Shown one piece after another: positions 1-64,000 of a stretch of 64,000 bases of DNA. Both the position numbers and the translations under genes were made by a program. The stretch comes from Myxococcota bacterium. GTDB taxonomy: Bacteria; Myxococcota_A; UBA9160; SMWR01. The number at the start of each line of letters is the position of its first letter. Position 1 is the first letter of the stretch. The notes under the pieces were generated by a model. That model had not been told where the DNA came from and ran no database searches. It saw only the letters and a list, made by a program, of their open reading frames with translations. Where the stretch lies: positions 34,336 through 98,335 of the forward strand of contig JAKVBI010000014.1 of assembly GCA_022447545.1 (NCBI GenBank). Direction: 5' to 3'.

Positions 1-413
1 TAGGTGCGGGCGCAGAGTAGACGTAATTCACGGTCATCGATCTTCTGAAAGTTCTGGTTTCCGAACCCGGCGACATTGGGGTAGACGATCTGTGCGAAGA
101 TTCCCATCTGGTCCATCATCGCGAGTCGAGCTCCCACTTCGTAGGCGGCCTCGTGGGTGTCTTCGATTCCCCAGGTGAACCAGTCGAGCCCGATTTCTTT
201 CGAACCGTCTTTCCGCACTACTGAGAGAGGCATGGCGGATCCGATGTCGATGTTCTTGTTGGCAACCCATCGTTGTTGACCATCGATCTCCACCACGTGT
301 GGAACGAGTTCCCGCTGGGATGCAGGAACCCTCGATGTCCAGAGGTCGTGGGGCTCACTCCAGTGGGTGTCCGTATCGATCAGATGGATGCCATCGAGCG
401 GTCCCTGGGTCAT
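1..413 (-). CDS. amidohydrolase-2 family metal-dependent hydrolase (5' part only; gene runs off the window start)
   Basis: Not in the ORF track because there is no stop in the window. ATG at 413-411 has GAGGAG 6 nt upstream. Translation is MTQGPLDGIHLIDTDTHWSEPHDLW...MGIFAQIVYPNVAGFG, an ACMSD-like amidohydrolase N-terminus. The listed ORF 34..270 is a different, Arg-rich frame. Confidence 0.75.
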   Translation of the reverse strand, partial: MTQGPLDGIHLIDTDTHWSEPHDLWTSRVPASQRELVPHVVEIDGQQRWVANKNIDIGSAMPLSVVRKDGSKEIGLDWFTWGIEDTHEAAYEVGARLAMMDQMGIFAQIVYPNVAGFGNQNFQKIDDRELRLLCART

Positions 414-564
414 GTGGCTCTCCTCATCCCTCGCGCCAATGCGGGGGTATGGAGTGGATCGTACCACTCGTGCATTGCGAAGGGATGGTTGCCGGGAGGA
501 TCACCGAATTTGGCTCCATCGCGTATACTCGCGCGCCCTACCCAAAAGAAGAGGTGAAACGAGC

Positions 565-1437
565 ATGAAGGTCGGAATCGTCTATCCCCAACCCGAAATT
601 CAGGGCGACATCGCGGCAATCGGATCCATCGCGCGAGCCGTGGAAGCTGCGGGTTTCGACCACCTGCTCGTGTATGACCACGTCCTCGGAGTGGAGCACG
701 CCAACCGGGAACGTGAGTTTCAGGGGCCTTACACCGAGCAGGATCCGTTTACGGATCCCCTCGTGATGTTTGCCTACCTGGCCGGGATCACCGAGCGGAT
801 CTCGTTGATGAGCGGTGTATTGATTCTTCCCCAGCGGCAAACTCCACTGGTCGCCCGTCAGGCTGCAGACGTGGACCTGCTCAGTGGAGGGCGTCTCATT
901 CTCGGCGTCGGTCTCGGCTGGAACCACATCGAGTGCGAGGCGCTCGGGGTGGACTTTACGACGCGGGGGGTGCGCTGTACCGAGCAGATCGAGTTGTTGA
1001 AGCAGATGTGGACCGGCGATCTCATCTCCTATGAGGGCCGCTTCGAGCGTGCAGAGCGCGTTCGACTCAATCCGGCCCCCCGTCGGCAGATTCCCATCTG
1101 GATCGGTGGCTTTGCACCGCAGGCCATCGAAAGGGCGGGTCGTCTGGCGGACGGTTTCGTCGCCGCTGGTCCTCCTGAGGTGGCGATCCAGGTAAAGGCG
1201 GGGGTCGATGCCTCGCGGGCCAAGCATGGCCGCGAGAACGAGGAGTTCGGTCACACCCTTGTGACCCTTGCATCCATAACCGAAGACGCCGCTGTCGAGG
1301 CGGCCGAGAAATGGCGCGACGCTGGCGGCACCCATGTCTCGATTGCGAGTATGGGCATGGGGTTCGGAAGTTCGGTCCAGGCCCACATTGATTTCATCGG
1401 GCGGATCTCCGAGCGTCTCGGAGTCAGTGCTTCCTGA
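565..1437 (+). CDS. luciferase-like (LLM class) flavin/F420-dependent oxidoreductase
   Basis: ATG 565 follows GAGGTG. MKVGIVYPQ...FDHLLVYDHV...LILGVGLGW...IPIWIGG is a typical LLM pattern. The upstream part of ORF 367..1437 looks non-coding. Confidence 0.85.
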   Translation: MKVGIVYPQPEIQGDIAAIGSIARAVEAAGFDHLLVYDHVLGVEHANREREFQGPYTEQDPFTDPLVMFAYLAGITERISLMSGVLILPQRQTPLVARQAADVDLLSGGRLILGVGLGWNHIECEALGVDFTTRGVRCTEQIELLKQMWTGDLISYEGRFERAERVRLNPAPRRQIPIWIGGFAPQAIERAGRLADGFVAAGPPEVAIQVKAGVDASRAKHGRENEEFGHTLVTLASITEDAAVEAAEKWRDAGGTHVSIASMGMGFGSSVQAHIDFIGRISERLGVSAS

Positions 1438-1498
1438 TTCTCGGAGTCCCGTTCAGGTTCACCCGAGGTCTCGAATTTGATCAGGGGTCGATGAAACG

Positions 1499-2806
1499 CT
1501 AGCCCGCTTGCGGCTGGTCCAGATAGCTGGCCTTGGGATCGTAGTCGCTCGCACCGTCTTCGACCCAGCGTGAGAGTTCGGCCCGGCCGACGACGAACCA
1601 GTGCACCTCGTCCGGACCGTCGGCCAACCGCAGGGTGCGCTGGTTCGCGTACATCTCAGCGAGGGGGGTCCATTGGGACACTCCCGTCGCCCCGTGAATC
1701 TGAATTGCCTGGTCGATGATCTTGCAGACGCGCTCGGGAACCATGGCCTTGACTGCGCTCACCCAAACCCGAGCTTGAGAGTTTCCGAGAACATCCATGG
1801 CTTTGGCGGCCTTGAGCACCATCATTCGCATCGCTTCGATTTCGATGCGTGCTTGGGCGATCACTTCGGTGTTCTTTCCAAGGTTGGCAATGCGTCTACC
1901 GAAGGCTTCGCGTGAGAGGCCTCTTTTTGCCATCATTTCGATGGCTCTCTCGGCCGCACCGATGGAACGCATGCAGTGATGAATGCGCCCCGGGCCCAGG
2001 CGAACCTGAGAGATTTCGAAGCCGCGTCCCTCGCCAAGCAGAATGTTTTCCTTGGGGACTCGGCAATCGTCGAAGCGGATGTGCATGTGGCCGTGAGGGG
2101 CGTCGTCTCTTCCAAATACATGCATTGGGCCGAGAATTTCGAAACCGGGCGCGTCGGTGGGCACCAGGATTTGCGACTGCCGGAGGTGGGGCGGTGCGTC
2201 CGGATTGGTTTGAACCATGACGATCATGATTTTGCAACGCGGATCTCCGGCGCCTGAGATGTAGTACTTCTCGCCGTTGATCACCCACTCGTCGCCGATG
2301 AGTTGGGCCTGGCACGAGATGTTCTTTGCGTCGGAAGATGCGAGGTCGGGTTCCGTCATCGCGTAGGCGGAGCGGATCTCGCCATTGAGCAGCGGCTTCA
2401 GCCATCGGTCCTTTTGCTCGCGGGTTCCGACTCGCTCGAGCACTTCCATGTTGCCCGTGTCCGGCGCCGAGCAGTTGAGGCATTCCGAAGCTAGAGGGTT
2501 CTTGCCCAACTCCGCTGCGATGTAGGCATAGTCGAGGTTTTTCAGACCCTGACCCGTCTCGTCGTCGGGAAGGAAGAAATTCCAGAGATCGTTGGCCTTG
2601 GCTTTTGCTTTCACGCTGTCGAGTAGCTCAAGTTGTCCTGGGGCCCAAGACCATCGGTCCTCTCGACTCTCTCCCAATTGAAAGAACTCGAGCGTGATCG
2701 GCTCGACTTCTTCTTTGACGAATTTCATGACCTTGTCGAAGAGTGGCTTCGCCTCCTCCGACATTCTCAGATCGAACATCTCTTCCGTAGTTTCGAGACC
2801 GGCCAC
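1499..2806 (-). CDS. acyl-CoA dehydrogenase family protein (ACAD10/11- or FadE2-like)
   Basis: 435 aa. GTG start has AAGGAG 6 nt upstream. Motifs: AYAMTEPDLASSDA, GEKYYISGAG, RIHHCMR, IQIHGATGVS. Confidence 0.9.
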   Translation of the reverse strand: MAGLETTEEMFDLRMSEEAKPLFDKVMKFVKEEVEPITLEFFQLGESREDRWSWAPGQLELLDSVKAKAKANDLWNFFLPDDETGQGLKNLDYAYIAAELGKNPLASECLNCSAPDTGNMEVLERVGTREQKDRWLKPLLNGEIRSAYAMTEPDLASSDAKNISCQAQLIGDEWVINGEKYYISGAGDPRCKIMIVMVQTNPDAPPHLRQSQILVPTDAPGFEILGPMHVFGRDDAPHGHMHIRFDDCRVPKENILLGEGRGFEISQVRLGPGRIHHCMRSIGAAERAIEMMAKRGLSREAFGRRIANLGKNTEVIAQARIEIEAMRMMVLKAAKAMDVLGNSQARVWVSAVKAMVPERVCKIIDQAIQIHGATGVSQWTPLAEMYANQRTLRLADGPDEVHWFVVGRAELSRWVEDGASDYDPKASYLDQPQAG

Positions 2807-3009
2807 GACCTTCTCCTTTTTACCAGTGACGATGGGCTTCCAGATTTTCCCGCGGGACTCTTTCAGAGGTGTCCTGGGGGTGTGGTCCTCTCACCGGCGA
2901 TGCGTTCCTCCACGAGGATACGCGAACACCGGCCTTTTGGGGTCGGCCGAAACAAGGGGTGGAGCATTCGGTTGATTTTGACGCAATCCTGGGAGCCGGA
3001 CTCCGAGGT

Positions 3010-5409
3010 TCACTTTTTCGAATTTCCGTACGCGATGGCCATCAGCGCCGGAGATACGAGGATGTCGATCACGAAGGCCATCGCGATGGTGAAACTGGTG
3101 AGCAAGCCAAATTCCACGAGATTCTCCATCTCCGAGAAGGTGAAGACGAGGAAACCGCTCGAGAGCACGAGTGATGTGATCAGGAGGGCTCGGCCGGTCG
3201 TGCGCAGGGTTTCGCGATTGGCACGCTCCACGTCGCCATACTGAGTGAAGTTGCGCCGAAAGTTGTGCATGTAGTGGATTGTGTCGTCCACCGCGAGCCC
3301 GATCGCGATGCCGCCGATCATGAGCGTAAAGGCAGTGATGACGCTTCCGAACCATCCCATCAGACCCAGCGTGAGGAGGATCGGCGTGAGATTGGGGATC
3401 ATGCTGGCCAGTCCTGTGCGTAGGGATCCAATCAGTAGGATCATCAGTGGTGTGATGATCAGAAGAGCGAGGAGGTAGCTCTGGACCATGCTGTTCAAGA
3501 GGGCGTTGATGGTGCGGCTCATCACGGGAATGAATCCGGTGGCACGGATTTCGATCTCAGGGCCGAGGTCGTCTCGAAGCCGTTGCACGACCGAGTCGGT
3601 GAAGTCTCTATAACGGGTAGGATCCACGTAGGGTACACGGGCCGAGAAGCGCAATGTGCTGAACTGTGGATCGACCAACCGTTCCATCTCGTCGGATCCG
3701 GTGTTTTCGAAGAGCAGCAACTCCTGGGCGATTAGTTTCCGAGAATTAGGGATTTTGTAGAAGGCTTTGTCGTTGGCGTTCAGGGCCTGATGGATTTCCT
3801 TGACCACGTCGGCCAGAGAAGTGGCCTTGCCTACACGAATGCCGTTGCGTCGCGGTTCAGTCGAGAGATCCGCGCTGATCTGATCGATCGCACGCAGAAT
3901 CCGGGGATCATGGACACCGTTTTCACGACCGGTATCGGCGAGAACTTCGAGACCCATGGAGCCGTCTAGATGAGCGTCGAATTCGGCGGTGGCGGTACGA
4001 AAGGGATGTCCTGCTCGCAACCAATTCATGATGTCGTGACCGAAGCCGATCTTTGCGGCACCCACCAGACTGATGGCGATCACGACTACGACGACACTCA
4101 GAATGGGCCGAGCAAAGCGTAGGGAGAAATCACCAATGGCAATGAGGATTCGCTCGATGATGTCGCTTTCGGGCTCATCCTTTTTTGCTTTTCGGGGCTT
4201 CAGAGGCAGGGTCGTGAGCAGAGCGGGCAATAATACCAAGCAGTAGAACAGGGCCAGGCAGATTCCAAAGGGCGCGAAGATCCCGATCACGGCAACGGGT
4301 TGGATTTCGGCGGTTACGAAGGAAAGGATACCCGCAGCCGTGGTCAGGCTGGCCATGCATACGGGGAGCCCAGAGTGCTTCAGCGCTGCGGCGATAGCAT
4401 CTTCGCGTGTGGAGCCGGCATCGAGGTGTTGATAGAAGATCGTAAGAATGTGTACTGCGGCGGCGATGCCTACAGCCAGGAGCATGGTCGGTAAGACCTG
4501 GGAAGGCGCGCTCAAGGGCGTTCCGGTGATCGCCATGGCGCCCACGGTTCCTGAAACTGCCGGCGCTACCACTAAGAGCGGAAGCAGGACTCCGGACACT
4601 CTTCGGAACAGAGAGAAGAGGAGTGCTGCGGTGATTGCCAGCATCAAGCCTACGAAGCGGCTCATGTTTCGCTGCATGGAACGGCCGAGTTCCGATTGGA
4701 TCAAAGGGCTTCCCATGAGGCCAATCCTGAAGTTCTCCCCTTGGAATCGAGCCGCGATGGCCTCGACGCGATCCCGAACCTCATTGTTCTCGGCGCCTGT
4801 CAAGAAAACAGGTGGAGATTCGGGTTCGCTTTCTTCAAAGCCCTCCAGAGCGCTTTCGATGTTTGGATCCTGTGACGAATAGGCACTGGTTTCGATCATG
4901 ACGGTTGTGAGTCGAGCATCTGGAGAGATGAGCAGGTTGCGGTAGAAGGGGTTGTTGAGCACGAATTTGCGCAACCGCATCCACTCGTCTGGGCTTTTGG
5001 GCCATTCTTCGAGCAGATCCTCAACCAGCAGTTCGTCGTTGTCGCCGCGGGTCACTCGTGCGTTGATGAGACTCCGGACTTCTTCGAGATGAGGGGTTTC
5101 CTCTTCGAGGGCGGCATGGAAGTCCTTCAGTCGGGCTAGAAATTCGGGCGCCAGGGTGTCTGAAGACTGGATCGAGGCGACGATGACTTCGTCTCGACCG
5201 AAGCGGTTGCGGAAGTCGTCGTAGAAGATCTTGGCGTCGTCGTCGCCCCGAAGCATGGACTCGGTGGAGGTGTCGAGAGTGATGCGCGGTGCCTGGGACG
5301 ATAGGGACGCCGCCAGGGCGACGATCAGCGGAATGAGAATCAGGCGGCGTTTGGCTACGGCGTGTCCGAACTTCTCGAAGCCCTGCTCGATTCTTTGGCG
5401 AAGATTCAT
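3010..5409 (-). CDS. RND/MMPL-family membrane transporter
   Basis: About 800 aa with two blocks of 5-6 TM helices separated by large soluble loops. ATG 5409 has GGAGGG upstream, chosen over the ORF-track start at 5451. Confidence 0.85.
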   Translation of the reverse strand: MNLRQRIEQGFEKFGHAVAKRRLILIPLIVALAASLSSQAPRITLDTSTESMLRGDDDAKIFYDDFRNRFGRDEVIVASIQSSDTLAPEFLARLKDFHAALEEETPHLEEVRSLINARVTRGDNDELLVEDLLEEWPKSPDEWMRLRKFVLNNPFYRNLLISPDARLTTVMIETSAYSSQDPNIESALEGFEESEPESPPVFLTGAENNEVRDRVEAIAARFQGENFRIGLMGSPLIQSELGRSMQRNMSRFVGLMLAITAALLFSLFRRVSGVLLPLLVVAPAVSGTVGAMAITGTPLSAPSQVLPTMLLAVGIAAAVHILTIFYQHLDAGSTREDAIAAALKHSGLPVCMASLTTAAGILSFVTAEIQPVAVIGIFAPFGICLALFYCLVLLPALLTTLPLKPRKAKKDEPESDIIERILIAIGDFSLRFARPILSVVVVVIAISLVGAAKIGFGHDIMNWLRAGHPFRTATAEFDAHLDGSMGLEVLADTGRENGVHDPRILRAIDQISADLSTEPRRNGIRVGKATSLADVVKEIHQALNANDKAFYKIPNSRKLIAQELLLFENTGSDEMERLVDPQFSTLRFSARVPYVDPTRYRDFTDSVVQRLRDDLGPEIEIRATGFIPVMSRTINALLNSMVQSYLLALLIITPLMILLIGSLRTGLASMIPNLTPILLTLGLMGWFGSVITAFTLMIGGIAIGLAVDDTIHYMHNFRRNFTQYGDVERANRETLRTTGRALLITSLVLSSGFLVFTFSEMENLVEFGLLTSFTIAMAFVIDILVSPALMAIAYGNSKK

Positions 5410-5507
5410 AGGGAATGCCCTCCAGAGATGCGGCCTTCGGCTTTTCACCACCCGGAGTTACGCGAAGCCCAAGTGTCGTGGAGTGTTGAGTCGGTGAATT
5501 CGACCCT

Positions 5508-6842
5508 TCACGATGAAAAGAGTCGGGCGCCCCGTTTGCGAACCTTGCATCCAGCCAGCAGATCGTCCATTGCCAACAATTCTTCCCCCCGCTCGAAGGG
5601 TTCCACCAGGCCAGTCACGGCGGACCGACCTGTGGGAGTCGCCAGACTTCTTCCGAGGGCGCCGTTCAGGCGCTGGAGCATCCAGATCTGGTAGGGGACG
5701 ACCATGCGTCGCGATCGGATGCCCCCGATTTCGAACGGGTGGGTCAGGGGGCCTTCACCGGTTTGTTGCTCTTCGAATCCCGGTGTGGCGGTAAAGGTCT
5801 TCCCGGGAAGTTCTCCGTCTGGGCGATGGGCGTCGCTTGCGATGTAGGCTCCCAGCACGGCCGAGGCATCGGACAGTACTGGCCACATTTCTTGAAAGAA
5901 CACTTGGAGCAGCGGCATGAGGGTCTCGGGGATGGCGTCGTCGGGAAGCCATTCGCCTCCGTCGGTGTTGGCGACGCGACCTACCAGGTTTCCGTTCTCG
6001 TTCAGGGAGTAGAGGCGTTGTCCATAGCGTCTCGCGTTCAGGGCGTTTTCGCCGTTGGTGCGTTCGACCCACTCGCTGACCAGTGGGAAATGCGTACGAA
6101 GAGCGAAGCCCGAGACAGCATCGCGGTAGAGGTGGGCATAGAGCGGGGCGAGTAGTCCGAAATCACCGAGACTGGGTCTTCCGCCCAGGATGTAATCGTG
6201 GATCGAGAAGTGCGCCTCGAGAACTTCGAGGATTCGATGCTGGCTCGCTTGCCAGGCTTGTTCGGTTCGCTCATTGACTCCCAGATGAACCAGGCCCGCG
6301 TAGACACCCTTGGGGCGAGTGCGCGAGTGGGAGATCCCAAAGGCTGCTTCGAAGAAGGCGGCCCCGGCGGCGCGGCGCTGCTCGCCAGATGCATCCGGTG
6401 CGATGACGGAACCCCACTGCTGCTCGTTGTATCTGAGATGGCTGAATGCGTGGCCCTCTTCGCTGAAGTACCAGCGTTCCCAGAAGCCGGGCACGACCAT
6501 CCATTCGTCTGCGAGTAACTCGATCAGGTAGGAGGCGAGACATTGGCGGGGAAGCGTCTCTGGGTCCGGGATGACTGGTGTGCGGGGATGGGCGGCTTCG
6601 CAGTAATCGATGATTTCGCTGGAGTCCTGAATCCAAGTGCCGTCGGGAGCTTCGAGTTGCGGTACTGCGCCGCTACCTGATCGGGGAGTCAGTAAACCTT
6701 CGATCAACTCGGGTGTGGCGAGAATGTCTTCGTAGCCTTCACCGAGATCTCCACAATGGTGCTTGTAGCGCAGGTAGGCTCGTGCTTTGCCGGAGAAGTA
6801 GCTGTGTTCCCAGGAGAAGAGTCGATACACACCGCGCAGCAT
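5508..6842 (-). CDS. glutathione S-transferase-like protein (long, 444 aa)
   Basis: Thioredoxin-like GST N-domain (YRLFSWEHSYFSGKARAYLRYK...VPQLEAPDGTWIQDSSEIIDY) followed by a long helical C-domain. Confidence 0.7.
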   Translation of the reverse strand: MLRGVYRLFSWEHSYFSGKARAYLRYKHHCGDLGEGYEDILATPELIEGLLTPRSGSGAVPQLEAPDGTWIQDSSEIIDYCEAAHPRTPVIPDPETLPRQCLASYLIELLADEWMVVPGFWERWYFSEEGHAFSHLRYNEQQWGSVIAPDASGEQRRAAGAAFFEAAFGISHSRTRPKGVYAGLVHLGVNERTEQAWQASQHRILEVLEAHFSIHDYILGGRPSLGDFGLLAPLYAHLYRDAVSGFALRTHFPLVSEWVERTNGENALNARRYGQRLYSLNENGNLVGRVANTDGGEWLPDDAIPETLMPLLQVFFQEMWPVLSDASAVLGAYIASDAHRPDGELPGKTFTATPGFEEQQTGEGPLTHPFEIGGIRSRRMVVPYQIWMLQRLNGALGRSLATPTGRSAVTGLVEPFERGEELLAMDDLLAGCKVRKRGARLFSS

Positions 6843-7045
6843 AGCGGTTGTGCCCCGTCTTGAGAGATGGCTCGGTCGGATGGGAAGGACGGTTGGAGGC
6901 TCTGACGGGCTGTGCGACTCGAATTTCTAACCGAGCCTTCATCGGGTTCGGAGTCCTCGCATCGTATCGGTAGCCTCATGCATTCCAATTGGGGACGGGT
7001 ATCCTCTGTTCGAGGTCTGTCGTGGCCTTGATTGAGGAGGGAGCC

Positions 7046-7321
7046 GTGAAGATCCGCCAACTCGTCGGTGTCGTCTTTTTCGTCTGTACGGCGCTTTTGG
7101 CGTCGGGGGTTGCGTTCGCCTACCACCATACACAGGAAAACGCGCAGGACGGGGCGCAGAATTCGCAGGTCACTGTCAACGAAGCGTTGGAGCTACCGAC
7201 CGATCCCGATGATGCGGACGACATCCGCGATGACAACGATCCCGAGGACATCGGTCAGAGCGCCCTGGAAAACCCAGACTCGAATGAGAGTGGTGGCGGA
7301 GGCGCTCCGTCCAATCGATGA
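7046..7321 (+). CDS. small membrane-anchored protein with an acidic Asp/Pro/Glu-rich tail (hypothetical)
   Basis: GTG 7046 follows GAGGAGG. One TM (LVGVVFFVCTALLASGVAFAY), then a PTDPDDADDIRDDNDPEDIG tail. Confidence 0.4.
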   Translation: MKIRQLVGVVFFVCTALLASGVAFAYHHTQENAQDGAQNSQVTVNEALELPTDPDDADDIRDDNDPEDIGQSALENPDSNESGGGGAPSNR

Positions 7322-7340
7322 TCGGTCCTCTTTCGGTTCC

Positions 7341-8807
7341 TCAGGGTCCCGAGGTGGGAGAGTCCGAGGGAGCCGGGTTGGCCGTGGAAGCCTCGGTTTC
7401 GTAGGGCGTTGTTTTTACGATCTTGACGGATTCTCCACCATCGAACCGATGGTCGATGAAGATTCCGTTGTACAGCGCTGTCGTCCGAACGTCCCATGAA
7501 CTTCCGGTTCGCTTCACCAGTTGATCGATTCGCTCACGAGGAAGAGCGCTTTCGATGTGCAGATTGGATTGGACGATGGAAGCCCGCTCCTTGGGGGTGA
7601 GAGGCCGGAAGCTGCGTGCGGTTGCCAGGGTTCGGCCGAGGAAACTCTTCTCGTCACTGGAGCGGCTCGTGGCGGTGACGAGCCAGGTTCCCTCTCGATA
7701 GGGGATGAAGGTCACGTAGGAGGTGATTCGGTTTCTGACTTTGGCCTTGATGCGCCAGGCGTCGATCTTTCCAATCTTGACCTGGCGAGAATCTTCCAGT
7801 TCCGTCCTGTCGCTCTCCGGGTTCTTTTTCTGCCATTTGTCGATGCTTTGCTGGGGAGTCTCGGTGGGGCCATCGGAAGCCAGGAAGACGATGGCTCTGC
7901 CGCGAGGCTCCTGGGCCCCGACCGCGGAATTCGTGTTCTGGGTGTACCAGCCATTCGGGAATCGCAGCGAGAAGTCGAGATCTGGATGGAGAAACAGGTC
8001 ACCATGGAAGACTCCCGCCTGTGGGCGCTGCCCGATGGGCAATCCCTCGATCTCGGCGTAGAGTGATGCTTGGGAGTCTCCGAGCCGCGGGTCCCGTCTC
8101 CAACGGATTTCCCGGGCACGAACGGCATTGACCGATGCGCGTTCCTTGGAACCCGGGTGTGTGTCGAGCCAGCCGGGGTTGCGAGAATAACCGGCTCGAA
8201 AGCGCTCGGTTTTCTCGAGGCGGGCTAGAAACGTCGACATCGCCATGGGGTCGTATCCCGCAGCGGCGCAGAGCAGCTGGCCTCGCTTGTCGGCGTCGCG
8301 TTCCATGTTGCGCCCGTAGGCGGCGGTTTTGCCCGCCCTGATCCAGGGCATCATGAGACCGCGAGTCGCCAGGGCCTGCTGTGCTGCTGCGTGACGCTGG
8401 GTGACATGGGTGATCTCGTGCCCGAGAACGCAGGCCAATTCGTCCTCGTTCTCCGCCAGGGCCAGTAAGCCGCGCGATACGAAGATGTAGCCGCCGGGCA
8501 GCGCAAAAGCGTTGGGTTCCTCCTGGTCGACGACTGAAAACTGGAACCGGAACGAACGACGGGGAATGCCTCGTAGAAGCTTGTGGCCAATTCGCGATAC
8601 GTAGGCGTTGAGTTGTGGCGAGTCGAGAATGCCAATCTGTGAAGCGACATTGACTGCTGCGTCTTGGCCGACACGAGAATCATCGTATTCCGTCATCAAG
8701 ACGGTCGGCTTGTTCCTCTTGGGTGGACTCGAGCAAGCCGAGAATGCGAGCAATCCACCGCAGAAGATCACGAACAGGACGAGACGACGCCGGCTCGGTG
8801 AAGGCAT
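7341..8807 (-). CDS. M48-family zinc metalloprotease, lipoprotein
   Basis: HEITHVTQRH (HExxH) motif and lipobox LLAFSAC. ATG 8807 lies 7 nt after the stop of the upstream gene. Confidence 0.85.
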   Translation of the reverse strand: MPSPSRRRLVLFVIFCGGLLAFSACSSPPKRNKPTVLMTEYDDSRVGQDAAVNVASQIGILDSPQLNAYVSRIGHKLLRGIPRRSFRFQFSVVDQEEPNAFALPGGYIFVSRGLLALAENEDELACVLGHEITHVTQRHAAAQQALATRGLMMPWIRAGKTAAYGRNMERDADKRGQLLCAAAGYDPMAMSTFLARLEKTERFRAGYSRNPGWLDTHPGSKERASVNAVRAREIRWRRDPRLGDSQASLYAEIEGLPIGQRPQAGVFHGDLFLHPDLDFSLRFPNGWYTQNTNSAVGAQEPRGRAIVFLASDGPTETPQQSIDKWQKKNPESDRTELEDSRQVKIGKIDAWRIKAKVRNRITSYVTFIPYREGTWLVTATSRSSDEKSFLGRTLATARSFRPLTPKERASIVQSNLHIESALPRERIDQLVKRTGSSWDVRTTALYNGIFIDHRFDGGESVKIVKTTPYETEASTANPAPSDSPTSGP

Positions 8808-8814
8808 TTGTGTT

Positions 8815-9663
8815 CTAGGGCAGCTCGGACAGCCAGGAGCCATCGGATAGCCACCGGGCCTTCATCTGAGTCAGAAGGCCCGTGTCCTCCAGCGTATTGA
8901 GGTAATTCGATACGAGGTTGAGGAAGAGGGGAGCATTGGGGGGGAGCGCGATGCCCAAGGGCTCTACGGTCAAGGGGGTGCGCGATGCGACCAATTGTGC
9001 GTCGGGGTGTCTCCAGGTTGCGAGCATGCAGATATGGAAGTCAGCGATCAGCCCGTCGACTTGGCCGGCGATCACCATGGCGACGGCATCCTCGTAGTTC
9101 TCCGTCGAGACCAGGGTCGCCTGGGAGAGAAAATTCTTCACGAATTGTGAGCTCGTAGAGTTCGCCAGGGCTGCATAGCGACGGTCGGGTCTGTCGAGAT
9201 GTTCGATGTCCTGGTGCTCGGCGAGGTCGTGATTCTTGGTCAGCAGCGAAGCTCCCGATATGAAGTAGGGCCCGACGAAGGGAACGCGCTCATTTCGCTG
9301 CGGGGTCATCGTGATGCCTGAGATCGCAAGATCGGCGCTTCCCTCTTGAACCGAGGAGATCAATTTGGGAAAGGGCGTTTGGATGAAGCGCACTTCGATT
9401 CCCATCGCATCGGCTAGAGATTGGATGAGGTCGATTTCGAGACCGATGATCTCACCCGTCTTGTTTTTCATGTTGAGCGGCGGAAGATCCCCGGAGACGG
9501 CCACGAGGAGTTCTCCTCGATCGAGGATTTCGGGTAGGCGGCCTGGAGAGGGTTGGCCGGCCTGAGTGAGAAACCTGCTGGAAGGGCCCTGGCAGCCGCT
9601 CAGCAGGGCGGCGAAGAGGCCGAGAAGAACCCACCAGGTCACAGGAAAGGGGAACCGGTTCAC
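8815..9663 (-). CDS. ABC-transporter-type substrate-binding protein (family 3), lipoprotein
   Basis: GTG start with AAAGGAAA upstream, lipobox LLSGC, and LLVAVSGDLPPLNMKN...DLAISGITMTPQR, a typical PBP type 2 pattern. Confidence 0.8.
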   Translation of the reverse strand: MNRFPFPVTWWVLLGLFAALLSGCQGPSSRFLTQAGQPSPGRLPEILDRGELLVAVSGDLPPLNMKNKTGEIIGLEIDLIQSLADAMGIEVRFIQTPFPKLISSVQEGSADLAISGITMTPQRNERVPFVGPYFISGASLLTKNHDLAEHQDIEHLDRPDRRYAALANSTSSQFVKNFLSQATLVSTENYEDAVAMVIAGQVDGLIADFHICMLATWRHPDAQLVASRTPLTVEPLGIALPPNAPLFLNLVSNYLNTLEDTGLLTQMKARWLSDGSWLSELP

Positions 9664-10126
9664 GCGGATTTCCTTTTCTCGAGGGGCCGTTGAAGGCTGC
9701 GAGTGGAGCGAGGTTCTAGCCTTCGAGGGGGCAGGGCGCTAGTCGCGAGTCGTGGCAGTCGCCAGAAGGTCCCACGCCAAGTCCACGCCGCTGGCGCGCA
9801 GGAGGAGACCAAGTTGGAGCACCTGTGGGGTCCCCCCACCAGCGGGGTGCTCGGGGGGCATTGTCCCACCCCGTGAGTTCGTAGCCTTCGCCACCGTATG
9901 CAACCGCACTTCACAAGGTCGCAATCCACCAGCAGAAATCACGGAGGGGTCGGGCTTCGGCGGACCGCAGGCGCGCTCGCAAATCCCCGCCCTGCAAACG
10001 ATTTCCTCAAGTCCACCGCCGATCACCCGATATGCGGCTCTCGAGGGCGCACCCCCGAATCTCGCGCGAGACGGGGCTGCCCCGTGGGCGGGAGTCCGCC
10101 TGGAGTCGAGGAAAGGAAAGTTGGGG

Positions 10127-10969
10127 ATGCGAGGGTCCGCAAGAGAACGGGAGAAGTGGTGGGTCCAGGCGTTGTCTTCGTTTGGCGTCAAGGCGTTGTC
10201 CATTGCCGTGGGCCTCTTGTGTGCCGAGGTGGGGCCTTCGCTTGCCAGTCCGCTTTGGCTGAGCGACGAAGCCGTTCACGTTGGGATTGACCCCACCTCC
10301 GACGATGGGATCTTTCAGTGGCAACTGGGTGAGTCGAGTGTCGATACACGCATCTGGTGGTGGTTGGAAGTGGATGGGCGGACTGCTCGATCGCTGGATC
10401 AATTCGATCTCGAAGTCGATCGCGATGAGGAATGGGTGGAGATCGAAAGAGAGGCCCGCCGAGGTTTGGAGTTCGAAAACAACCTGATGCTGGTCAGCGG
10501 GGACGAGGCGGGATCCGAGGCGATCCTCCTGCAGGTTCTCGAGGTCGAAAATGAGTGGCGGCGAAGAGATCTCTCGGTGCGGGTACTTCTATTGGCCGAT
10601 TTGAGGCTCGGTCCCGAGATTCCTGTCGAGGTGGGAGCCATCGAGGATCCTGTCAGCCGCGTCCTCACGACCGGCGGGGGGTTGACGCTCGATACGCGTT
10701 TTACTCTGGTGCCGAACCGTCTGAGCATCGGGGAGCCCGAAAGGTTGATCGCTGATTTTCTTTCGCCCATTGCAGGCGAGAACTCGAACCGGTTTCCGGT
10801 GTTGCATCAGGCTTGGGCCGCCGAATGGTGGTTTGAACTGGGACCCGGTGATGAAGCGGAGTTTTCGGTGGGGATGAGTCTGGCCCCGGAGCCCTCCTCG
10901 TCTTTACTCTTGGCCGTTGGGTTGGCGGTGCTGGCCAATCGTTCCAGGAGGTACCGATCGGTCGTCTGA
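10127..10969 (+). CDS. PEP-CTERM sorting-domain protein (hypothetical cargo)
   Basis: C-terminus is APEPSSSLLLAVGLAVLANRSRRYRSVV (PEP motif + TM + basic cluster). N-terminal signal-like region after ATG 10127. The upstream part of ORF 9752.. looks non-coding. Confidence 0.7.
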   Translation: MRGSAREREKWWVQALSSFGVKALSIAVGLLCAEVGPSLASPLWLSDEAVHVGIDPTSDDGIFQWQLGESSVDTRIWWWLEVDGRTARSLDQFDLEVDRDEEWVEIEREARRGLEFENNLMLVSGDEAGSEAILLQVLEVENEWRRRDLSVRVLLLADLRLGPEIPVEVGAIEDPVSRVLTTGGGLTLDTRFTLVPNRLSIGEPERLIADFLSPIAGENSNRFPVLHQAWAAEWWFELGPGDEAEFSVGMSLAPEPSSSLLLAVGLAVLANRSRRYRSVV

Positions 10970-11056
10970 ACGACTCAATCCGTGACCCGTGGGTGCTCGG
11001 GATCGTGAAGTTCCTGTAGCCCGATTCCTTCCATGCGGTTGCGCGTCCGGTGTTTT

Positions 11057-11656
11057 TCAATCCACGCGTTCGCAGGCTACTTCGTTGAGAAGAACCATTC
11101 CGGCAGGCCCTTCGAATCCGCCCTTGACCCACCAGTCGACTCCGTCCTGCTGGACCTTGGAGGGGTTGCTGCTCTCGGTCTCATAGATGGCGAGATACTT
11201 GGAGGGCGTACGCGTGGGGTCGTCCGACACGTACCGGGTTGCGGCGTAGAAATCGATACTTTCCACCGTGTGGTGGAGATGCCCCGAGTACCACTCGTTG
11301 AAGGTGTCCTCCTCGGCGGGATCGTCACAATCGGTGAAGACGAGGACGACCCCTGCGGTGGGGCCAGAGGCGATGGGGCCGAACTCAGCGATCTTGGTGT
11401 AGCTGGCTACGGTATTCCCTTCACCTGCTTCGATGGACTGGGCTTGCGCCGACGCTTCACCGGTGGATGTCTCATGGATGACGACGTGGCTGGCATCACC
11501 GAGTTCGTATCCCTCGGCCAAACGAAAGGCGGTTCCTCGGCTCGTCCCGTTGGACTCCTGTGAATTCTTTCGCTCTGCTTCCCATTCGGAAGCCTGAGTT
11601 CCCTGGGAGTTCGTCAGGCTCTCGACGATGACTGCATCGTGTTTTCGGCCTTCCAT
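11057..11656 (-). CDS. hypothetical protein
   Basis: The C-terminal half has good GC3 and protein-like sequence (VLVFTDCDDPAEEDTFNEWYSGHLHH...YLAIYETE). Start is uncertain: ATG 11656 or GTG 11716. Confidence 0.5.
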   Translation of the reverse strand: MEGRKHDAVIVESLTNSQGTQASEWEAERKNSQESNGTSRGTAFRLAEGYELGDASHVVIHETSTGEASAQAQSIEAGEGNTVASYTKIAEFGPIASGPTAGVVLVFTDCDDPAEEDTFNEWYSGHLHHTVESIDFYAATRYVSDDPTRTPSKYLAIYETESSNPSKVQQDGVDWWVKGGFEGPAGMVLLNEVACERVD

Positions 11657-11881
11657 GAGTTCGGTGTGTCTCCTCGCCGGTTTACGATTGGAGGGTTCGC
11701 TCCCACGGTACCTCACGTAGCCTCAGGCCGGGGCTGAAAAGGGGGCTCTCCCGTGAGGCGTTTTTCCTGGCGAAGGGGGGTGGACATGGTCCGCTGGGAC
11801 GGTCGAACAGGAGGAGGGATCGATCCGAGCTAGGCTGGTCTCAAATTCACTGAACCATTGGAAAGAAAGGCGAGGGGCATC

Positions 11882-12793
11882 ATGGGCACAGAGCGCTTGT
11901 CGGGACGGGTTGCGATCGTAACCGGGTCGAGCCGGGGAATCGGAAAGGCGATTGCTCTGGCCTTTGCCCGCGAGGGAGCGGCGGTAGCGGTCGCAGCGCG
12001 ATCCGAGGCAGTTTGGGACCCGAGGTTGCCCGGTACGATCCACGAGACCGTCGCGGAGATCGAATCCGCTGGTGGTCGCGCCGTGGCCGTCGCCGCTGAT
12101 CTGTCGATCCCCGCAGACATCGACGGGCTGGTCGAACAGGCACGCGCGGCGCTTGGACCCATCGATTTGCTGGTGAATAATGCCGCCCTCACGGTGCCTG
12201 GTCGTCCGGGTGCGTCTCGGAAGACCGAAGTACGTGCCCCTCAGTCTCCAAAGGAGACGGGTGAGACGGAGACAGTGCCCAAGAACATGGGACGCGGTTC
12301 GTTTCTCGCTTTCCCTCTCAAGGGATTCCGGCTGCACTTCGAGATTGGTTTGTTTGCGAGCTACCGCCTGATGCAACTCGTCGCGCCGGACATGATCGAG
12401 GCGCGACGCGGTGCCATCGTGAACATCAGTTCACTCGCTGCCTTTCTTCCAGGGGATGGTCCCTATGAACGGCCGGGCCGGCCCACCGGCTTTGCGTACG
12501 GGGGCAATAAGGCTGCAATCCACCATTTGACCCAGGCCGTGGCTTTCGAACTCGCGCCCCACGGCATCGCCGTCAACGCTCTTTCGCCATCGGAACCCGT
12601 GATCACGCCTGGCAATCTCGTTGCGGCGGCAGGGGAGGAGGACTGGGCGAGCCCCGACGACTTCGCCGAGGCGACGCTTCGGTTGGCGCTTGCCGACCCC
12701 AAGCGGCAAACCGGTCAGGTTTTGTGGAGCGACGACGTGCTGCATCCCGAGCGGGGCCCGCGGGGCTGGCTACGAGGGCTTCCAGGGCGGTAG
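11882..12793 (+). CDS. SDR-family oxidoreductase (HSDL2-like) with an internal insertion
   Basis: TGSSRGIGKAIA Rossmann motif, LVNNAA, and YGGNKAAIHHL (YxxxK). About 35 extra residues lie between the NNAA block and the next helix. Confidence 0.85.
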   Translation: MGTERLSGRVAIVTGSSRGIGKAIALAFAREGAAVAVAARSEAVWDPRLPGTIHETVAEIESAGGRAVAVAADLSIPADIDGLVEQARAALGPIDLLVNNAALTVPGRPGASRKTEVRAPQSPKETGETETVPKNMGRGSFLAFPLKGFRLHFEIGLFASYRLMQLVAPDMIEARRGAIVNISSLAAFLPGDGPYERPGRPTGFAYGGNKAAIHHLTQAVAFELAPHGIAVNALSPSEPVITPGNLVAAAGEEDWASPDDFAEATLRLALADPKRQTGQVLWSDDVLHPERGPRGWLRGLPGR

Positions 12794-12813
12794 ACCGAGT
12801 GCCCCGTGAGTCT

Positions 12814-13812
12814 TTAGTGCGAGGGGCGCGTGAGCCTGTACAGGGCGCCGATGCTCAAAAGCAGCGCTGTGAATCCCAGCCCTCCTGGTGGGAGGACCGG
12901 CACGTTGTTCGAGCCCCGGAAGGCTGCAACTACGGGTGCATAAGCGGAGATCGTCGCAGCGGCATCGCGGGTTGCATCGCCCAGGGAGGCCGTGCTGGTG
13001 AAATTGCAGGTCTCGAGTGAGCCCGTGAGTGGACTGCAATCCACATCTCCGCTCACGCTGGTTCCACGATTCGAGAATCGCCAGACGTAGCGATAGGCGT
13101 CCAGTCCGGCAAAGGGAACGGCGATGGTCATCACGGTGCGGTATTCGCGGTTCAATGGGGGGTCACCATCGATCGAGAAGGAAGCTTGCTCCTGGACGCC
13201 GTCGCTGTGTTGCGCGCCGAGGAGGTGGGCGCTCTCGTGGGCGACGACGGGTGGGTTTATCCCTCCGTAGGTGAGGTGCACGTAGGCCTCGTCCTCACCA
13301 CCGCCGATGCTCCCCGCACCGTTGCGGGTGGGCCCACCGTCTTGGAAGTCCCGCCAGTAGATGACGATATCTGCCTGGTGAAGATCTCGCAGTGTTTCGA
13401 TGGCCTCCAGGTAGGGGACGTAGGCGGCCGTTCCGAGTTCCGAATTCATCAGTGCGTAGCTGAGGGTAACGGCCCAATTCGAGTCGATGTACGAGAGGTC
13501 GATCTCCTGGTGGTGGACGACTTCGAGGCCGACGTCGATCCCGCTGTTCTGGTAGATCTGGTTCACGTATCCGAAATTGACCTCGAGGAAAGCACCCATC
13601 TCGGTTTCGCCGAAGGTTCTTCCCCAGGTGATGAGTCTGCTCAGATGATCTTCGGCGCTCTGGGGGTAGACGACGAGAACATCGATGAGGGCGGGGGGGG
13701 AGGCGTGGGCGGGCCCGGCGCCTGCGAGTTCGAGATTGGGTACAGGGGTTCCCAAGGACAGGCCGAGGAAGAGGAACAGAGCGACAGCTTTTCGCGTCCA
13801 GCGAGCATTCAC
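12814..13812 (-). CDS. secreted reprolysin-like (HExxHxxGxxH) zinc metalloprotease with a C-terminal VP-x-LP/TM anchor
   Basis: GTG start follows GAGGAG. Signal peptide present. VVAHESAHLLGAQHSDG motif. Tail is NVPVLPPGGLGFTALLLSIGALYRLTRPSH. Confidence 0.75.
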   Translation of the reverse strand: MNARWTRKAVALFLFLGLSLGTPVPNLELAGAGPAHASPPALIDVLVVYPQSAEDHLSRLITWGRTFGETEMGAFLEVNFGYVNQIYQNSGIDVGLEVVHHQEIDLSYIDSNWAVTLSYALMNSELGTAAYVPYLEAIETLRDLHQADIVIYWRDFQDGGPTRNGAGSIGGGEDEAYVHLTYGGINPPVVAHESAHLLGAQHSDGVQEQASFSIDGDPPLNREYRTVMTIAVPFAGLDAYRYVWRFSNRGTSVSGDVDCSPLTGSLETCNFTSTASLGDATRDAAATISAYAPVVAAFRGSNNVPVLPPGGLGFTALLLSIGALYRLTRPSH

Positions 13813-13849
13813 GACTCAGGCTCCTCGAGCACATAGGGAGGCGAGATCT

Positions 13850-14541
13850 TCAACGCGTTTGGTCGAGCATAGCCCGCGTGAAGGGTTCGCCAATTTCGAT
13901 CTGAAGAGGGCCCGATGGGTGACTCGTTTCCAGGTTGTGGGGAGAGGCAACGAGAAGAGGAGAGCGACTCCACATACCCGGGCGCGCGCAGGGTGTTCCG
14001 TCCGCTCTGGGAGATGGACTCGCCTGACCCCGGTTCCGCTGGTCTCTCCTGGACCGCAGTCGCTCCTTGGAATTTCCAGCGACCGGCTCTGACGCCGAAG
14101 AGTTCGCCTTTTACACGATGGCCCGCACGTAGCTTGACTCCTAGGGCTGTCGATGGAGAAAAATCGGGCGGTCGGTGTGATTCAAATCCGCTTCCGTTAG
14201 TGACTCGGCGAGAGGCACTCCGTCGAGATTCGAAGGTCTTCTTTTGAACTTGGCGAGGTGAACATCGTTGGGACGAGGTCCACGACCCCGGCCGGGCCTC
14301 GAAGGACTCTTCCCGCCGGGATCCGACCGACCCCCCGGAATAGGAGGGGTACGCGGAGGTCTTCGTCGTAGATGAAGTGCCAGAGGTCTCCATGATCCAT
14401 CAGCCCCTGGCTGTGGTCGGATGTCACGATGACCACCGTCTGTCGAGGATCGATCAGTTCGTCCAGGCGTCGGACGAGCCGGCCGATCTCCTGATCGGTG
14501 CATGCAACACTCGCGTCGTAGAGGCGAATATTGCGTTCTTG
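13850..14541 (-). pseudogene. 5'-truncated, frameshifted remnant of a sulfatase-like (alkaline-phosphatase superfamily) gene
   Basis: One frame encodes YDASVACTDQEIGRLVRRLDEL...VVIVTSDHSQGLMDHG...LRVPLLFRG...VVDLVPTMF, colinear with the intact paralog at 21989..23341. Continuations (LDGVPLAESL..DRPIF; GELFGVRAGRWKF) lie in the other two frames. The N-terminal catalytic half is absent. Confidence 0.55.
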
Positions 14542-14595
14542 GGCAGAGGTCCGGAGTCAACCGCGGGTCGCACCTTGGGCCCTGGATCAGACCTC

Positions 14596-16716
14596 TCATG
14601 GATGGCCTCGTGCAAGCCTTCTCAGGTGGGCCCGCAATGCCTCGTGATCGACGCGAAAGGCGTGGCTGCGCCCGGACGTTCCAGACGCCACTGGCTCGAA
14701 GATTCCGGGACGCGCTCTCATGAACCCCAGTTCGAGCGTGCGGTTGGGTCCGAGCGATACCACGTATTCGAGATCCATCTCCGACAGCCGGGTTAGCCAG
14801 CTGTTCTCATCGGCAACTCGGGTCAGTTCCCCCATGCGTCGATAGTCGACGATGGACCCATCGCGAGTCAGGGGGACGTAGGTGAGTTGGTTCTGGAGTT
14901 GGGACCCCAACAGCGGATAGCGGTACCAATTGTGGCCGACCCGATCCCAACTGGCAGTGACCGCGAGGCGCGATCCATTCTCCGGGTCGTCCAAATGAGA
15001 CCAAATTGGCCAGGCGTCCGCATAGAGGATGGGAACAGCGTCCCAACTGCGTTTTGCCGCTGCCGCTGCATAGATGGGGTAGCGGTAGGCATCACGGACC
15101 TCGCGAATGAAGGAGGCGGACCCCAGGAGAACGAGCGTCGCCGCCGACATTGCCCAGATGGGCCATTTTCGGAGAAACCAGCTCACGATTGCAGCCAAGC
15201 CGAGGAAGGGCGCGAGTCGGACCAGCAAGCCAGTGACCGCCTCGAGATCCACCTGGCTCCAGCCCATGGGAATCGAGAGGAGGATCTCGCCCGCGATCAC
15301 CACGGGCCACGCGATCCGTGTCCAACGGCCCCGTGTTGTCGATCCCATCACTACGAGGATGCCGAAGGCGGGCAGAACGTAGCGACCTGCCGAGTCGTGC
15401 CAGCCGTGCTGGAACATTGGGATTGCATGGACGGACGCGAAACTGATGACAACGACGAGAATGCCAAAAGCAGTGACCGCTCGGGTTTCTGTTTGGCGCA
15501 GAAGCGTTCCTGCCCCGGCCAAGGCGAGAGTCATCACAATCAGCGTCGTTGGCCCGAAGCCGCGCGTGTCCCGCAGTTGTGTGATGAGTGCTGAATAGAA
15601 GGGAAAGATCGAACCCTCTTGGCCCTCGAACCGTCGATAGTGGAGCCACATGAATTCTTCGTGGCCCGAGAATATCTCCACCCCTCCGAGGGCAAACTCG
15701 ATCGGGAAGATCGGGGAACCAGTTTCGATCCAGGCCCGGAGATAGGGTCGCAGCATGACGGCGCTGACTGCCAAAAGAGCCAGGATCTCCGGAAGCTTCC
15801 AACTCGGGCCCCGGCGAGCACGGTAGAAGAGCAAGATCCCACCGAGTATCGCGATGGGGAGACCCTGGAGTTTGACTGTGGCACAGAGTCCCAATGCCGC
15901 GGCCGCCAGGATGGCCTCGTGGGCGTTCTGTGCCCTCCCGCTCCGCTGGAGGAAATAGAGAGCCAGCAGAACGGTGGTCAGCAGCGGGATGTCGGCGTAG
16001 GCGGACATGAGGTGTTGAGTGACACCGGGCACGAAAGCCACGGTCAGCGCGGCGAATCCCGCATGCTCGATACTTGCGCCCAGGCCCCGCGCGGCGCCAA
16101 AGCCTGCCACGAGGCAGCCAATCCAGATGCCTAGGCCCGTAAACGCCAAGAAGGCGTCGCCACCAGCGGGAAGCATCCCCCACGCATAGAGGATGTCACT
16201 TCCCGGCAGGTAGTACTCGTAGTAGCCCCAGGCATCCGGGGCGGCCTCGGGTGCGAGCCCTTGGTTCTGAACCCAGCGGCCAGCTTTCAACAGATGGTAT
16301 GTGAGTGCATCCCAGGTGAGCGGAGGGGCTGCCAAGCCGCGCAAGGTGCGCGCGAGAATGACCAGGCTCCCGGCGATACCGAGTCCCAGGAGCACAGGTG
16401 ATTTGAGTGCAGTCGAGATTCTCGCAAGATCCCTGCGGGCAGTTGGAATGGCTTGGATTCGGCGCCCCACGATGATCTGGAGAATCGACGCCAGCAGCAG
16501 TGAAGTTCCAACGGCCACTTCCAGCCTGAACGCCTGCAGGGAGGCGAGCCCCCAGAAGAGCGCGATCTTCAGCCAGTACGCGGCGACGACGGTCGCACAC
16601 CCACGGGCGGTGGTGGAAGATGTCCTTACGACGGCGCTACCCAACAGAAATGCGCTCCACAGCAACGCTCCCCAGAGCACTGCTGCAGCCGCCGCCGCCG
16701 AAACCGGTGTGGTCAC
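14596..16716 (-). CDS. polytopic membrane protein, putative GT-C-fold (ArnT/PMT-like) glycosyltransferase
   Basis: 706 aa with at least 12 predicted TM helices and a C-terminal soluble domain of about 170 aa. GTG start follows GAGG. The functional call is weak and based on architecture only. Confidence 0.65.
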   Translation of the reverse strand: MTTPVSAAAAAAVLWGALLWSAFLLGSAVVRTSSTTARGCATVVAAYWLKIALFWGLASLQAFRLEVAVGTSLLLASILQIIVGRRIQAIPTARRDLARISTALKSPVLLGLGIAGSLVILARTLRGLAAPPLTWDALTYHLLKAGRWVQNQGLAPEAAPDAWGYYEYYLPGSDILYAWGMLPAGGDAFLAFTGLGIWIGCLVAGFGAARGLGASIEHAGFAALTVAFVPGVTQHLMSAYADIPLLTTVLLALYFLQRSGRAQNAHEAILAAAALGLCATVKLQGLPIAILGGILLFYRARRGPSWKLPEILALLAVSAVMLRPYLRAWIETGSPIFPIEFALGGVEIFSGHEEFMWLHYRRFEGQEGSIFPFYSALITQLRDTRGFGPTTLIVMTLALAGAGTLLRQTETRAVTAFGILVVVISFASVHAIPMFQHGWHDSAGRYVLPAFGILVVMGSTTRGRWTRIAWPVVIAGEILLSIPMGWSQVDLEAVTGLLVRLAPFLGLAAIVSWFLRKWPIWAMSAATLVLLGSASFIREVRDAYRYPIYAAAAAKRSWDAVPILYADAWPIWSHLDDPENGSRLAVTASWDRVGHNWYRYPLLGSQLQNQLTYVPLTRDGSIVDYRRMGELTRVADENSWLTRLSEMDLEYVVSLGPNRTLELGFMRARPGIFEPVASGTSGRSHAFRVDHEALRAHLRRLARGHP

Positions 16717-16842
16717 GATCGCCTCAGCATAAGAGGTCTATCATCGGGCGCCAACGGACGATTTGGGCTCTCTCGTGACGATGACCGATCCGTCTGCGTG
16801 TGGAACCCTGCTTCGGCTTCCGGCGTGTAGGATGTTCGTTCC

Positions 16843-18132
16843 ATGAGCGACTCTTCGGCGGGGGAAAATACATCGCATCCCACGGACCGGTTCCGGCGGC
16901 ACTCTCGCGGGATCCTCGTGGTTGGTTTCGCCGGAAGTTTTTTTTCGGTCGGCTTCAGCGTCTACCTCTTTGGCGTGTTCCAGGCGGAGATGTTGGAGAC
17001 CTTTGGGGGCAGCGTCACGAAATTCGCTCTTGCCCCTGTGGTGATGTCCATCGTTTCGGGTCTGCTTTCCCCCTTCGTCGGGCGTTCTCTGGCAACTCGA
17101 GGCCGGTCCGGTCTGTCGATCCGGAGTGTGATGATGGCGGGTGCCCTGGCCGTGGGGTTGGGGCTGCTCCTCGTGTCGCGCATGCCCTCTTTAATGTTGG
17201 CCGGTCTCTTTCTGGCTTTGCTGGTGGCACCGGGGATGGTCATGCTCGGACCACTCGTCAACCAGGCGATGGTGATCAACTGGTTTGATCTCACACGTGG
17301 GCGGGCTCTCGGTATCGTGGCAGCGGGAACCACCGTTGCGGGCGGAGTGGTCCCAGTCATGGCGGCCCTACTGATCGAAGCGCTCGGGTGGCGCAATGCC
17401 ATGGCCTCTCTCGGGTTGATGATGCTTGCGATCCCCTTGCCACTTTCCGCCGTATTCGCCCGGACACAACCCGAAGACGTGGGGGAGCACGTCGATGGCC
17501 AGACACAGGAGGTTGCCGAATCTGCTCCAGCGCCGGCGCCTCCGCTGTCCACCCGTCAACTCCTCGAAAGGCCCTCCCTGTGGATACTCGGCCTGGTGTT
17601 CGGCCTGCAATTCTCAGCGGGGACCCTCAGTGTCGTTTTCACCATTCCGTATGCCCAGCAACTCGGTCTGGGGCTGGTGGCCGGTGCGTCGGTGCTGAGT
17701 CTGAGATCGTGGTGTGGAGCGCTCGGAAAGATCCTCCTGGGGTGGCTTTCCGACCATGTGGGCCCGCGCCCAGTGGTCATCGGAGTGCTGATTGTCCAGG
17801 CTGGACTGACGGCGCTGATGATCCAGACTCGGGATCCCGTCTACTTCTCCATTCTCGGCCTGGGGGTCGGTTTTGCCGGAGCGGCGATGCTGCCCCTGAA
17901 GGGTGCGCTGGTGGGGAAACTCTACGGGCAGAGTTCGTTTGCCAGTGCCTTTGGGCTGACTCAACTGGTTGAACTGCCTCTGCAGCTCATCGCTCTCCCT
18001 CTCGCCGGCTTTGTCTACGATGTGACGTCCGACTGGGCGACCGTGTTCGGGTTGACGATTCCGATGTTCCTAGTCGCGTCTATTCTGCTTTGGTTCGTCC
18101 GACCGTCCGATCGTCCGCCCGGGGGGGCTTGA
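16843..18132 (+). CDS. MFS transporter
   Basis: 429 aa with 12 TM-like segments in a 6+6 layout around a central loop. Confidence 0.85.
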   Translation: MSDSSAGENTSHPTDRFRRHSRGILVVGFAGSFFSVGFSVYLFGVFQAEMLETFGGSVTKFALAPVVMSIVSGLLSPFVGRSLATRGRSGLSIRSVMMAGALAVGLGLLLVSRMPSLMLAGLFLALLVAPGMVMLGPLVNQAMVINWFDLTRGRALGIVAAGTTVAGGVVPVMAALLIEALGWRNAMASLGLMMLAIPLPLSAVFARTQPEDVGEHVDGQTQEVAESAPAPAPPLSTRQLLERPSLWILGLVFGLQFSAGTLSVVFTIPYAQQLGLGLVAGASVLSLRSWCGALGKILLGWLSDHVGPRPVVIGVLIVQAGLTALMIQTRDPVYFSILGLGVGFAGAAMLPLKGALVGKLYGQSSFASAFGLTQLVELPLQLIALPLAGFVYDVTSDWATVFGLTIPMFLVASILLWFVRPSDRPPGGA

Positions 18133-18162
18133 CGTGCCCGTGGCGGCTTGGCGATTCAAGGC

Positions 18163-18651
18163 CTAGGTGCGTTTGGCGCCGATCAGCACCGCAGCCATGA
18201 TCAGAGGCTCCTCGCTTGTGACTCTCCAGGCATGGCGGGTGCCGCGCTGAACCACGCAGTCGCCCTGGCGGACAGTCTCGCGACGACCATCGTCGAGTTC
18301 GAGTTCTGCTTGGCCGCTGAGAATGATCACGTAGTCGATGGTGTCAGTGGTGTGCATCGCGGGATCATCGGGGTCGAAATAGTGGGCGATGTCCTCCGTC
18401 ATCGTTCGCGGCCCCCCACGTGGATGTTCACTGACGGGCGGTACGGTGACGAACTTGAATGATGTCTCTCCGTCGACCGGGAAATAACCGATGTCGGCGG
18501 GTGCTTCAGGGGCCGCGGCGTCGGGCACCGAGAGGGGGCCCTGGGTCGACCAGAGTTCATAGGAACCGGTGCCGAGTCCGCGGGGAGGAGTTCCGACGTG
18601 CGAAAACACTGCCTTGCCGTTTTCGTCATGCCCTGTGACCAGTAATTTCAT
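18163..18651 (-). CDS. cupin domain protein
   Basis: ATG 18651 follows GGAGAG. MKLLVTGHDENGKAVF...HTTDTIDYVIILSGQAELELDDG...GDCVVQRGTRHAW is a cupin beta-barrel motif. The N-terminal 96 aa of the ORF-track call look non-coding. Confidence 0.75.
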   Translation of the reverse strand: MKLLVTGHDENGKAVFSHVGTPPRGLGTGSYELWSTQGPLSVPDAAAPEAPADIGYFPVDGETSFKFVTVPPVSEHPRGGPRTMTEDIAHYFDPDDPAMHTTDTIDYVIILSGQAELELDDGRRETVRQGDCVVQRGTRHAWRVTSEEPLIMAAVLIGAKRT

Positions 18652-18953
18652 CGTATTTCTCTCCTGTCTCGAGTGTCTGTCGGGTCGGATTGGGGGTTTC
18701 GATCCGGTATTCGTCCCCTTGAGCGCCGTAGCCTTGGGCTGCGACCGTGGAGCCCCACGATCATGAGCCATGGAACGTGGTCTTGGCGAGCCCAATCGTT
18801 TCTCGAAACCACGGCAGGCCCGCTTGGCGATCCCTCTGTCATTTTCCAGCGGCCGCGGGGTAAGATGCGCCCACGACGGGAATCGCGTGGCTGCGAACCA
18901 GCGAGTGCATGATTCCACTCGCTCCAGAACCCGCGGAAGCAAGGAGATCTGCC

Positions 18954-20279
18954 ATGGCTTGGGACTTCGAGACAGAGCCTGAATTTCAGGAGAATCTCGA
19001 TTGGATGGACGAATTCGTACGAGAAGAGGTCGAGCCTCTGGATCTTTTGTTCCGGGGAAAGAGCGATGCGGTTTTCGATACGAAGAACGAGTTGGTCGCC
19101 CAGGTGCTCGCGCCCCTGAAAGAAGAGGTCAAGAAGAAAGGCCTTTGGGCCTGTCACCTGACCCCGGAACTCGGAGGGGGTGGTTACGGCCAGGTCAGAT
19201 TGGCACTCATGAACGAGATTCTAGGGCGCAGCATGTTCGCCTCACGGGTCTTCGGCTGTCAGGCGCCCGATACCGGAAATGCGGAATTGATCGCTCATTT
19301 CGGTAACGATGAGCAGAAGAAGAAGTATCTCAAGCCGTTGCTGGAAGGTGAGATCGTTTCGTGTTTTTCCATGACGGAGCCCAGCGGGGGGTCGGATCCC
19401 CAGACCTTCACCTGCAAGGCCTGGAGGGAAGGGGACGAGTATGTGATCGAAGGCGAGAAGTGGTTCGCCTCTAATGCGAAGTACGCCGAGTTTCTGCTCG
19501 TCGTCGTCGTGACCGACCCCGATGTCCCCATCTACAAAGGAGCGTCGATCCTGTTGGTTCCCAGGGACACGCCGGGCCTGGAATTCGTGCGCAACGTCGG
19601 CCTGGGGGGCGAACGGATCGGGCACGGATCCCACGCCTATCTGAGATTCAACAAGGCGCGTGTTCCCGTGGAGAACTGTATCGGTGGAGAGGGGCAGGGG
19701 TTCGTCGCGGCGCAGACCCGCTTGGGAGGAGGTCGCATCCACCACGCCATGCGTACAGTGGCGACTCTCAAGAAGGCCTTCGACATGATGTGCGAACGGG
19801 CGCTGTCACGCTTTACGCAGGGCTCCATGCTCTCTGAAAAGCAGCTCGTGCAGCAGATGATCGGTGATTCCTACACCGAGATCCTCCAGTTTCGATTGCA
19901 TGTGATGTACGCGGCCTGGCTCATCGATAAGCACCAGAAATACAATCGAGAAGTTCGCAAGGAAATTGCCGCCACCAAAGTGGCAACGGCTCGGGTGATG
20001 AAGAGTGTCATCTACCGGGCCCTTCACATTCACGGCTCCCTCGGTGTTTCTAATGAGTTGCCTCTGGCGGGCATGTGGAGTCAGGTGGGCATCATGGCCA
20101 CTGTCGACGGCCCCAGCGAAGTGCACAGCGTTTCGGTGGCCAAGCAGGTGCTGCGCGACTACGAGCCCGCGCCGGGCTTGTTTCCGACCTCCCATCTGAT
20201 CCCGAAGATTGAGGCCGCTCGCGAGAAATACGCCGATCTCCTGACCGAGGAGAACATGCACTGGATTGCGAACTCCTGA
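18954..20279 (+). CDS. acyl-CoA dehydrogenase family protein
   Basis: ATG 18954 follows AAGGAG. Motifs: CFSMTEPSGGSDP, GEKWFASNA, RIHHAMR, LHIHGSLGVS. Paralog of 1499..2806. Confidence 0.9.
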   Translation: MAWDFETEPEFQENLDWMDEFVREEVEPLDLLFRGKSDAVFDTKNELVAQVLAPLKEEVKKKGLWACHLTPELGGGGYGQVRLALMNEILGRSMFASRVFGCQAPDTGNAELIAHFGNDEQKKKYLKPLLEGEIVSCFSMTEPSGGSDPQTFTCKAWREGDEYVIEGEKWFASNAKYAEFLLVVVVTDPDVPIYKGASILLVPRDTPGLEFVRNVGLGGERIGHGSHAYLRFNKARVPVENCIGGEGQGFVAAQTRLGGGRIHHAMRTVATLKKAFDMMCERALSRFTQGSMLSEKQLVQQMIGDSYTEILQFRLHVMYAAWLIDKHQKYNREVRKEIAATKVATARVMKSVIYRALHIHGSLGVSNELPLAGMWSQVGIMATVDGPSEVHSVSVAKQVLRDYEPAPGLFPTSHLIPKIEAAREKYADLLTEENMHWIANS

Positions 20280-20289
20280 GCCGCGTTGC

Positions 20290-21087
20290 TCAGGCGCGTT
20301 CGTTTTCGTGGATCGTTCGCCCACTTCTTAAGACGGGAAGGAAATCGTTGTTGGGGCTCTTGAAGCCGAAGCGTTCCTCCGTGCCGTCTCGGGTTCCACC
20401 TTCGCTGTAGTGAAAGACCATGGCGGCGCGCATGTGCATTGATTCGTTGTCGGTCGAGCAGTGCATGAGGTGGCTGTGGAAGAAGAGGCAGTCGCCAGGT
20501 TCGAGGACAACCGGCACGGCATCGCTCATGTCGTGATCGACGATTTCGACGTATCCAAGATTGGCATCGGGGCGGCGGTCGGCGACGGCATCATGGATCG
20601 GTTCGCGATGGGATCCCGGGAGAACCCAGAGGGGCCCGCTCTCCAGGCGCGCATGGGTGATGGCTAGCCATACTCCGACCTGGGGTGACCGATCGAAGGG
20701 GAAATAGAACGCGTCTTGGTGCCAAGGCTGACCCAGGGCCCCCGGGTGTTTGAAGATGAACTGCGAGAGGAAACAATCGAGATCGTCGGCGAGAAGCTCG
20801 CGAACGATCTCCAGGGTGGCGGGAGCCACGCAGAAATCCCGGAAGACGCGCTCCTGGCGGTGAACCCGGAAGAGCTTCGAGACTCTCGATTCGGCAGGAC
20901 CCTCGCTGTCAGCGAGTCGGGACTCGGTCTGTACGAAGGCCGGCGTGATGGGTTCGCCCCTCTCTGCGAGGCGAGATAACTCGATGATGCGCCTGTGCAT
21001 GGCGTCGCAGACGTCAGGGGCCGTGAAGCCTTTGCGCAGGAAAAAGCCGTCGCGATGCCAGGCATCCAATTCCGAGGTGTCGAGCAT
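20290..21087 (-). CDS. phytanoyl-CoA dioxygenase (PhyH) family Fe(II)/2-oxoglutarate oxygenase
   Basis: WHRDGFFLRKGF, GQPWHQDAFYFP (HxD) and FFHSHLMHCS are characteristic of PhyH. Confidence 0.85.
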   Translation of the reverse strand: MLDTSELDAWHRDGFFLRKGFTAPDVCDAMHRRIIELSRLAERGEPITPAFVQTESRLADSEGPAESRVSKLFRVHRQERVFRDFCVAPATLEIVRELLADDLDCFLSQFIFKHPGALGQPWHQDAFYFPFDRSPQVGVWLAITHARLESGPLWVLPGSHREPIHDAVADRRPDANLGYVEIVDHDMSDAVPVVLEPGDCLFFHSHLMHCSTDNESMHMRAAMVFHYSEGGTRDGTEERFGFKSPNNDFLPVLRSGRTIHENERA

Positions 21088-21167
21088 CAGTGAATTCTAC
21101 CCCGAGCGCCCTCGGGTTCTCCCGATGTCCTCCCCCATTCCGGATCCTGGGCAGAGCCTTTGCTTGA

Positions 21168-21626
21168 TCAGGCTCGTTGGTCCAGTTGAACCACGTTCCC
21201 GTCGGGATCTCGGAGGAATGCGCTGCGGCACTTACCGCCGGCGGGTTCGCCATAGGCGATGGTGTCGGCGTCGGCGGGCTGTACCACGATGGGGACTCCG
21301 GCTGCTTTGGCCCGCTCGACCGCTCCATCGACATCCTCGACCCAGAAGCCCCAGTGGTGAGTGCCCAACTGGAAGAGTGCCGGAGGTTCGCCGAAGGGCT
21401 CGCGGGAGAGTTGCTGGTCGAGCACGATGAATGTCTCGTGGGGCCCTTCGCGCCAGCGGAGGTAGACAGCGCGCCGTTTTTGGGCGTCGCTTCCTCCAAA
21501 ACCCGGTAATTCCTCCTCGGTATCCAACGAGACGTGCATGCCGAGCACGTCGCGGTAGAAACCAAGTGACCGTTCCATGTCGGTTACGCCCACTGCAATG
21601 TGCGAAATCGCGTCGATGTTGCTCAT
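21168..21626 (-). CDS. VOC (glyoxalase/bleomycin-resistance/dioxygenase) family protein
   Basis: ATG follows GGAGGA. ISHIAVGVTDMERSLGFYRDVLGM...HHWGFWVEDVD. Confidence 0.85.
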   Translation of the reverse strand: MSNIDAISHIAVGVTDMERSLGFYRDVLGMHVSLDTEEELPGFGGSDAQKRRAVYLRWREGPHETFIVLDQQLSREPFGEPPALFQLGTHHWGFWVEDVDGAVERAKAAGVPIVVQPADADTIAYGEPAGGKCRSAFLRDPDGNVVQLDQRA

Positions 21627-21796
21627 GGTTTCCTCCGTTTCGTTTCATTCCGTTGGTACGAGCGAGTTTCGACAGTATGCCATGCCGAACCCTCGGTTGA
21701 TGGACGAACGACTGCGGCGCCTGAAGAACTGGTTGCCCTCGATTGAGAACCGGATTCCGTGCTCCAAATGTGGATCTGGAGTGTTAGATTCAAGGG

Positions 21797-21967
21797 ATGG
21801 ATCAACGCCTGAAAAGCCTGGTGATATTCGTTGCCATCCTTGTGGCACTGAACTTCTTCTTTGGCGAAATGGACTACGGGATTCACATCTCCGTCGTGGG
21901 CAGCCTGGTACTCACATTCGTGGTGTCGGCGCTGATGAACATGGGCGGAGGTGTGGGAAGAGGCTGA
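21797..21967 (+). CDS. possible 56-aa two-TM membrane peptide
   Basis: Below the ORF-track length cutoff. MDQRLKSLVIFVAILVALNFFFGEMDYGIHISVVGSLVLTFVVSALMNMGGGVGRG. Third codon positions are mostly G/C in this frame. No convincing SD. Confidence 0.3.
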   Translation: MDQRLKSLVIFVAILVALNFFFGEMDYGIHISVVGSLVLTFVVSALMNMGGGVGRG

Positions 21968-21988
21968 CGGCCCGGCACGCGGAGAGCG

Positions 21989-23341
21989 TCACAGGTATCC
22001 CAATGCCTCGAGACGCGCGCGTAGTCCTTCGTCGATCTCGACCTCTGGCGCTCGCGTTCGTGAAGCGGCTTCTCTGTGTAGGGCTTCGAGGCGCTCGTTC
22101 AAGCGGTGCGCGGTGGCGGGCTCGCGAGCTTCCAATCTGCGGCGCTCGCCCCGGTCTTGCTGTGGGTCGAAGAGGAGGTTTCGGCTGGGGGCTCCGCGTG
22201 GGCTGATCTTGATGAGTTTGCGATCGCCCTGGGTCACGCTTTCCACCGAGATTTGCTCATTCTCGAAGGAGGAGAAGATCGGTGGGGCTGGCTCCGCGGG
22301 AGCAGCGGCCCTCAACATGAGGGGCACGAGGCTCCGACCCGACCCCCCAGGTGGAGTGGCCAGGTTCAAAATGTCCAGGAGAGTTGGAAGAATGTCCACC
22401 TGTGCAACCGGTTCCTGGAGCCATACGTTTCGTGCTGCACTTCCCGCGATAGCTGCCGGCAGCTTGATCATGAGTGGAATCCGCTGTTCTTCGCCGAACA
22501 GAGTCTTGCCGTGCTGGAGTTGTCCATGCTCTCCGAATCCCTCGCCGTGGTCCGAGAGAAGGACGATCAGGGCGGCATCGTAGATCCCGAACTCTCTCAG
22601 GCGTTCCAGGAGTGCACCGAAACTCGCGTCGTTGAAAGCAATTTCGCCGTCATAAAGCGCTCGGAGGCCCTCCAACTCGCCAGGGCGGGGCTTGTTTCGG
22701 GCAGCGAGTTCCCGCAGGTGCTCGAGGGAGCCGAACCCAGGCTCCTCTACGGTCGGAGCAAATCGTTTCCGATAATCGCGGGGAGGCGTGTAGGGCGCGT
22801 GGGGGTCGGCGGTATGGATGTAGAGGAACAAGGGATCGGGGCTATCGGTGTTCTCTGCAAGCCATCGAAAGACGACCTGGTTGACCTCGTCGGAGCGCCG
22901 GTGGACTTCCGGGGTGAATCGCTCGGGCAGTTGCCGATACCGGTCGAAGCCCCGGCCGAAGCCGAAGGCGTTGGAGGCATTTCCGTTGGCCACCACTCCC
23001 AGGGTGCGGTAACCCGCCTGCTGCAGGATCTCGGCCAGCAGAGGGAGTTCCGGGGAGAGGCCATCACGTGGGGCCAGGGTTCCGTGTAGCTGGGGTGAGA
23101 GGCCAGTGAAAAGGGATGCGACGGCGGGTTTGGTCCAGGAAGACTGCGCCAAGGCGTTTTGAAATGAGACACCATCGCGGGCGAAGGCCTCCATGGAAGG
23201 CGAGGTGGGCCGTCCGTAGCCGTAGGCGCTGAGGTGATCGGGTCGGAGGGTATCGATCAGATAGACGACGATGGGAGGGCGGAAGGGAATCGAAGAGTCT
23301 CCGGCACATCCAAGCCCCATGGAGACCACCAGGCAGATCAT
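21989..23341 (-). CDS. sulfatase-like hydrolase/transferase (alkaline-phosphatase superfamily), Thr-type nucleophile, probable lipoprotein
   Basis: YLIDTLRPDHLSAYGY, SSWTKPAVASLFTG and VLLSDHGEGFGEHG motifs. Start set at ATG 23341 (MICLVVSMGLGCAG lipobox). The longer ORF-track N-terminus overlaps the divergent gene region. Confidence 0.8.
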   Translation of the reverse strand: MICLVVSMGLGCAGDSSIPFRPPIVVYLIDTLRPDHLSAYGYGRPTSPSMEAFARDGVSFQNALAQSSWTKPAVASLFTGLSPQLHGTLAPRDGLSPELPLLAEILQQAGYRTLGVVANGNASNAFGFGRGFDRYRQLPERFTPEVHRRSDEVNQVVFRWLAENTDSPDPLFLYIHTADPHAPYTPPRDYRKRFAPTVEEPGFGSLEHLRELAARNKPRPGELEGLRALYDGEIAFNDASFGALLERLREFGIYDAALIVLLSDHGEGFGEHGQLQHGKTLFGEEQRIPLMIKLPAAIAGSAARNVWLQEPVAQVDILPTLLDILNLATPPGGSGRSLVPLMLRAAAPAEPAPPIFSSFENEQISVESVTQGDRKLIKISPRGAPSRNLLFDPQQDRGERRRLEAREPATAHRLNERLEALHREAASRTRAPEVEIDEGLRARLEALGYL

Positions 23342-23581
23342 GGCGCCGAATCTCGGACGCCGACGGTGCTTGGAGTGGGTGTCCGACGAACGGTGGACTT
23401 CGCGACCGCGCACGCCAGGAGTATAGGGGGCCGGGTTGATGGGTCTACGCCAGGACACTGCGCGATCGTCGAGTGCCCAAGGGAGGCAATCCACGTTTCC
23501 AGCTGGGCACGTGCCTCGGGTGAGGGCTTCACACGCTTGGGAGGCTACGGGTCTGATACCCTTCCCACGGGAGGCCTGAGA

Positions 23582-24091
23582 GTGACGAGAGAGTATCTCG
23601 AAGGGAGTCATGGGCTGCAGTCTGACTATCACACCTATCTTGAGGAGCGGTTCCAGGGAGAGGTGTACGGGGAGGCGCTTTTTGGTGCGATGGCTGAGGG
23701 ATGTGACGATCCGGTGCGCGTTCGCAAGCTCAGGCTGCTAGAGCAGCTGGAAAGGGAAACCAAAGAGTTCCTGCTGCCCCTCGTCATGGAAGCGGGCCAT
23801 TCGGGGGAGGCGAGCCAGGAGCGGATCGCCGAAGGAATCCATCTCGGACGTCAACTCGCCAAGGTTCCCTGGGGCGAACTGCTACAGGGCTTTCAATCGG
23901 AACTTGAACGCTTTGTCCTGGAGTTCGAGCAAGCCGAGGGCCTGGCACCGCCTGGCAAGAGGAACCTTCTGCGACGTGTGACCGACCACGAGCGAGCGCT
24001 GCTCGACTTTTCGACCCGGGAGATCGAGGGGGACGAGCCTGGAGCCCTCGGTGCCGTGGTCTCCATTTTGACAGAGCCTCCCGTAGTCTAG
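23582..24091 (+). CDS. hypothetical helical protein
   Basis: GTG 23582 follows GGGAGG. Glu/Leu-rich helical sequence with high GC3. No family recognised. Confidence 0.5.
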   Translation: MTREYLEGSHGLQSDYHTYLEERFQGEVYGEALFGAMAEGCDDPVRVRKLRLLEQLERETKEFLLPLVMEAGHSGEASQERIAEGIHLGRQLAKVPWGELLQGFQSELERFVLEFEQAEGLAPPGKRNLLRRVTDHERALLDFSTREIEGDEPGALGAVVSILTEPPVV

Positions 24092-24147
24092 CTCGGGGTT
24101 CCGTTGCGAAGTCGCGCGACTCGTCATTCGGGTCGGTTGGTTGGTTT

Positions 24148-25272
24148 TTACTGGTGCGGTTTGGCAGGCCCCGGTTCCCCATTGTGTCGGTCTCCGAGGA
24201 ACCGTGCGATCGTTTCGGCGTAGATCGCATAGCCTTCTTCCAGTGGATGATCATTGAGGGATGGATAGAAGACCTTGGCTGCCTTCTCGGACCGAGCGAA
24301 CCCTGTCACGACCGGGTTGGTCAGGTCGACGTAGGGGATTTTCACTCGCTCGAAAAATGCTTTCAGATCCCGAAATATTCGATCCTCGGCGACCGAGAGG
24401 TCATCGAGTTCTTTCACCGGAACATTCTGGGTTCTCAAGTAGCCGCGCACGGTGCGGACTCGCGACGGGATCAGCACCAGGGTCAGCTCGATGCCACGGC
24501 TGTCGGCCTCGGAGCGGACCCGCTCCAGCAGCAGGAGGCCATTCGCGACGGCCGAAGGCCAGTAGGGCCGACTGTAGGGTTTGACTTCTAGCCGTTTGGA
24601 TCTGCGACCGGTCTTGAACCTTCCCACGCCGAACGAGTCTCTCAGGGGTTCGCTGATGAGATGATCGAAGGCGCTCGCGAACGCGCTGTTTTTGAGTAGG
24701 AGGCCAAAATCCTTCGGAGGTTCGGGGGGGTCTCCAGGAGCCTCGGGTAAAGATTCACCGTCACAAGCGGTTGTATCGAGGGCGAGTTCCTTCGACTGCC
24801 GTTGCCAATACGGCATCTGTAGAGTTTTGCAGTAGTTCTGATGAAAATCGTTCCAAGGATAAAGCGCGATGATGACGTGTTCGGGATTCGATTCCAGCGA
24901 CATCTGGAAGAGTTCGTAGTACTGCAGAATCCCGTACCCTCCCACTCCCATGTTGTAGACCGGATGTCCCAGTGCTGTTTCCAGCTTTCTCGGCCAGGAG
25001 TCATTCGCTCCGACGTTGTATCCATAAGTGTGTGAATCACCAATGGCAACGATCGATCGCTTTTCGAGGCTTCGCGCATTGCGAAATCCATTCAAATCGA
25101 CGCCATCGATCCTCGGAGAGGTTCGGTACCCGAGCTTTTCGTCAAAAACCCTGTTGTCTTCCCCGTGGATCGGGAAGAGGGTCAGGCTTCGAAGGACCCA
25201 CTCTCCGAGCAACCCGCTAACTGCGATAGCCGTAGCCAGGAGTGACGCGTTCTTCAGGATCGAGGCGAGCAA
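24148..25272 (-). CDS. SGNH/GDSL-family hydrolase, N-terminally membrane-anchored
   Basis: Block I IVAIGDSHTYGYN. TTG start with GGGAAG upstream. N-terminal TM segment. Confidence 0.7.
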   Translation of the reverse strand: MLASILKNASLLATAIAVSGLLGEWVLRSLTLFPIHGEDNRVFDEKLGYRTSPRIDGVDLNGFRNARSLEKRSIVAIGDSHTYGYNVGANDSWPRKLETALGHPVYNMGVGGYGILQYYELFQMSLESNPEHVIIALYPWNDFHQNYCKTLQMPYWQRQSKELALDTTACDGESLPEAPGDPPEPPKDFGLLLKNSAFASAFDHLISEPLRDSFGVGRFKTGRRSKRLEVKPYSRPYWPSAVANGLLLLERVRSEADSRGIELTLVLIPSRVRTVRGYLRTQNVPVKELDDLSVAEDRIFRDLKAFFERVKIPYVDLTNPVVTGFARSEKAAKVFYPSLNDHPLEEGYAIYAETIARFLGDRHNGEPGPAKPHQ

Positions 25273-25501
25273 GGTTCTTCCCGATCGTTTCGGAGGAGAG
25301 GAGTCGGTGAATGTACATCAACTTCGCGACCGTCGATTTCAGGGGGGGGCTTGATTGCAGAGTTGGCCGTTCGGTCAGAGACATCTCGGTTCAAACGAAG
25401 AGGGGCTGCCCACCTTGGCGGACAGCCCCTCGAGGTCGTTTTGCCTCTCGAAGGGTTTTAGATCCCCTCACGCAAGGCATCGTGCTTTTTCATGCTCGAA
25501 G

Positions 25502-26257
25502 CTAGGGGCGATTCCGCCGGCGGACGGATGCGATCCCCATGGCCACGACGCTGACAGCGATCGTGCCCACGCCGAGCAGTGGCAGTGCGGGCACCGTGCC
25601 ATCTTGGCTTAGTGATCCGCGAGTCCACTGGACCATGTTGCCCAGAGACGTGGGAGACGTGAGCAGGATGAACCCCGTATCGGACGTATACCCGGTGCCG
25701 TGGAAAATCCAAGTCCCGATGTCGAAGTTGAGGGAATTCAGGACGCCTGAAACGGTCTCCTGGTATTCGCGTCTCGCGAGGTCGCAGATGTAGGGCGGGT
25801 TGGCGTTGCACCAGTCACCACCCGTAACGGTCCAGCCGCTGGTGGTTGCCCAGTCGATTTCACTCGAGGTGCTACCTGAACCGACCGTGCCACCGGCCGG
25901 GCCTCTCACATAGGTCAGTTTGACGAAGATGAATCCGGCGCTCAGAGAGGGAACCAAAGTCGTCGAACTCTGCGGAGCGACCCCGTAGGCGCGTCCCGTT
26001 CCTTCAAGCATCTTCTTCAAGACGGGGCTTCCAGTGCCGTCATCATCGATGATGGCTTTGCCCCGAGAGGGAACCGAGCGATATTCGGCTCGCGGCGACG
26101 TGGTGAGGAACTGAAGGACATTACTGCGTCGCTGCTCGTATTTTTTGAGGGCAGCATCCGCAGGGGACGAGTTGATGAAGGTGACTGTAAAGCCCAATAA
26201 CATGGCGAGAGCCAATGCGGTGGGCTTACAGAGGAACTGGATCAGTAAGTTCTTCAC
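25502..26257 (-). CDS. secreted hypothetical protein with a C-terminal VP-x-LP/TM/Arg-rich anchor
   Basis: GTG 26257 follows AAGGAG (alternative ATG at 26287). Signal peptide ...INSSPADA. Tail is TVPALPLLGVGTIAVSVVAMGIASVRRRNRP. Confidence 0.6.
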   Translation of the reverse strand: MKNLLIQFLCKPTALALAMLLGFTVTFINSSPADAALKKYEQRRSNVLQFLTTSPRAEYRSVPSRGKAIIDDDGTGSPVLKKMLEGTGRAYGVAPQSSTTLVPSLSAGFIFVKLTYVRGPAGGTVGSGSTSSEIDWATTSGWTVTGGDWCNANPPYICDLARREYQETVSGVLNSLNFDIGTWIFHGTGYTSDTGFILLTSPTSLGNMVQWTRGSLSQDGTVPALPLLGVGTIAVSVVAMGIASVRRRNRP

Positions 26258-26734
26258 TGCGTGATTCTCCTTGTTCGTGGTTTGCATCGTCTTTGCTTTG
26301 CTACTCAGACGTTCGTTCGTGCATCCCTTTGGCTCGGCACCCCATCCTTCTCTGTCTCTCTGTCCTGGCCAAAAGGCCGGACCGAGCCCTCGGGATCTCT
26401 CGTTGACAAGCGTTTCGATTCATCATCCGCCAGATGGTTTCCTATCGAAACTCGCAACATCCTGTAGTGTCTCATGTAATCGTCAAATTAGTCAATTTGG
26501 GTGAAGCAGTTTTAGTTTTTTTTGATGCCCCACGGGGGGCGGGATGCCCAAAGCCCGATTCCAACAGCCTGAGAGTGAGCTAGTTGCACATGGAATGCCG
26601 GAAAGCCGCATATCGATTTGCAGAGACGCCGGCAATTGAGTGATCAAACCAAGGCATTGGACTCGTGGGTGGTCCGGTTTTCCCAGGATCCAAGGGGTCC
26701 GGAGAATCCCCGATAGGCGTTTCTGTTCTCGCCT

Positions 26735-29700
26735 TCAGGGGCGATCCCTGGTGGAACCGCTTCCCACCTTCAGGAGTGCCCCGCCCATCTCCAAGAGTCC
26801 GCTGCCGATCTTGACCGTGGTATCGAGCACTTTGCTCGTCGTTCCCAATGTCAGTTTGTCGAGCGCGCCGGGGACTCGGGCTCGTACGGACATGTGTTCT
26901 TGACCCACCGGCCCTTCGACGAGGATGTCGATGGGCAGGGCGATGAATCCGCCAGCGGTTTCGGTCAAGTGCGGGGTTCGGAAGACCTTCCCCAGAGCCC
27001 CCTGGAAGGAGGGGCCCAGCCGTGGACTCACCATCAGGTCGAGTCGACCGTCGAGACCGATTCGGCCTGTTGCTTGAAGGGTTGCAACATCCCCGGTGCA
27101 TTCACTGTCACTGAGGATGAAAGCGTCGTTTTCGATCCGCCCGCCCACCCGGCAACCCGAAAGCAGGATGCCCTCGAAGGCAGAGATCCCAGTCGTGCGC
27201 GAGAGCATGTCCAATACGGGAATGTCCGAAATGTGGGAGTTCGATAGCGTCGTGTTCAACTGGCCTGTCAGGTTGCGACGAAGCCCTTCAGGAGTTTTCC
27301 CGCTACCACGCACGGACGATGAGACCGCCAGGGTTCCGTTCATTGCCGTGTTTTCAACGAGCCCTGCTTTTGCGATGGAGCGCATGAGTTTGCCTACGTC
27401 GATTTCAGTGCCCGAAAGGTTCCACGAAAGCGAACGCATTTCCTTCGTCCGACGGTGATCGAGGAGTGCCTTGAGCGAACCCCCGGTGGTCTCTGTCAGG
27501 TTCACGTCGAGTTTCAACCTCGAGGGGTCTCTCGAAAGCCTCAACTCGCTTGATTCGATCGCAATCTCGGAAAAGCGCGCTTGGTCGATCTTCGCGTGGA
27601 TGTCCAGGACGAGTTCCTGGCCCTCCGGGTCTGAATTCTCTTGGCCCGACGGCAATACCGGAACAGGAGGCTGGCTACCGCGTTCGCGTTGGGAGGACTT
27701 CTCGATCTGAGAACTCAGGTAGGGGGTCAGGTCGAGGCTTTCGACATTGGCGGCCACGGTCAAGCTCGGTGCCGTCACCTTACGCCCCGTATGATTTTCG
27801 TACTTGCCGTGGAACTTCACTGCGTCGGGAGGGCCCTTCTTTCGGGGGATCTTCAATTCGATCTCGAAGTCCATGCCACCCGTCGAGAGGACTTCGATCT
27901 GATGGCTCGCATGGGCGGTGAAGGGATTTATGGCGCCTTCTGGAATTACTTCGAAAGTCTCCTGTCCTTTTGAACGGAGTACGTCCTTGGCAGCATCGTT
28001 GGTGAACTCGATGCTGGCGGTCAGAGGAAGGTCGCCCAGGCTCGCATCGAAATCGGTCAGCGCTTCGATCCAGGGAGCCAGATGCAGGCTCTTGGTGGAG
28101 ACGGTGATCTGGCTTGCTCTCGGCTTCTCGCTCGAGGCGAGGGCGAGGTTCCCCTTGGATGCGAGGGACCCCAACGGTCGGCCGGCGGGCTCGACGAAGG
28201 CGAGATTCAACTCGCGAATTGCCAAATCGTCGGGTGAGGAGAGGGCTCGCAGATCGGCGTCGAGGTCGATACTGAGGCCCCTCTTGGGTGCGGCTCCTTC
28301 GAGTGCGATCCCCTTGACCGCAAGCTTGCCAGCCACTTCGGCCGTTCCGGGTGCGGTGGACTTTAGGGTGAATCGGCCATCGAGGTTTCCCCCGTGGATG
28401 CGCTTACGAAGATCCGCAGAGAGCAGAGGGAGAGGAGCCATCGCCTTCATTAGATCGCTGGCCTCGATCTGCACCGCCGCATTCCACGTGCCCGTTGGGG
28501 GGTCGTTCTCCCCACTCAATCGGCCCTTCAGCAGAGGTGACGAACCGCGGTTCAGTGAGATCACGGCGTGATCGAGATGGAAGCGCTCGTAGTCCTCGAC
28601 CTTCAGATCAATTTCCGAGTGGAGGTCGAGCTCCCCCTCGACGCCCTGAATTCGCAGTGACCTTGCCTCGACGGTTCCGGTGGTACCCAGCCGGGCGCCG
28701 CGTCCATTGACTTCGACCTCCACATCGATGCCGATGTGTCCATCCTCGACCGCGTCTGGGCTGTCGACCCTCAGAGCTCTCAGCCAGCGCCGGACTCCAG
28801 CGATGTCGATGCGCTCGAGCTCGACAGAGATCTTCGCCGACTGCCCGGGAGCCGGGTCTCCATTGGCGAGGTCGAGATCCATTTCGAGTGGGTCCTCGAG
28901 TGCGATCTGTAGGCTTCGGCCGTGGCGGCCCACGATGTCGAGATCTGCCCGACTGACAGAGAGGATCGAAGTGTGTCGATTCCAGCTGATCTCCTGCTTG
29001 GCATGGACATCGAGAGCGGGGGTGTCCGATCCGCTGCTGTCGAGAGTCAGGGCGATCGCGTGGGCATCGAGATTTCCGGAAAGACCCAGAGGCCCATTGG
29101 GAGGGTGAGTGAGATGGAACTTGGCGTCGACTTTCCCGCCGTGGAACTGGGCACCCCCTATGGCCGCCAGGAATGGATTCAGGTTCACGAGTTCGAGGCT
29201 CGTGAGGTCGAGATCCGCGATCAGGGATCGTCGTGGGTCCTTCGCAGTTCCGCTGTCGGCTTCATGCCAGTGCCAGGTGGAGGCGAGTTCGCCTGTGTCT
29301 CGACCGTTTCGCTTCGCCTGGGCGGTTAACGTCGCCGCGAGCGTCGAAGCTTCATGGCTGTTCGCATCCAGGTCCACGGAAATTGCGAGACCGCTTTCCT
29401 TCTCTCCGTGGGTTCGAGCCAGAGCGAGGTCTCCATTCAATCGCATGCCACGCACGACACCCTGTCGGTCCTGTTCGAGATGAAGTGTCGCCTGAAGCCG
29501 ACCGGAGTAGCCCGGCTGTCCGGCCTCCATCGCGAGGGCGAGGGGTGTCGTCAGTGTTCCCTGGGCGGCCGCGAGGGGAGCGAGGTCCGTGAAATTCGAG
29601 TTCAGGGGACCGATCACGTTGCGTGGCTTGTCCCCATCGAGGAGACGCAGTGTCAGGGCTTCGATCTCCGCTCGATCGATTCGGACTGGAATCTCGATTC

Positions 29701-30163
29701 TGCCGGCGAACAGGTCGCTGCTGCCGGAGTTCGCCGAAGTCTGGGTTCGTTTCGTACCCTGGGTGGTCTTCTCGCCAGCGGTCGAGTCGAGACTCACGAT
29801 GGCGTTTCGGACGACGCCCGATTTGATGTGGGGGAGGTCGCTGCGGGAGAGCAGGGATTCGATCGACAGCTCCAACTCGATCCGAGATGCGACGATGTCG
29901 AGCCCGATGGCCGGATCGCGGAATCGCAACTCCTCCGCTTCGAGGTGCCCGTCGAGGTCGAACTGACCGGACCGCGCAGTGATCTCGAATCCGCTCAGGC
30001 CGCTCACGAGGGGGAGCAGAGCGCGCACGAAGCCATCGCCGGTCTGAAGATATGCGAGGCCGCCCCCGAGTATCGCGGCCACGAGTAGCAGCAGTCCCCC
30101 GGTGAGCCGGAGAACTCCACGCTTTGGCATTCGCGTTCTTTGCTTCCGGATTTGCTCTGACAC
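26735..30163 (-). CDS. AsmA-family outer-membrane biogenesis/lipid-transfer-like protein
   Basis: 1142 aa. N-terminal TM anchor, long repetitive beta-rich body, and an AsmA-like C-terminal region (LTGQLNTTLSNSHISDIPVLDML...ATGRIGLDGRLDLMVSPRL). Confidence 0.8.
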   Translation of the reverse strand: MSEQIRKQRTRMPKRGVLRLTGGLLLLVAAILGGGLAYLQTGDGFVRALLPLVSGLSGFEITARSGQFDLDGHLEAEELRFRDPAIGLDIVASRIELELSIESLLSRSDLPHIKSGVVRNAIVSLDSTAGEKTTQGTKRTQTSANSGSSDLFAGRIEIPVRIDRAEIEALTLRLLDGDKPRNVIGPLNSNFTDLAPLAAAQGTLTTPLALAMEAGQPGYSGRLQATLHLEQDRQGVVRGMRLNGDLALARTHGEKESGLAISVDLDANSHEASTLAATLTAQAKRNGRDTGELASTWHWHEADSGTAKDPRRSLIADLDLTSLELVNLNPFLAAIGGAQFHGGKVDAKFHLTHPPNGPLGLSGNLDAHAIALTLDSSGSDTPALDVHAKQEISWNRHTSILSVSRADLDIVGRHGRSLQIALEDPLEMDLDLANGDPAPGQSAKISVELERIDIAGVRRWLRALRVDSPDAVEDGHIGIDVEVEVNGRGARLGTTGTVEARSLRIQGVEGELDLHSEIDLKVEDYERFHLDHAVISLNRGSSPLLKGRLSGENDPPTGTWNAAVQIEASDLMKAMAPLPLLSADLRKRIHGGNLDGRFTLKSTAPGTAEVAGKLAVKGIALEGAAPKRGLSIDLDADLRALSSPDDLAIRELNLAFVEPAGRPLGSLASKGNLALASSEKPRASQITVSTKSLHLAPWIEALTDFDASLGDLPLTASIEFTNDAAKDVLRSKGQETFEVIPEGAINPFTAHASHQIEVLSTGGMDFEIELKIPRKKGPPDAVKFHGKYENHTGRKVTAPSLTVAANVESLDLTPYLSSQIEKSSQRERGSQPPVPVLPSGQENSDPEGQELVLDIHAKIDQARFSEIAIESSELRLSRDPSRLKLDVNLTETTGGSLKALLDHRRTKEMRSLSWNLSGTEIDVGKLMRSIAKAGLVENTAMNGTLAVSSSVRGSGKTPEGLRRNLTGQLNTTLSNSHISDIPVLDMLSRTTGISAFEGILLSGCRVGGRIENDAFILSDSECTGDVATLQATGRIGLDGRLDLMVSPRLGPSFQGALGKVFRTPHLTETAGGFIALPIDILVEGPVGQEHMSVRARVPGALDKLTLGTTSKVLDTTVKIGSGLLEMGGALLKVGSGSTRDRP

Positions 30164-30238
30164 CGCGGTGGATCCTCTGACGCCCTGGTTTCCCGGTTTT
30201 TACGAGGGTTCCCGGATTCCTGGCTCCGGAGCGGCCGT

Positions 30239-30865
30239 TCAGTCTGGTTGGGTGGCTACCAGGCTGGGACGTCGTGAGACTTGGTCGTACCAGCGGGCGA
30301 GGTGTTCGCAGGTGCCGGGCAACTCGAAGGGGTTGCTGGGGCGTCCTCCTTGAATGCATGTCGCCAGGGTGATGTCCGCCCAGCTGAAGTCTGGGCCGGC
30401 CACGAAGGGGTTGTTCGCGAGCTGCGCATCGAGCATACGGAGGGAGTCCATGGCGTAGCGCTTGTTGAGTTCTCCCCACTCGGGCATCTGCACGGGCTCC
30501 AGAGGTTTGGCAAAAGCTGAGGTCTGGCGCACGTAGGCTCGGAGTTGGGTATAGACGCCGAACTCCACCACACGCTGCCACATCTCCAGGCGTGCCCGCT
30601 CGAGCGGGTCGCGGCCCATGAAAGGGGGGTCGGGGTGGAGTTCTTCCAGGTAGCGTGCGATGGCGACGGTCTCGCCGATGCAGGTGCCGTCGTCGAGTTC
30701 CAGCACGGGGATCAAGCCGGCCGGGTTGCGGGCCAGGAAATCGGGAGTCCGATGCTCGCCTTCCATCAGGTTGACGGGGACGAAGGGGATCTCGATGCCC
30801 TTTTCCTCCAGATAGATCGCCAGGCGGCGGGAGCTTCCCAGTTTTCTGTATCCGTGGATCTTCAC
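30239..30865 (-). CDS. glutathione S-transferase
   Basis: 208 aa. KIHGYRKLGSSRRLAIYLEEKGI...NPAGLIPVLELDDGTCIGETVAIARYLEE. Confidence 0.9.
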   Translation of the reverse strand: MKIHGYRKLGSSRRLAIYLEEKGIEIPFVPVNLMEGEHRTPDFLARNPAGLIPVLELDDGTCIGETVAIARYLEELHPDPPFMGRDPLERARLEMWQRVVEFGVYTQLRAYVRQTSAFAKPLEPVQMPEWGELNKRYAMDSLRMLDAQLANNPFVAGPDFSWADITLATCIQGGRPSNPFELPGTCEHLARWYDQVSRRPSLVATQPD

Positions 30866-31435
30866 ATCGAGGTCACGGGCTCAGTTCCGGTGTACCGGTC
30901 GTGTGCCCCCTCCCTTCGGTGATGCCTCGGCGGGGTATTTCCTGGTTTGGGTGGTCTGATCATGAAATCTCCCGTTCTTGGTGCGCGAAGTCTAGCGGCG
31001 CAACCGGTCGGTACGAGTGAAGGTTTTGGCTTCCACGAGGGATCGGCACATGGCGGTCCAACGCAGTGAAGCCGGGATGCGCCGCGCTTTCCAGCCAGGT
31101 GTGAACTACTTCACAGTCTTTTTTGAGGCTCTGGGACTGTTGTATCGGGCGCGTCAAAACTTGCTTTCGCTTTCGGCAGGCGCAGGAAAGGATCGGTGCG
31201 CCGGGAGGGGCCCGGCGATCATGCACTGAGCGTCCAAGTCTTTGAATCTGCTGGGGAAGGTCGCCCAAGGATCTCTTCCAAGGTGCAAATCGACCGAATT
31301 TCGCGTCGGTGATCGAATGAAAAACCGCCTCCGTCTGATCCAGTTGGAGGCTCCTCGTCGACTGATCCGGGCAGAACCCCAAAACCACCCATCCCTCGGC
31401 CCAACCCGATGGACGAAACATTGGAGAGCGAAGCC

Positions 31436-34400
31436 ATGACCGTCAACAGCCACCCTCGACCGTGCGTCCAGAGTCTTGGGAATCGTTTCGACCTCTCCAA
31501 CGCCGTCAGGAGTTTCGTTGCGGGCCTCCTGGCGCTTGGCGTGCTCGGCCTCACCGCTTGCGGAGACCCGCCCGTCCGCCCGTCCTCGGCCGAAGAGTCC
31601 TCGGCCGCTTCGCGACCGACCCCCGAGTCGAGCCCTCAGCCTCGCGACCCGGGCGACCCTGCGGCCTGTGCGCCTTACACCATTTTTGAGGGTCCGGTCG
31701 ATCTGCTCGAGCGGGTCACACTCGTGGGGCTGACCTCCGCAGAAGAGATCGATGGCATTCGAATCGAAGGTCCGGAGTCCGATCTTCCGGTCTTTCTGGG
31801 GCAGGCCGAGGACTCGGGCTTTTTCTTCACCGCCCCCATCCATCCGGACCTGGCGGGGGAGGCGGGTAGCTTGAGGGTGTGGCTCGATCTGGCTTCCATG
31901 ACGGAGGAGAGCTGCGACCTCGGCACCATTGAAGTGCCGGCGCTGCCCCCGAGCGATTCCAGCGAGGCCGACGAGGTGCTGGACCTGTTGGAGCAGGCGG
32001 CTCTGTCCATGCTGCAGAGCTACGAGTTCGACGCCGAGTCCTTCGAGCCTCTGGCCTCCGGCAACAGCGCCATGGATCTGTCCCTTGCGCGACTTCATCG
32101 GGCACTGTTCTACGAGGAGTCGCCCACGCGGATTTCTGTCATTCGGTCGGAACTCGCGGCCCTGCCCGATTCCGAGCGCTCGTTCCTCGGTTCGATCCTG
32201 AAAGAGACACGGTTTCGCGAGACGCTGGAGGACATGATCGCCCTCTACGAACCGCAGAGGACACCTGCCGTGCCGGTCATGGGGGCGTCTGTGGCGGCCA
32301 TGTCTCCGTCCAATCCTCTCTTACCGCAACCGCCGGCGTCGGAGGACTCGGGCTCTTGTTATCCGGCGAACGTTGCACCGGAAGTGATTGGATCTGCTGG
32401 AGACTTGAGCCAGGCCATGGTCCGTGCGAAAGAGGCAGAGGACGTCACCGAGCGCTGGAAATCGTCGCGTAGGTTTTCGAGCAACTGGCTCAACTATCTG
32501 GGGGTCTTTTCCACGAGTCTTCATGGAAAAGCCCTCTCTCTCATGGGGGGTGGGTTGATCCTCTATATGGATCTCTCCGAGCGATACACGGCCACGCTCT
32601 TGCCTTCGAAGCTCGAAGAGGTGCGGATGCAGGCGAGCGTCAATCCCATCAATGAGGATTACATGGACAAGATTTCGAGCTTACCGGTCTGGGACGCCTA
32701 TGCGACGGCGTCGAGTCAGGGCGCCGACCTCAAGAAGGATCTCTTCCAGATCGTGCTGGCGATTGCAGGCGCGGTTCCATCGTCGAAGACCGTTGGGCTC
32801 GGACTCATCCAATATGGAGATGCTACGAACCATGCCTTCCAATCGATCCCCGACGACGCGAAGTGCTTCTCGATACCGGGCCACACCTGGAGCAACATCC
32901 GGGTGACTGGACGGGAGTGGCTGGAAGAGGATCCCAAGCTTTCTGGTGAGATCATAAGCATCGCTTTGCAGGATCCCAACAGGATCGTTCCCGTCGATAT
33001 CGGTACCACGAACATCGAGATCATGCTTTCGCGTGAGAAGTTCCCTTGTGCGGACTGCTCCGTTGGCAACCGGAGCGATGACATCGACATCACGGTTCGG
33101 GAGAAGGAAGTGGTTTTCAGCCGCTCGGCATTTCCGATTCCCAGCCCTTCCGGCACCGTGACGGTCACTGGAGCGATCCAGAACTCGAGCCGCCCCGATT
33201 TCTGGAGCCTCGACTACGACGATTCGGGGGTGAATCTGATCGGAGTGGAACGGCAGGGGGCCAGCTTCGCGCTCACTTTCCAGGGGAAGGGCGATCCCGA
33301 CGCGTTTCCTGTTGGCGTCCGAGTGAAGAGTGAATCGACCAAGCTTCCGGGCCAGAGCGAGAACCCGTGGTTCGAGACGAAGATCGTCCTCGAGCGAGAA
33401 GTGAAGATCGAGCACGATGGCGACGACTGCGTGGGAACCGACGAGGAGGTGATCCTCTCCGCCACTGTGATCGGACTCAATATGCCAGATGTTTCGTGGG
33501 AGGCCTCCGTGGGAGCGGATCTGATCCCAGTGAGCTCAACCGAAGCCGTTTTTTCCGCGATGGATCCCGGCATCTACACGATCACGGCCATCGCCGCGGA
33601 AGACGGAGGGACCCGGGGGTCCATCGAGATCGCGGTCCAAGCATGCGACTTCGAACTCTACGTCAACAGCAGGGCCCGGGTGTCGACGGTGAAGAGTGAC
33701 TCGCATCCCAACTGCAATCCCGGGAGCCATGAGGAGCCCTTCATCGAAGAGGAACAACACGGTCTGCCTTGGGGGGAGAGTTGGGTGGATACGGAAACCT
33801 TCAGAAACCCAGATCGATGGACCGAGGGTGGAAGCTTCTCCGTCGACCTGTTCGCGAGCGAGAGCATTACCTCGACCTACGAAATCATGGGGCAATGCTT
33901 CAGTTCGGTTGCACTGGCCGAGGGGCAGATTGCAGGTGAGCTCTCGAGTCGAGACGACGGACGGGTCGTCGATATCGATCTCGAGATGGGTGGTCGACAC
34001 AATTGCGTTCCGGTGCACGGAGATGTCGAAGATTGCAAGGGTGGGAGCGCGGATCTCAGCTCCAGCATGTACTTCGTCCTTGAGCACGAGGGCTGGGGGA
34101 CCCAGAGTTACGATTACGAGGTGGATCTGGACTGTACGGCGGATACGGGTGGGGTGCCGGTCCAGGTGATTACCTCCGTGGTGATCATGAACGCCGCGGG
34201 AAATTGGCAGAACGGCGTGGCCCAGCACGTTCTGGACAACTCGACCCTGGGAGCCTTCTCGCGGGTCTCGTTCCTGCGTTGCTCGGAAGGCCAGCCGATT
34301 TCTGTGCAGGAAACTTTTGATTTCCAGGACTATCTGCCGCCCGGTGCTTCATCCAATTCAGAGATCGAGCCGTACACGGCTGCGGTCTGGGTGTCCTTCA

Positions 34401-34504
34401 GTGCGAATGCCTCGATGGATCCCGGAAACATGAGAAGGTTCGAGACGATCCATCAGAGTTCGGTACAGGGAAGCGTCTCCCTTCGGCCCGTGATGACTCG
34501 CTGA
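31436..34504 (+). CDS. large (about 1020 aa) lipoprotein of unknown function with at least one Ig-like (Big_2-like) segment
   Basis: ATG 31436 follows GGAGAG. Lipobox LGLTAC, then a Pro/Ser-rich linker. DVSWEASVGADLIPVSSTEAVFSAMDPGIYTITAIAAEDGGTRGSIEIAV resembles bacterial Ig-like domains. Confidence 0.7.
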   Translation: MTVNSHPRPCVQSLGNRFDLSNAVRSFVAGLLALGVLGLTACGDPPVRPSSAEESSAASRPTPESSPQPRDPGDPAACAPYTIFEGPVDLLERVTLVGLTSAEEIDGIRIEGPESDLPVFLGQAEDSGFFFTAPIHPDLAGEAGSLRVWLDLASMTEESCDLGTIEVPALPPSDSSEADEVLDLLEQAALSMLQSYEFDAESFEPLASGNSAMDLSLARLHRALFYEESPTRISVIRSELAALPDSERSFLGSILKETRFRETLEDMIALYEPQRTPAVPVMGASVAAMSPSNPLLPQPPASEDSGSCYPANVAPEVIGSAGDLSQAMVRAKEAEDVTERWKSSRRFSSNWLNYLGVFSTSLHGKALSLMGGGLILYMDLSERYTATLLPSKLEEVRMQASVNPINEDYMDKISSLPVWDAYATASSQGADLKKDLFQIVLAIAGAVPSSKTVGLGLIQYGDATNHAFQSIPDDAKCFSIPGHTWSNIRVTGREWLEEDPKLSGEIISIALQDPNRIVPVDIGTTNIEIMLSREKFPCADCSVGNRSDDIDITVREKEVVFSRSAFPIPSPSGTVTVTGAIQNSSRPDFWSLDYDDSGVNLIGVERQGASFALTFQGKGDPDAFPVGVRVKSESTKLPGQSENPWFETKIVLEREVKIEHDGDDCVGTDEEVILSATVIGLNMPDVSWEASVGADLIPVSSTEAVFSAMDPGIYTITAIAAEDGGTRGSIEIAVQACDFELYVNSRARVSTVKSDSHPNCNPGSHEEPFIEEEQHGLPWGESWVDTETFRNPDRWTEGGSFSVDLFASESITSTYEIMGQCFSSVALAEGQIAGELSSRDDGRVVDIDLEMGGRHNCVPVHGDVEDCKGGSADLSSSMYFVLEHEGWGTQSYDYEVDLDCTADTGGVPVQVITSVVIMNAAGNWQNGVAQHVLDNSTLGAFSRVSFLRCSEGQPISVQETFDFQDYLPPGASSNSEIEPYTAAVWVSFSANASMDPGNMRRFETIHQSSVQGSVSLRPVMTR

Positions 34505-34605
34505 GTTCAGAGGTCCGCTGCGCGGCCCGGTGAATGTGCGGATCTTCGCCCCCCTGGATTAAGATGGCATCGAAATTGCGCTCGAATGCTTGGAGGGTTG
34601 CTCGG

Positions 34606-35613
34606 ATGGAATCGCGTGCATTGGGACGCAGTGGGCTTCAGGTACCGGTGCTTTGTCTGGGAACCATGACCTTCGGCGTGCAAACCGACGAGGCCACCTC
34701 GTTCGAGATCATGGACCGTGCCCTTGACGGTGGGGTCGGCTTCTTCGATACCGCGGACGTCTACCCGCTTGGCGGCTCTCTCGAAACGGTGGGGCAGACC
34801 GAAGAGATCATCGGGCGCTGGTTACGCGACCGCGGCAGCCGGGACCGCATTCTGCTGGCGACCAAGTGCCGCGGGCCCATGGGCAAAGGGCCCAACGACC
34901 AGGGATTGTCGCGCTATCACATCGTTCGTGCGGTCGAGGCGAGCCTGCGGCGCCTGGGCACCGAGACCATCGACCTCTACCAGACCCACTTCTTCGACCC
35001 CCGCACTCCCATCGAGGAGACGGCGCGCGCCCTCGACGACCTGATCCGGTCGGGCAAGGTGCGCTATGTGGGCTGCTCCAACTACCCGGCTTGGCGGCTG
35101 GGGGAGGCCCTCGCCACGGCCGAGCGCCTGGGTCTGGCGCGTTACGAATCCGTGCAGCCCCGTTACAACCTGCTCTACCGCGAAATTGAGACGGAGTTGA
35201 TTCCGCTGAGCCTGGCCGAGGGGCTGGGGGTTCTGGTCTACAATCCGCTGGCTGGGGGCCTACTGTCGGGAAAATACCGACGCGGTCAGGAGCCAGAGGA
35301 GGGCACCCGTTTCACCATCGGGAGCGCCGGGCGCCGCTATCAACAGCGCTACTGGCACGACGCCCAGCTCGAAGAGGTCGAAGCACTTCACGCCCGACTC
35401 GACGAGGAGGGGCTCGATCCCGTTTCCGTCGCCGTCGCCTGGACCCTGGCGAAGCCCGGTGTGACCTCGGCCATCATTGGAGCCAGTCGCCCCGAGCAGC
35501 TCGACGCATCCATCGCTGCCGCCGAGCTCGAGTTGGACGAAAAGATCGTCGAGGCCTGCGACGAGATCTGGTGGCGCTTGCCACGTCGCCCGGTGCTGGA
35601 GGGCTACCGTTAG
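34606..35613 (+). CDS. aldo/keto reductase
   Basis: ATG 34606 follows GGAGGG. LGRSGLQVPVLCLGTMTFG, FFDTADVY, IDLYQTHFFD, VRYVGCSNY. Confidence 0.9.
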   Translation: MESRALGRSGLQVPVLCLGTMTFGVQTDEATSFEIMDRALDGGVGFFDTADVYPLGGSLETVGQTEEIIGRWLRDRGSRDRILLATKCRGPMGKGPNDQGLSRYHIVRAVEASLRRLGTETIDLYQTHFFDPRTPIEETARALDDLIRSGKVRYVGCSNYPAWRLGEALATAERLGLARYESVQPRYNLLYREIETELIPLSLAEGLGVLVYNPLAGGLLSGKYRRGQEPEEGTRFTIGSAGRRYQQRYWHDAQLEEVEALHARLDEEGLDPVSVAVAWTLAKPGVTSAIIGASRPEQLDASIAAAELELDEKIVEACDEIWWRLPRRPVLEGYR

Positions 35614-35742
35614 GGTGCCCGACCGGGTGTCTCTGCCCAGTGCAGATATGGGGCTTGCCGTGGTCGTGCCAGTTCGCCGGAAATAACCGGTAGGCTGGAA
35701 CTCGAATATACTGCGAGATATCCGGTTCACGAGGAGTTCGAG

Positions 35743-36879
35743 ATGCGCACTCGCGCTGTGCCATCGGAACGTTTGCACCGACGCCGCGAGTGGCGACGTG
35801 TTGCGCTGCTGGTGTGCGCATCGGTTTTCGTGACGCTCCTGGTGGCCGAGTTGGGGGTACGGGTCTTCAGTCCCATGCCTCGGCTCGGCGGTGCAATTGA
35901 CCCGAGCACTCCTCTGCCCGCTTTGCGCTACGAGCGTTCCTCGTTTTCCCGCCACGTGCTGCCCGCTACCGAGCATCGCGTGTTGCGCAATGGGGCGCTC
36001 TACCGCATCAACGACAAGGGATATCGCGGTCGAGACTTCGACTGGGAGAAGCCGCCCGGTGTGGTGAGAGTTCTCGTATACGGGGGGTCTGCGGTCTTCG
36101 ACATCCTGGCCAGCGAGGGCGAGGACTGGCCCTCTCGCGTTCAGAGACTGCTCGCATCCCGGGGCCACGAACACGTGGAGGTCATCAATGCAGGGATTCC
36201 GGGCCATGCGTCCTTCGATTCGCTGGGACGGCTTCTGGCCGAAGGTCACCGTCTAAACCCGGACTTCACGATCCTCTACAACGCGTGGAACGACATCAAG
36301 ACGTTTCGTATGGATGAATCCCTGTTGCGCGGGATCCGACCCTATCGTCCGAAGAGGGACTGGGTACGAATGCCGAGCAACTGGATCGATGGAGGACTTG
36401 CCTCAGTGTCCCACCTTTATCGGCACATCCGAATTCCCCTGCACGCGAAGCTGCGGGGTGCGAAGGTTGGACGAGAGGGGATGATGGAGGAGGGGGGACT
36501 GTCGTCGACGTTCGAGCCGGCGGCCCTCGTGCAGTACCGTATCAACGTGGCGACGTTCGTGGACCTCGCACGCAACATGGGTGCTGAGCCACTGCTCGTG
36601 ACCCAAGCACGCCTCGTGACCGCTGACCTGGACGAAGCCGAGCGGCGCAAGGTCGTGTACGGCTACGCGCGCCTCACTCATGAGGGTCTCGTTCGCGCCT
36701 TCGACGCTACGGATCTCGGTGTGAACGAAGTCGGAGTCTCCAAAGGCGTTGCAGTCATCGATGCCAGCGCTGCGCTCTCGGGCCGAGGCGAGATGTTTCA
36801 CGACCAGGTGCATCTTTCGGCAGCTGGATCGGCTGCACTGGCCGCGCTGGTTGCCGACGAGCTCGAAAAGCATCTCTGA
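35743..36879 (+). CDS. SGNH-like hydrolase, N-terminally membrane-anchored
   Basis: ATG follows GAGGAG. TM anchor present. Block I-like VLVYGGSAVF and block V-like FHDQVHLS (DxxH). Confidence 0.6.
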   Translation: MRTRAVPSERLHRRREWRRVALLVCASVFVTLLVAELGVRVFSPMPRLGGAIDPSTPLPALRYERSSFSRHVLPATEHRVLRNGALYRINDKGYRGRDFDWEKPPGVVRVLVYGGSAVFDILASEGEDWPSRVQRLLASRGHEHVEVINAGIPGHASFDSLGRLLAEGHRLNPDFTILYNAWNDIKTFRMDESLLRGIRPYRPKRDWVRMPSNWIDGGLASVSHLYRHIRIPLHAKLRGAKVGREGMMEEGGLSSTFEPAALVQYRINVATFVDLARNMGAEPLLVTQARLVTADLDEAERRKVVYGYARLTHEGLVRAFDATDLGVNEVGVSKGVAVIDASAALSGRGEMFHDQVHLSAAGSAALAALVADELEKHL

Positions 36880-37057
36880 TTGCTGTGTAACGGCTCTGGG
36901 TTTCCGAATCCAATGACCATCCTGTCAAATAGGTCGGATCCCCGACACGTCCTGAAGTGTCTCCCGGGGCTATCGCTCCATTTACCCCGGTTCGAAATAC
37001 CCCGTATTCCCAATGGCTGGGGGCTCCGAGTGCCCGTGATACTGGCCTGGGAAGCGC

Positions 37058-37960
37058 ATGACGATGAACGGTTCGATTCAGAAGTTCCTACTGTTGTTGG
37101 GCCTGGCCCTAACTGGAATGCTGTACGTTCCGCCCGTAACTGCGGTGAGTGTGGGCTTCGAGAGTTCCGAGGGGTATGTGGTGGGGCCGCTTTCGCCACC
37201 GGCTGGACCCACTCAGGCGGGATGGTCCGGGGGCGCGCAAGCGGGTTTTACCAACAACGATCCGGGTGACGAGCAGGTGGTGGGTAGCGAGGCTTACCAG
37301 GGTTCGAACTCCTGGCACTACGCTCGGGGCTATGGAAGCCCCGGCCAGGGTACTCCCTTTTCACCAGTGATGAGCGACGTGGCCGGGCCCGGTACCCGCA
37401 TGGAGTTCTCGATTCACTTCAAGGCAGCCGATGCGAGTGGGGACGGCTCCGAGCAGAACCTCTACCTGGGGACGGCGGCGGGGAACGATCGCACGGGCTT
37501 CAACGTCTATCTGGAAAATGCTGCGGCTGGGGATGGGTTGCACTTGTATACCTACGATTGGCTGGGGGGCGCTTCTTCGAAGCAGGTCATCGCTACTCAG
37601 CTTCCGCGCACTGACTGGCACGAGCTCGAGGTCGTTGCGGTATTCGACACAGATCCCCTGGCCGATGTCTACGAGTACTCAGTCAATGGCAACCTGGTCT
37701 ACACGGGAAATTCCTGGCCGAACCCCTGGCGGCTCTCCATGGCATTCACGCCCGCCTACGGCAACCGCATCAAGTTTGCCGATGGGGGAGGGGATACGCC
37801 GGCACACGATGGTTTCTACTACGACGATCTCGAATATGACTTCACCGCCATCCCCGAGCCGCGAACGGCGTTCCTGTTGCTCGGTGCCCTTCTTGGACTG
37901 GCTGTTGTGCGGAGGAGATCATCGCTCGTTGCCCAACAGGCTGGACCCAGGAGGTTCTGA
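37058..37960 (+). CDS. PEP-CTERM sorting-domain protein (hypothetical cargo)
   Basis: Signal peptide MTMNGSIQKFLLLLGLALTGML. C-terminus FTAIPEPRTAFLLLGALLGLAVVRRRSS. Confidence 0.8.
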   Translation: MTMNGSIQKFLLLLGLALTGMLYVPPVTAVSVGFESSEGYVVGPLSPPAGPTQAGWSGGAQAGFTNNDPGDEQVVGSEAYQGSNSWHYARGYGSPGQGTPFSPVMSDVAGPGTRMEFSIHFKAADASGDGSEQNLYLGTAAGNDRTGFNVYLENAAAGDGLHLYTYDWLGGASSKQVIATQLPRTDWHELEVVAVFDTDPLADVYEYSVNGNLVYTGNSWPNPWRLSMAFTPAYGNRIKFADGGGDTPAHDGFYYDDLEYDFTAIPEPRTAFLLLGALLGLAVVRRRSSLVAQQAGPRRF

Positions 37961-38192
37961 CCTCCTCGGTCTTTCGGGGCCTTTTGCGCTCCAGGCTACC
38001 TGGGTTGCCGAGGTGGATCGCGCTCCAGGAGCACTCCTTTCGTCCATCTATATCTTGAAATCCTGCTTGCCGTGGCGGGGGCCTGGACCCTTGTGGGTGA
38101 AGGGGCGACCCTGGGACGCCAGCGAAGGCAACACTTCGCCGTGTGTGTTCGGATAGAATCGTTCATCAACCAGCGAACGAGGAGGGACCCTC

Positions 38193-39395
38193 TTGGCAGG
38201 ACCGCTCGAGGGAATCAAGGTCGTGGATGCATCGGCAGTCGTGTCGGGTCCTCTGGCTGCCATGATGCTCGGAGATCAGGGAGCCGAGGTGATCAAACTC
38301 GAGTCCACGACGGTGGGTGACACGCTTCGGAACTCGCCGTATTCCCGCGGCGGTCTCACATCCTTCTACGCCAACTGCAACCGGAACAAGCGAACCATCG
38401 CCGTTGATCTGAGCCGACCCGAGGGGCTCGAGGTGGGCCACCGACTGATTCGCGAGGCCGATGTGTTCATCCAGAACTGGCGTCCGGGCGCGGCGACCCG
38501 TCTCGGGATGGGGCAGTCCGATCTCCATAAGGTCAACGCCGACCTGATCTACTGCTCGATCTCTGGCTTCGGTCCCGACGGACCCTATAGCCAGCAGCGC
38601 GTGTACGATCCCATCGTTCAGGGAGTCTCGGGGCATACCGCTGTCCAGATCAACCCGGAAGTTCCCATTCGCGATCTCGTGCGCAACATCGTGGCTGACA
38701 AGTCGAGTGCCTACACGGCTGCGCAGGCCATCACAGCGGCGCTATTTGCTCGGGAGCGGGGAGCCGGCGGTCAACACATTCAGGTTCCCATGATCGATGC
38801 GTCGTTGGCTTTCTTCTGGGCCGACGGCATGATGGCCCACACCTTCGCAGGTGAAGACAAACCGGGCGGGTTCACGCTCTACGAGATCTACCGACTCACT
38901 CAGACGAAAGACGGCCATTTGATCTATTTTGTTGCGACCGACGAAGAGTTCCAAGGGCTGTTCAGGGCGTTGGGGCACCCCGAGTGGCTCGAGGACCCAC
39001 GCTTCGCCACGATGTCAAGCCGGAGGAAGACCGAGAACGCCCAGATCCTCGGCGAGATGATTCAAGCGGCTCATCTGGAATACACCACAGCTGAGTTGAT
39101 CGAGAAGATGCTGGAGGAGGATGTGCCCGTCGGCCCGGTGCTGTCCCTCGAAGAACTCTTCGACGACCCGCAGCTGGTCAACAATCAGGCGATTCTCGAA
39201 TTCGAGCATCCTACCGCCGGCCGCTATCACCAGGCCAGGCCTGCTGCCCGATTCGACAAGACGCCGCAGGATCCGACTCGCCGAATGCCGCCGCTACACG
39301 GAGAGCACACCGACGAGATTCTTGCTGAGCTGGGCTACAGCACCGCCCAGACCGATCAGATGCGAGCCCAAGGCATCACCTTCAGCGGCAACTGA
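38193..39395 (+). CDS. CaiB/BaiF family (class III) CoA-transferase
   Basis: TTG start follows GAGGAGGG. GIKVVDASAVVSGPLAAMMLGDQGAEVIKLE...VFIQNWRPG...YCSISGFG. Confidence 0.9.
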   Translation: MAGPLEGIKVVDASAVVSGPLAAMMLGDQGAEVIKLESTTVGDTLRNSPYSRGGLTSFYANCNRNKRTIAVDLSRPEGLEVGHRLIREADVFIQNWRPGAATRLGMGQSDLHKVNADLIYCSISGFGPDGPYSQQRVYDPIVQGVSGHTAVQINPEVPIRDLVRNIVADKSSAYTAAQAITAALFARERGAGGQHIQVPMIDASLAFFWADGMMAHTFAGEDKPGGFTLYEIYRLTQTKDGHLIYFVATDEEFQGLFRALGHPEWLEDPRFATMSSRRKTENAQILGEMIQAAHLEYTTAELIEKMLEEDVPVGPVLSLEELFDDPQLVNNQAILEFEHPTAGRYHQARPAARFDKTPQDPTRRMPPLHGEHTDEILAELGYSTAQTDQMRAQGITFSGN

Positions 39396-39451
39396 AGATC
39401 CTCGGATAGACGGAAACCAGGTCCGGGCACGCAGAGGGAGAAGCATCGGCG

Positions 39452-39610
39452 ATGATTGCCACCGGGGTTTTTGTGCTTTTGCTGGGCACCGCACTGTCGG
39501 GTTTGCAGGACCGTCGGTGGCTGTCAGTGACGCTGTTCTTCGCTTCGTGGATCGCGATCGCCCTGCTGTTCTCCCATCATGCGACGGACACATTGGACAT
39601 CAGTCTGTGA
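39452..39610 (+). CDS. 52-aa two-TM membrane peptide, translationally coupled to the downstream DsbB-like gene
   Basis: Below the ORF-track cutoff. ATG 39452 follows GAGGGAG. MIATGVFVLLLGTALSGLQDRRWLSVTLFFASWIAIALLFSHHATDTLDISL. Its TGA overlaps the next GTG (GTGA at 39607-39610). Confidence 0.45.
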   Translation: MIATGVFVLLLGTALSGLQDRRWLSVTLFFASWIAIALLFSHHATDTLDISL

Positions 39611-40188
39611 GTCGATCGTTACTCGGAGAATTCAGCTATGTGAGCACCCATCTCGTCGTGCTCGTGGTCAGTTGCATCCTGATCGCAGCCTTTGGCGTCC
39701 AGTTCTTCGAAGACGAGATGCCGTGCCCTCTTTGCATTCTCCAGCGCATGGCCATGATGCTGGCGGTGGTCGGCCCTGTACACGTAATCGTCAAGAGCCA
39801 TCGCCACCGAGTCATCGAATCCGAGTGGTTTGCTTCCGCTTGGGGGATGACCGTGCTTGGGTCCGTGTTGGGCTGTGTAATCTCCACCCGTCAAATCCTC
39901 CTCCACATCGCGCCGGGAAGTGTGGGCTATGGGAATCCCGTGCTCGGACTTCATCTCTATACGTGGGCTCTGCTGGTCTTTGTCGCCTTGTTGCTGACGG
40001 CGGGGATCCATCTGGTCTTCATTCGGGAGGACGTCCCTGTCGTGCTCGAAAGGGCTCGGGTGCTTTCGAAGTCGGTGGTGTGGCTCTTCTGGCTGGTGGT
40101 GCTCGCCAACGCGATCAGCGTGTTCTTTCAGGCGGGCTTCCAGATGTTTCTTCCCGACAACCCGACCCACTATCGACTGCTCAAATAG
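39607..40188 (+). CDS. DsbB-family disulfide bond formation protein homolog (single CxxC pair)
   Basis: MPCPLCILQRMAMM matches the DsbB/BdbC PCxLCxxQR signature at the end of TM1. Four TM segments. Start is GTG 39607 (GTGA overlap) or GTG 39640. The upstream 160 aa of ORF 39121.. are out-of-context. Confidence 0.7.
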   Translation: MSRSLLGEFSYVSTHLVVLVVSCILIAAFGVQFFEDEMPCPLCILQRMAMMLAVVGPVHVIVKSHRHRVIESEWFASAWGMTVLGSVLGCVISTRQILLHIAPGSVGYGNPVLGLHLYTWALLVFVALLLTAGIHLVFIREDVPVVLERARVLSKSVVWLFWLVVLANAISVFFQAGFQMFLPDNPTHYRLLK

Positions 40189-40562
40189 TCGCCCCCGAAA
40201 CAGGGGCAATTCACCCAGATCGTGTTCCTTGAGGTCCGGGGGATGACCCATCGCCTGCAGTCCAGTGTTTTCCGCGGTGCTGCGTCCGGCTACACCCAGA
40301 TTCCCCGGTTGGTGCCAAGCGATGCAACTGCAGGTTTTTGGTATGAGCTGGCTCTGCAACGCAGCAGCCAGCTTGATGAGGCATCGAACCGACTCCTGAC
40401 CCTGAATTGATTGGCTCCGGGAGAAGCGGTCTGCGCGCAGGCCTGCGGCCTTCTGCTCGGCAGAGCACTCACGGATCAGAGCTGGCGGGTGTAGACTCTT
40501 CGCGTTCCCCGGGGTCGTGCCGGCAACGGGGCGTGTCCTTTTTAATGAACTGGAGGGACTCC

Positions 40563-41462
40563 ATGTCGCTTCCTGTGAACCCGCGAACGTTGAGGCCCAC
40601 CCAGAGACTCGGTCTTTTGGCCTGGCGGACGATGATGAGAACCTTCGGTCTGCTGACGGGGCTGCGAAACCGATCACTTCGGGAGCGGATATCGGAGCAC
40701 GCCTACGGGCCGCATCCGTCCGAACGCATCGAGCGGATCGAGCCTTCTGGGGAATCTCCTTCGAAAACTCCGGTCGTCTATGTGCACGGTGGGGGCTGGA
40801 TCTGCGGCAACAAGGAGATGTACAGCGGCGAGCTTCTGTTCCTGGCCGAGGCAGGCTACCCGGTCTTCAACGTCGAGTATCCCCTGGCGCCGGAGCGGCC
40901 CCATCCCCACATGCTGCTTTCGTTGCTCGCATCGCTGGCGTGGATCCGTGAGCAGTATCCCGAGACCCAAGAGGTCCATCTCATGGGGGATTCGGCGGGT
41001 GGAAACCTGGCATCGATGCTCGGAATCCTCGTCTCGAATCCGGGCCTCATCCTTGCCCTCGACCCAGCCGTCTCGCTGAATCTGCCCGAGGCTCGTAGCG
41101 TGGTCTCGATCTACGGTGTCCTCGATCGCCTGAGTTGGATCGAAGAAGGGTTTCCAGGCGCAGCTCTGATGATGGAGTGTTATGTCGGGCCCGAAGGGCT
41201 CGAGGCCGAGATCGGCCCGGAAATTGCGGTCACCCCGATGGATCTCGAATTCGAACAGCTGCCGCCGACATTTATTGGCGTCGGGTCCAAGGACCAACTG
41301 GCCGAGTCGTCGCGCCTTTGCGCCGAGCACTTGGCGAAGAACTTCGAGCCCGTCGATTACCAGGTCTATCCGGGTGAAGCCCACGGCTTTTTCAACAGAA
41401 GTGGACGCCCTGCCTGCCAGGCGCTTCGAAGAGATATCCTCGACTTTTTCGCGAAGCACTGA
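40563..41462 (+). CDS. alpha/beta hydrolase, HSL-type (family IV) esterase/lipase
   Basis: ATG 40563 follows GGAGGG. VVYVHGGGWICG (HGGG) and MGDSAGGNLA (GDSAG) motifs. Confidence 0.85.
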   Translation: MSLPVNPRTLRPTQRLGLLAWRTMMRTFGLLTGLRNRSLRERISEHAYGPHPSERIERIEPSGESPSKTPVVYVHGGGWICGNKEMYSGELLFLAEAGYPVFNVEYPLAPERPHPHMLLSLLASLAWIREQYPETQEVHLMGDSAGGNLASMLGILVSNPGLILALDPAVSLNLPEARSVVSIYGVLDRLSWIEEGFPGAALMMECYVGPEGLEAEIGPEIAVTPMDLEFEQLPPTFIGVGSKDQLAESSRLCAEHLAKNFEPVDYQVYPGEAHGFFNRSGRPACQALRRDILDFFAKH

Positions 41463-42035
41463 GTTCCTGGCTCTGGCACTTGCCTCCACCGATGCTCCGT
41501 GCCGGGCACGATTGACCCCTCTGGATGGCGATGAGAGAGCCGCATTGGGAGCGGGTCCCATCGCACCGATCCATGGGGTTTTGGCTTGGTGTGGAGCACC
41601 GCGAAGCGCTGTGCCGAACCGAAATCGATGAGATTCGACCGGGCGGCGACTTTCGCCGTAGTCGCGTCGGAGGTCATAGCTGACAGGCATGGGGTCACCG
41701 GGAATCGTCACGGTTTCCCAGCTTACGCCGCGTTCGGCGTCGTCCAATTCCCGGTTGAGCAGGATGAACTCTCACCCCGTGTACTTCTCGCTAACCGTCT
41801 GGCGCCGCCAGGGCTTGTCCACGAAGGGGTTCGGCACGGGGGGTAGCCGAATCCAACTCCGGTAGTGAGGGCGTTGACGTCCTGGCACAATTTGAGGACT
41901 GCGCGGATGGCATTGGCTTTCCGGGGGGGGCCGTGGGAGTGCTCATCGAAGCTTTGGAAACAATTGCGTGTCGATCGCGCGTGGACCGCTTTGTCGTCGC
42001 GATCGGGAGGGTGCTCTCTGAGAGGCGCTGGGAGT

Positions 42036-42968
42036 CTACCCGCTGTGGTATTGGTTCCAGCCCGCGATGACTTCTTCGATGTCATCGGGCGCGAAGAACA
42101 CCTGAGGCTGGTTTTGCTCGCCCCAAAGGGACCACGAATCTTCGATCCCCCAGTCCTCCCGGACCTCCCACGCTTCGTCATCGACGATCCGGTCCATGTC
42201 TGCGAAGTATTCGAAGAACGTTCCGCTGGGATCTCGGAGGTACCAGAACATGTTTCCCCCGATCTGGTGCCGACCCGGTCCGGCAATGTGGGTTCCCTCA
42301 TGGGCGTTCAGGTATTGGGTCGCTGATGCACATACAGCGTCGATGTCGTCCAGCTCCATCGCATAGTGGTTGAGGTACGGGACGGGTGCGGGTGTCATCA
42401 ACAGGTTGTGGTGATCTGGAGAGCAGCGGGTGAAGAACGCCAGCCCGCCCGCGATGTCGGAGATTTTGAAGCCGATGCCCTCGATATAGAGCTTGTGGGT
42501 CGCGAGTATGTCGTTGGTTCCGAATACGACGTGACCCAGACGACGCGGGGGGCGAAGGCTCGGCTCGACCATGACACCTGGGCGTTTGCCCAATCGATTG
42601 CGCTCGCCCGGCCGGTTGGATTCACGAGGGGGAACGGCGGGAATGTCGGCCACGTTGCAGGGCTCGATGACGATGTTCCATTTGTTGACAGGATCGGGAA
42701 CGTGGAGTTTGCCGTCCCGGGTTTCCGAACCAATTCCGATTCCTTCGAGCCTCTGCACAGTGCTCGCGAGATCCTCTTCGCTCTCGCAGGCGACGCGGAT
42801 CTCGCGAAGTTGCCGATAGGGAGCTTCTGCGATGACGAACTGGTTGGGGCAGGATTCCGACCCCCACTTCCCGTCGCTGCCGGCCAGGCCGATTTCCCGG
42901 TAGAAGCCGTCGAGGCGTACGGGGTCCGGGACACCGATTTCGATTCCAAGCAGTCGATGGAGGCCCAT
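42036..42968 (-). CDS. two-domain VOC-family extradiol ring-cleavage dioxygenase-like protein
   Basis: 310 aa. LGHVVFGTND, LNHYAMELDD and TFFEYFADMD provide the candidate His/His/Glu metal ligands. Confidence 0.8.
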   Translation of the reverse strand: MGLHRLLGIEIGVPDPVRLDGFYREIGLAGSDGKWGSESCPNQFVIAEAPYRQLREIRVACESEEDLASTVQRLEGIGIGSETRDGKLHVPDPVNKWNIVIEPCNVADIPAVPPRESNRPGERNRLGKRPGVMVEPSLRPPRRLGHVVFGTNDILATHKLYIEGIGFKISDIAGGLAFFTRCSPDHHNLLMTPAPVPYLNHYAMELDDIDAVCASATQYLNAHEGTHIAGPGRHQIGGNMFWYLRDPSGTFFEYFADMDRIVDDEAWEVREDWGIEDSWSLWGEQNQPQVFFAPDDIEEVIAGWNQYHSG

Positions 42969-43193
42969 GGAGGTTTCCCCTTCCGGTTCTTATGGGATGG
43001 ATGCGTATCAATTGACTGGATGGATGTCCAATTCGACGGGCTGCGACTTCATGGCGATGGGTTCCGAGCGATGAGGGGGGAGGGGCAGGCGGATCCGGTT
43101 TGGAGAGCTTTCAGGTTCCCGATCCCAAGGGAACCCTCTGCCGGCGCTTTCGTGAGGCCTACCGTCCTGGACAGAGCGGAGTATCCTGCCGCC

Positions 43194-43586
43194 ATGGCTA
43201 TCGTCGATCCGGAGCGGAGACATATCGTCCTCTGGGACGGCGACTGAATTCCCTGAGGCCGAATCGCCGCCTGGGTCAGGCGGAAGGATCGGAACGGGCT
43301 GTTCGAAGTCGTTCCCTACCAGGCTGCTGCGTCGCCGCCCATGACGCCAGAGCTTCGGGATGCGTGTGCACGCTCGGCTCACGTTCTCACCCGCGATGGC
43401 AGAGTGCTGAACGGTGGGCGAGGAACTCTGTTCATCCTGCGACAATTGGGGTGGTGGGTGGGTTTTTTGAGCGTGCCTCCGTTGGTCTGGCCTGTGGAAG
43501 TGAGCTACGCGATCTTCGCTCGAAACCGTGTTTTCTTTTTTCGGCTTTTCGCGCGCTTCTTGCCACCCCGTGATCTGGACCGCTAG
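43194..43586 (+). CDS. DCC-family (DUF393) thiol-disulfide oxidoreductase homolog with two in-frame TGA codons at the CxxC positions (candidate UxxU selenoprotein)
   Basis: A single frame gives MAIVDPERRHIVLWDGD-TGA(43245)-IP-TGA(43254)-GRIAAWVRRKDRNGLFEVVPYQ...RGTLFILRQLGWW...YAIFARNRVFFF. There are no other stops. The ORF track splits it into the tail of 42366..43247 plus 43341..43586. A hairpin lies directly downstream. Confidence 0.6.
43259..43292 (+). promoter_or_regulatory. SECIS-like stem-loop downstream of the two in-frame UGAs
   Basis: Lower stem CCGA(A)UC/GAUCGG and upper stem CCGCCUG/CAGGCGG (43267-43283), with a G-G-U apical loop at 43274-43276. The upper stem begins 10 nt after the second UGA. 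Confidence 0.45.
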
Positions 43587-43713
43587 CTCGTTGTACCCAC
43601 CGGCGCGTGCCATGCTCCCGCTATTCTTTGCGGCCATGAACTTCTTGCGGTTTCCAGTTCTCCCGAGCAGGCTGCTTGTCGGTTGTCTTTTCGTGAGAAA
43701 CAGGAGCTGACCG

Positions 43714-44382
43714 ATGCTGGGCCGTTATCGCTACGCCTACCTGTTGGCGACGCTGGCGCTTTTGATCGTCGCCAGGCCATTCCTTCCCGATCTTGGACGT
43801 GGTCTGGTGATCGGTATGCTGATTTTGAGCTTGATGACCGCGGCCATCACGAGTTCGACCAACCGTTCTCAGGTCTGGTTCGGGCTCGGTCTGGTCTGTG
43901 TGATTCTGGTGACGTCAATCAGCCCCCTTCAGTCGGGCAGGCTCAATCTGGCGATTCTTTCGCCAGCTCTGGGGGTTGCTTACTGGGCGCTCATCGCATT
44001 CTTGATTCTGCGAAAAATCTTCATCCATACCCAACGGGTGAGTGTAGACACCATCAACGGGGCGATTTGTGTGTATCTCATCCTGGGGATTGCGTGGGCG
44101 CAGGCCTACGTGATTCTGGAAACACTCGTGCCAGGGTCGTTTTCGCCGAGTTACGACTTGGTGGGGAGCCGCGCTCGCGAATTGGGGCACGTTCGCGAAT
44201 TGGACGGCTTCATCGGTTTCAGCTTCATCACGCTCACGACGCTCGGATACGGAAACGTTGTTCCGTTGACACTCAAGGCAGAGGCATTGACGATTGCCGA
44301 GGCCATCACCGGTCAGCTGTATCTGGCCGTATTACTGGCGCGCTTGGTTGCCATGGAGATCTCGAGTCGCCGAGATGGATGA
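43714..44382 (+). CDS. potassium channel family protein (pore-loop TxGYG)
   Basis: ATG follows CAGGAG. Selectivity filter FITLTTLGYGNVVP lies between two TM helices. Additional N-terminal TMs are present. Confidence 0.8.
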   Translation: MLGRYRYAYLLATLALLIVARPFLPDLGRGLVIGMLILSLMTAAITSSTNRSQVWFGLGLVCVILVTSISPLQSGRLNLAILSPALGVAYWALIAFLILRKIFIHTQRVSVDTINGAICVYLILGIAWAQAYVILETLVPGSFSPSYDLVGSRARELGHVRELDGFIGFSFITLTTLGYGNVVPLTLKAEALTIAEAITGQLYLAVLLARLVAMEISSRRDG

Positions 44383-44433
44383 GACCCACGTAGAGCTGGA
44401 TCGTCCTTCACACCTCGGGCATCATTACCCGCG

Positions 44434-45099
44434 ATGAGTACCGTCGCACTTCTCAAAGCCTTTCTGGGGTTGTTCGCCATGATGAACCCCATTGGAAACA
44501 CCGGGATCTTTCTCGGTGTCACGGGCGATCTGCCCAGCGGTTTCAAGCTGCGGGCTGCGTTCAAGACTTGTTTCGCCGTGCTCGTCATTCTGGAGATCGC
44601 GATCTTTGGGGGCATGGAGATCCTGAAACTCTTCGGCATTTCAATTGCGGCCTTTCAGACCGCCGGTGGACTGATTGTGCTCGGGATCGGTATGAAGATG
44701 CTCGGCGGCGATGAGAATTCCAGCCAGAAAACCGATGGTGGCAGCGCGGCGATTGCGACGGTCTCCGAGAGGGAACAAGAGGTCAGCGGTAAGCTCATCG
44801 TTCCGCTTGCGATGCCGATTCTTGGTGGCCCCGGCTCGATTACGACCGTCGTAACGGTCGCCGCCGCGTTTCCGACGGTTGAAGGAAAGATCGGAACCGC
44901 CGTTGGGACGGCGGCTCTCGTTGCGACGATGTTCCTCTGCTTCGCCCTCTCCGGTCTGATCAGCCGTTATTTGAGTGACCATGCGCAGGAGATCATTCTG
45001 CGGTTCATGGGCTTGATCCTGGTTGCCATCGGCATGGACATGATGCTCGGTGGCATCGAGGCCTCCCTGGCCAAATCCGGCCTCTTTCACGCTTCCTGA
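44434..45099 (+). CDS. MarC/UPF0056 family membrane protein
   Basis: FLGLFAMMNPIGNTGIFLG is an N-terminal signature typical of the MarC family. Six TM-like segments. Confidence 0.85.
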   Translation: MSTVALLKAFLGLFAMMNPIGNTGIFLGVTGDLPSGFKLRAAFKTCFAVLVILEIAIFGGMEILKLFGISIAAFQTAGGLIVLGIGMKMLGGDENSSQKTDGGSAAIATVSEREQEVSGKLIVPLAMPILGGPGSITTVVTVAAAFPTVEGKIGTAVGTAALVATMFLCFALSGLISRYLSDHAQEIILRFMGLILVAIGMDMMLGGIEASLAKSGLFHAS

Positions 45100-45226
45100 A
45101 GCCACCAGCTTCTCTGTAATGGCTGGTTCCGTGCCCGGGCTTCCAAGGGGTTGTCGAAGTTTGACGCCTGGCTGTTTGGCCCTCTACTCTACGTGCTGTT
45201 CGCAGATTTTTGTCAGGAGGCACCCC

Positions 45227-46402
45227 ATGGATCTTCAGTTCACTCCCCAACATGAGAAGTTCCGATCGGAAGTGCGCGGTTGGATTGATGCCAACCTGGA
45301 GCGACGCTGGACAGAGGAACTGCGCGATCCGGCCAACGGTGAAAACGAACTGGTTGAGGTCCGGCGCAGCTGGCAGGCGAAGCTCAACGAAGCCGGGTAT
45401 CTCGGTATGGATTGGCCTGAAGAATGGGGCGGGAGGGGAGCAACAGTCGTCGAGAAGGCGATCTTCTTGGAGGAGAGCCTGCGCGCAGATTCGCCTCCGA
45501 TCCCGAATTTTCTGGGTATCGGCCTGCTCGGGCCTGCTCTGATCCACCACGGCACTGAAGACCAGCGCCGTCGCTTTATTCCAAAGATGCTCTCCGGTGA
45601 AGAAATTTGGTGCCAGGGTTTCAGTGAACCCGCTGCCGGTAGTGACCTGGCCTCTCTTCGCTGTCGTGCAGAGCCCGATGGAGAAGACTGGCGTATCACC
45701 GGCCAGAAGGTCTGGACGACCTTCGGTCCCTGGGCCGATTGGATTTTTGTTTTGGCACGGACGGACATGGACGATCGCCACGGAGGGATCAGCTTCTTCC
45801 TCGTGCCCCTCGACCAGGAGGGGTGTGATGTCAGGCCATTGCTACAGATCAGCGGGGAATCCGAATTCGGAGAAGTTTTCTTCGACGGTGCATTGGCAAA
45901 GGGCGAGCACCTGGTGGGAAAGATCGGGGAGGGATGGCGCATCGCCATGACGGTTCTCTCCTACGAGCGTGGTGCTTCCGCTTTGACGGACCCCGCTCGA
46001 AACGACGTCTTTCTCGCGGATCTCGTCGAAGGTCTGCGTGAGAACGGTACGTTGCACCTTCCCGATGTGAGGGAGAAGCTCGCACGCTTGTTCGTGCAGA
46101 ACGAGGTGATTCGTGCCAATGGCTACCGCACCCTGGCCACTCTTGCCTCGGGAAGTGCGCCGGGACCCGAGTCCTCCATCGAAAAGCTTCTCTGGTCCGA
46201 GTATGCGCAGAAACAATCCGAGACCGCATTGGAACTGCTTGGCCCGCGTGCGCACCTACGGCTTCGGTCGCCTCTGGCCCGCACGGAGATGGATTGGGCG
46301 CGTGAGTTTCTCTGGGATCGTGCAGGCACCATCTACTCGGGCTCGTCGGAAATTCAGAGGAACATCATCTCCAAGCGTGTCCTCAATCTTCCTACATCCT
46401 GA
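45227..46402 (+). CDS. acyl-CoA dehydrogenase (catalytic-type subunit)
   Basis: ATG 45227 follows AGGAGG. CQGFSEPAAGSDLASL and the C-terminal YSGSSEIQRNIISKRVL carrying the conserved catalytic Glu context. Confidence 0.9.
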   Translation: MDLQFTPQHEKFRSEVRGWIDANLERRWTEELRDPANGENELVEVRRSWQAKLNEAGYLGMDWPEEWGGRGATVVEKAIFLEESLRADSPPIPNFLGIGLLGPALIHHGTEDQRRRFIPKMLSGEEIWCQGFSEPAAGSDLASLRCRAEPDGEDWRITGQKVWTTFGPWADWIFVLARTDMDDRHGGISFFLVPLDQEGCDVRPLLQISGESEFGEVFFDGALAKGEHLVGKIGEGWRIAMTVLSYERGASALTDPARNDVFLADLVEGLRENGTLHLPDVREKLARLFVQNEVIRANGYRTLATLASGSAPGPESSIEKLLWSEYAQKQSETALELLGPRAHLRLRSPLARTEMDWAREFLWDRAGTIYSGSSEIQRNIISKRVLNLPTS

Positions 46403-46417
46403 CCGGGAGAAATCGAA

Positions 46418-47500
46418 ATGCAGTTCAATCTCGATGAAGACCGAGCTCTTCTCAAACAGTCCACCCGTGAGTTGCTCGAGAGCGAATCTCCCCTCACTGA
46501 TGCACGTGCGATCATGGAGGACAGTTCCGAGGGCTACGACAAGGCGCTTTACGCCAACTTGGCGGAACTTGGATACATGGGCCTCGCGGTTCCAGAAGAA
46601 GAGGGTGGCTCCGGCGTAGGTGCGATCGGCCTCGTCGCGGTTCTCGAGGAACTCGGACGTGCGGCCTTCCCTGGACCCTTCCTCGACATGGCGATGGCCG
46701 CTGAGGTGCTGCGCGGCGTCAAGGAGCCCGAAGGCGCAGAATGGCTGCGGAGGTTGGTTGCCGGGGAGGCTTTGGTGTTGATCGCGAACTCCGAGTCGCT
46801 TTCTGGTGATGAGCCGATCGAGCCAAATACCCATTTCGAAGACGGCCGGGTGACGGGTTCGAAGCACTTCGTCCCTTTCGGGGCCCAGGCTGACGCCATG
46901 TTGGTGAGTACTGATGCTGGGCTCGTCGTGGTCCCGAAGCCCGACGCTGGCTGGAACGCCGACCTGCTTGAAGCGCTCGATCACGCTCAGCGCCTGGCGT
47001 CCATCGATTTCGACGCATCCTGTACTCAGCTGACCGATTCAGGGACTGCTGCGACATTGCTCGAGTCCGCTCACCAGTTGGGCGCTCTCGGTGCGGCGGC
47101 GTTGATGCTCGGGTTGATGGAGCGGACCCTGGAGATGACGCTCTCCTATACCATGGAGCGCCAGGCCTTCGGCGCCCCCATCGCGACCTTCCAGGTGCTT
47201 CAGCATCGTCAGGCCGACATGTTCATCCACACTGAGAGCACGAGGGCCGCTGTCTATCGCGCTGCCTGGGCCGCCGACCATGACCCGGACTCCGCTTCCC
47301 GGTTGATCGCAGTCGCGAAGGCTGCCGCGGGTGATGCGGGACGCTGGGTGGCGGGTCAGAGCATTCAGCTCCATGGAGGTGTCGGGTACACGTGGGAGTA
47401 CGATCCGCACATCTACCTGAAGCGGATCAAGACACTTGAGCAGTTCTACGGAACCACTCGCAGTCAACTCGAGAAGGTGCTTCAGGCGGCCCGGATCTAG
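46418..47500 (+). CDS. acyl-CoA dehydrogenase family protein (probable partner subunit)
   Basis: Starts 15 nt after the preceding ACAD stop, following GGGAGAA. Has an ACAD C-terminal fold (IQLHGGVGYTWEYDPHIYLKR) but no Glu at the usual catalytic position. Confidence 0.85.
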   Translation: MQFNLDEDRALLKQSTRELLESESPLTDARAIMEDSSEGYDKALYANLAELGYMGLAVPEEEGGSGVGAIGLVAVLEELGRAAFPGPFLDMAMAAEVLRGVKEPEGAEWLRRLVAGEALVLIANSESLSGDEPIEPNTHFEDGRVTGSKHFVPFGAQADAMLVSTDAGLVVVPKPDAGWNADLLEALDHAQRLASIDFDASCTQLTDSGTAATLLESAHQLGALGAAALMLGLMERTLEMTLSYTMERQAFGAPIATFQVLQHRQADMFIHTESTRAAVYRAAWAADHDPDSASRLIAVAKAAAGDAGRWVAGQSIQLHGGVGYTWEYDPHIYLKRIKTLEQFYGTTRSQLEKVLQAARI

Positions 47501-47582
47501 CCAACGGCCAAGAGAATGGCGTGTCCCGACTCGGCCCGGCGCTGCTCGCCCAGGGTGCCTTGCACGTGTCGGGTTTTCATAG

Positions 47583-48383
47583 TCAAGTTCCGGGGTCACG
47601 GCAGGCCTGAGTGATCCCCGTTTTCGTGTCGAAGGTGTCGAGATCGTTGGATCGAATCATCGACTGCAGGGTCTTCACGTAGGTGTTTCCTCGTGCCGAA
47701 TAGTTCTCCAGGCCATTGGCCATGGCGAGACCTGAGGGGGCTTTGCCTTGGCTCCGCTCTACCGATCGAATTTTTCGCAAGGACCGGTAAGACGGATTCG
47801 TATTGAGATTTTCAACGAAAGCCGCCACGGACTGCTGGGCTCCCTCAAATCGCCGAACTTCGTACTCGCCCCCACTCGGTCTCTTGTGCGGCACCATCCC
47901 GCAATTCTTCCGATAGCACCACTGCCCGAAGTAGTTGTTTCCCTCCCTGGAGAAACGCGAAGTGCCCCAGGCGGATTCGTTGGCCGCCTGTGCCAGAGCC
48001 AACGATGCTGGCACCACGTCGACGCGTAAGAGAAGGTCTTCAAAGAGCGAGGCATCCACAGCTTCGGTTCGCAATCCGTAGGCTGTCGACAACTTTTCGA
48101 TGAACTTCAACTCCGATGGATCGAGGGGGTGCGCCTCCGCTGCTTTTTTTCTGATTTTTTGGAGCTGCTTTCTCTGCTGAATTAGTTGTGCGTTTTTGTC
48201 TGCAATCATCGGAGCGAGATAACAGAAGAATCTGAGCTTTCGCTCGTCTGTGTCCGCGATGGAGGCGAAGTCAGGGGCTTGCTCGACTTCCTGCATCGCG
48301 CAGTGGAGGGAAAACACGAGTGCCAGGGCGATGCTCTCCGTGCGGTGGATGCGCATTCGCCGCGCTTGTTTACTTTCAGTCAT
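47583..48383 (-). CDS. Bax-like glucosaminidase-domain protein
   Basis: ALAQAANESAWGTSRFSREGNNYFGQWCY matches the mannosyl-glycoprotein endo-beta-N-acetylglucosaminidase-like domain. ATG 48383 follows AGAGGA (alternative ATG at 48419). Confidence 0.75.
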   Translation of the reverse strand: MTESKQARRMRIHRTESIALALVFSLHCAMQEVEQAPDFASIADTDERKLRFFCYLAPMIADKNAQLIQQRKQLQKIRKKAAEAHPLDPSELKFIEKLSTAYGLRTEAVDASLFEDLLLRVDVVPASLALAQAANESAWGTSRFSREGNNYFGQWCYRKNCGMVPHKRPSGGEYEVRRFEGAQQSVAAFVENLNTNPSYRSLRKIRSVERSQGKAPSGLAMANGLENYSARGNTYVKTLQSMIRSNDLDTFDTKTGITQACRDPGT

Positions 48384-48427
48384 CGGTATCCTCTGAGGCA
48401 GGTGACGGCGAGTAGTCATTTGGTTTC

Positions 48428-49573
48428 TCAGATGGGTTCGGGTTCACCTCGAGGAATATTCTGGAACTCGCGATGGATTTTCGTCACGCCTCTCCACAAC
48501 AGCACGGCCCAAGCGGTAAGGGCCAGAGCCACCCACCCCTTGGGAAGCAGGGCGAAGGCTCCGATCCAGATTCCTGCGAAAGCAAGGATGCGCGGGATCA
48601 TTCTGGCGGGGTGGGCGGGCGGCTTCTCATTGGCACGGCCGAGAGGGAAGGGTCTTGGTCTTAGGAACCAGCCGTGGGCCATGAGCATCAAGACGAAGAG
48701 GGACCAGGGAGGGGCCTGCTGGTCGAGTTCCGGGGCATCATCGAGTTCCGGTTCCTCGCAGTCTCTTTCGAGACGCGCCTGGATGTTTCGCCAAACGTGA
48801 CCTGGAGTGGGTCGCGATATGGCACCTCCCACGTTCTGACGAGTCGGGCGGCAGCGCCAGCGGTAGAGAACACGTCCTTCGGGGGTTAGCGCGAGGACGG
48901 CGGGTTGTAAGTATCCCTTGGGGTGTGAGGCCCATGAACGGAACTTCAGAAGTCCTTGGGACCGGCTTACGAACAGACTCAGCCAGCCGCGTTCTCGGCA
49001 GGTATCGATGATTTCGTGATGAGGGTCCCCGATACAGGAAAAACCGTGGCCCCACGCTTCCTCGGCCTCCGTTGCGAGGCTCTGGGGTTCGCTCGTGATT
49101 GCGTAGATTTCGCCACCGTCTCTTCGGATCTGGTCGACGACGCCTGATTTGCCATAGCCTCGCAACTCGAGGCGACAGGGAGGTCACCAGAATCCGCGAT
49201 AGAAGACGAGCACCGTGAATGCGTGCTTCTGTAATTGGTCGTCGAGCCAACCCTTTCTCACACCGGAGGGTGGGTCGAGTTCCGGAGGGATGCCGCCTTC
49301 CCCAAGTTTGGCCGAAGTGATACGGAATTCCTCACCCGTGATTTGAACGAGTACCTGCTCCCGGAGACAGATGTCCCCATCGCACAGCACCAATCCGAGT
49401 TCCATTTCTTGATCGGGATACGCATCCAAAGCCAGGTCGGCATTCACCAGTCCGGTCACCTCGAACTGTGCACCGCGCTTTTCGTTCACCCAAGCCAGGG
49501 CCGCTTCGGCAGCAGGCTTCAACTCGGGCGGAATCTCCGTGATGGCTTCCGGCACGTGGACCCCCGGGAACAA
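48428..49573 (-). CDS. PRX-like2 (AhpC/TSA-type) thioredoxin-fold protein with in-frame TGA in a UxxC motif, fused to a C-terminal membrane domain (candidate selenoprotein)
   Basis: ORFs 49184..49573 and 48428..49165 are in the same frame, joined by TGA 49186-49184: ...HAFTVLVFYRGFW-TGA-PPCRLELRGYGKSGV...ITSEPQS...GDPHHEII...LQPAVLALTPEGRVLY. The beta1 strand lies before the TGA and the rest of the fold after it. The C-terminus has 3 TM-like segments. Confidence 0.65.
49157..49173 (-). promoter_or_regulatory. SECIS-like hairpin 10 nt downstream of the in-frame UGA
   Basis: On the minus-strand RNA: GCCUCG-AGUUG-CGAGGC, a 6-bp stem with a 5-nt loop containing GU. The loop G/U sit about 21-22 nt from the U of UGA. 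Confidence 0.45.
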
Positions 49574-49869
49574 TGTTTCGGCATCATAACGAATCCAGGG
49601 AACGCGACGGATCTCTCAGCGTGTCGTGCCCCTGAGGGCGATGTGTTTCCGGGATCGAGGAGGGGCTTTGTCCGGAAATGCTTCGATTCGCGCGTGTGCG
49701 GGCGCTCTTGAACCATATCCCTCGGGTAGATCCGAGACATCGGATTCCATGAGTTGGAGGCGTCGGGGCGTCGAAATGTGATTCGGCTACAATCATTTCC
49801 CAAAAGTGACGGGTATCGTGATCGCGTTCCACGCTGCGATGCCGGTCTGGGAACCTTGTCGAAAGAGGC

Positions 49870-50655
49870 ATGCAACCGCCCCAGGACGTGTATTTTTCCA
49901 TCGTGGTACCGGCCTACAACGAGGCCGAGCGGTTGCCTGAGACCCTTTCTCGGATGGCGCGGTATCTGACGTCGAAACCCTTCTCCTCGGAGTTGATCGT
50001 CGTCGATGACGGCAGTACGGATGGAACTTTCCTCACCGTTCAACAGCTGGCGGCGAGACTTCCGGTGCCGATTGCGGCCTACCGTTACGAGAAGAATCGC
50101 GGCAAGGGATTTGCGCTCAAGGTCGGGTTCGAGAAGGCCGTGGGACGTTATCAGCTCTTCACCGATGCGGATCTTTCCACTCCCATCGAGGAGGCCGATC
50201 GTTTTCTCGAAGCACTCGAATCTGGCATTGGTCTCGTGGTGGGCTCGCGCAGGATGCAGGGAGCAGAGGTGGTGGTCCGACAACCCTGGCTTAGAGAATC
50301 GATGGGGGTGGTCTTCACCGCGATGGTGAGGCATCTGTTCGTGGATGTTTCGGATATCACTTGCGGGTTCAAGGGATTTCGAGCGGACGTGGCAACGGAG
50401 ATTTTTCCTCGTCTGCGGATCGCTGACTGGAGCTTTGACGCGGAGCTGCTCTTCTTGGCGCACCGTTTCGGTTTTCCCATTCGCGAAGTGCCTGTTCGGT
50501 GGCGGAATCACTCGGATACGAAAGTGGCGATTCTGCGTGCCTCGATCATGTCGCTATGGGGATTGCTACTCATTCGTTTGAATTCACTTCGCGGCGTGTA
50601 TCGTGAACCATTGGGCACGGAAATCGATGTCGAAGAGTGGCGCTCGTCCGGCTGA
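49870..50655 (+). CDS. family 2 glycosyltransferase (polyprenyl-phosphate sugar synthase-like)
   Basis: FSIVVPAYNEAERL, VVDDGSTDGT and TDADLSTP (DxD) motifs. Confidence 0.85.
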   Translation: MQPPQDVYFSIVVPAYNEAERLPETLSRMARYLTSKPFSSELIVVDDGSTDGTFLTVQQLAARLPVPIAAYRYEKNRGKGFALKVGFEKAVGRYQLFTDADLSTPIEEADRFLEALESGIGLVVGSRRMQGAEVVVRQPWLRESMGVVFTAMVRHLFVDVSDITCGFKGFRADVATEIFPRLRIADWSFDAELLFLAHRFGFPIREVPVRWRNHSDTKVAILRASIMSLWGLLLIRLNSLRGVYREPLGTEIDVEEWRSSG

Positions 50656-50707
50656 ATAGGGCAAGCAAGCCTGGGCGAGAATTGGCTGGCAGAGTAGGTT
50701 TTGGTCC

Positions 50708-51568
50708 ATGGGTTTCGATGTACTGATTCGCCGGGGGGAACCGGTTCCTTTTGGTTCGGATTGCGGACTTCCATGGGGCGATCCCGGATTCAGTCGACGG
50801 ATGCTGAGGGAACATCTCTCTCAGCTTCACGACCGAGGCAGTCGCCGGTTCGAGATTGTCGACCAGCAGGTGGCATGGATCCATCAGGTCGTGCTCCGAG
50901 GGGAGCCTGGCCGTGTTCTCGATCTCGGTTGTGGGCCGGGTCTCTATACCAGCCGTCTTGCTCGACTGGGCCACCAATGCACGGGCTTGGATATCGCTCC
51001 GGCTGCCATCGATTTTGCGAAGAGAGAGGCTGAGGAGTCTGGCCTCGACTGTACCTACGAGCGGGTGGATCTGCGGTCGGCAACACTCGGCCAGGGCTTT
51101 GATGCGGTGTTGATGGTCTTCGGAGAGTTCAACTCTTTGCCGCCCACGGATGCTGAATCATTGCTTCACCGGGTAGGGTCGGCTCTATCTCGTTCCGGCA
51201 GACTCCTTCTTGAATTGCAATTCTACGACTACGTGCGCGCCCTCGGCCAGGAGGGTTCAAACTGGGCCATCCAACCTGCCGGCGTTTTCTCGGACTTCCC
51301 TCATCTCGTTCTCCAAGAGAGTCATTGGCATGCCGACGCCGAAGCAACGACCCAACGGTATATGGTTTTGACGGATGAGAGCGTTCCCGAGATCTATTCT
51401 CATACCACGAGGGCCTATTCGGACGGAGAGCTCGATGAGATGTTGAGCGGCGCGGGTCTCACCATTGCGGGCCGTTACGAATCGCTCTCCGGGGACTCTG
51501 GAACGGAAGCCGAACTCTTTGGGCTCGTCGCTGAGCCTCTGTCCGAGATTGAAGACCCCTGTGATTAG
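50708..51568 (+). CDS. class I SAM-dependent methyltransferase
   Basis: VLDLGCGPGLYTSRLARLG (motif I) and FDAVLMVFGEF. Confidence 0.8.
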   Translation: MGFDVLIRRGEPVPFGSDCGLPWGDPGFSRRMLREHLSQLHDRGSRRFEIVDQQVAWIHQVVLRGEPGRVLDLGCGPGLYTSRLARLGHQCTGLDIAPAAIDFAKREAEESGLDCTYERVDLRSATLGQGFDAVLMVFGEFNSLPPTDAESLLHRVGSALSRSGRLLLELQFYDYVRALGQEGSNWAIQPAGVFSDFPHLVLQESHWHADAEATTQRYMVLTDESVPEIYSHTTRAYSDGELDEMLSGAGLTIAGRYESLSGDSGTEAELFGLVAEPLSEIEDPCD

Positions 51569-51601
51569 GGGGATGTCGTGCACGGTTCGTTCGGTGCTGA
51601 C

Positions 51602-52369
51602 TCAGGCTTCGGGAGGTGTCCAGTGGGTGGGACCTGCCATGAAACCACCATCGACGAGCAATGCAGTGCCCGTGCAATAGCTGCTTTCATCCGACGCGAG
51701 GAAGAGGGCAGCGCGTGCGATCTCATCGGGGTCTGCCAGGCGGCTCAGGGGAAGGAATCCGTAGTCGACCGCGCGTCGCTCGGATGCTGGGCCGATCATG
51801 TCGGTGTCGACACCACCGGGATGAAGAGAGTTGACCCTGATCGAATGCTCCGCGAGTTCGATGGCGGCTGTCCGGCTCATCCCGGTAATGGCATGTTTGC
51901 TCGCAGCGTAACCGATCATCTGGGGAACACCTTCCAGGCCTCCCGTCGAGGAGACATTGACGATGGATCCTCCACCACTTCGGGCCATCAGAGCTCCTGC
52001 GTGGCGCATTCCGAGAAAACAACCGACCTGGTTGACTTGAATCACGGCGAGATAGTCGTCGAGAGAGGTCTCCAGGAGTGGAGCGGAACGGGCGATTCCT
52101 GCATTGTTGATCAGTACATCCAATCCGCCGAAACGGGATTCGATCTCGGTCACGCAGGCCAACCATTTACTCTCATCGGACACGTCCAAGGGGTAGGCAG
52201 TAGCTCCATCACCGATCTCGTTGGTGAGTTCGGAAAGGGCGTCTTCAAGGATGTCGGTTGCGATGACCGTCGCCCCCTCGCGGACGAAGAGCCGAGCTTC
52301 TGCAGCTCCTTGTCCGCGAGCCGCTCCGGTGATCAGCGCGACCTTGTGATCCAGACGTCCCTTCGGCAT
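51602..52369 (-). CDS. SDR-family oxidoreductase
   Basis: ATG 52369 gives MPKGRLDHKVALITGAARGQGAA. NNAGI and YAASKHAITGM (YxxxK) motifs. The longer GTG 52483 start is unlikely. Confidence 0.85.
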   Translation of the reverse strand: MPKGRLDHKVALITGAARGQGAAEARLFVREGATVIATDILEDALSELTNEIGDGATAYPLDVSDESKWLACVTEIESRFGGLDVLINNAGIARSAPLLETSLDDYLAVIQVNQVGCFLGMRHAGALMARSGGGSIVNVSSTGGLEGVPQMIGYAASKHAITGMSRTAAIELAEHSIRVNSLHPGGVDTDMIGPASERRAVDYGFLPLSRLADPDEIARAALFLASDESSYCTGTALLVDGGFMAGPTHWTPPEA

Positions 52370-52406
52370 GAGGGAGACGCTACCATGACTGACCTGCGAG
52401 GAATAG

Positions 52407-53555
52407 ATGACGAAACCTTCCGAGAAGAAGGCGACACTCGACGATCTGGCTTCCGGCCTCTGTGCTTGGGTCGAGCGTTCCACTGATGCAGAGGTGATCC
52501 GTGCTGAACCGCACGTGGGCGGGAATCATCGGATTGCCTGGCAGGTGGACGTGGGGAACGACAGCCGATCGTCTCGAGATCTCTTTCTCACTCTGGACGC
52601 TCCGGATGCGGGAGGTGACGGTGGGAATGCAAGGGATGCTGCGGTTCTGGCTGCCTTGGCTGAAACCTCGATCCCAGTCCCCAAACTCGTCGCGCGGGAC
52701 GGACCGGGCGGGGCCCTTCTTATGGAGCGAGTCATGGGACACTCCGATGCTCCACAAGGGGAGGATCTCGAGCCCGTGATGGGTGATCTGATGCGTCAGA
52801 TGGTCGCAATCCACCGTGTGAGACCTGAGGTGCTGGCCATTCCCGAATTTTCGGTGCCGAGCACGCCCGAAGGCCTGGCGCTCGATCAATTGAAAACGGT
52901 GGAGTCGAACTATCTTGAAACACCCGAGGCGCATCACCCGATAGTTGACTTTGGGTTGGGTTGGCTTCGACGCAACGTACCTCGCAACCCGGATGGCCCT
53001 GTTCTGGTCCACGCCGATATCGGTCCGGGAAATGTCATCTACGCTGATGGGGTAATCCGAGCCATCGTGGATTGGGAGATCTCGCACTGGGGTGACCCGG
53101 TGGAGGACCTCGCAACCCTCAGTGTTCGAGATATGTCAACGCCGGTCGGGTCTCTGAAACGACGTCTGGCTCAATACGAGGTCGAACTTGGAGGTTCAGT
53201 CGATCTCGATCGCTTCCGCTACTACCGGGCACTCGTTCTCGTCAGAAACAGTCTTTTGATCTGTCTCACTCTCGCGAAGACAGCAGTATCCGATCTTCCC
53301 CCTCAGTTGGAGGCCTTTGCGTTGCTTCTACGCCGCGCGGCCGCTCAAGCCTTGGCCGAGGCATCTCGACTGCCTTTCGTGAGAAATGATGGGTTGTCGC
53401 CAGCCTCGATTCCCGATCTTCCGACGGGAAGTCTCGAGAACGATGAGGTCTGGATTCCAGCGCTGGCTGCCCATGCACAAGCGGATTGTTCAAAAAATCG
53501 CGATTTGATGGGGCCGCTCGCGAATTGCTGGCTGCAAGCGGTACCCGAATCGTGA
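52407..53555 (+). CDS. aminoglycoside-phosphotransferase (APH)-fold kinase family protein
   Basis: VLVHADIGPGNVIY...IVDWEISHWGDPVEDLA is the Brenner/APH catalytic loop plus DxE-type motif. Confidence 0.8.
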   Translation: MTKPSEKKATLDDLASGLCAWVERSTDAEVIRAEPHVGGNHRIAWQVDVGNDSRSSRDLFLTLDAPDAGGDGGNARDAAVLAALAETSIPVPKLVARDGPGGALLMERVMGHSDAPQGEDLEPVMGDLMRQMVAIHRVRPEVLAIPEFSVPSTPEGLALDQLKTVESNYLETPEAHHPIVDFGLGWLRRNVPRNPDGPVLVHADIGPGNVIYADGVIRAIVDWEISHWGDPVEDLATLSVRDMSTPVGSLKRRLAQYEVELGGSVDLDRFRYYRALVLVRNSLLICLTLAKTAVSDLPPQLEAFALLLRRAAAQALAEASRLPFVRNDGLSPASIPDLPTGSLENDEVWIPALAAHAQADCSKNRDLMGPLANCWLQAVPES

Positions 53556-54475
53556 TCGACCACTCGATGCACGACTCTTTCCATCCGGTTACGAGTGATG
53601 ATCCCGCTTGGATCGAAACTTTGTGGTTTCCCTTCTGGATCCCCGCTCGGGGGATGAGTGTCTATGTGCGCGTCGTCTTTCAGCCCAACGGTGCGTCTTA
53701 CGGAGGCAACGTCGCGGTCTGGTCTGGGACCAATGGGCTTCATTTTGACGCCTCCATGTCCGGTAGCTTTCAGCAACTGGCGGATTTGGGAGATCTTCGT
53801 TCACTCGTGCTCCCGGACGGATTGAGTCTCGACTGTCTTGCACCGGCCGAGCGTTACAGGCTGCGCTACGAGCACGCAGACTGCGAAATCGACGTGGTAT
53901 TCAATGCACTCGCAGTGCCCACTTATCCGGCTCCCGACGATTCTCCAGGGATGTTTGCTGGTCATCTCGACCAGCACGGACAAGTGACGGGTCGGCTCCG
54001 GCTCTTCGATGAAACGATGGATGTCGATTGCTGGACCGTCCGCGACCGGTCTTGGGGGCCGAGGGTGGTTCGCAGCGATTTGCGTATCGGGAATGCCCAT
54101 GGAAGCGCGAATGATCAGGCATTCTTCGCCTACATCCAGCAGGACGAGGCCGGTCGAGAAGTCATTCGGGGAGGAACTCTTTTTCGAGATGGTAGGCAGG
54201 CAGAGTTGGTGGAGGGAGAGCGACGTACAACCTGGGTGGACGGCTGGCCTGCGGAGCTGAGAATCGAAGCAAAAGACAGTATTGGTCGGGCGCTGGTGGC
54301 GGATGGCATATGTCGGAACCGCCGGAGTGTGGTTGCAAACCCGGAGCTCTATGCTCTGCTCAATTTGTCCGAGTGGAGCGTCGGAAAGGCGCGACTTTGG
54401 GGCGAGAATCACGACGTATGGTCGCGCACGGCGTGGCTGGCTGCGGGACGTGAGCCGCTCGAGGCTGGGAATTGA
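53552..54475 (+). CDS. hypothetical protein (beta-rich), coupled to the upstream kinase gene
   Basis: GTG 53552 overlaps the kinase stop (GTGA). IETLWFPFWIPARGMSVYVRVVF... has high GC3. No family recognised. Confidence 0.6.
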   Translation: MIDHSMHDSFHPVTSDDPAWIETLWFPFWIPARGMSVYVRVVFQPNGASYGGNVAVWSGTNGLHFDASMSGSFQQLADLGDLRSLVLPDGLSLDCLAPAERYRLRYEHADCEIDVVFNALAVPTYPAPDDSPGMFAGHLDQHGQVTGRLRLFDETMDVDCWTVRDRSWGPRVVRSDLRIGNAHGSANDQAFFAYIQQDEAGREVIRGGTLFRDGRQAELVEGERRTTWVDGWPAELRIEAKDSIGRALVADGICRNRRSVVANPELYALLNLSEWSVGKARLWGENHDVWSRTAWLAAGREPLEAGN

Positions 54476-54476
54476 T

Positions 54477-55352
54477 GTGAAACGAGTGGCTCTGGTGACT
54501 GGATGCTCGGGTGGAATCGGATACTCGATTGCTGAGGCCTTGGCGAGGGAAAGCTGGAGTGTCTACGCAGGATCGCGCTCGCCAGATGCCGACGGGGCAC
54601 TTGCCGAGGCAGGTTGCACTCTCGTGCAACTCGATGTTCGAGATGAATCCCAGTGCCGGTCTGCAGTTTCCAGGGCCGAGGCGGAAAAGGGATCTATCGA
54701 CGCTCTCGTGAACAATGCAGGCTTTGGTCTGCATGGTGCAGTCGAAGACACCTCTCTGAGTGATGCGCGTCAGCAGTTTGAGACCAACTTTTTTTCCATC
54801 GCGCGTTTGTGTCAACTCGTGCTCCCCGCAATGCGTGCATCTGGTGGTGGGCATATCATCAACATGAGCAGCATGGGCGGTCGGGTCACTTTTCCCGGAG
54901 GTGCTTTCTATCACGCTTCGAAGCACGCTTTGGAGGCCTTCAGTGATGCTTTGCGTTTCGAAACCAAGGGTTTTGGTGTCAACGTGGTGATCGTCGAGCC
55001 GGGACCGGTCCGGAGCGCCTTTGGTTCGACGGGCATCGGGACAATGACAGGGAGCACCGGCGAGCCCGCCTATCGAGCGTTCCGCGAAAGCATCGTGGCA
55101 GGTCTGAGGTCGACCTTTCAGGGGCCCGGTAGCGAGCGGTCGTCTTCTCCCGAAGAAGTTGCAGCAGTCTGTCTGCATGCTCTCAGTGAGCGTGAGCCAG
55201 CTTCTCGGTACGTGGTGGGTGAAATGGCAGAATTGCTCATCGAGCAGCGGTTCGCAGGGGGGGATTCAGCATGGGACGAATTCCTCGAAGGCCTCTATCC
55301 ACGGCCTGGTGGAGACCGGTCCGGGTCGACGGGAACGACGGATTCTGCATGA
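54477..55352 (+). CDS. SDR-family oxidoreductase
   Basis: GTG 54477 lies 1 nt after the preceding stop. VALVTGCSGGIGYSIA, VNNAG and YHASKHALEAF motifs. Confidence 0.85.
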   Translation: MKRVALVTGCSGGIGYSIAEALARESWSVYAGSRSPDADGALAEAGCTLVQLDVRDESQCRSAVSRAEAEKGSIDALVNNAGFGLHGAVEDTSLSDARQQFETNFFSIARLCQLVLPAMRASGGGHIINMSSMGGRVTFPGGAFYHASKHALEAFSDALRFETKGFGVNVVIVEPGPVRSAFGSTGIGTMTGSTGEPAYRAFRESIVAGLRSTFQGPGSERSSSPEEVAAVCLHALSEREPASRYVVGEMAELLIEQRFAGGDSAWDEFLEGLYPRPGGDRSGSTGTTDSA

Positions 55353-55576
55353 TGCGCCGGGTTCGGAGACTGGCCTGCATCTCGTCGGTTAGGAATCCCA
55401 TCATGGTGCTCGGGACCGTCAGGACCTTCGTAAATCTCTGAGAGATGGGTCTTTAGACCGCAGGAATTCGCGCTCGTTTCATCAAACTCGCGCGTGCCGT
55501 TTTACATTCGATGATGCGGTTGTTGAACCACCGCGGGAACCAGATCCCAGCGCGATCAGGAGGATCCCGCGGAATC

Positions 55577-56758
55577 TCAGGTCTTTGGTTTGGATATGAG
55601 ATCAGAGAAGAACGAACTCAAGGACTCCGCATGGCTCCGCCACGAGAAATGGCCGGCGCGTTCGACTGCGGCTCGCTTCATGTCTTCCGTCGAGCCGTGG
55701 TCTTCCATGACCTTTCGTATCGAATCGGCGCAGGCCCGATGGTCGAAGGGAGCAAAGTAAGAAGCGGCATCCTGTAGGATCTCCCGATTGACGTCGGTAT
55801 CGGCCGCGACACTGGGCAGGCCACTGGCCATGGCTTCGACCATAGGATGGCCGAAGGACTCCAGAAACGTCGGCCAGAAATGGATATCGGCCGCGGCATA
55901 GATCGCGTGGAGTTGTGGCCAAGCCAGTTGGCCGGGCATGTAGACGTGTTCTTCGATGCCGAGTTCTCGGATTCGCTGCAGCATGGCGTCGAATTCAGCC
56001 ATTTCGCCGAATGGTTTCCACGAAGCCGTGAGTACGAGGCCGAGATCGATCCCTTCGTCCAGTAAGCGGGCCAGGCTCTCAATGCCGGTTTCGAAATTCT
56101 TGTGAACCGCGTACCCCGACACATAGAGGAGGATGCGACGTCCCGATGCCCTCCAGGCTTGGATGGGCTCCAGGATGCTTGGTTCGGGCTGGTCGCCGCT
56201 GAAGAATAGTTGCCGATCGAAGCCGTAATGGAGGACTCGCGTCGTCTTTCGTTTCAGCGAAACGAACCTTTGCACCCTCTTCTCCATTGCCTTGGTGGGG
56301 AATAGAGCGGCATTCGCGGCTCGGACGGACAAGGCGCTCCAGGTGCGGCGCAGAGTCAGGTCGCGGGTGGATCGCCCCAGTTCTCGCAGGCGTTGTTCCA
56401 GGGAGCGGGAGAAGTAGACGGGGTTTCGGATCAGCAGTGCTTCTGGCCGGTGGTTTACGAGGGAACCGAAACCATTGGAGGAAAAAAGGAGATCCGCGCC
56501 ATAGCGCCGGGCAATCATAGGTACGTGTACTTGGTCGAAGGTGATTCTTCGCGCCAGTTGTACCGGCGGATAGGGGTAGCTTTCGAATTCGAAGCGCGGG
56601 TCTTGGAGAACATCAGCGAGGCGGTCCAGGGTCGGCTGAGGAGCGATCACCAGGAAGTGATCGTCGTTTTCGAGCGCGGCCATATTGGGGAGGAGGTTGG
56701 TGAGGTGTGTCACAGCGCCGCCTTGGTTGGCTGCTGCTGCGTTTATGCAGATCCTCAT
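55577..56758 (-). CDS. GT-B-fold glycosyltransferase (family 4/1-like)
   Basis: MRICINAAAANQGG... N-domain. C-domain has IHFWPTFLESFGHPMVEAMASGLPSVAAD (E-x7-E-type motif). Confidence 0.85.
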   Translation of the reverse strand: MRICINAAAANQGGAVTHLTNLLPNMAALENDDHFLVIAPQPTLDRLADVLQDPRFEFESYPYPPVQLARRITFDQVHVPMIARRYGADLLFSSNGFGSLVNHRPEALLIRNPVYFSRSLEQRLRELGRSTRDLTLRRTWSALSVRAANAALFPTKAMEKRVQRFVSLKRKTTRVLHYGFDRQLFFSGDQPEPSILEPIQAWRASGRRILLYVSGYAVHKNFETGIESLARLLDEGIDLGLVLTASWKPFGEMAEFDAMLQRIRELGIEEHVYMPGQLAWPQLHAIYAAADIHFWPTFLESFGHPMVEAMASGLPSVAADTDVNREILQDAASYFAPFDHRACADSIRKVMEDHGSTEDMKRAAVERAGHFSWRSHAESLSSFFSDLISKPKT

Positions 56759-56989
56759 GTCTTTGGCCCACTCCACGCCTGTATGCGCTCGGACGGCGTA
56801 TGTTGATTTCGTGGGGGGCTCGCTATTTGGCGAGTCGGTCTCCGGGCGAAGACTCTACCATGGATCTGCGGGGATGAGTTGGGCCCACCGATAGGTCTCT
56901 CCTCGAGGGGAGCGCGTTTGGCAACCTTGGAGGTTCGAGGCGCGTCGTAGACCGCGCGGTGCTGGCGTTTCACGATGAGCGCTCGTCCA

Positions 56990-58150
56990 TCAGAGCAGGG
57001 GTGAAACCCTCTTTCGGACAGCCGGGTCGCGGAAACGGAAGAGACAGCGGTCGCAGTAGTAGTGAAGCAGTTGCTCGGCCAGGAAGACTCCCAACACGAG
57101 CCCGACGATGAGCGCGAACTGCGGAGGGACCTGTCCCAGGATCTCTTTGTAGTCTCCGCCGCTGAATTTATTGAACATGAAAAAGTAGTGGTGAAAGATC
57201 GCGGCGACGACGACGATCAGGCTTAGAGCACGAACGTGTCGGTAAAGCGACCCAGGAGCTCCGAATCCCAGGGTGCGGTAGTAGTTGGTGTTGATGAGTC
57301 CAACGAGGCCGATCGCGATGAGCCAATGGCTCCAGAAATAGGAAATGATGTAGAAGAAGGCGAGTTTGTAGTGTGTAAAGTACAGAATCGCCGGGTGTGC
57401 AAGCATTACGAAGTAGTACAGCAGCTTCGGGATCGAGGTGTCGCCTTTCGCGATCTCGATCCCCATCACCACGAGGGTCAGAGCTACCGCCGCTATCAGC
57501 GCGATCTCGGCGCCTACCGCTACGAAGTCGCGACTCAGTGGCACATAGCTGAAGAAAGCTTCCTGGAACGGAGAGTTGGTGACGGCTTTCAGGTAAACGA
57601 AGGGTTGGATCACGAACATCATCACGACTGCGAACCCCTTGTCGATCAAACGGTCGCGGCGTCCGGTCTGCCCCGCCTTCAAGCGATAGATCGACAGGAC
57701 TCCGAAATCCTGATTGCCGAAGTGCCAGAAATGGCCCACCCAGAACAGACCGAGGTAGACCCCCCAGAGCCACTGTGATGAGGTCAAGGGGAAGGTGTGC
57801 GGGAATGCATCGTATACGCCGATCCCCACGCCTAGAAGAAGCGAGAATCCCACGACGGCCAGTGGGATGTAGGTCCACTTTCGGCGGTCGAGACGTCTTT
57901 CTTCACGGAGTAGAGGCGAAGCGACCACCATATAGGTCGTGGACCAAGAGTGGGAGATTGCAAGGTAGACGTTCACTGCAAATAGCAGAGATGCCGCGGC
58001 CTCCATGCCGATCCCAGCGGTCAACCCGAGGAATAGTGCACAGCCCCAAAGAGCTGAGAACATCCAAAACAGGTCCCAGGGAGCCGAGCGAACCCAGCCC
58101 CTAGGGGAGGTCCGGAATGTAGGAACCGTCGTCGCCGTATCAGTTGCCAT
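56990..58150 (-). CDS. polytopic integral membrane protein of unknown function
   Basis: 386 aa with about 10 hydrophobic segments. Contains conserved-looking WVGHFWHFGNQDFGV. No family recognised. Confidence 0.65.
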   Translation of the reverse strand: MATDTATTVPTFRTSPRGWVRSAPWDLFWMFSALWGCALFLGLTAGIGMEAAASLLFAVNVYLAISHSWSTTYMVVASPLLREERRLDRRKWTYIPLAVVGFSLLLGVGIGVYDAFPHTFPLTSSQWLWGVYLGLFWVGHFWHFGNQDFGVLSIYRLKAGQTGRRDRLIDKGFAVVMMFVIQPFVYLKAVTNSPFQEAFFSYVPLSRDFVAVGAEIALIAAVALTLVVMGIEIAKGDTSIPKLLYYFVMLAHPAILYFTHYKLAFFYIISYFWSHWLIAIGLVGLINTNYYRTLGFGAPGSLYRHVRALSLIVVVAAIFHHYFFMFNKFSGGDYKEILGQVPPQFALIVGLVLGVFLAEQLLHYYCDRCLFRFRDPAVRKRVSPLL

Positions 58151-58384
58151 ATCGGTTCCGAAAGTCTCTCATTCTCGAAGCCGTCGTGCCAACTTCCGTG
58201 AGAGTCCTTGGGCGGAGTGCTTGAGGCCGACTGCAGGTTTGGAGCTTCCTTCCACCTGCAGGAACGATCAGGCGCATCCGAGCTGTCGCCAGGGCTGACC
58301 CGGAATTGGCAGACGAAGCGGGCGAGGCAGTTCGAGTCGCGGGAAGTCCGGGGCTCGACTCGGCGCTTCGAGGGGCCCCCGGCC

Positions 58385-59659
58385 TCAGTCCCTGGGAGCG
58401 CGAATATCGAACATTCGCGCCGCATTCTCACCGAGGACCTTGACCCGAGTTTCTTCTCTCAATTCTCCCATGGTTCGCTCGATGGCGGCAGCCGAGTGGG
58501 GCCACGTGCCTTCGTGATGCGGGTAGTCGTTGGCCCACATCACGTTGCTCGTTAGGCCTCGTTCTTCGACTAGGGCAAGACCAGCCGGATCGATTTGGAA
58601 GGTTGCGAAGCAGTTGCTGCGAAAATATTCGCTGGGCAACCGCGGTAGGACGGGACGCACCCACATGTGATGGGCTCGGTGGGCGTGATCCATGGCCTCG
58701 AGGAGCCAGGGAACCCAGCCGATACCGCTTTCGACTGTTCCCACCCGTAGAGTCGGATGGCGTTCTAGAACCCCGGACGCAATGACCTGGACCAGAGGCT
58801 CCATGGTGGTTTCCATGGAGTGCGACACGTAGTTGATGATCGCTCCGCCGTTTCCCGAAACCGCACGAGGGTCTCTTCCTGTGGAAACGTGGAACGTGAT
58901 GGGAAGGCCGACTTCTTCGAGTCGCGACCACAAGCCTTCGAGACTCGGATCGTTGTACATCAATTCGCCGGCGCGGACGGGTCCATAGATCGGTTTGTTG
59001 GGAAGTAGGAACCCCTTGAATCCCTTTTGCGTGGCCCATTCGATTTCTGCATAGGTTCCTTCGAGGTCTCCCGTCGAAAGCATCGCCATGGGGAGCATGC
59101 GGTCGAAAGCGTCCCCGTATTCGTCGAGAGCCCAGCGGTTCCAAACCCGGCACATCGCCATGGCGAACACCGGATCGGGGGTCGCGTATCCCAGTAGCCC
59201 TTTGTTGGGAAAGATGATTTCAGCATCGATTCCATCGGCTGCATTGTCTCGATCGCGATTTTCGATGCCGACGCCAGCTTGATTCCGGAGTAGATCCTCC
59301 TCTTCCATTCGGGAGGAATAGGGGAGGGCCATGCTCGATTTTTCGAAGGGTTGTCGCTCTTGGACTTGTGCCTTCTTTTTCCAGTCCTTCCCGGGTTTCA
59401 CGAGTTGCGGACGGTTTCCTTCGATGACCATGTACCGTGAGCCATCTTCTCGCGTTTCGATCCGCGGGATTCGATTTCGGTATTTAGGCTCAATTCTCTC
59501 AGCCATGTATTTCGCCGGCTCACAGGCGTGGCTGTCCGCCGACACCATCAAGTATTTGTTCGGGGTTCCCGGTCGAGCGCTGCCCTGCCATTCCGGTGCG
59601 CCTGGTGTTTCTTGGCGCCACGCGTTTCGCATCGTCGGAGGTTGGGGATTGGTGCTCAT
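58385..59659 (-). CDS. amidohydrolase-2 family metal-dependent hydrolase
   Basis: MVSADSHACEP (HxH-type start), ...IFPNKG..., HVSTG and ANDYPHHEGTWP motifs. Confidence 0.85.
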   Translation of the reverse strand: MSTNPQPPTMRNAWRQETPGAPEWQGSARPGTPNKYLMVSADSHACEPAKYMAERIEPKYRNRIPRIETREDGSRYMVIEGNRPQLVKPGKDWKKKAQVQERQPFEKSSMALPYSSRMEEEDLLRNQAGVGIENRDRDNAADGIDAEIIFPNKGLLGYATPDPVFAMAMCRVWNRWALDEYGDAFDRMLPMAMLSTGDLEGTYAEIEWATQKGFKGFLLPNKPIYGPVRAGELMYNDPSLEGLWSRLEEVGLPITFHVSTGRDPRAVSGNGGAIINYVSHSMETTMEPLVQVIASGVLERHPTLRVGTVESGIGWVPWLLEAMDHAHRAHHMWVRPVLPRLPSEYFRSNCFATFQIDPAGLALVEERGLTSNVMWANDYPHHEGTWPHSAAAIERTMGELREETRVKVLGENAARMFDIRAPRD

Positions 59660-59912
59660 GCGAATGTTGCCCTTTCGGGTTTAAATGAATCCCAATCAAG
59701 TCGCTTCCCGGGCGCGTGCCCTGGCGCGTTGTGCACGGGGTCAGAATGTCCTGATCCCCAAGCCTCGTCAATCGCATTTCCTTCGGAAGGTGTGTGCTTG
59801 GGTTCGCGCGTGAAAATGGTTCCGTGTTTCACCGGGGCGATGCGTGAACTTCTGGCGAGGTTCGACCGGGTAGCGTCGGTGGTGCTATGGACCCCAGCCC
59901 CTCACGTCGGAG

Positions 59913-60914
59913 CTACCGAAAAGCGATGGTCAGAACCATCATGAAAAGTGCGGGGTAGACAAAGCGTGCGGCGATGTCGATCTGCCTCGCGAGTTTGAGG
60001 CGTCGGTCCTCTCGGGCCAGGATGCCTGTTACGACGGCCTCTCCGAGTGCGCCAAAGACAAGGAGCATGCACCCCATCAGGTAGAAGTCTGCCCGGGTGA
60101 GGTATGAGATGGGCGGGAGGATGTTGCTTAAGGCAAAGTTGTAGGCGATGAGCGTGAAGACTGCACTGGTTGCGATCCCGATCTGGGTGGCGAGCACTGT
60201 CGGGTCGAGCCAGAAGACGGTGTAGGCCATGAGGACGATGAGTCCCAGCGGGATAAAAAGCTTCCAGGCAAAGAACAATCCGCTGCGCTGAGCCGAATAG
60301 GTTGCGGTGATCGTCGCGTAGGAATGGATGCCATCCGGAGCGAGTTGCTTTCCGTCGCTCAAGCTTTGGGGTGCGACATTCCACCCAGCGACAGTAAAGC
60401 TTCTCATTTTTCCCGAGCGCGATGGATCTGGGATGAGTACTCGATTGCGATGGTCCAGAGTTCCGATTTCGACTTCGAAGGTCTGGATGTCCATTGGAAA
60501 GTCCTTGAGATTCATCGGTATGCTGAGCGTTCCCTGGTAGCGTTGGCGAAAAATGACTCTTCCTTTTCGGTCAACATCCACCAGGGGTTCGAATCTCTCC
60601 TTCAAGTTTCGACCATTGATGACGAAGAGACGCGGTGAATCGACTTGGGCGAGTGGGAGTACCCGGAGTTCTGGAGCACCGGGGTCAGCGAGATCGTTCT
60701 GTTGCCAGCTTGCAATGATGGCGAAGTCCACTACGACCGACTGCTGAAGTTCCTGGATTTCGGAGATGTCCAGGACATAGACTCCGACCTCGACCGGAAG
60801 TGGTTGCGTAGATGTGCCGTTGGCCGCGGTACCCATTGCGATGCCCGCGAACAAAACAAGGAGCCTCTTCCATCGATGTGAAGAGTATTTTTCGTCGGGC
60901 TCCTCGGTTCTCAT
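59913..60914 (-). CDS. prokaryotic pentameric ligand-gated ion channel (pLGIC, GLIC/ELIC-like)
   Basis: After ATG 60914 there is a signal peptide and a beta-rich extracellular domain of about 200 aa with LKDFPMDIQTFEVEIG (FPxD 'Cys-loop' equivalent). Four TM helices follow, with a very short M3-M4 loop. Confidence 0.75.
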   Translation of the reverse strand: MRTEEPDEKYSSHRWKRLLVLFAGIAMGTAANGTSTQPLPVEVGVYVLDISEIQELQQSVVVDFAIIASWQQNDLADPGAPELRVLPLAQVDSPRLFVINGRNLKERFEPLVDVDRKGRVIFRQRYQGTLSIPMNLKDFPMDIQTFEVEIGTLDHRNRVLIPDPSRSGKMRSFTVAGWNVAPQSLSDGKQLAPDGIHSYATITATYSAQRSGLFFAWKLFIPLGLIVLMAYTVFWLDPTVLATQIGIATSAVFTLIAYNFALSNILPPISYLTRADFYLMGCMLLVFGALGEAVVTGILAREDRRLKLARQIDIAARFVYPALFMMVLTIAFR

Positions 60915-61024
60915 GGTTTGCGTGTCGATGGGGCTCGGTTTCAACTGGACGTCTCGATTGCTTTGGCCTGGTCCGTTCCAGCACTCGGTGCGTCCCAGTT
61001 GCTGTGCACAAGCCGCGATGGCGT

Positions 61025-61753
61025 CTATTTTCGTGCGACGGCCAGCAAGTTCTGTGTGAATACCGCTCGCCGACCCGTATCTCCAGATTCCGCAGCCAGG
61101 TAGACCCTGAGGATGCCTCGAATCAATTTCCAGATGATCCAGCGTCCCAGGCTCTTGAGTGTTTGGGGTGTTGGTGCCCATTCGTAGCACTCCACCCCTT
61201 TAAAGCCCGATGCGAGAAGAAGAGCCGGAAGAGAGTCACGCGTGAATGCGATTTCGTGTGTGAGGTCTCCGTAACGCACTCTGCCAAACAAAGGCGATTC
61301 GCCATTGGGGACCTTGATCAGCCAACGGCCACCGGGTCGGAGGACTCGGAATACCTCGTCTACGAGAGCAATGAGTTCGTCGCGAGTCTGGTGCTCCAAG
61401 ACATCGATGGCCAGAATCAGATCCTGAGAGGAGTCCGTGAGTCCAGCGAGGGTGTCCATCAGGCCTCCCTGTGAGACTCCTTCGACACCGAGGCGCGCGG
61501 CTTCATCGACCTGCTCCTGCGAGAGGTCGACACCGCGGAGGTTGCGATACCCCTCGCGCTGAGCGTAGTAGAGGACTCCTCCATACCCACAACCCAGGTC
61601 GATGCCCACGGCGTCGCGGTCGTCGGGGAAGTGTTTCTCGATCATCGCACGGGTGGGTCCAGCGCGTGCGCGCAGGCCGGCTTCGCCCACGGTTCCAGCC
61701 TGGCCATCCGTGATGTACGACTCGTAGATTCGCGATCGGTAGTCGGACGACAT
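61025..61753 (-). CDS. class I SAM-dependent methyltransferase
   Basis: ATG 61753. AVGIDLGCGYGGVLYY (motif I) and LRPGGRWLIKVPN. Confidence 0.8.
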   Translation of the reverse strand: MSSDYRSRIYESYITDGQAGTVGEAGLRARAGPTRAMIEKHFPDDRDAVGIDLGCGYGGVLYYAQREGYRNLRGVDLSQEQVDEAARLGVEGVSQGGLMDTLAGLTDSSQDLILAIDVLEHQTRDELIALVDEVFRVLRPGGRWLIKVPNGESPLFGRVRYGDLTHEIAFTRDSLPALLLASGFKGVECYEWAPTPQTLKSLGRWIIWKLIRGILRVYLAAESGDTGRRAVFTQNLLAVARK

Positions 61754-61869
61754 GGTGTGGGTTCGAAGATATCGCCGACCTGGACGGATCGCGAACAGAT
61801 CCAATACTCACGCGAGATCCGAATCGGCAGCATTCATCAACGTCAAGGCGCCCAGAGAAGCTCGTGGGA

Positions 61870-62514
61870 TCAGAAGGGAGGCGGTGCGTGGAATGTGAGG
61901 GGGGCGCCATTTCGGGGGTGAAGAAACCCCAGTTCGGTGGCGTGGAGCTTCAACTGTGCGGGGCCTGTGCCATTTCCGTATAGGGGGTCGCCGACGATTG
62001 GAATTCCGAGACCCCGCTCATGGGCAGCGTGAACCCGGAGCTGATGGGTTCGTCCTGTAATGGGGGTGAAGGCGACCCGGGTGAATTCTCCTTCGATACC
62101 CAGGCGCTCCCAGTGGGTAATGCCCATTTTTCCGTGGATTTCATCATAGATTTGGTAGGGGCGCCGGTCGATATCGAGACGGAAAGGGAGGCGCAAAGTG
62201 CCGCATTGTTCCGAGAGTATGCCCTCCAGTAGGGCGATGTAGCGCTTGCTCGTCTGTCGACGCTGGAACTGACGTGAAAGGTTGCGGTGAGAATCACTGT
62301 CGAGAGCCACGACCATCAGTCCTGAGGTGTCCATATCGAGGCGATGAACTGCCGGCTGTTCGATGCAGTGTGGGAAGAGGTTCCGAACTCGGTTGCTGAC
62401 ACAGTCGGTTTTGTCGGGGCCTCGGCCTGGCACCGAGAGCAGGCCGCTGGGTTTGTTGATGACGACGAAGCAGGAATCTTCGCTGACGATGTGGAGTCCA
62501 GAGTCTATCGTCAT
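61870..62514 (-). CDS. RluA-family pseudouridine synthase (catalytic domain only)
   Basis: FVVINKPSGLLSVPG and the catalytic HRLDMDTSGLMVVA motif. ATG 62514 overlaps the upstream stop (ATGA). Confidence 0.85.
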   Translation of the reverse strand: MTIDSGLHIVSEDSCFVVINKPSGLLSVPGRGPDKTDCVSNRVRNLFPHCIEQPAVHRLDMDTSGLMVVALDSDSHRNLSRQFQRRQTSKRYIALLEGILSEQCGTLRLPFRLDIDRRPYQIYDEIHGKMGITHWERLGIEGEFTRVAFTPITGRTHQLRVHAAHERGLGIPIVGDPLYGNGTGPAQLKLHATELGFLHPRNGAPLTFHAPPPF

Positions 62515-63281
62515 GACCGTCTGCAATCGTCATCATCAAGTCCGCACAATAGGAAGCCCAACAAGGGTCGGCAGCGGCTCTCACAAACGGGGAAGAACTG
62601 GCCTCGTCGTCGATGCCGAGACGAATTTTCACCACACCAATAGAACTCTGCGAGGCCAAGGGGTCTCAGGCCGTAGCGTGCTGCGTAGTCGAGGAGTTTC
62701 GGGGCGCAGCATTCGCCGACCCCACCTGGAACGGGGGAATCATTTGACAGTGCTTTACGCAGGGGACGTGATCCGCCGCGGAAATTGTGGAATCGATATC
62801 GCTGCTGCATCTCTTCGAAGAGGTTCTGTGAGATTTTTCTACGTTGCGCGGCACGAGCCTGATGGGCTTTTTCGTCGATGGGGATTCGTTCGAGTTCGGC
62901 GCTCAATCGTTCGATCCGTTTTCGCGTAGGCTCGACGAGGCCATAGTAGGTGTCGGAACTGAGAATTGGGGGGACCCAGCCCTCTACCTCGCGAATTCCT
63001 CGAGGGAGCGATGAAAAGGCACGTAGAACTCGCGTTGCTCCATGCTCGTCCTGGCACTCGAGGACGCCGAACATGTTGCCTTGTTCACCCGCGAAGATTC
63101 GGTCGAACGAGAGTGCGGGGTCAGCAGATGCCTTCGAAGTGAGATAGTCGAGACGCTGGATTCGTTCGAATTCCCGCATCAATTTCAGCGCGTATATGCG
63201 CGCGTTTCCCTCTGGAAGGGAATGCTCCCGCTCGCAGTCACGGCAATAGCCAGAACAGGAAAAATCGTTCTCTCGGCTCAT
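62511..63281 (-). CDS. Cys-rich protein coupled to the RluA-family gene
   Basis: 256 aa. N-terminal CSGYCRDC, GNMFGVLECQDEHGATRVLRAFSS, GECCAPKLL and FPVCESRCRP motifs. From memory, this resembles the N-terminal extension of long RluA-family proteins in other bacteria (unverified). Confidence 0.6.
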   Translation of the reverse strand: MSRENDFSCSGYCRDCEREHSLPEGNARIYALKLMREFERIQRLDYLTSKASADPALSFDRIFAGEQGNMFGVLECQDEHGATRVLRAFSSLPRGIREVEGWVPPILSSDTYYGLVEPTRKRIERLSAELERIPIDEKAHQARAAQRRKISQNLFEEMQQRYRFHNFRGGSRPLRKALSNDSPVPGGVGECCAPKLLDYAARYGLRPLGLAEFYWCGENSSRHRRRGQFFPVCESRCRPLLGFLLCGLDDDDCRRS

Positions 63282-63373
63282 TCACCCGTTTCCGTAGCGC
63301 GCAGAAGTTTTTTTCGGGGTCGGCAGTGACAGGAAGTTCGCGGTTGATGGACTGGGTCCTTCTCGACAGTCCT

Positions 63374-64000
63374 TCATACGATTTTCGATCCGGTCCGGCC
63401 CCAGTAGGTGTCTTTGATGAGTCGCTTGTAGAGTTTGCCCGTGGGAAGTCTCGGGAGTTCGTCCATGAAGTCGAGACTTCGAGGGCATTTGTAGTGGGCG
63501 ATGTTCTCTCGTGCGTATGTGAGGAGTTCTTCCGCCAGGGCATCGCTCGCTTCGACTCCTGAAACGGTTTGTACGACGGCTTTGACCTCCTCGCCCATCT
63601 CTTCGTTGGGTACGCCGATCACCGCAACATCGGCCACGCTTGGGTGCATGATCATGGCGTCTTCGATTTCCTGGGGATAGATGTTGACGCCACCGCTGAT
63701 GATCATGAAAGTCGCGCGGTCCGTCAGAAACAGGAAGCCTTCTTCGTCCACATAGCCGACATCACCAAGCGCAGTCCAGTTGGGGTGCTTTGGATGCTGG
63801 GCGTCTCGGGTCTTCGTTTCATCTTTGTGATAGGAGAAATTCATCTCGGGTAATTCGAAGTAGACGATGCCCGCCTCGCCAGGAGGGAGTTCTTGTCCCT
63901 CGTCATCGCAGATGTGGATCGTTCCCAGAATGGAACGGCCCACGGTACCGGGATGAGTCAGCCATTCTTCGGGTGACGCAAGGGTGATTCCGTTCAGTTC
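63374..64000 (-). CDS. AMP-dependent acyl-CoA synthetase/ligase (3' part; gene runs off the window end)
   Basis: GDVGYVDEEGFLFLTDR, IISGGVNIYPQEIE and PRLPTGKLYKR are the C-terminal ANL-superfamily motifs. The frame stays open to position 64000. Confidence 0.85.
   Translation of the reverse strand, partial: ELNGITLASPEEWLTHPGTVGRSILGTIHICDDEGQELPPGEAGIVYFELPEMNFSYHKDETKTRDAQHPKHPNWTALGDVGYVDEEGFLFLTDRATFMIISGGVNIYPQEIEDAMIMHPSVADVAVIGVPNEEMGEEVKAVVQTVSGVEASDALAEELLTYARENIAHYKCPRSLDFMDELPRLPTGKLYKRLIKDTYWGRTGSKIV

What the first reader, a model, noticed from the sequence alone, without database searches (positions are those of the whole stretch)
43194..43586. DCC/DUF393 oxidoreductase homolog with both CxxC cysteines written as TGA (candidate bacterial UxxU selenoprotein)
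From ATG 43194 a single frame reads MAIVDPERRHIVLWDGD-[TGA 43245]-IP-[TGA 43254]-GRIAAWVRRKDRNGLFEVVPYQ...YAIFARNRVFFF and ends at TAG 43586.

- This is the DCC-family DGxCxxC signature followed by the usual basic helix.
- Both cysteine positions are occupied by in-frame TGA. There are no other stops or frameshifts over 131 codons.
- The ORF track hides the gene as the tail of 42366..43247 plus 43341..43586, which are in the same frame.
- Replacement of a redox-motif Cys by UGA is the classical signature of bacterial selenoproteins.
- A double-Sec UxxU motif is, to my knowledge, established only for the eukaryotic SelL family. A bacterial DCC-family UxxU protein would therefore be unusual.
- Many neighbouring genes terminate in TGA, so code reassignment does not explain it.
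Basis: partly seen in the sequence, partly recalled or inferred. Interest (0 to 1): 0.85.

Follow-up and report, generated by a model that had tools for sequence, protein, structure and literature searches.

The report
Double-selenocysteine DCC-family redox protein gene
This small bacterial gene encodes a thioredoxin-like DCC-family protein in which both active-site cysteines are written as UGA (selenocysteine) and are followed by a conserved RNA hairpin; the same arrangement occurs in dozens of bacteria from several phyla, yet it is missing from current selenoprotein catalogues and is truncated by genome annotation.

Summary
Window 43194-43586 (+) is one frame of 130 codons with TGA at codons 18 and 21, the positions of the DxxCxxC cysteines of Pfam PF04134 (DCC1-like).

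I read it as a genuine UxxU selenoprotein gene:
- Five distinct close orthologs from independent assemblies have the same two TGAs.
- In 139 distinct related loci the two positions are U/U in 44, C/U in 6, U/C in 2 and C/C in 86.
- The codons on both sides of the TGAs are under purifying selection.
- A 7-bp hairpin with a GGU loop (43267-43283) lies 26 and 17 nt after the two UGAs and meets every published bacterial SECIS criterion. It shows compensatory changes and frozen synonymous sites, and is present in 50 of 50 UxxU/CxxU forms against 7 of 86 Cys forms.
- TGA is the main ordinary stop codon in the window, so the code is not reassigned.

Not shown: selA/B/C/D in this genome (none in the 64 kb), or selenium in the protein.

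However, no DCC-family selenoprotein appears in the 2026 catalogue of 119 families, in NCBIfam or in searchable papers, and RefSeq truncates a member. It is a new member of a known kind.

The parts
43194..43586 (+). Complete selenoprotein gene: 130-residue DCC1-like (PF04134) protein with Sec18 and Sec21. Stop codon TAG at 43584-43586.
   Evidence: frame; Pfam 49.9 / 35.0 bits against a cut-off of 27.8. Searches show orthologs with the same start position, the same two TGAs and an aligned C-terminus. One search gives pN/pS of 0.21-0.40 along the whole frame.
43194..43196 (+). Start codon ATG, 17 codons before the first UGA.
   Evidence: all six close orthologs have ATG or GTG at exactly this aligned position; at least four of the five orthologs have an in-frame stop within 1-7 codons upstream, which excludes a longer N-terminus.
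43245..43247 (+). UGA-1, read as Sec18. It is the first cysteine position of the DxxCxxC motif.
   Evidence: this codon is TGA in 46 of 139 distinct homologous loci and TGC/TGT in 92 (the remaining locus, L077, is out of register here). It lies 26 nt upstream of the hairpin's apical loop.
43254..43256 (+). UGA-2, read as Sec21. It is the second cysteine position of the motif.
   Evidence: this codon is TGA in 50 of 139 distinct loci and TGC/TGT in 89. It lies 17 nt upstream of the apical loop and 10 nt upstream of the stem base.
43267..43283 (+). Bacterial SECIS-type hairpin inside the coding sequence. The stem is 43267-43273 (CCGCCUG) paired with 43277-43283 (CAGGCGG). The apical loop is GGU at 43274-43276. 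The hairpin overlaps the codons for A-A-W-V-R-R (helix alpha-1).
   Evidence: fold; RNAalifold predicts the same 7 bp; 4 pairs with compensatory change; 0 of 500 shuffles reach the observed covariation; slid registers give 14-45% paired against 88%; present in 50/50 UxxU+CxxU forms against 7/86 CxxC forms; MFE -12.5 kcal/mol; synonymous sites are frozen. One search gives the published bSECIS criteria, all of which are met.
43182..43187 (+). Putative -10 promoter box TATCCT, 6 nt before the ATG. No Shine-Dalgarno sequence. This suggests a leaderless mRNA (inference only).
   Evidence: the box (G/T)GTA(T/C)C(C/T)T is conserved at the same distance from the start in all six orthologs, and five of them have TTGnnn about 17 nt upstream. 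The strict sigma-70 scan found nothing, so this remains an inference.
43365..43382 (+). Cys58 (43365-43367) and His63 (43380-43382), the third conserved Cys and a conserved His of the DCC domain. They are a candidate resolving residue or metal ligand.
   Evidence: the corresponding columns (C56 and H61 of P0006) are at least 90% conserved in 47 Cys-form homologs; they are invariant in the six Sec-form orthologs.

Best explanation
The locus is an intact, expressed gene for a small DCC1-like (DUF393, PF04134) thioredoxin-fold protein. Its redox motif is U-I-P-U instead of C-x-x-C.

Proposed mechanism:
- Both UGA codons (codons 18 and 21) are recoded as selenocysteine by the standard bacterial pathway (SelB with Sec-tRNASec).
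- The pathway is recruited by a single SECIS hairpin lying in the coding sequence just downstream: a 7-bp G+C-rich stem with a GGU apical loop, 17 nt after UGA-2 and 26 nt after UGA-1.
- The same RNA encodes the first helix of the protein (AAWVRR), so the hairpin fixes both the codons and the peptide there.
- The product would be a probably membrane-associated oxidoreductase, working through a selenenyl-selenide (diselenide) / diselenol couple in place of the disulfide/dithiol couple of its Cys-containing relatives.

Shown: the reading frame, the family membership, the alignment of the TGAs with Cys, the conservation and selection pattern, and the hairpin with its covariation.

Inferred: SelB-dependent decoding of both UGAs, formation of a diselenide, membrane association, and the physiological substrate.
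For: 1. Family. PF04134 is above the curated cut-off with or without the motif region.

2. Recurrence. Five further distinct orthologs (68-78% identical) carry TGA at both positions. They come from independent ENA, JGI, NCBI and Logan assemblies, including one species seen in 8 samples.

3. Sec/Cys pairs. Among 139 distinct related loci from species-representative genomes and metagenomes, the two positions read UU in 44, CU in 6, UC in 2 and CC in 86. 22 of 68 genomes carry a TGA form, and 17 of these lack the AAWVRR[KN]D peptide, so the hairpin-derived search pattern could not have retrieved them. They include Myxococcota, Chloroflexota, Armatimonadota, Planctomycetota (Ca. Uabimicrobium, Ca. 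Brocadia) and Ca. Entotheonella.

4. Translation through the TGAs. pN/pS is 0.21 for the 10 codons upstream of UGA-1 and 0.30 between UGA-2 and the first internal Met.

5. SECIS.
- The hairpin sits at a fixed register in 50/50 UU+CU forms (at least 6 of 7 pairs) against 7/86 CC forms.
- MFE is -7.5 kcal/mol or lower in 50/52 Sec forms against 8/86 Cys forms.
- Four pairs show compensatory changes, 0 of 500 shuffles reach the observed covariation, and slid registers collapse. RNAalifold finds the same helix.
- The loop G-GGU-C, the stem length, the 17 and 26 nt spacing and the MFE all fit the published bSECIS model (PMC13188914).

6. RNA-level constraint.
- pS is 0 in the six hairpin codons against 0.45-0.59 around them.
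- Arg at hairpin columns 34-36 is AGG/AGA in 47/47 Sec forms but CGC/CGG in 7/7 Cys forms. Val is GTC in 47/47 Sec forms against 15 GTC and 10 GTG in Cys forms.

7. No code reassignment. 34 of 47 ORFs in the window end in TGA, and several Sec-form orthologs themselves terminate in TGA.

8. Fold. An AlphaFold model of a 61%-identical Cys homolog (pLDDT 86) has the b1-a1-b2-a2-b3-b4-a3 thioredoxin/glutaredoxin topology, with the CxxC at the N-terminus of a1. Its PDB neighbours are all Trx-fold proteins, although the matches are weak.

9. Nothing on the other strand. The antisense ORF 43008-43637 has no family match.
Against: - No selA, selB, selD or tRNA-Sec was found in the 64-kb window or in about 1.5 Mb of flanks of related loci. 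The Sec trait of this organism is therefore not demonstrated. A random 64-kb sample would rarely contain these genes, so their absence here says little.
- No Rfam family matches the hairpin. Rfam models of short bacterial SECIS elements are poor.
- Decoding of UGA-1 at 26 nt from the loop is supported by only one clean UxxC-plus-hairpin example (L065). The other UxxC locus (L111) lacks the hairpin.
- The sample of relatives was partly drawn with a peptide pattern (AAWVRR[KN]D) that is itself the translation of the hairpin. This inflates the share of hairpin-bearing forms in the metagenome set.
- No experiment of any kind was possible.
Confidence: 0.85

Rival explanations
1. The TGAs are real stop codons. 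Under this reading the functional product is a truncated DCC-domain protein initiated downstream of the second TGA, as gene callers and RefSeq annotate it, and the upstream 17 codons are untranslated leader or a separate micropeptide.
For: All public gene calls for these loci are truncated. Examples are the 75-110 aa products P0001-P0005, RefSeq WP_372371577.1 (105 aa) and NRA00276.1 (91 aa). The window has an in-frame ATG at 43341.
Against: - The truncated product would lack strand b1, the whole redox motif and part of helix a1 of the fold.
- The stretch upstream of UGA-1 is under protein-level purifying selection (pN/pS 0.21), as is the stretch between UGA-2 and Met49 (0.30), which has no conserved start codon.
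- The upstream peptide HxxLWDGD is the conserved N-terminal signature of full-length Cys homologs.
- The internal start positions used by annotators differ from genome to genome.
Confidence: 0.04
2. UGA is read through by something other than the Sec machinery. Candidates are a suppressor or near-cognate tRNA inserting Cys, Trp or Gly, or a lineage-specific reassignment of the code, with the hairpin acting only as a read-through-stimulating roadblock.
For: Sec machinery was not found in the sequence available. Stable hairpins downstream of stop codons can stimulate read-through in other systems (own knowledge).
Against: - TGA is the predominant ordinary stop in the window (34/47) and terminates some of the Sec-form orthologs themselves.
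- The recoded codons sit only at the two redox Cys positions and alternate with TGC/TGT in relatives. That is the specific signature of Sec rather than of Trp or Gly.
- The hairpin's loop sequence and spacing match the SelB-binding bSECIS consensus and are conserved across at least five phyla.
Confidence: 0.05
3. The gene is a decaying pseudogene, or the TGAs are sequencing or assembly errors for TGC/TGT.
For: Two stops within four codons would normally mark a dead gene. The raw reads for the window cannot be inspected.
Against: - The same two TGAs occur in 44 distinct sequences from unrelated samples, sequencing centres and assemblers.
- The rest of each ORF is intact and under purifying selection.
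- Errors would not co-occur with a covarying hairpin.
Confidence: 0.01
4. Only UGA-2, which sits at the canonical distance from the hairpin, is efficiently decoded as Sec. UGA-1 acts mainly as a selenium-dependent or leaky attenuator, so most ribosomes terminate at codon 18 and the gene is expressed at very low level.
For: UGA-2 lies 10 nt from the stem base, close to the E. coli fdhF geometry (own knowledge), whereas UGA-1 lies 19 nt away. CxxU forms (6) outnumber UxxC forms (2), and one UxxC form lacks the hairpin.
Against: - Both spacings (17 and 26 nt to the loop) fall within the published 16-37 nt range.
- UxxU is by far the commonest Sec-containing state (44 of 52), which is hard to explain if UGA-1 were mostly a dead end.
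- Published bacterial UxxU families also place two UGAs 9 nt apart.
Confidence: 0.05

Closest known systems
Cys-containing DCC1-like / DUF393 thiol-disulfide oxidoreductases (Pfam PF04134; Arabidopsis DCC1, B. subtilis YuxK)
   Same: Same domain, above the Pfam cut-off. Same N-terminal hxLWDGD-C/U-x-x-C/U signature, the same conserved downstream Cys and His, and the same length and C-terminal hydrophobic helices. The nearest Cys forms are 48-61% identical. Arabidopsis DCC1 is described as a functional thioredoxin (PMC6603150).
   Different: Both redox cysteines are replaced by UGA-encoded selenocysteine, and a SECIS hairpin is embedded in the codons of helix a1. The window's clade also has U-[I/V/R]-P-U-G, where most relatives, Sec or Cys, have C/U-G-F-C/U-R.
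Bacterial Prx-like thiol:disulfide oxidoreductase selenoproteins with UxxC/UxxU (PF00578; 'Prx-like 2' of the GOS survey) and eukaryotic SelL
   Same: Thioredoxin-fold proteins with two Sec residues in a UxxU redox motif, i.e. two UGA codons 9 nt apart. In bacteria these are presumed to be served by one downstream SECIS (PMC2398784; PMC13188914).
   Different: A different protein family: Pfam finds only DCC1-like and no AhpC-TSA/Redoxin match. The domain architecture also differs, with C-terminal hydrophobic helices and a conserved third Cys and His.
[quoted passage not shown]
   Same: Two Sec residues in a UxxU motif in bacteria.
   Different: No NCBIfam model matches the protein at E <= 1. 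Those families are metal-binding or zinc-ribbon proteins, not DCC-domain proteins.
Consensus bacterial SECIS element (Zhang & Gladyshev 2005 model as summarised in PMC13188914; prototype E. coli fdhF)
   Same: An in-frame hairpin immediately downstream of UGA. It has a 7-bp stem, a 3-nt apical loop GGU closed by G-C (pattern N1-G-[G|U]-N-N2), 17 and 26 nt between UGA and loop, and an MFE of -12.5 kcal/mol. All four published criteria are met.
   Different: One element is positioned for two UGA codons. It is unusually invariant across phyla (GCCUGGGUCAGGC core), to the point of fixing the encoded peptide AAWVRR. It is not recognised by any Rfam model.

Membership tests
DCC1-like thiol-disulfide oxidoreductase (Pfam PF04134 / DUF393) | Sequence match to the family HMM above the curated gathering score. 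| tested here: met
   49.9 bits with Cys at both TGAs (profile 1-112 of 113); 34.3 bits with X; 35.0 bits for the part downstream of the TGAs alone. The cut-off is 27.8.
DCC1-like thiol-disulfide oxidoreductase (Pfam PF04134 / DUF393) | N-terminal D-x-x-C-x-x-C redox motif. | tested here: met
   The motif is present as D-G-D-U-I-P-U. The two TGA codons occupy exactly the columns that hold invariant Cys in 47 Cys-form homologs. The feature is met in position, with Sec in place of Cys.
DCC1-like thiol-disulfide oxidoreductase (Pfam PF04134 / DUF393) | Thioredoxin-like fold with the motif at the N-terminus of helix 1. | tested here: inconclusive
   Tested on a 61%-identical Cys homolog (P0006), not on the window protein itself. 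The model has pLDDT 86.4 and topology b1-a1-b2-a2-b3-b4-a3, with CxxC at residues 16-19 just before helix 17-29. Foldseek matches to Grx, Mrx1, GST-N and SelW are all weak (E >= 0.09). No solved structure matches by sequence.
Bacterial selenoprotein (SelB/SECIS-dependent UGA recoding) | In-frame UGA aligned with Cys in homologs, recurring in independent sequences. | tested here: met
   52 distinct TGA-containing sequences and 86 Cys/Cys sequences at the same two columns.
Bacterial selenoprotein (SelB/SECIS-dependent UGA recoding) | Coding conservation on both sides of the UGA. | tested here: met
   pN/pS is 0.21 upstream, 0.30 between UGA-2 and Met49, and 0.40 downstream. The aligned start codon lies 17 codons before UGA-1.
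Bacterial selenoprotein (SelB/SECIS-dependent UGA recoding) | [quoted passage not shown] | tested here: met
   Criteria from PMC13188914. Here the loop is GGU, the stem is 7 bp, the spacing is 17 and 26 nt, and the MFE is -12.5.
Bacterial selenoprotein (SelB/SECIS-dependent UGA recoding) | selA, selB, selC (tRNA-Sec) and selD present in the same genome. | not testable with these tools
   None in the 64-kb window (ARAGORN; Rfam; Pfam on 49 ORFs). None in about 1.5 Mb of flanks of related loci. The rest of the genome is not available, and the window's genome is not in the searchable collections (best match 80%).
Bacterial selenoprotein (SelB/SECIS-dependent UGA recoding) | Selenium demonstrated in the polypeptide. 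| not testable with these tools
   This requires 75Se labelling or mass spectrometry.
Prx-like / SelL UxxU selenoprotein family (PF00578-related) | Sequence membership in the AhpC-TSA/Redoxin (Prx-like) family. | tested here: not met
   the only Pfam family at E <= 1 is PF04134. The resemblance is limited to the UxxU motif and the thioredoxin-type fold.
Any NCBIfam-defined selenoprotein family (NF04xxxx models used by PGAP) | Match to a curated NCBIfam model. | tested here: not met
   no NCBIfam family at E <= 1. RefSeq annotates the Ca. Uabimicrobium member as a truncated 105-aa 'DCC1-like thiol-disulfide oxidoreductase family protein' without the motif.

The most novel reading that the evidence does not exclude
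This gene represents a previously uncatalogued and phylogenetically widespread selenoprotein family: DCC1-like/DUF393 oxidoreductases with a double-selenocysteine UxxU (diselenide-type) centre.
- It is present in roughly a third of the species-level genomes that have this DCC subfamily, including Myxococcota, Chloroflexota, Armatimonadota, Planctomycetota and Ca. Entotheonella, lineages not usually counted among selenoprotein-rich bacteria.
- One nearly invariant GGU-loop SECIS serves two UGA codons 9 nt apart, only 18-21 codons into what looks like a leaderless mRNA.
- That SECIS dictates the peptide AAWVRR of the first helix.
- Sec and Cys states have switched many times within the family.
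- Current pipelines (PGAP/NCBIfam, JGI, Prodigal-type callers) systematically truncate these genes.
Probability: 0.5. Interest if true: 0.65.

Novelty: new member of a known kind. Interest (0 to 1): 0.55.

Why it matters
**For annotation**
- It would add a widespread family to the prokaryotic selenoproteome.
- It would correct a systematic annotation error. Dozens of genomes, including a RefSeq complete genome, carry a truncated 'DCC1-like' or 'hypothetical' protein that lacks its active site.

**For selenium biology**
- The gene would be a useful marker of the Sec trait in phyla where that trait is poorly charted.
- It is a natural system in which one SECIS sits at two different distances from two UGAs. 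UxxU, CxxU, UxxC and CxxC relatives are all available as controls, so the spacing tolerance of bacterial SelB-dependent decoding becomes directly testable.

**For the DCC/DUF393 family**
- The family's bacterial function is unknown.
- Repeated Cys-to-Sec exchange at both motif positions argues that the CxxC is a catalytic redox centre rather than a structural metal site.

Tried and rejected
- **Rfam.** At gathering thresholds on the whole window, and at E <= 10 on 43150-43400, I found only a noise hit to a lncRNA model. This is uninformative for short bacterial SECIS elements.
- **tRNA-Sec.** ARAGORN found none in the window or in any fetched locus.
- **selA/selB/selD.** Pfam annotation of 49 window ORFs found none. 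tblastn with an E. coli SelD sequence recalled from memory, used only as a probe, found no hit in the window plus about 1.5 Mb of related loci.
- **Other selenoprotein genes in the window.** Two scans, one by coding statistics across TGA and one by bSECIS geometry, found only the DCC gene's own TGAs in a protein-like context.
- **The gene on the opposite strand.** The 209-aa antisense ORF 43008-43637 has no Pfam match. The 293-aa ORF 42366-43247 is the shadow of the glyoxalase-family gene on the minus strand plus the N-terminus of the DCC gene.
- **Literature on Sec use in the carrier lineages.** The search returned nothing useful.
- **Papers I could not read.** Haft & Tolstoy 2025 (mSystems) and Deng et al. 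2026 (Cell Rep) are not held. A mention of this family there cannot be excluded, although the 2026 review that cites both does not list it.
- **Sequence search of the PDB.** No relative found.
- **Strict sigma-70 scan.** No promoter found. The leaderless-promoter idea rests only on conservation in the ortholog alignment.
Full report
**1. The observation**

- From ATG 43194 a single + frame reads MAIVDPERRHIVLWDGD-TGA-IP-TGA-GRIAAWVRRKD... and ends at TAG 43584-43586.
- The two TGAs are at 43245-43247 (codon 18) and 43254-43256 (codon 21).
- The mechanical ORF list splits the gene into 42366..43247 and 43341..43586, which share the frame.
- Pfam PF04134 (DCC1-like thiol-disulfide oxidoreductase) scores 49.9 bits with Cys put at the TGAs. 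The part downstream of both TGAs scores 35.0 bits alone, against a curated cut-off of 27.8. Family membership therefore does not depend on how the TGAs are read.
- NCBIfam has no model that matches.

**2. Orthologs from independent assemblies**

A search with the C-terminal 109 residues returned five close relatives that are all suspiciously short (75-96 aa), plus two full-length Cys forms with WDGACGFC and WDGDCVFC.

I fetched the contigs that encode the short ones and translated upstream in frame. Every one carries TGA at both positions:
- WDGD*VP*G. One species with this motif was seen in eight samples, including the NCBI MAG contig SPKZ01006432.1. A second species, from a TARA Oceans contig, has the same motif.
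- WDGN*RP*G, in a JGI metagenome.
- WDGD*VP*G in a further species, from ENA.
- WDGD*IP*G, in another NCBI MAG.

All six sequences, counting the window, start with ATG or GTG exactly 17 codons before the first TGA, and at least four of the five orthologs have in-frame stops within a few codons upstream. Sequencing error and a private pseudogene are thereby excluded.

**3. A wider sample**

I scanned the species-representative genome collection and the metagenome collection with an alignment of the C-terminal parts. This gave 148 further loci.

The codons at the two motif positions, over 139 distinct sequences, are:

| State | Distinct sequences |
|---|---|
| TGA/TGA | 44 |
| TGY/TGA | 6 |
| TGA/TGY | 2 |
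| TGY/TGY | 86 |
| misaligned | 1 |

- Among the 68 genome loci, 22 carry a TGA form, and 17 of those 22 lack the AAWVRR[KN]D peptide. The hairpin-derived search pattern therefore could not have retrieved them.
- The carriers are labelled Myxococcota/Myxococcales, Polyangium, Chloroflexota/Anaerolineae, Armatimonadota, Planctomycetota (Ca. Uabimicrobium sp. HlEnr_7 complete chromosome, Ca. Brocadia), Ca. Entotheonella and unclassified 'delta proteobacteria'.
- Each is an intact ORF of about 120-140 aa apart from the two TGAs. Several end in a genuine TGA stop.
- On a crude neighbour-joining tree built from the part of the protein downstream of the hairpin, Sec and Cys states are interspersed, with about 19 inferred switches. 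The window's clade is monophyletic, all UxxU, and distinguished by U-[I/V/R]-P-U-G where most others have U-G-F-U-R. The tree is short-sequence NJ, so the number of switches is only indicative.

**4. Translation runs through the TGAs**

Among the six close orthologs:

| Region | pS | pN | pN/pS |
|---|---|---|---|
| 10 codons before UGA-1 | 0.52 | 0.11 | 0.21 |
| 33 codons between UGA-2 and the first internal Met | 0.45 | 0.13 | 0.30 |
| next 66 codons | 0.56 | 0.23 | 0.40 |

This is protein-level purifying selection along one continuous frame. The truncated products that gene callers propose would not show it.

**5. The hairpin**

*Position and fit to the published model.* Directly downstream lies a hairpin. 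The stem is 43267-43273 (CCGCCUG) paired with 43277-43283 (CAGGCGG), and the loop is GGU at 43274-43276. Its MFE as a 20-nt element is -12.5 kcal/mol.

The bacterial SECIS model summarised in PMC13188914 requires:
- a 4-16 bp upper stem;
- 16-37 nt between the UGA and the loop;
- an MFE of -7.5 kcal/mol or lower.

This hairpin meets all four. The spacing is 26 nt for UGA-1 and 17 nt for UGA-2.

*Association with the TGA forms.*
- At the same register, all 50 distinct UxxU and CxxU sequences form at least 6 of the 7 pairs, and 40 form all 7. Only 7 of 86 CxxC sequences reach 6.
- The MFE is -7.5 or lower in 50 of 52 Sec forms against 8 of 86 Cys forms.

*Covariation.*
- RNAalifold on 46 Sec-form sequences predicts exactly this helix.
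- Four of its pairs show compensatory double changes (C-G to U-A, A-U or G-C), in 14 cells.
- The covariation score is 0.165 against 0.086 in shuffles (0 of 500 reach it). Sliding the 3' partner by 1-3 columns drops pairing from 88% to 14-45%.

*RNA-level constraint.*
- The six hairpin codons have pS = 0 among the six orthologs, while flanking codons have pS of 0.45-0.59.
- Across the whole sample, Arg at hairpin columns 34-36 is AGG or AGA in 47 of 47 Sec forms, but CGC or CGG in all 7 Cys forms with Arg there.
- Val is GTC in 47 of 47 Sec forms, against 15 GTC and 10 GTG in Cys forms.
- Ala is GCC in 45 of 49 Sec forms, against a mixture in Cys forms.

The hairpin therefore also explains why the peptide AAWVRR(K/N)D tracks the Sec forms.

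*Exceptions.*
- One Cys form (L121) keeps a perfect hairpin. This is plausibly a recent Sec-to-Cys conversion.
- One UxxC metagenome contig (L111) has no hairpin.

Rfam does not recognise the element. I consider that uninformative.

**6. Alternatives**

- **Code reassignment** is excluded. TGA ends 34 of the 47 ORFs called in the window.
- **The opposite strand** offers only a 209-aa shadow ORF with no family match.
- **Non-Sec read-through** cannot be formally excluded without experiments. It does not explain why the recoded codons are restricted to the two redox-Cys columns, nor why the hairpin matches the SelB-type consensus.
- **UGA-1 decoded inefficiently.** This remains possible. UGA-2 is 10 nt from the stem base, close to the E. 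coli fdhF geometry as I recall it, and UGA-1 is 19 nt away. CxxU forms are commoner than UxxC forms. However, UxxU is the dominant state (44 of 52), and both spacings lie within the published range.

**7. What could not be shown**

- The window contains no tRNA. Pfam annotation of 49 ORFs found no SelA, SelB or SelD.
- No tRNA-Sec or SelD-like gene lies in the roughly 1.5 Mb of flanks fetched for relatives.
- Two scans for further selenoprotein genes in the window found only the DCC gene itself.
- The window's own genome is not in the searchable collections; the best DCC match is 80%.

A 64-kb sample would rarely contain those genes, so their absence here carries little weight.

**8. The likely protein and mechanism**

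An AlphaFold model of the 61%-identical Cys homolog P0006 was built from 47 homologs, with mean pLDDT 86.4.
- It has the thioredoxin/glutaredoxin topology b1-a1-b2-a2-b3-b4-a3, followed by three hydrophobic C-terminal helices.
- The CxxC sits at the N-terminus of a1, the canonical redox-active position.
- Its PDB neighbours are glutaredoxins, mycoredoxin, GST N-domains, SelW and DsbE, but only at E >= 0.09. No solved structure matches by sequence.
- A third Cys (Cys58) and a His (His63) are nearly invariant in the family.

The only experimental anchor I could cite for the family is Arabidopsis DCC1, described as a functional thioredoxin affecting complex I and ROS (PMC6603150).

My reading is a small, probably membrane-associated oxidoreductase that cycles between a diselenol and a selenenyl-selenide. 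Both Sec residues would be inserted by SelB, guided by one SECIS. The chemistry, the localisation and the substrate are inferences.

**9. Comparison with what is known, and novelty**

- Bacterial selenoproteins with thioredoxin folds and UxxC or CxxU motifs are common.
- Bacterial UxxU is published: Prx-like 2 in GOS (PMC2398784), and Prx-like PF00578, NF041115 and the FmdB family in the 2026 review.

The family, however, appears to be unreported as a selenoprotein.
- The 2026 review presents what it calls the most comprehensive inventory, 119 families and subfamilies, including those known only from GenBank annotation. It has no PF04134, DCC or DUF393 entry.
- The 2022 review has none either, nor do the deep-Sep paper and its supplements.
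- Full-text searches for DUF393, 'DCC family' or 'DCC1-like' together with selenocysteine or selenoprotein return no paper.
- Public annotation misses it. RefSeq WP_372371577.1 from the complete Ca. Uabimicrobium genome is a 105-aa 'DCC1-like thiol-disulfide oxidoreductase family protein' that begins just after the second TGA. GenBank NRA00276.1 is a 91-aa 'hypothetical protein'.
- Two recent papers could not be read, so prior mention cannot be fully excluded.

I therefore class it as a new member of a known kind: a new selenoprotein family decoded by the known mechanism.

**10. Verdict**

- Confidence that this is a genuine double-Sec selenoprotein gene: about 0.85.
- Interest: moderate (0.55). 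It is a solid and widespread addition to the selenoproteome, a systematic annotation error to fix, and a neat natural system for testing SECIS spacing.

Noticed in passing
window 43160-43196; alignment A4: A -10-like box, (G/T)GTATCCT (TATCCT at 43182-43187), ends 6 nt before the ATG and is conserved at the same distance in all six orthologs. Five of them have TTGnnn about 17 nt further upstream. There is no Shine-Dalgarno sequence. This suggests a leaderless mRNA, which would place the first Sec codon only 51 nt from the 5' end. The strict sigma-70 scan found nothing.
   Followed up: partly
L026 9935-10321 (NZ_CP165719.1, Ca. Uabimicrobium sp. HlEnr_7); L015/L001: Public annotation truncates these genes. 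RefSeq WP_372371577.1 (105 aa) starts just after the second TGA, and GenBank NRA00276.1 (91 aa) is called 'hypothetical protein'. A further dozen or so DCC-domain hits of 79-110 aa (P0015, P0090, P0092, P0103, P0105, P0109, P0113, P0115, P0117, P0121, P0124, P0126) are probably also truncated Sec forms.
   Followed up: partly
L121 (metagenome contig Ga0134127_10285220) and L111 (Ga0114950_10033020): There are two exceptions to the Sec-hairpin association. L121 is a Cys/Cys form (TGC..TGT) that keeps a perfect 7/7 hairpin and the AAWVRRRD peptide, possibly a fossil SECIS after a recent Sec-to-Cys change. L111 has TGA at the first position only and no hairpin, which could mean a pseudogene, a sequencing error or a different element.
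   Followed up: no
window 43365-43367 and 43380-43382: A third Cys (Cys58) and a His (His63) are nearly invariant across both Sec and Cys forms of the DCC domain. They could act as a resolving residue or, together with the UxxU/CxxC, as a metal site. Their distance from the motif in the model could not be measured with the tools available.
   Followed up: no
window clade versus other loci: The window's clade has the motif U-[I/V/R]-P-U-G (a Pro at the third position, as in Trx CGPC). Nearly all other members, Sec or Cys, have C/U-G-F-C/U-R. This may indicate a shifted redox potential or a different partner in this marine-looking clade; the closest relative is a TARA Oceans contig.
   Followed up: no
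window 42366-43247 (+) and 43008-43637 (-): Two long mechanical ORFs overlap the gene: 293 aa on the + strand and 209 aa on the - strand. Both appear to be shadow ORFs. The first is the antisense of the glyoxalase/dioxygenase-family gene 42036-42968 (-) run into the DCC N-terminus. The second has no Pfam match.
   Followed up: yes
window 1499-2806, 18909-20279, 45050-46402, 46418-47500, 38193-39395, 40407-41462, 20290-21087: The window is rich in acyl-CoA metabolism. It has four acyl-CoA dehydrogenase genes, a family III CoA-transferase, an alpha/beta hydrolase, a PhyH dioxygenase, glyoxalase-fold proteins, two GST-like proteins (5508-6842 and 30239-30865) and an aldo/keto reductase. This points to a lipid or xenobiotic degradation neighbourhood. 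None of these genes is conserved next to the DCC gene in the orthologous contigs.
   Followed up: partly
window 59913-61190 (-): A 425-aa ORF matches both the ligand-binding and the transmembrane domains of neurotransmitter-gated (Cys-loop / pentameric ligand-gated) ion channels (PF02931, PF02932). It is a bacterial pLGIC homolog.
   Followed up: no
window 31409-34504 (+) and 26735-30163 (-): There are two very large ORFs. One is a 1031-aa protein with no Pfam match at E <= 0.001. The other is a 1142-aa AsmA/DUF748-like protein.
   Followed up: no

Follow-up and report, generated by a model that had tools for sequence, protein, structure and literature searches.

A single short hairpin inside the coding sequence of a small oxidoreductase gene probably serves, as judged by comparison of its relatives, as the selenocysteine (Sec) insertion element of two UGA codons at once, both of which would be read as Sec to give a UxxU active site. 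The gene lies in the window (i.e. the whole stretch of 64,000 nt that was analysed) and very probably encodes, to go by its predicted translation, a DCC1-like oxidoreductase in which both redox Cys codons are UGA, that is a two-Sec protein. In the textbook account of bacteria, Sec is inserted only where a hairpin stands at a fixed, short interval from the UGA. It appears moderately likely that the 17-nt hairpin described here works at spacings of both 10 and 19 nt, specifying two Sec residues 9 nt apart and, in relatives of the UxxC form, acting on the 19-nt position alone. If true, such use of two spacings would overturn the fixed-spacing picture that derives from E. coli fdhF.

With TGA translated as Sec (U), both TGAs share one frame with the ATG and the TAG stop of the gene (Table 1), and they lie 9 nt apart within it, as a preliminary description of this DNA had claimed. 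The predicted protein reads MAIVDPERRHIVLWDGD-U-IP-U-GRIAAWVRRKDRNG... and the codon layout, UGA-N6-UGA, puts UxxU in the place of CxxC: the active site becomes U18-I-P-U21, with the motif D-U-I-P-U at the site of the family's DxxCxxC. The protein matches Pfam family PF04134 over residues 12-117 (E 9e-13, 49.9 bits against a cut-off of 27.8), and its ortholog in a relative genome (G002) has the same start and both TGAs. In an AlphaFold2 model (pLDDT 86, pTM 0.78) U18 and U21 are located at the N-terminus of a helix (residues 19-31), behind a strand (residues 10-14). A Foldseek search of the PDB with this model returned thioredoxin-fold proteins as weak matches (best E only 0.02), and a sequence search for a solved relative of the protein found none.

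Table 1. Positions of the DCC gene, its codons and RNA structures, and of the other selenoprotein genes of the genome (window coordinates unless a C number is given)
Feature	Position	Strand	Remarks
DCC1-like (DUF393) thiol-disulfide oxidoreductase gene	43194..43586	+	130 aa; ATG 43194, TAG 43584-43586; open throughout with TGA=U
UGA1	43245-43247	+	first Cys of CxxC; 19 nt before stem, 26 nt before apical loop
UGA2	43254-43256	+	second Cys of CxxC; 10 nt before stem, 17 nt before apical loop
Minimal SECIS hairpin (predicted)	43267..43283	+	17 nt, 7 bp; fold and covariation
Lower stem of the preliminary description	43259-43265 with 43287-43292 (43259..43292)	+	formable here; not conserved
Prx-like UxxC selenoprotein gene	48428-49573	-	UGA 49184-49186; ...FYRGFWUPPCRLE...
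FdhA-like selenoprotein gene, two CMD/AhpD-like CxxU genes and UGSC family gene	C55 (~41.5-42.1 kb), C14, C57, C2	-, -, +, +	same genome

Relatives were collected by a whole-genome search and then by querying genome and metagenome contigs with an alignment. The former recovered one ortholog of 71% identity with both TGAs and two of 46-50% identity with CGFC; the contig scans added 147 further loci, and a single-protein query gave no confirmed relative. The 123 distinct 84-nt slices around the motif comprise 94 CxxC, 24 UxxU and 5 CxxU forms, to which later look-ups added one UxxU form (L234), one CxxU form (L237) and two UxxC forms (L230 and L236). In total this makes 33 distinct Sec-type sequences (25 UxxU, 6 CxxU and 2 UxxC), all with the same hairpin in the same register; the relatives in these counts are not independent samples. 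The Sec forms stem from MAGs labelled Myxococcota, Armatimonadota, Chloroflexota and Planctomycetota, i.e. from at least four phyla, the closest relative being labelled Myxococcales bacterium. One UxxU DCC gene (L090, CAYTLW010000056.1) is found in an 8.1 Mb bin labelled 'uncultured Enterobacteriaceae bacterium', a label that looks doubtful. Both UGAs align with the CxxC of the 94 relatives, with which the gene has in common the signature PYQ...PPMTPEL...ARNR and the position of the DGxCxxC motif. At the first Cys position TGA occurs in the 25 UxxU and 2 UxxC forms, and TGC or TGT in the CxxU and CxxC relatives; at the second position the 29 aligned Sec forms have TGA without exception. A tree of 125 relatives was poorly resolved: it forces at least three Sec/Cys changes, the order of which could not be established because the protein is too short.

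The hairpin was found as the preliminary description had drawn it, with the 5' arm CCGCCUG (43267-43273), the loop GGU (43274-43276) and the 3' arm CAGGCGG (43277-43283), in a segment that codes for A-A-W-V-R-R. The covariation check proposed at that time came out in its favour, the hairpin being conserved in all 29 aligned Sec forms, in identical columns and with 0 indels. Of the cells in the upper stem 98% pair, compensatory changes are present at three of the seven pairs (e.g. CUGUCUG/CAGACAG in a low-GC Planctomycetota genome), and RNAalifold predicts the 7-bp stem as the sole structure. The loop is equally constant, with G at position 1 (29/29), G at position 2 (27/29) and U at position 3 (29/29). 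All seven pairs are formed in 25 of the 29 Sec forms, as against 1 of the 94 Cys forms (Fisher p = 7e-21, uncorrected for kinship). Moreover, among the third positions of the codons in the hairpin, C39, G42 and C45 never vary in the Sec forms and G48 is 97% conserved there, whereas all four vary in the Cys forms, and an A-to-G change in the hairpin replaces Arg by Gly and yet keeps a U-G pair. The third-position invariance and the pair-keeping Arg to Gly change thus point to selection on the RNA and, judged from the aligned sequences, such selection acts on the hairpin only in forms that carry a TGA. The single Cys form with a complete hairpin (GCCGCTTGGGTCAGGCGGC, AAWVRRRD) is a CGFC form on a metagenome contig (L132, Ga0134127_10285220); it looks like a recent Sec-to-Cys reversion with a SECIS relic.

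Folding of the region separates the hairpin from its surroundings. The 21-nt core hairpin has a predicted energy of -12.5 kcal/mol (z = -3.05) and was matched in stability by 0 of 200 shuffles, whereas the 61-nt stretch put forward in the preliminary description (-22.1 kcal/mol, z = -0.36) is no better than shuffled sequence, so that the expectation of a fold more stable than its shuffles held for the core and failed for the whole; a stretch of 146 nt likewise did no better than its shuffles. The long imperfect stem-loop with a lower stem that had been proposed could not be upheld: across the relatives only 42.5% of the cells in the lower-stem columns pair, native and swapped flanks do not differ in energy (p = 0.3-0.67), and the lower stem was rejected as part of the element. 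Because the lower stem is not conserved and the 61-nt fold resembles that of shuffles, the real element is taken to be the short upper hairpin and not a long stem-loop. A small alternative hairpin 10 nt after UGA1 (alignment columns 25-28 / 34-37) was discarded as well, its 64.7% pairing equalling that of shuffles with 0 covariation. Neither the lower stem nor the alternative hairpin being supported, we arrive at one element; a second conserved structure downstream of the UGAs was found nowhere among the aligned Sec forms, and an Rfam scan of the region gave nothing relevant. The earlier suggestion of one hairpin for both UGAs fits these alignments well, in that the sole conserved structure is common to the CxxU, UxxU and UxxC forms at the same register. 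The codon directly after the 3' arm (columns 52-54 of alignment A2, window 43284-43286) is AAR (Lys) in 19 of the 27 UGA1-bearing forms and in 0 of the 6 CxxU forms, uncorrected for phylogeny.

The hairpin also agrees with what is generally described for bacterial elements. In the Zhang and Gladyshev model, to the extent that it is summarised in PMC13188914, the bSECIS consensus has an upper stem of 4-16 bp that carries a 3-9 nt apical loop, a minimum free energy of at most -7.5 kcal/mol, a G at loop position 1 or 2 that usually precedes a G or U, and a distance of 16-37 nt between the UGA and the loop. Within these bounds lie the 3-nt GGU loop with its G, the 7-bp stem, the -12.5 kcal/mol and the 17 and 26 nt from the two UGAs to the loop.

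The two UGAs differ in their distance to the stem, and here the preliminary description, which had the spacers right (10 nt from UGA2 and 19 nt from UGA1), had drawn a parallel with fdhF that holds for UGA2 and does not for UGA1. For E. coli a limit of 11 nt between the UGA and the SECIS is stated (PMC11431864), a value that UGA2 nearly fits and that UGA1 exceeds by 8 nt. In five other selenoprotein genes of the genome the stem starts 10-13 nt and the loop 16-20 nt after the UGA; UGA2 is typical of this set, and UGA1 falls beyond the range observed in the genome, yet within the published 16-37 nt (PMC13188914). These five are the Prx-like UxxC gene of the window, in which the stem (GCCUCG, loop AGUUG) starts 10 nt after the UGA, and the FdhA-like, CMD/AhpD-like and UGSC genes, in which the apical loop contains a G and lies 18-20 nt beyond the UGA. 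The two CMD genes and the UGSC gene were picked by eye from genome-wide scans and confirmed with Pfam; the other hits of the two genome-wide Sec/UxxU gene scans were mostly antisense-frame noise and were discarded.

The longer spacing is put to a natural test by the two UxxC forms. L230, from a soil contig, reads W-D-G-G-TGA-GAT-ATG-TGC, and L236, from an Armatimonadota genome with a tRNA-Sec, reads Y-D-G-Y-TGA-GGG-TTC-TGC; in both, the identical hairpin follows in the identical register. The two are independent of each other, and their sole UGA has the 19-nt spacer. Such forms are rare (2/33 Sec forms), and the pattern was found in none of 401 genomes of the window's own phylum. Two proteins that had been suspected to be UxxC from their 'MC' start (P0044 and P0116) are plain CxxC.

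The genome (5.9 Mb, 94% complete) encodes selA, selB, selC and selD, with a tRNA-Sec that has the anticodon UCA and the discriminator G, and with a SelB that consists of the canonical domains only. On one contig, selA is separated from selD by about 12 kb (C23:145281-146405 and C23:158174-159097), selB is on C10 and selC on C2. ARAGORN reports one tRNA-SeC and one ordinary tRNA-Cys of 74 nt, and no second Sec-like tRNA with a UCA or GCA anticodon was found in the genome. A search with the tRNA-Sec model and ARAGORN, the only tools used for this purpose, found no tRNA-ReC-like gene in this genome (94% complete) or in 16 genomes with Sec forms, including 5 of Armatimonadota; those lower hits of the tRNA-Sec model that were checked (seven here, in addition to hits in ten Sec-form genomes) were identified by ARAGORN as ordinary tRNAs, mostly Ser/Leu. 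The presence of a tRNA-Sec separates the genomes poorly (13/16 with a Sec form versus 15/24 with a Cys form). ARAGORN also called a 96-nt tRNA-?(His|Ser) at C54:101782-101877, whose anticodon loop ('gtga') has 8 nt and whose acceptor stem contains an A.G mismatch; its anticodon is neither UCA nor GCA, and it probably represents a pseudo-tRNA or an erroneous call.

How one hairpin might act on both codons can be outlined as follows. By analogy with characterised bacterial systems, SelB-GTP-Sec-tRNASec would bind the GGU loop via its C-terminal winged-helix domains and deliver Sec to the UGA in the A-site. At UGA1 the hairpin would be 9 nt further off, no part of it would yet have entered the ribosome, and the additional unpaired spacer would presumably loop out. 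The ribosome would then advance three codons and a fresh SelB ternary complex would load on the still-intact hairpin, after which the 10-nt spacer at UGA2 would present the ordinary geometry of the organism. With both UGAs decoded as Sec, a UxxU selenol/diselenide active site would result at the N-terminus of helix 1. We infer the binding of SelB, the insertion of Sec (and not of another residue) at each codon and the double use of the hairpin. A point against a single SECIS is that the efficiency, low to begin with, should be multiplied down when SelB has to act twice in a row.

In one alternative only UGA2, with its canonical spacing, is read as Sec through the hairpin. UGA1 would then have another decoder, either a SelB-dependent tRNA-ReC (selC*) that inserts Cys or a near-cognate tRNA (read-through as Trp, Cys or Arg), and the product would be CxxU-like or mixed. 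The 19-nt spacer, which lies outside the 10-13 nt range of the genome and also breaks the E. coli 11-nt rule (PMC11431864), speaks for this explanation, as does the larger number of CxxU (6) than of UxxC (2) forms; in addition, tRNA-ReC is enriched in genomes with UXXU hydrogenases, for which decoding of one or both UGAs as Cys has been cautioned (PMC13582414). Nevertheless, we consider it unlikely. A tRNA-ReC-like gene was found neither in this genome nor in the 16 Sec-form genomes, near-cognate read-through leaves unexplained that TGA, never TAA or TAG, stands at the active-site Cys in 27 distinct sequences across phyla, and the two UxxC forms retain UGA1 alone together with the hairpin. Taken together, the comparative evidence favours one hairpin for both UGAs, as far as alignments can tell, over a UGA1 that is decoded differently, the alternative named in the preliminary description. 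In another alternative UGA1 is served by a second, unrecognised signal. This might be a protein factor, a sequence context that forms no helix, or a lineage-specific lower helix, by which a longer hairpin would come to stand about 11 nt after UGA1. The lower stem would here indeed begin 11 nt after UGA1, the stem can be extended in its own way in many relatives, and the codon that follows it is AAR in 19/27 UGA1 forms versus 0/6 CxxU forms. This possibility is quite unlikely all the same: the lower stem pairs in just 42.5% of cells and swapped flanks fold as well (p = 0.3-0.67), the hairpin in columns 25-28 / 34-37 is devoid of covariation, SelB carries no extra domain, and the association with AAR is uncorrected for phylogeny.

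A broken gene, in which translation stops at UGA1 or in which the protein actually made is the called one that lacks the N-terminus, is highly improbable. It would account for the called proteins P0003 and P0004, which start after the UGAs, and for 33 of the 120 best-ranking relatives of the protein collection (P0009-P0128), which are truncated likewise, their calls starting just after the UGA(s). Against this stand the frame and the WDGD...xxU motif, which are kept across the TGAs in 33 distinct sequences from many assemblies, the lack of the redox motif in a truncated product, and the confinement of RNA-level selection on the hairpin to TGA-bearing forms. From the truncated calls it follows that annotation pipelines systematically miss the redox motif of the DCC Sec family.

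UxxU genes are a natural test of the fixed-distance rule, a point that was left open for hydrogenases by a 2026 paper (PMC13582414), and the DCC family offers a clean test-bed, with a protein of 130 aa, a 17-nt hairpin without other conserved structure and natural CxxC, CxxU, UxxC and UxxU variants at one register. If our reading of one element for two UGAs is true, it also defines an uncatalogued, multi-phylum family of diselenide-capable DCC oxidoreductases: DCC/PF04134 is absent from the May 2026 catalogue of 119 selenoprotein families, the Sec form has no NCBIfam model, and a literature search on DUF393, PF04134 or DCC in combination with selenocysteine found no paper. The reach of a SECIS, once known, would moreover help the engineering of multi-Sec proteins in bacteria.

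UxxU motifs as such and the idea of a single SECIS have already been published for other families. UxxU is catalogued for Prx-like and 'Prx-like 2' proteins (GOS 2008, PMC2398784) and for the metal-binding protein NF041115 and the FmdB family (PMC13188914); these, too, are bacterial proteins with a thioredoxin fold or small, Cys-rich ones in which UxxU is a redox or metal-binding motif, and the families differ from DCC. With respect to the Cys-type PF04134 proteins, the gene described here differs in that both Cys are replaced by Sec codons and in that the embedded hairpin constrains A-A-W-V-R-R. Like fdhF and other bSECIS-containing genes it has an in-frame hairpin directly 3' of the UGA with a G-first loop, and the spacer of UGA2 is fdhF-like (~10-11 nt); unlike in those genes, the DCC element faces two UGAs, with UGA1 19 nt off, a conserved lower stem or bulge is lacking, and the binding of SelB is predicted. 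The closest parallel is formed by the Group 4 [NiFeSe] hydrogenases, for which a single SECIS was proposed in silico for both UGAs in September 2026 and in which tRNA-ReC is enriched among the genomes with UXXU forms (PMC13582414). There, too, a CxxC pair has turned into two UGAs 9 nt apart, and CXXU and UXXU variants share one predicted SECIS. In contrast to the hydrogenases, where the pair is a Ni ligand, that of DCC is a redox pair, no tRNA-ReC was found in the genomes searched here, and the UxxC forms share both the hairpin and its register with the other Sec forms.

Follow-up and report, generated by a model that had tools for sequence, protein, structure and literature searches.

Two adjacent minus-strand open reading frames (ORFs) in a 64-kb stretch of DNA from a Myxococcota bacterium (64,000 nucleotides; hereafter the window) very likely represent a single selenoprotein gene, whose UGA would be decoded as selenocysteine (Sec) to yield a three-part, membrane-tethered redox protein. 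Judged from the sequence, the internal TGA very probably encodes Sec. The observed and computed evidence comprises a conserved TGA, the pairing of Cys and Sec at this position among homologues, covariation in a SECIS hairpin, the fold, the domain layout and the linkage to sel genes in Opitutales. The features are compiled in Table 1.

Table 1. Features of the predicted selenoprotein gene (positions in the window; res, residues)
Feature	Position	Strand	Remarks and basis
Predicted selenoprotein gene	48428..49555	(-)	375 codons + TGA stop 48430-48428; single frame, sole interruption TGA 49186-49184
N-terminal family-specific domain (res 1-85): one helix + four-stranded sheet	49301..49555	(-)	Conserved in Sec and Cys forms; AF2 models
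Invariant Cys58 and Cys63 (C58-x4-C63) at a beta-hairpin of the N-domain	codons 49384-49367	(-)	
Thioredoxin-fold AhpC/TSA (Prx-like) domain (res ~98-264)	48764..49264	(-)	Pfam PF00578, Foldseek, profile alignment
In-frame TGA, predicted to be read as Sec (res 124), first position of the U-P-P-C redox motif	49184..49186	(-)	TGA conserved at this codon; TGT/TGC in full-length Cys homologues
Putative bacterial SECIS hairpin, stem GCCUCG/CGAGGC (6 bp), loop AGUUG (5 nt)	49157..49173	(-)	Covariation, fold energy, bSECIS constraints
Conserved, weakly hydrophobic helix region (res 282-303, ...AHGWFLRPxxF)	48647..48712	(-)	Near-invariant A-x-G-W-F-x-x-P-x-x-F; helix 297-307 in the P0003 model
C-terminal hydrophobic helical hairpin (res 319-337 + 340-354, P-K-G joint), predicted membrane anchor	48494..48601	(-)	Hydropathy, P0003 model

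Gene structure and conservation of the in-frame TGA

The ORFs 49573..49184 and 49165..48428 share one frame and are separated only by TGA 49186-49184, around which the read-through translation is ...AFTVLVFYRGFW-U-PPCRLELRGYGK... The coordinates that a first-pass annotation had assigned to both ORFs, the TGA and the hairpin were all recovered when the sequence was re-checked. GTG 49555 is the likely start codon rather than TTG 49573, which would add six residues, since the translation from GTG 49555 begins MPEAITEIPPEL... and agrees with the N-termini of homologues (MPxVxExIP). This start would give a product of 375 aa with Sec as residue 124.

The TGA is found at the same codon in all 80 related loci (the best 80 of at least 156 genomic matches) and, in addition, in one second tandem copy. 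In these best 80 of at least 156 matches, tblastn alignments cover residues ~13-380 and thus both halves, which are adjacent and in frame in 80/80. The loci span at least seven bacterial lineages: Alpha- and Gammaproteobacteria/Pseudomonadales, Myxococcota, Acidimicrobiia, Opitutales, Thermoanaerobaculia and Chloroflexota. By their record titles alone, the hosts seem to live in oxic water and in association with sponges. Orthologues with the halves as independent genes, which the first-pass annotation had regarded as counterevidence, were never encountered. Differences at the three codon positions amount to 0.38/0.29/0.63 upstream of the TGA vs 0.36/0.32/0.63 downstream, and aa identity is 50% on either side. 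By these sequence measures, coding constraint is equal on the two sides of the TGA and both halves evolve as coding sequence.

The search for Cys-containing orthologues of the same three-part layout, suggested earlier, yielded 13 full-length homologues (387-401 aa), all of which carry Cys at the U position and possess all three protein parts. Cys58, Cys63 and the U-site Cys are invariant among these 13, and the U-site codon in the Cys-form genes is TGT or TGC. The conserved TGA, the Cys homologues and the equal constraint on either side support the proposed read-through by Sec insertion.

The predicted SECIS hairpin and the proposed reading of the UGA codon

The hairpin 49173-49157 starts 10 nt past the UGA, with a UGA-to-loop distance of 16 nt, and lies within the codons for R-L-E-L-R-G. 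Folded alone, it has -9.2 kcal/mol; its 81-nt context folds only moderately better than shuffled sequences (z = -2.45). The bSECIS model demands a loop of 3-9 nt, a stem of 4-16 bp, a G at loop position 1 or 2, a UGA-to-loop distance of 16-37 nt and an MFE of at most -7.5 kcal/mol (PMC13188914). Every one of these constraints is satisfied here (5-nt loop with GU at positions 2-3, stem of 6 bp, distance of 16 nt, -9.2 kcal/mol). The hairpin is short, and its spacing lies at the lower limit of the range. In an Rfam scan, no family matched the hairpin region, and no general bacterial SECIS model was among the matches listed.

All six stem pairs are formed in 80 of 82 Sec-form copies vs none of the five Cys-form genes checked. 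Over 78 distinct sequences, 99.6% of cells are paired, compared to 27-50% in slid controls. The two middle stem pairs show 72 double-sided changes, with switches UA<->CG and UA/GC/CG/AU, and none of 500 shuffles reached the observed covariation score. The SECIS role that had been suspected for the hairpin is backed by this covariation, by the stem not being intact in the five Cys forms and by the fit to the bSECIS model. Conservation of the TGA in 80/80 loci (best 80 of at least 156) together with hairpin covariation goes far beyond chance. In the segment C-R-x-E-L-R-(G/S), changes at residue x go along with changes at the Gly/Ser four positions on and at the silent third base of the Arg codon. 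This co-variation maintains the SECIS stem, so that the family provides a clean case of an RNA signal that constrains protein sequence.

According to the first-pass annotation, absence of the Sec machinery would have counted against Sec. In four Opitutales loci, the family gene directly adjoins selB (314 bits), selA (497 bits), selD (520 bits) and tRNA-SeC. The 64-kb window has no tRNA(Sec), and neither Pfam searches with 36 of its large ORFs nor tblastn with Opitutales SelA, SelB and SelD found selA, selB or selD in it. This Myxococcota metagenome-assembled genome (MAG) is presumed to be Sec-competent.

A scan of the window for further in-frame TGA candidates produced 195 frame pairs, mostly high-GC noise. 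A CxxU-like case at 15592 and an adjacent acyl-CoA dehydrogenase pair were looked at individually; the former was rejected as an off-frame ORF on the opposite strand within the gene of a 706-aa membrane protein. When ORFs were clustered over 81 loci, only the gene's own halves and ORFs overlapping them off-frame proved to be broadly shared. True neighbour clusters occur in at most 25 of the 81 loci, none conserved enough to indicate a pathway, and the glucosaminidase neighbour in the window is not conserved among these loci.

Could the TGA be a true stop, with two polypeptides of ~123 aa and 245 aa (the latter from TTG 49165)? In the source record, as in the output of gene callers, the downstream ORF alone is annotated ('hypothetical protein MK489_14445', 245 aa from TTG 49165), most database entries for the family are split pieces of ~120-135 aa (upstream) or ~240-250 aa (downstream), and TGA also serves as the normal stop of this gene. 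However, termination would sever the thioredoxin fold between beta1 and alpha1, and the TGA falls exactly on the Cys of the CxxC motif in full-length homologues. Against a stop also speak the halves that are adjacent and in frame in 80/80 loci (best 80 of at least 156), the covarying hairpin, which none of the five Cys forms checked has intact, and the sel genes next to the family gene in Opitutales. The comparative data thus strongly disfavour two polypeptides, and we regard them as highly unlikely. Read-through without Sec, either by near-cognate decoding as Trp, Cys or Gly or by a reassigned TGA, might be considered, Sec insertion in this organism being a prediction. Yet this gene and many homologues end in TGA, the phyla under which the lineages in question are listed use the standard code, homologues have a redox Cys where the internal TGA stands, the hairpin agrees with the SelB-dependent bSECIS model and Opitutales sel genes adjoin the family gene, which makes such decoding extremely improbable. 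A pseudogene or an assembly error, i.e. a TGC or TGT mutated or mis-called as TGA, comes to mind because the window derives from a MAG. Its probability is negligible: The identical TGA recurs in 80 independent assemblies from several phyla (best 80 of at least 156), both halves are under purifying selection, and compensatory changes keep the SECIS stem.

Domain architecture and predicted membrane placement

The N-terminal domain, described earlier as belonging to no recognised family, is a conserved part of this family. Pfam and NCBIfam contain no match to it, and a PDB profile search found none either. Foldseek with a separate model (pLDDT 64) detected no significant fold match (best E 0.095). 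A HMMER search against 1.84 billion representatives returned only upstream ORFs of this family; three long repetitive proteins in the output were discarded as compositional noise.

The thioredoxin-fold domain carries U124-P-P-C127 and the conserved motifs GDPHHE, SHPKG-x-QP and LYRWR. In a Pfam scan of the read-through product with U replaced by C, AhpC-TSA (PF00578) scored 30.4 bits, a small margin above the cutoff of 26 (residues 116-190). Precomputed PF00578 matches on Cys homologues are unmarked for some and labelled '(weak)' for others. From the original label PRX-like2/AhpC-TSA, the second half can be retained, but the scan returned only PF00578 and PF08534 at E <= 1 and no AhpC-TSA_2. 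The CDD entry cd02970 (PRX_like2) presumably describes a CXXC motif of the FYRGxWCPxC type.

Structure was assessed on an AF2 model of the Cys homologue P0003 (pLDDT 86, pTM 0.77), which stands in for the read-through product of the window. Foldseek matched it to PrxQ/BCP, AhpC and ResA (E 3e-5 to 3e-4, probability 1.00), and a profile alignment lines up U-P-P-C with C-E-P-C of ResA. As had been supposed, the fold is cut by the TGA: AF2 models place strand beta1 upstream and helix alpha1 downstream, with U-P-P-C at the start of alpha1. Throughout the family, the motif F-Y-R-G-F-W-U-P-P-C has, counted from C127, Sec124 at the Thr position and Arg at the Pro position of PxxxT/SxxC. With both residues replaced, the protein is, on its sequence, not a canonical peroxiredoxin.

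The hydrophobic C-terminal region is conserved in the family, but the 'three segments' seen in the first-pass annotation are one weakly hydrophobic helix and a two-helix hairpin. Kyte-Doolittle windows above 1.2 are confined to the hairpin region (residues 317-360), and the P0003 model contains two long helices there (325-349 and 352-377, pLDDT ~96-98). Stretches rich in Arg and Lys flank the hairpin at either end. The hydrophilic, acidic N-terminus shows neither signal nor anchor in the hydropathy windows. Given this N-terminus and the basic residues at both hairpin ends, the protein is most likely held at the inner membrane, on its cytoplasmic side, by the hairpin, as far as the model and hydropathy indicate.

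Relatives, proposed mechanism and function

The family is not new, since the GOS dataset of 2008 already lists members among its selenoproteins as 'Prx-like 1', a group defined in Table 2 of PMC2398784. In Dataset S1 of this paper, 'WUPPCR' occurs 30 times and 'LYRWR' 15 times between the headers '#Prx-like 1' and '#Prx-like 2'. Reads listed there under 'Prx-like 1' include clear orthologues (PMC2398784): JCVI_READ_1056998 shares the N-domain and contains ...YYRGLWUPPCRFELRSY..., and JCVI_READ_3057796 has the same C-terminal hydrophobic region. By sequence, with its pfam00578-type domain, UxxC and orthologous reads in the published set, the protein is assigned to GOS 'Prx-like 1'. Prx-like selenoproteins with a thioredoxin-like UXXC motif are also reported in the Sargasso paper (PMC1088965). 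Like the proteins named 'Prx-like 1' or 'Prx-like thiol:disulfide oxidoreductase' (PMC2398784, PMC1088965, PMC13188914), the present one combines an AhpC/TSA-type thioredoxin fold, a thioredoxin-like UxxC motif that begins with Sec and an origin from marine bacteria. 'Prx-like 1' is, however, an umbrella group, and most listed members are short and soluble (e.g. ...FYRGHWUPYCRR..., ~130 aa), unlike this protein. The three papers mention neither an additional N-terminal domain nor a membrane hairpin nor the subfamily as a unit. A literature search on selenoproteins of sponge symbionts provided nothing relevant.

Canonical peroxiredoxins (PrxQ/BCP, AhpC) match the central domain best in structure, at a sequence identity of ~11-19%, and a comparison of the motifs by eye puts the second Cys of U-P-P-C at their peroxidatic Cys position. 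They have PxxxT/SxxC, which is absent here, and lack the N-domain and the membrane hairpin. ResA/TlpA proteins share the fold and a W-C-x-P-C active-site alignment, with an insignificant sequence match (PDB profile E ~0.13). ResA and TlpA reside outside the cytoplasm, held by an N-terminal helix, whereas the present protein shows neither signal nor anchor at its N-terminus and has its hairpin at the C-terminus. In SelL-related redox proteins (NCBIfam NF040769), Prx-like folds are likewise used as selenoproteins in aquatic organisms. Membership in this group was rejected at 15.8 bits vs a cutoff of 120 (a weak local match, residues 114-188). No NCBIfam model captured the family in our scan, and therefore model-based annotation pipelines are expected to keep missing it; a family model from the present alignments would correct hundreds of entries. 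While the finding overturns nothing known on selenoproteins, a Sec redox protein with a predicted membrane tether and a wide distribution among marine and sponge-associated bacteria appears to be a reasonable biochemical target.

The following mechanism is a proposal, as are the insertion of selenium in this organism, the topology in the membrane, the substrate and the electron donor. By analogy to the bacterial Sec pathway, the hairpin 10 nt after UGA 49186-49184 would act as bSECIS and recruit SelB-GTP-Sec-tRNA(Sec), so that the UGA is read as Sec. At the terminal TGA 48430-48428, which has no such hairpin, translation would end. The product of ~375 aa would comprise the N-terminal alpha/beta domain, the AhpC/TSA-type domain and the conserved helix with the hydrophobic two-helix hairpin. 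In the thioredoxin superfamily, the N-terminal residue of the active-site motif is the nucleophile. The U124 selenolate may attack an oxidised substrate located at or within the membrane (e.g. a disulfide, sulfenate or peroxide), C127 may resolve the adduct to an intramolecular selenenylsulfide, and a thiol donor would re-reduce the latter, possibly via the Cys pair of the N-domain.

Alternatively, the selenoprotein might work as a membrane-surface peroxidase, e.g. on lipid hydroperoxides, and not as a thiol-disulfide oxidoreductase. PrxQ/BCP and AhpC as best fold matches and the Pfam family AhpC-TSA are compatible with this activity. In addition, tethering, as suggested by model and hydropathy, would bring the centre close to lipid peroxides, and the hosts look oxic-water- or sponge-associated by record titles alone. 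Selenols react fast with peroxides, as in GPx and Sec-Prx chemistry. By contrast, PxxxTxxC is lost, with Arg at the Pro and Sec at the Thr position, the thioredoxin-type UxxC aligns with the CxxC of ResA, and published classifications name such proteins Prx-like thiol:disulfide oxidoreductases. We therefore consider a peroxidase rather unlikely.

Within the reading as a Sec-containing oxidoreductase, a more specific suggestion is offered tentatively. The proteins may form a distinct, undelineated selenoenzyme subfamily of cytoplasm-facing, membrane-tethered selenol/thiol oxidoreductases, in which the Cys pair of the N-domain would be a second redox centre that relays electrons to or from U-P-P-C and the enzyme would act on membrane-borne oxidants or a membrane partner. 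Hints of such a subfamily are the apparent dominance of TGA forms (the best 80 loci all have TGA), the occurrence in seven or more lineages of bacteria from the sea and from sponges, and the physical linkage to the sel operon in Opitutales.

A TGA-interrupted frame and its homologues

The selenoprotein gene occupies a minus-strand frame that opens past the stop at 49618-49616, ends at the stop at 48430-48428 and is broken solely by the TGA at 49186-49184. Around the recoded codon the read-through translation is ...QKHAFTVLVFYRGFW-U-PPCRLELRGYGK.... When frame, TGA and hairpin positions were re-derived, the coordinates of the first-pass annotation all proved correct. GTG 49555 appears to be a better start than TTG 49573, because its product (MPEAITEIPPEL...) matches the N-termini of the homologues (M-P-x-V-x-E-x-I-P). 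From there, the protein comprises 375 aa with Sec as residue 124. The gene's own terminator (48428-48430) is TGA as well. Therefore, one mRNA uses TGA both for Sec (with hairpin) and as stop (without hairpin). The public record for the window contains only the 245-aa part following the TGA (P0001, 48428-49165, 'hypothetical protein MK489_14445 [Myxococcota bacterium]'), and database entries of its family are mostly split likewise into ~125-aa and ~245-aa pieces.

A protein search using the read-through with U written as C yielded two classes of matches: hundreds of ~240-250-aa proteins that represent only the post-TGA part, P0001 among them, and about 12 proteins of 387-401 aa with 93-98% query coverage and PF00578. 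Each of the window protein's three parts is also present in the aligned full-length homologues (41-50% identity). Cys-containing homologues with the same three-part layout, for which the first-pass annotation had proposed to search, were thus found, and their Cys (FYRGFW-C-PPCR) is located exactly at the window's TGA. Two more Cys in the N-terminal part are invariant. In P0020 and P0053, the TGA region is bridged by unrelated residues, e.g. ...FYRGRWCPPAAPS...; these two appear to stem from a frameshift in assembly or gene calling and not to be true Cys forms.

When one genome was scanned for each GTDB species, 156 loci encoding relatives were obtained, of which the best 80 were retrieved. All 80, and a second tandem copy in L005, carry TGA at the redox codon, and the matches cover both halves in a single frame. 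According to record titles, the hosts of these 80 include Alphaproteobacteria, Gammaproteobacteria and Pseudomonadales (among them Haliea and HTCC2089 relatives), Myxococcota, 'Deltaproteobacteria', Acidimicrobiia (sponge-associated Ca. Poriferisodalis), Opitutales, Thermoanaerobaculia and Chloroflexota. The L005 copies, on a Pseudomonadales chromosome (L005:6385 and L005:7578), each have their own TGA and hairpin; the Ca. Poriferisodalis chromosome NZ_OZ240249.1 encodes two distant copies (L022, L033).

An in-frame TGA might also mark a pseudogene, the boundary between two independent genes or a fault in the assembly. Compared with the window sequence, differences at the three codon positions amount to 0.38/0.29/0.63 upstream and 0.36/0.32/0.63 downstream of the TGA, i.e. 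they concentrate at third positions equally on either side, and amino-acid identity is 50% upstream and 50% downstream. Because this constraint is equal across a conserved TGA, a pseudogene and an assembly error were rejected; two genes are, in addition, incompatible with the single-frame matches. Evidence that the window gene truly encodes a selenoprotein is strong, and its public entry as a truncated hypothetical protein is a mis-annotation.

SECIS hairpin and Sec machinery

The hairpin (see table) begins 10 nt past the UGA, with 16 nt between UGA and loop. It folds alone with -9.2 kcal/mol, and its 81-nt context has z = -2.45 versus shuffles. In 82 TGA-containing copies, stem and loop follow the patterns GC-NN-CG / CG-NN-GC and AGUUR at a constant distance from the UGA. 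Over 78 distinct sequences, 99.6% of stem cells are paired; one middle pair is UA or CG (38 vs 37), the other UA/GC/CG/AU (39/24/7/1), and 72 double-sided changes were counted. The observed pairing score was reached in 0/500 shuffles, and sliding the 3' arm lowered pairing to 27-50%. The stem overlaps the codons for C-R-x-E-L-R-(G/S). Bases 1-2 of codon x pair with base 1 of the Gly/Ser codon and the silent base 3 of the Arg codon, and the Arg wobble base changes in step with base 2 of codon x. Therefore, x covaries with Gly/Ser (L, R or H with Gly, F or S with Ser; alignment A2 columns 25-26/36-37), making an RNA constraint visible in the protein.

All six stem pairs are formed in 80/82 Sec forms (mean dG -10.5), and in none of five Cys-form control genes, which form 4-5 of 6 pairs and have a local dG between -0.4 and -7.3. 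The Cys form nearest to the Sec forms, P0003 (L081:6388-6420), has kept 5/6 pairs and the ELRGY sequence, which suggests a recent Sec-to-Cys switch with a decaying SECIS. In the bacterial consensus (PMC13188914), the loop has 3-9 nt and the stem 4-16 bp, the MFE is <= -7.5 kcal/mol, the first two loop positions contain G, mostly with G or U after it, and UGA and loop are 16-37 nt apart. The window hairpin agrees with this consensus in every point. Together with covariation and the slid, shuffle and Cys-form controls, this supports its role as a SECIS element. An Rfam search of the hairpin region returned no matching family.

The 64-kb window contains no tRNA genes, and neither a Pfam survey of 36 large ORFs nor tblastn with Sel proteins detected selA, selB or selD. 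ARAGORN located a tRNA-SeC (anticodon TCA) on the downstream side of the orthologue, at a distance of 5-6 kb, in each of the four Opitutales loci L013, L014, L015 and L034. The intervening genes of L013 are listed in the table; the other three loci carry the same ones. The order is orthologue, then directly selB, selA, selD and tRNA-SeC on the opposite strand. Thus, the gene adjoins a complete Sec-insertion set in Opitutales. By the established bacterial pathway, the SECIS hairpin would direct SelB-mediated Sec insertion at UGA 49186-49184; covariation and sel-gene linkage support this here.

Features of the window, of the Opitutales locus L013 and of the Cys homologue P0003
Feature	Location	Strand	Basis or remark
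SECIS hairpin GCCUCG-AGUUG-CGAGGC, 17 nt	49173-49157	-	sequence, covariation, folding
Glucosaminidase-domain ORF (PF01832), 278 aa	47583-48419	-	starts 8 nt past selenoprotein stop
selB	within L013:7784-12326	opposite to orthologue	TIGR00475, 314 bits, above cutoff
selA	within L013:7784-12326	opposite to orthologue	TIGR00474, 497 bits, above cutoff
selD	within L013:7784-12326	opposite to orthologue	NF002098, 520 bits, above cutoff
N-terminal helix and four strands	P0003 res 10-85		structure model
Poorly ordered linker	P0003, between res 85 and 105		structure model
Thioredoxin fold, CPPC between beta1 and alpha1	P0003 res 105-273		structure model
Short conserved helix	P0003 res 297-307		structure model
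Two long helices	P0003 res 325-349, 352-377		structure model

Domain architecture and predicted chemistry

Pfam assigns residues 116-190 to AhpC-TSA (30.4 bits, cutoff 26), and Redoxin matches below threshold. From the earlier label PRX-like2/AhpC-TSA, the second half therefore stands, but no AhpC-TSA_2 match was returned. The sole NCBIfam match, SelL-related, is far sub-threshold (15.8 bits vs 120); NCBIfam holds no curated model for the three-part family. P0003 was modelled from a 47-row alignment (pLDDT 86, pTM 0.77). A separate model of the first 123 residues of the window protein (pLDDT 64) shows the same helix and four strands, without significant structural neighbours. An HMMER search with this domain against 1.84 billion representatives matched 68 proteins, nearly all of 60-140 aa, i.e. 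upstream ORFs cut at the UGA; three long matches are repetitive proteins and were counted as noise. These results bear out the unrecognised N-terminal domain and argue that it is specific to the three-part family. Its invariant Cys pair is C58-x4-C63, in more distant Cys forms C-x8-C.

The enzyme is most likely a thioredoxin-fold UxxC oxidoreductase. Its main rival is a peroxidase acting on membrane lipid hydroperoxides. With the central domain of the P0003 model, Foldseek found PrxQ/BCP and AhpC as well as ResA (E ~3e-5 to 3e-4). A PDB profile search gave weak matches to ResA only, aligning W-C-P-P-C with its W-C-E-P-C. The peroxiredoxin motif PxxxTxxC is absent because, counted from the second Cys, Sec and Arg occupy the catalytic Thr and Pro positions; judged by this motif, the redox centre is of the thioredoxin UxxC type and not a canonical peroxiredoxin. 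For the oxidoreductase, the U124 selenolate would attack the oxidised substrate, C127 would resolve the adduct to a selenenylsulfide, and a thiol donor would regenerate the centre. C58-x4-C63 may serve as a relay or as a second redox site.

Hydropathy windows exceed 1.2 at residues 317-360 only. The proposed C-terminal membrane domain is supported by hydrophobic helices there, but they number two, joined by P-K-G, and not three segments. Both sides are flanked by Arg/Lys-rich stretches, and inspection of hydropathy and sequence found no N-terminal signal, which favours a predicted N-in/C-in hairpin with a cytoplasmic catalytic domain. The hairpin may hold the chemistry at the membrane surface.

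Published relatives and gene neighbourhood

A 'Prx-like protein family' of selenoproteins was described from the Sargasso Sea (PMC1088965), and the GOS paper lists 225 selenoproteins as 'Prx-like 1' (pfam00578, UxxC; PMC2398784). '#Prx-like 1' in Dataset S1 of the latter includes unmistakable members of the exact same subfamily: JCVI_READ_1056998 (N-domain plus ...LLYYRGLWUPPCRFELRSY...) and JCVI_READ_3057796 (C-terminal ...AHGWFLRPKVFPL... plus hydrophobic helices); 'WUPPCR' occurs there 30 times and 'LYRWR' 15 times. A 2026 review (PMC13188914) gives high confidence to the prediction of a 'Prx-like thiol:disulfide oxidoreductase, PF00578, UxxC/UxxU'. Therefore, the selenoprotein nature of the family has already been published. 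The literature and libraries compared contained neither a delineation of the family as a membrane-anchored subfamily with three domains nor the covariation of its SECIS; the predominance of TGA forms and the linkage to the sel operon in Opitutales were likewise absent from them. The practical value lies in annotation, and the uncharacterised architecture merits biochemical attention.

ORF comparison among the fetched loci revealed no neighbour conserved across lineages. The glucosaminidase ORF, which may be co-transcribed with the selenoprotein gene, is not conserved in other loci. Also nearby are genes for a methyltransferase, an SDR, acyl-CoA dehydrogenases and, on the other strand, a GT2 glycosyltransferase. 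Lipid metabolism is suggested by the remainder of the window, where acyl-CoA dehydrogenases and SDRs abound and GDSL lipases, a CoA-transferase and an MMPL/RND transporter are encoded too. Four ORFs lack a Pfam match at E <= 1e-6: 31409-34504 (+, 1031 aa), 5508-6842 (-, 444 aa), 9752-10969 (+, 405 aa) and 56990-58150 (-, 386 aa). A 425-aa ORF (59913-61190, -) matches both Neur_chan_LBD and Neur_chan_memb and is by these domains a predicted bacterial Cys-loop-receptor homologue (pentameric ligand-gated ion channel).
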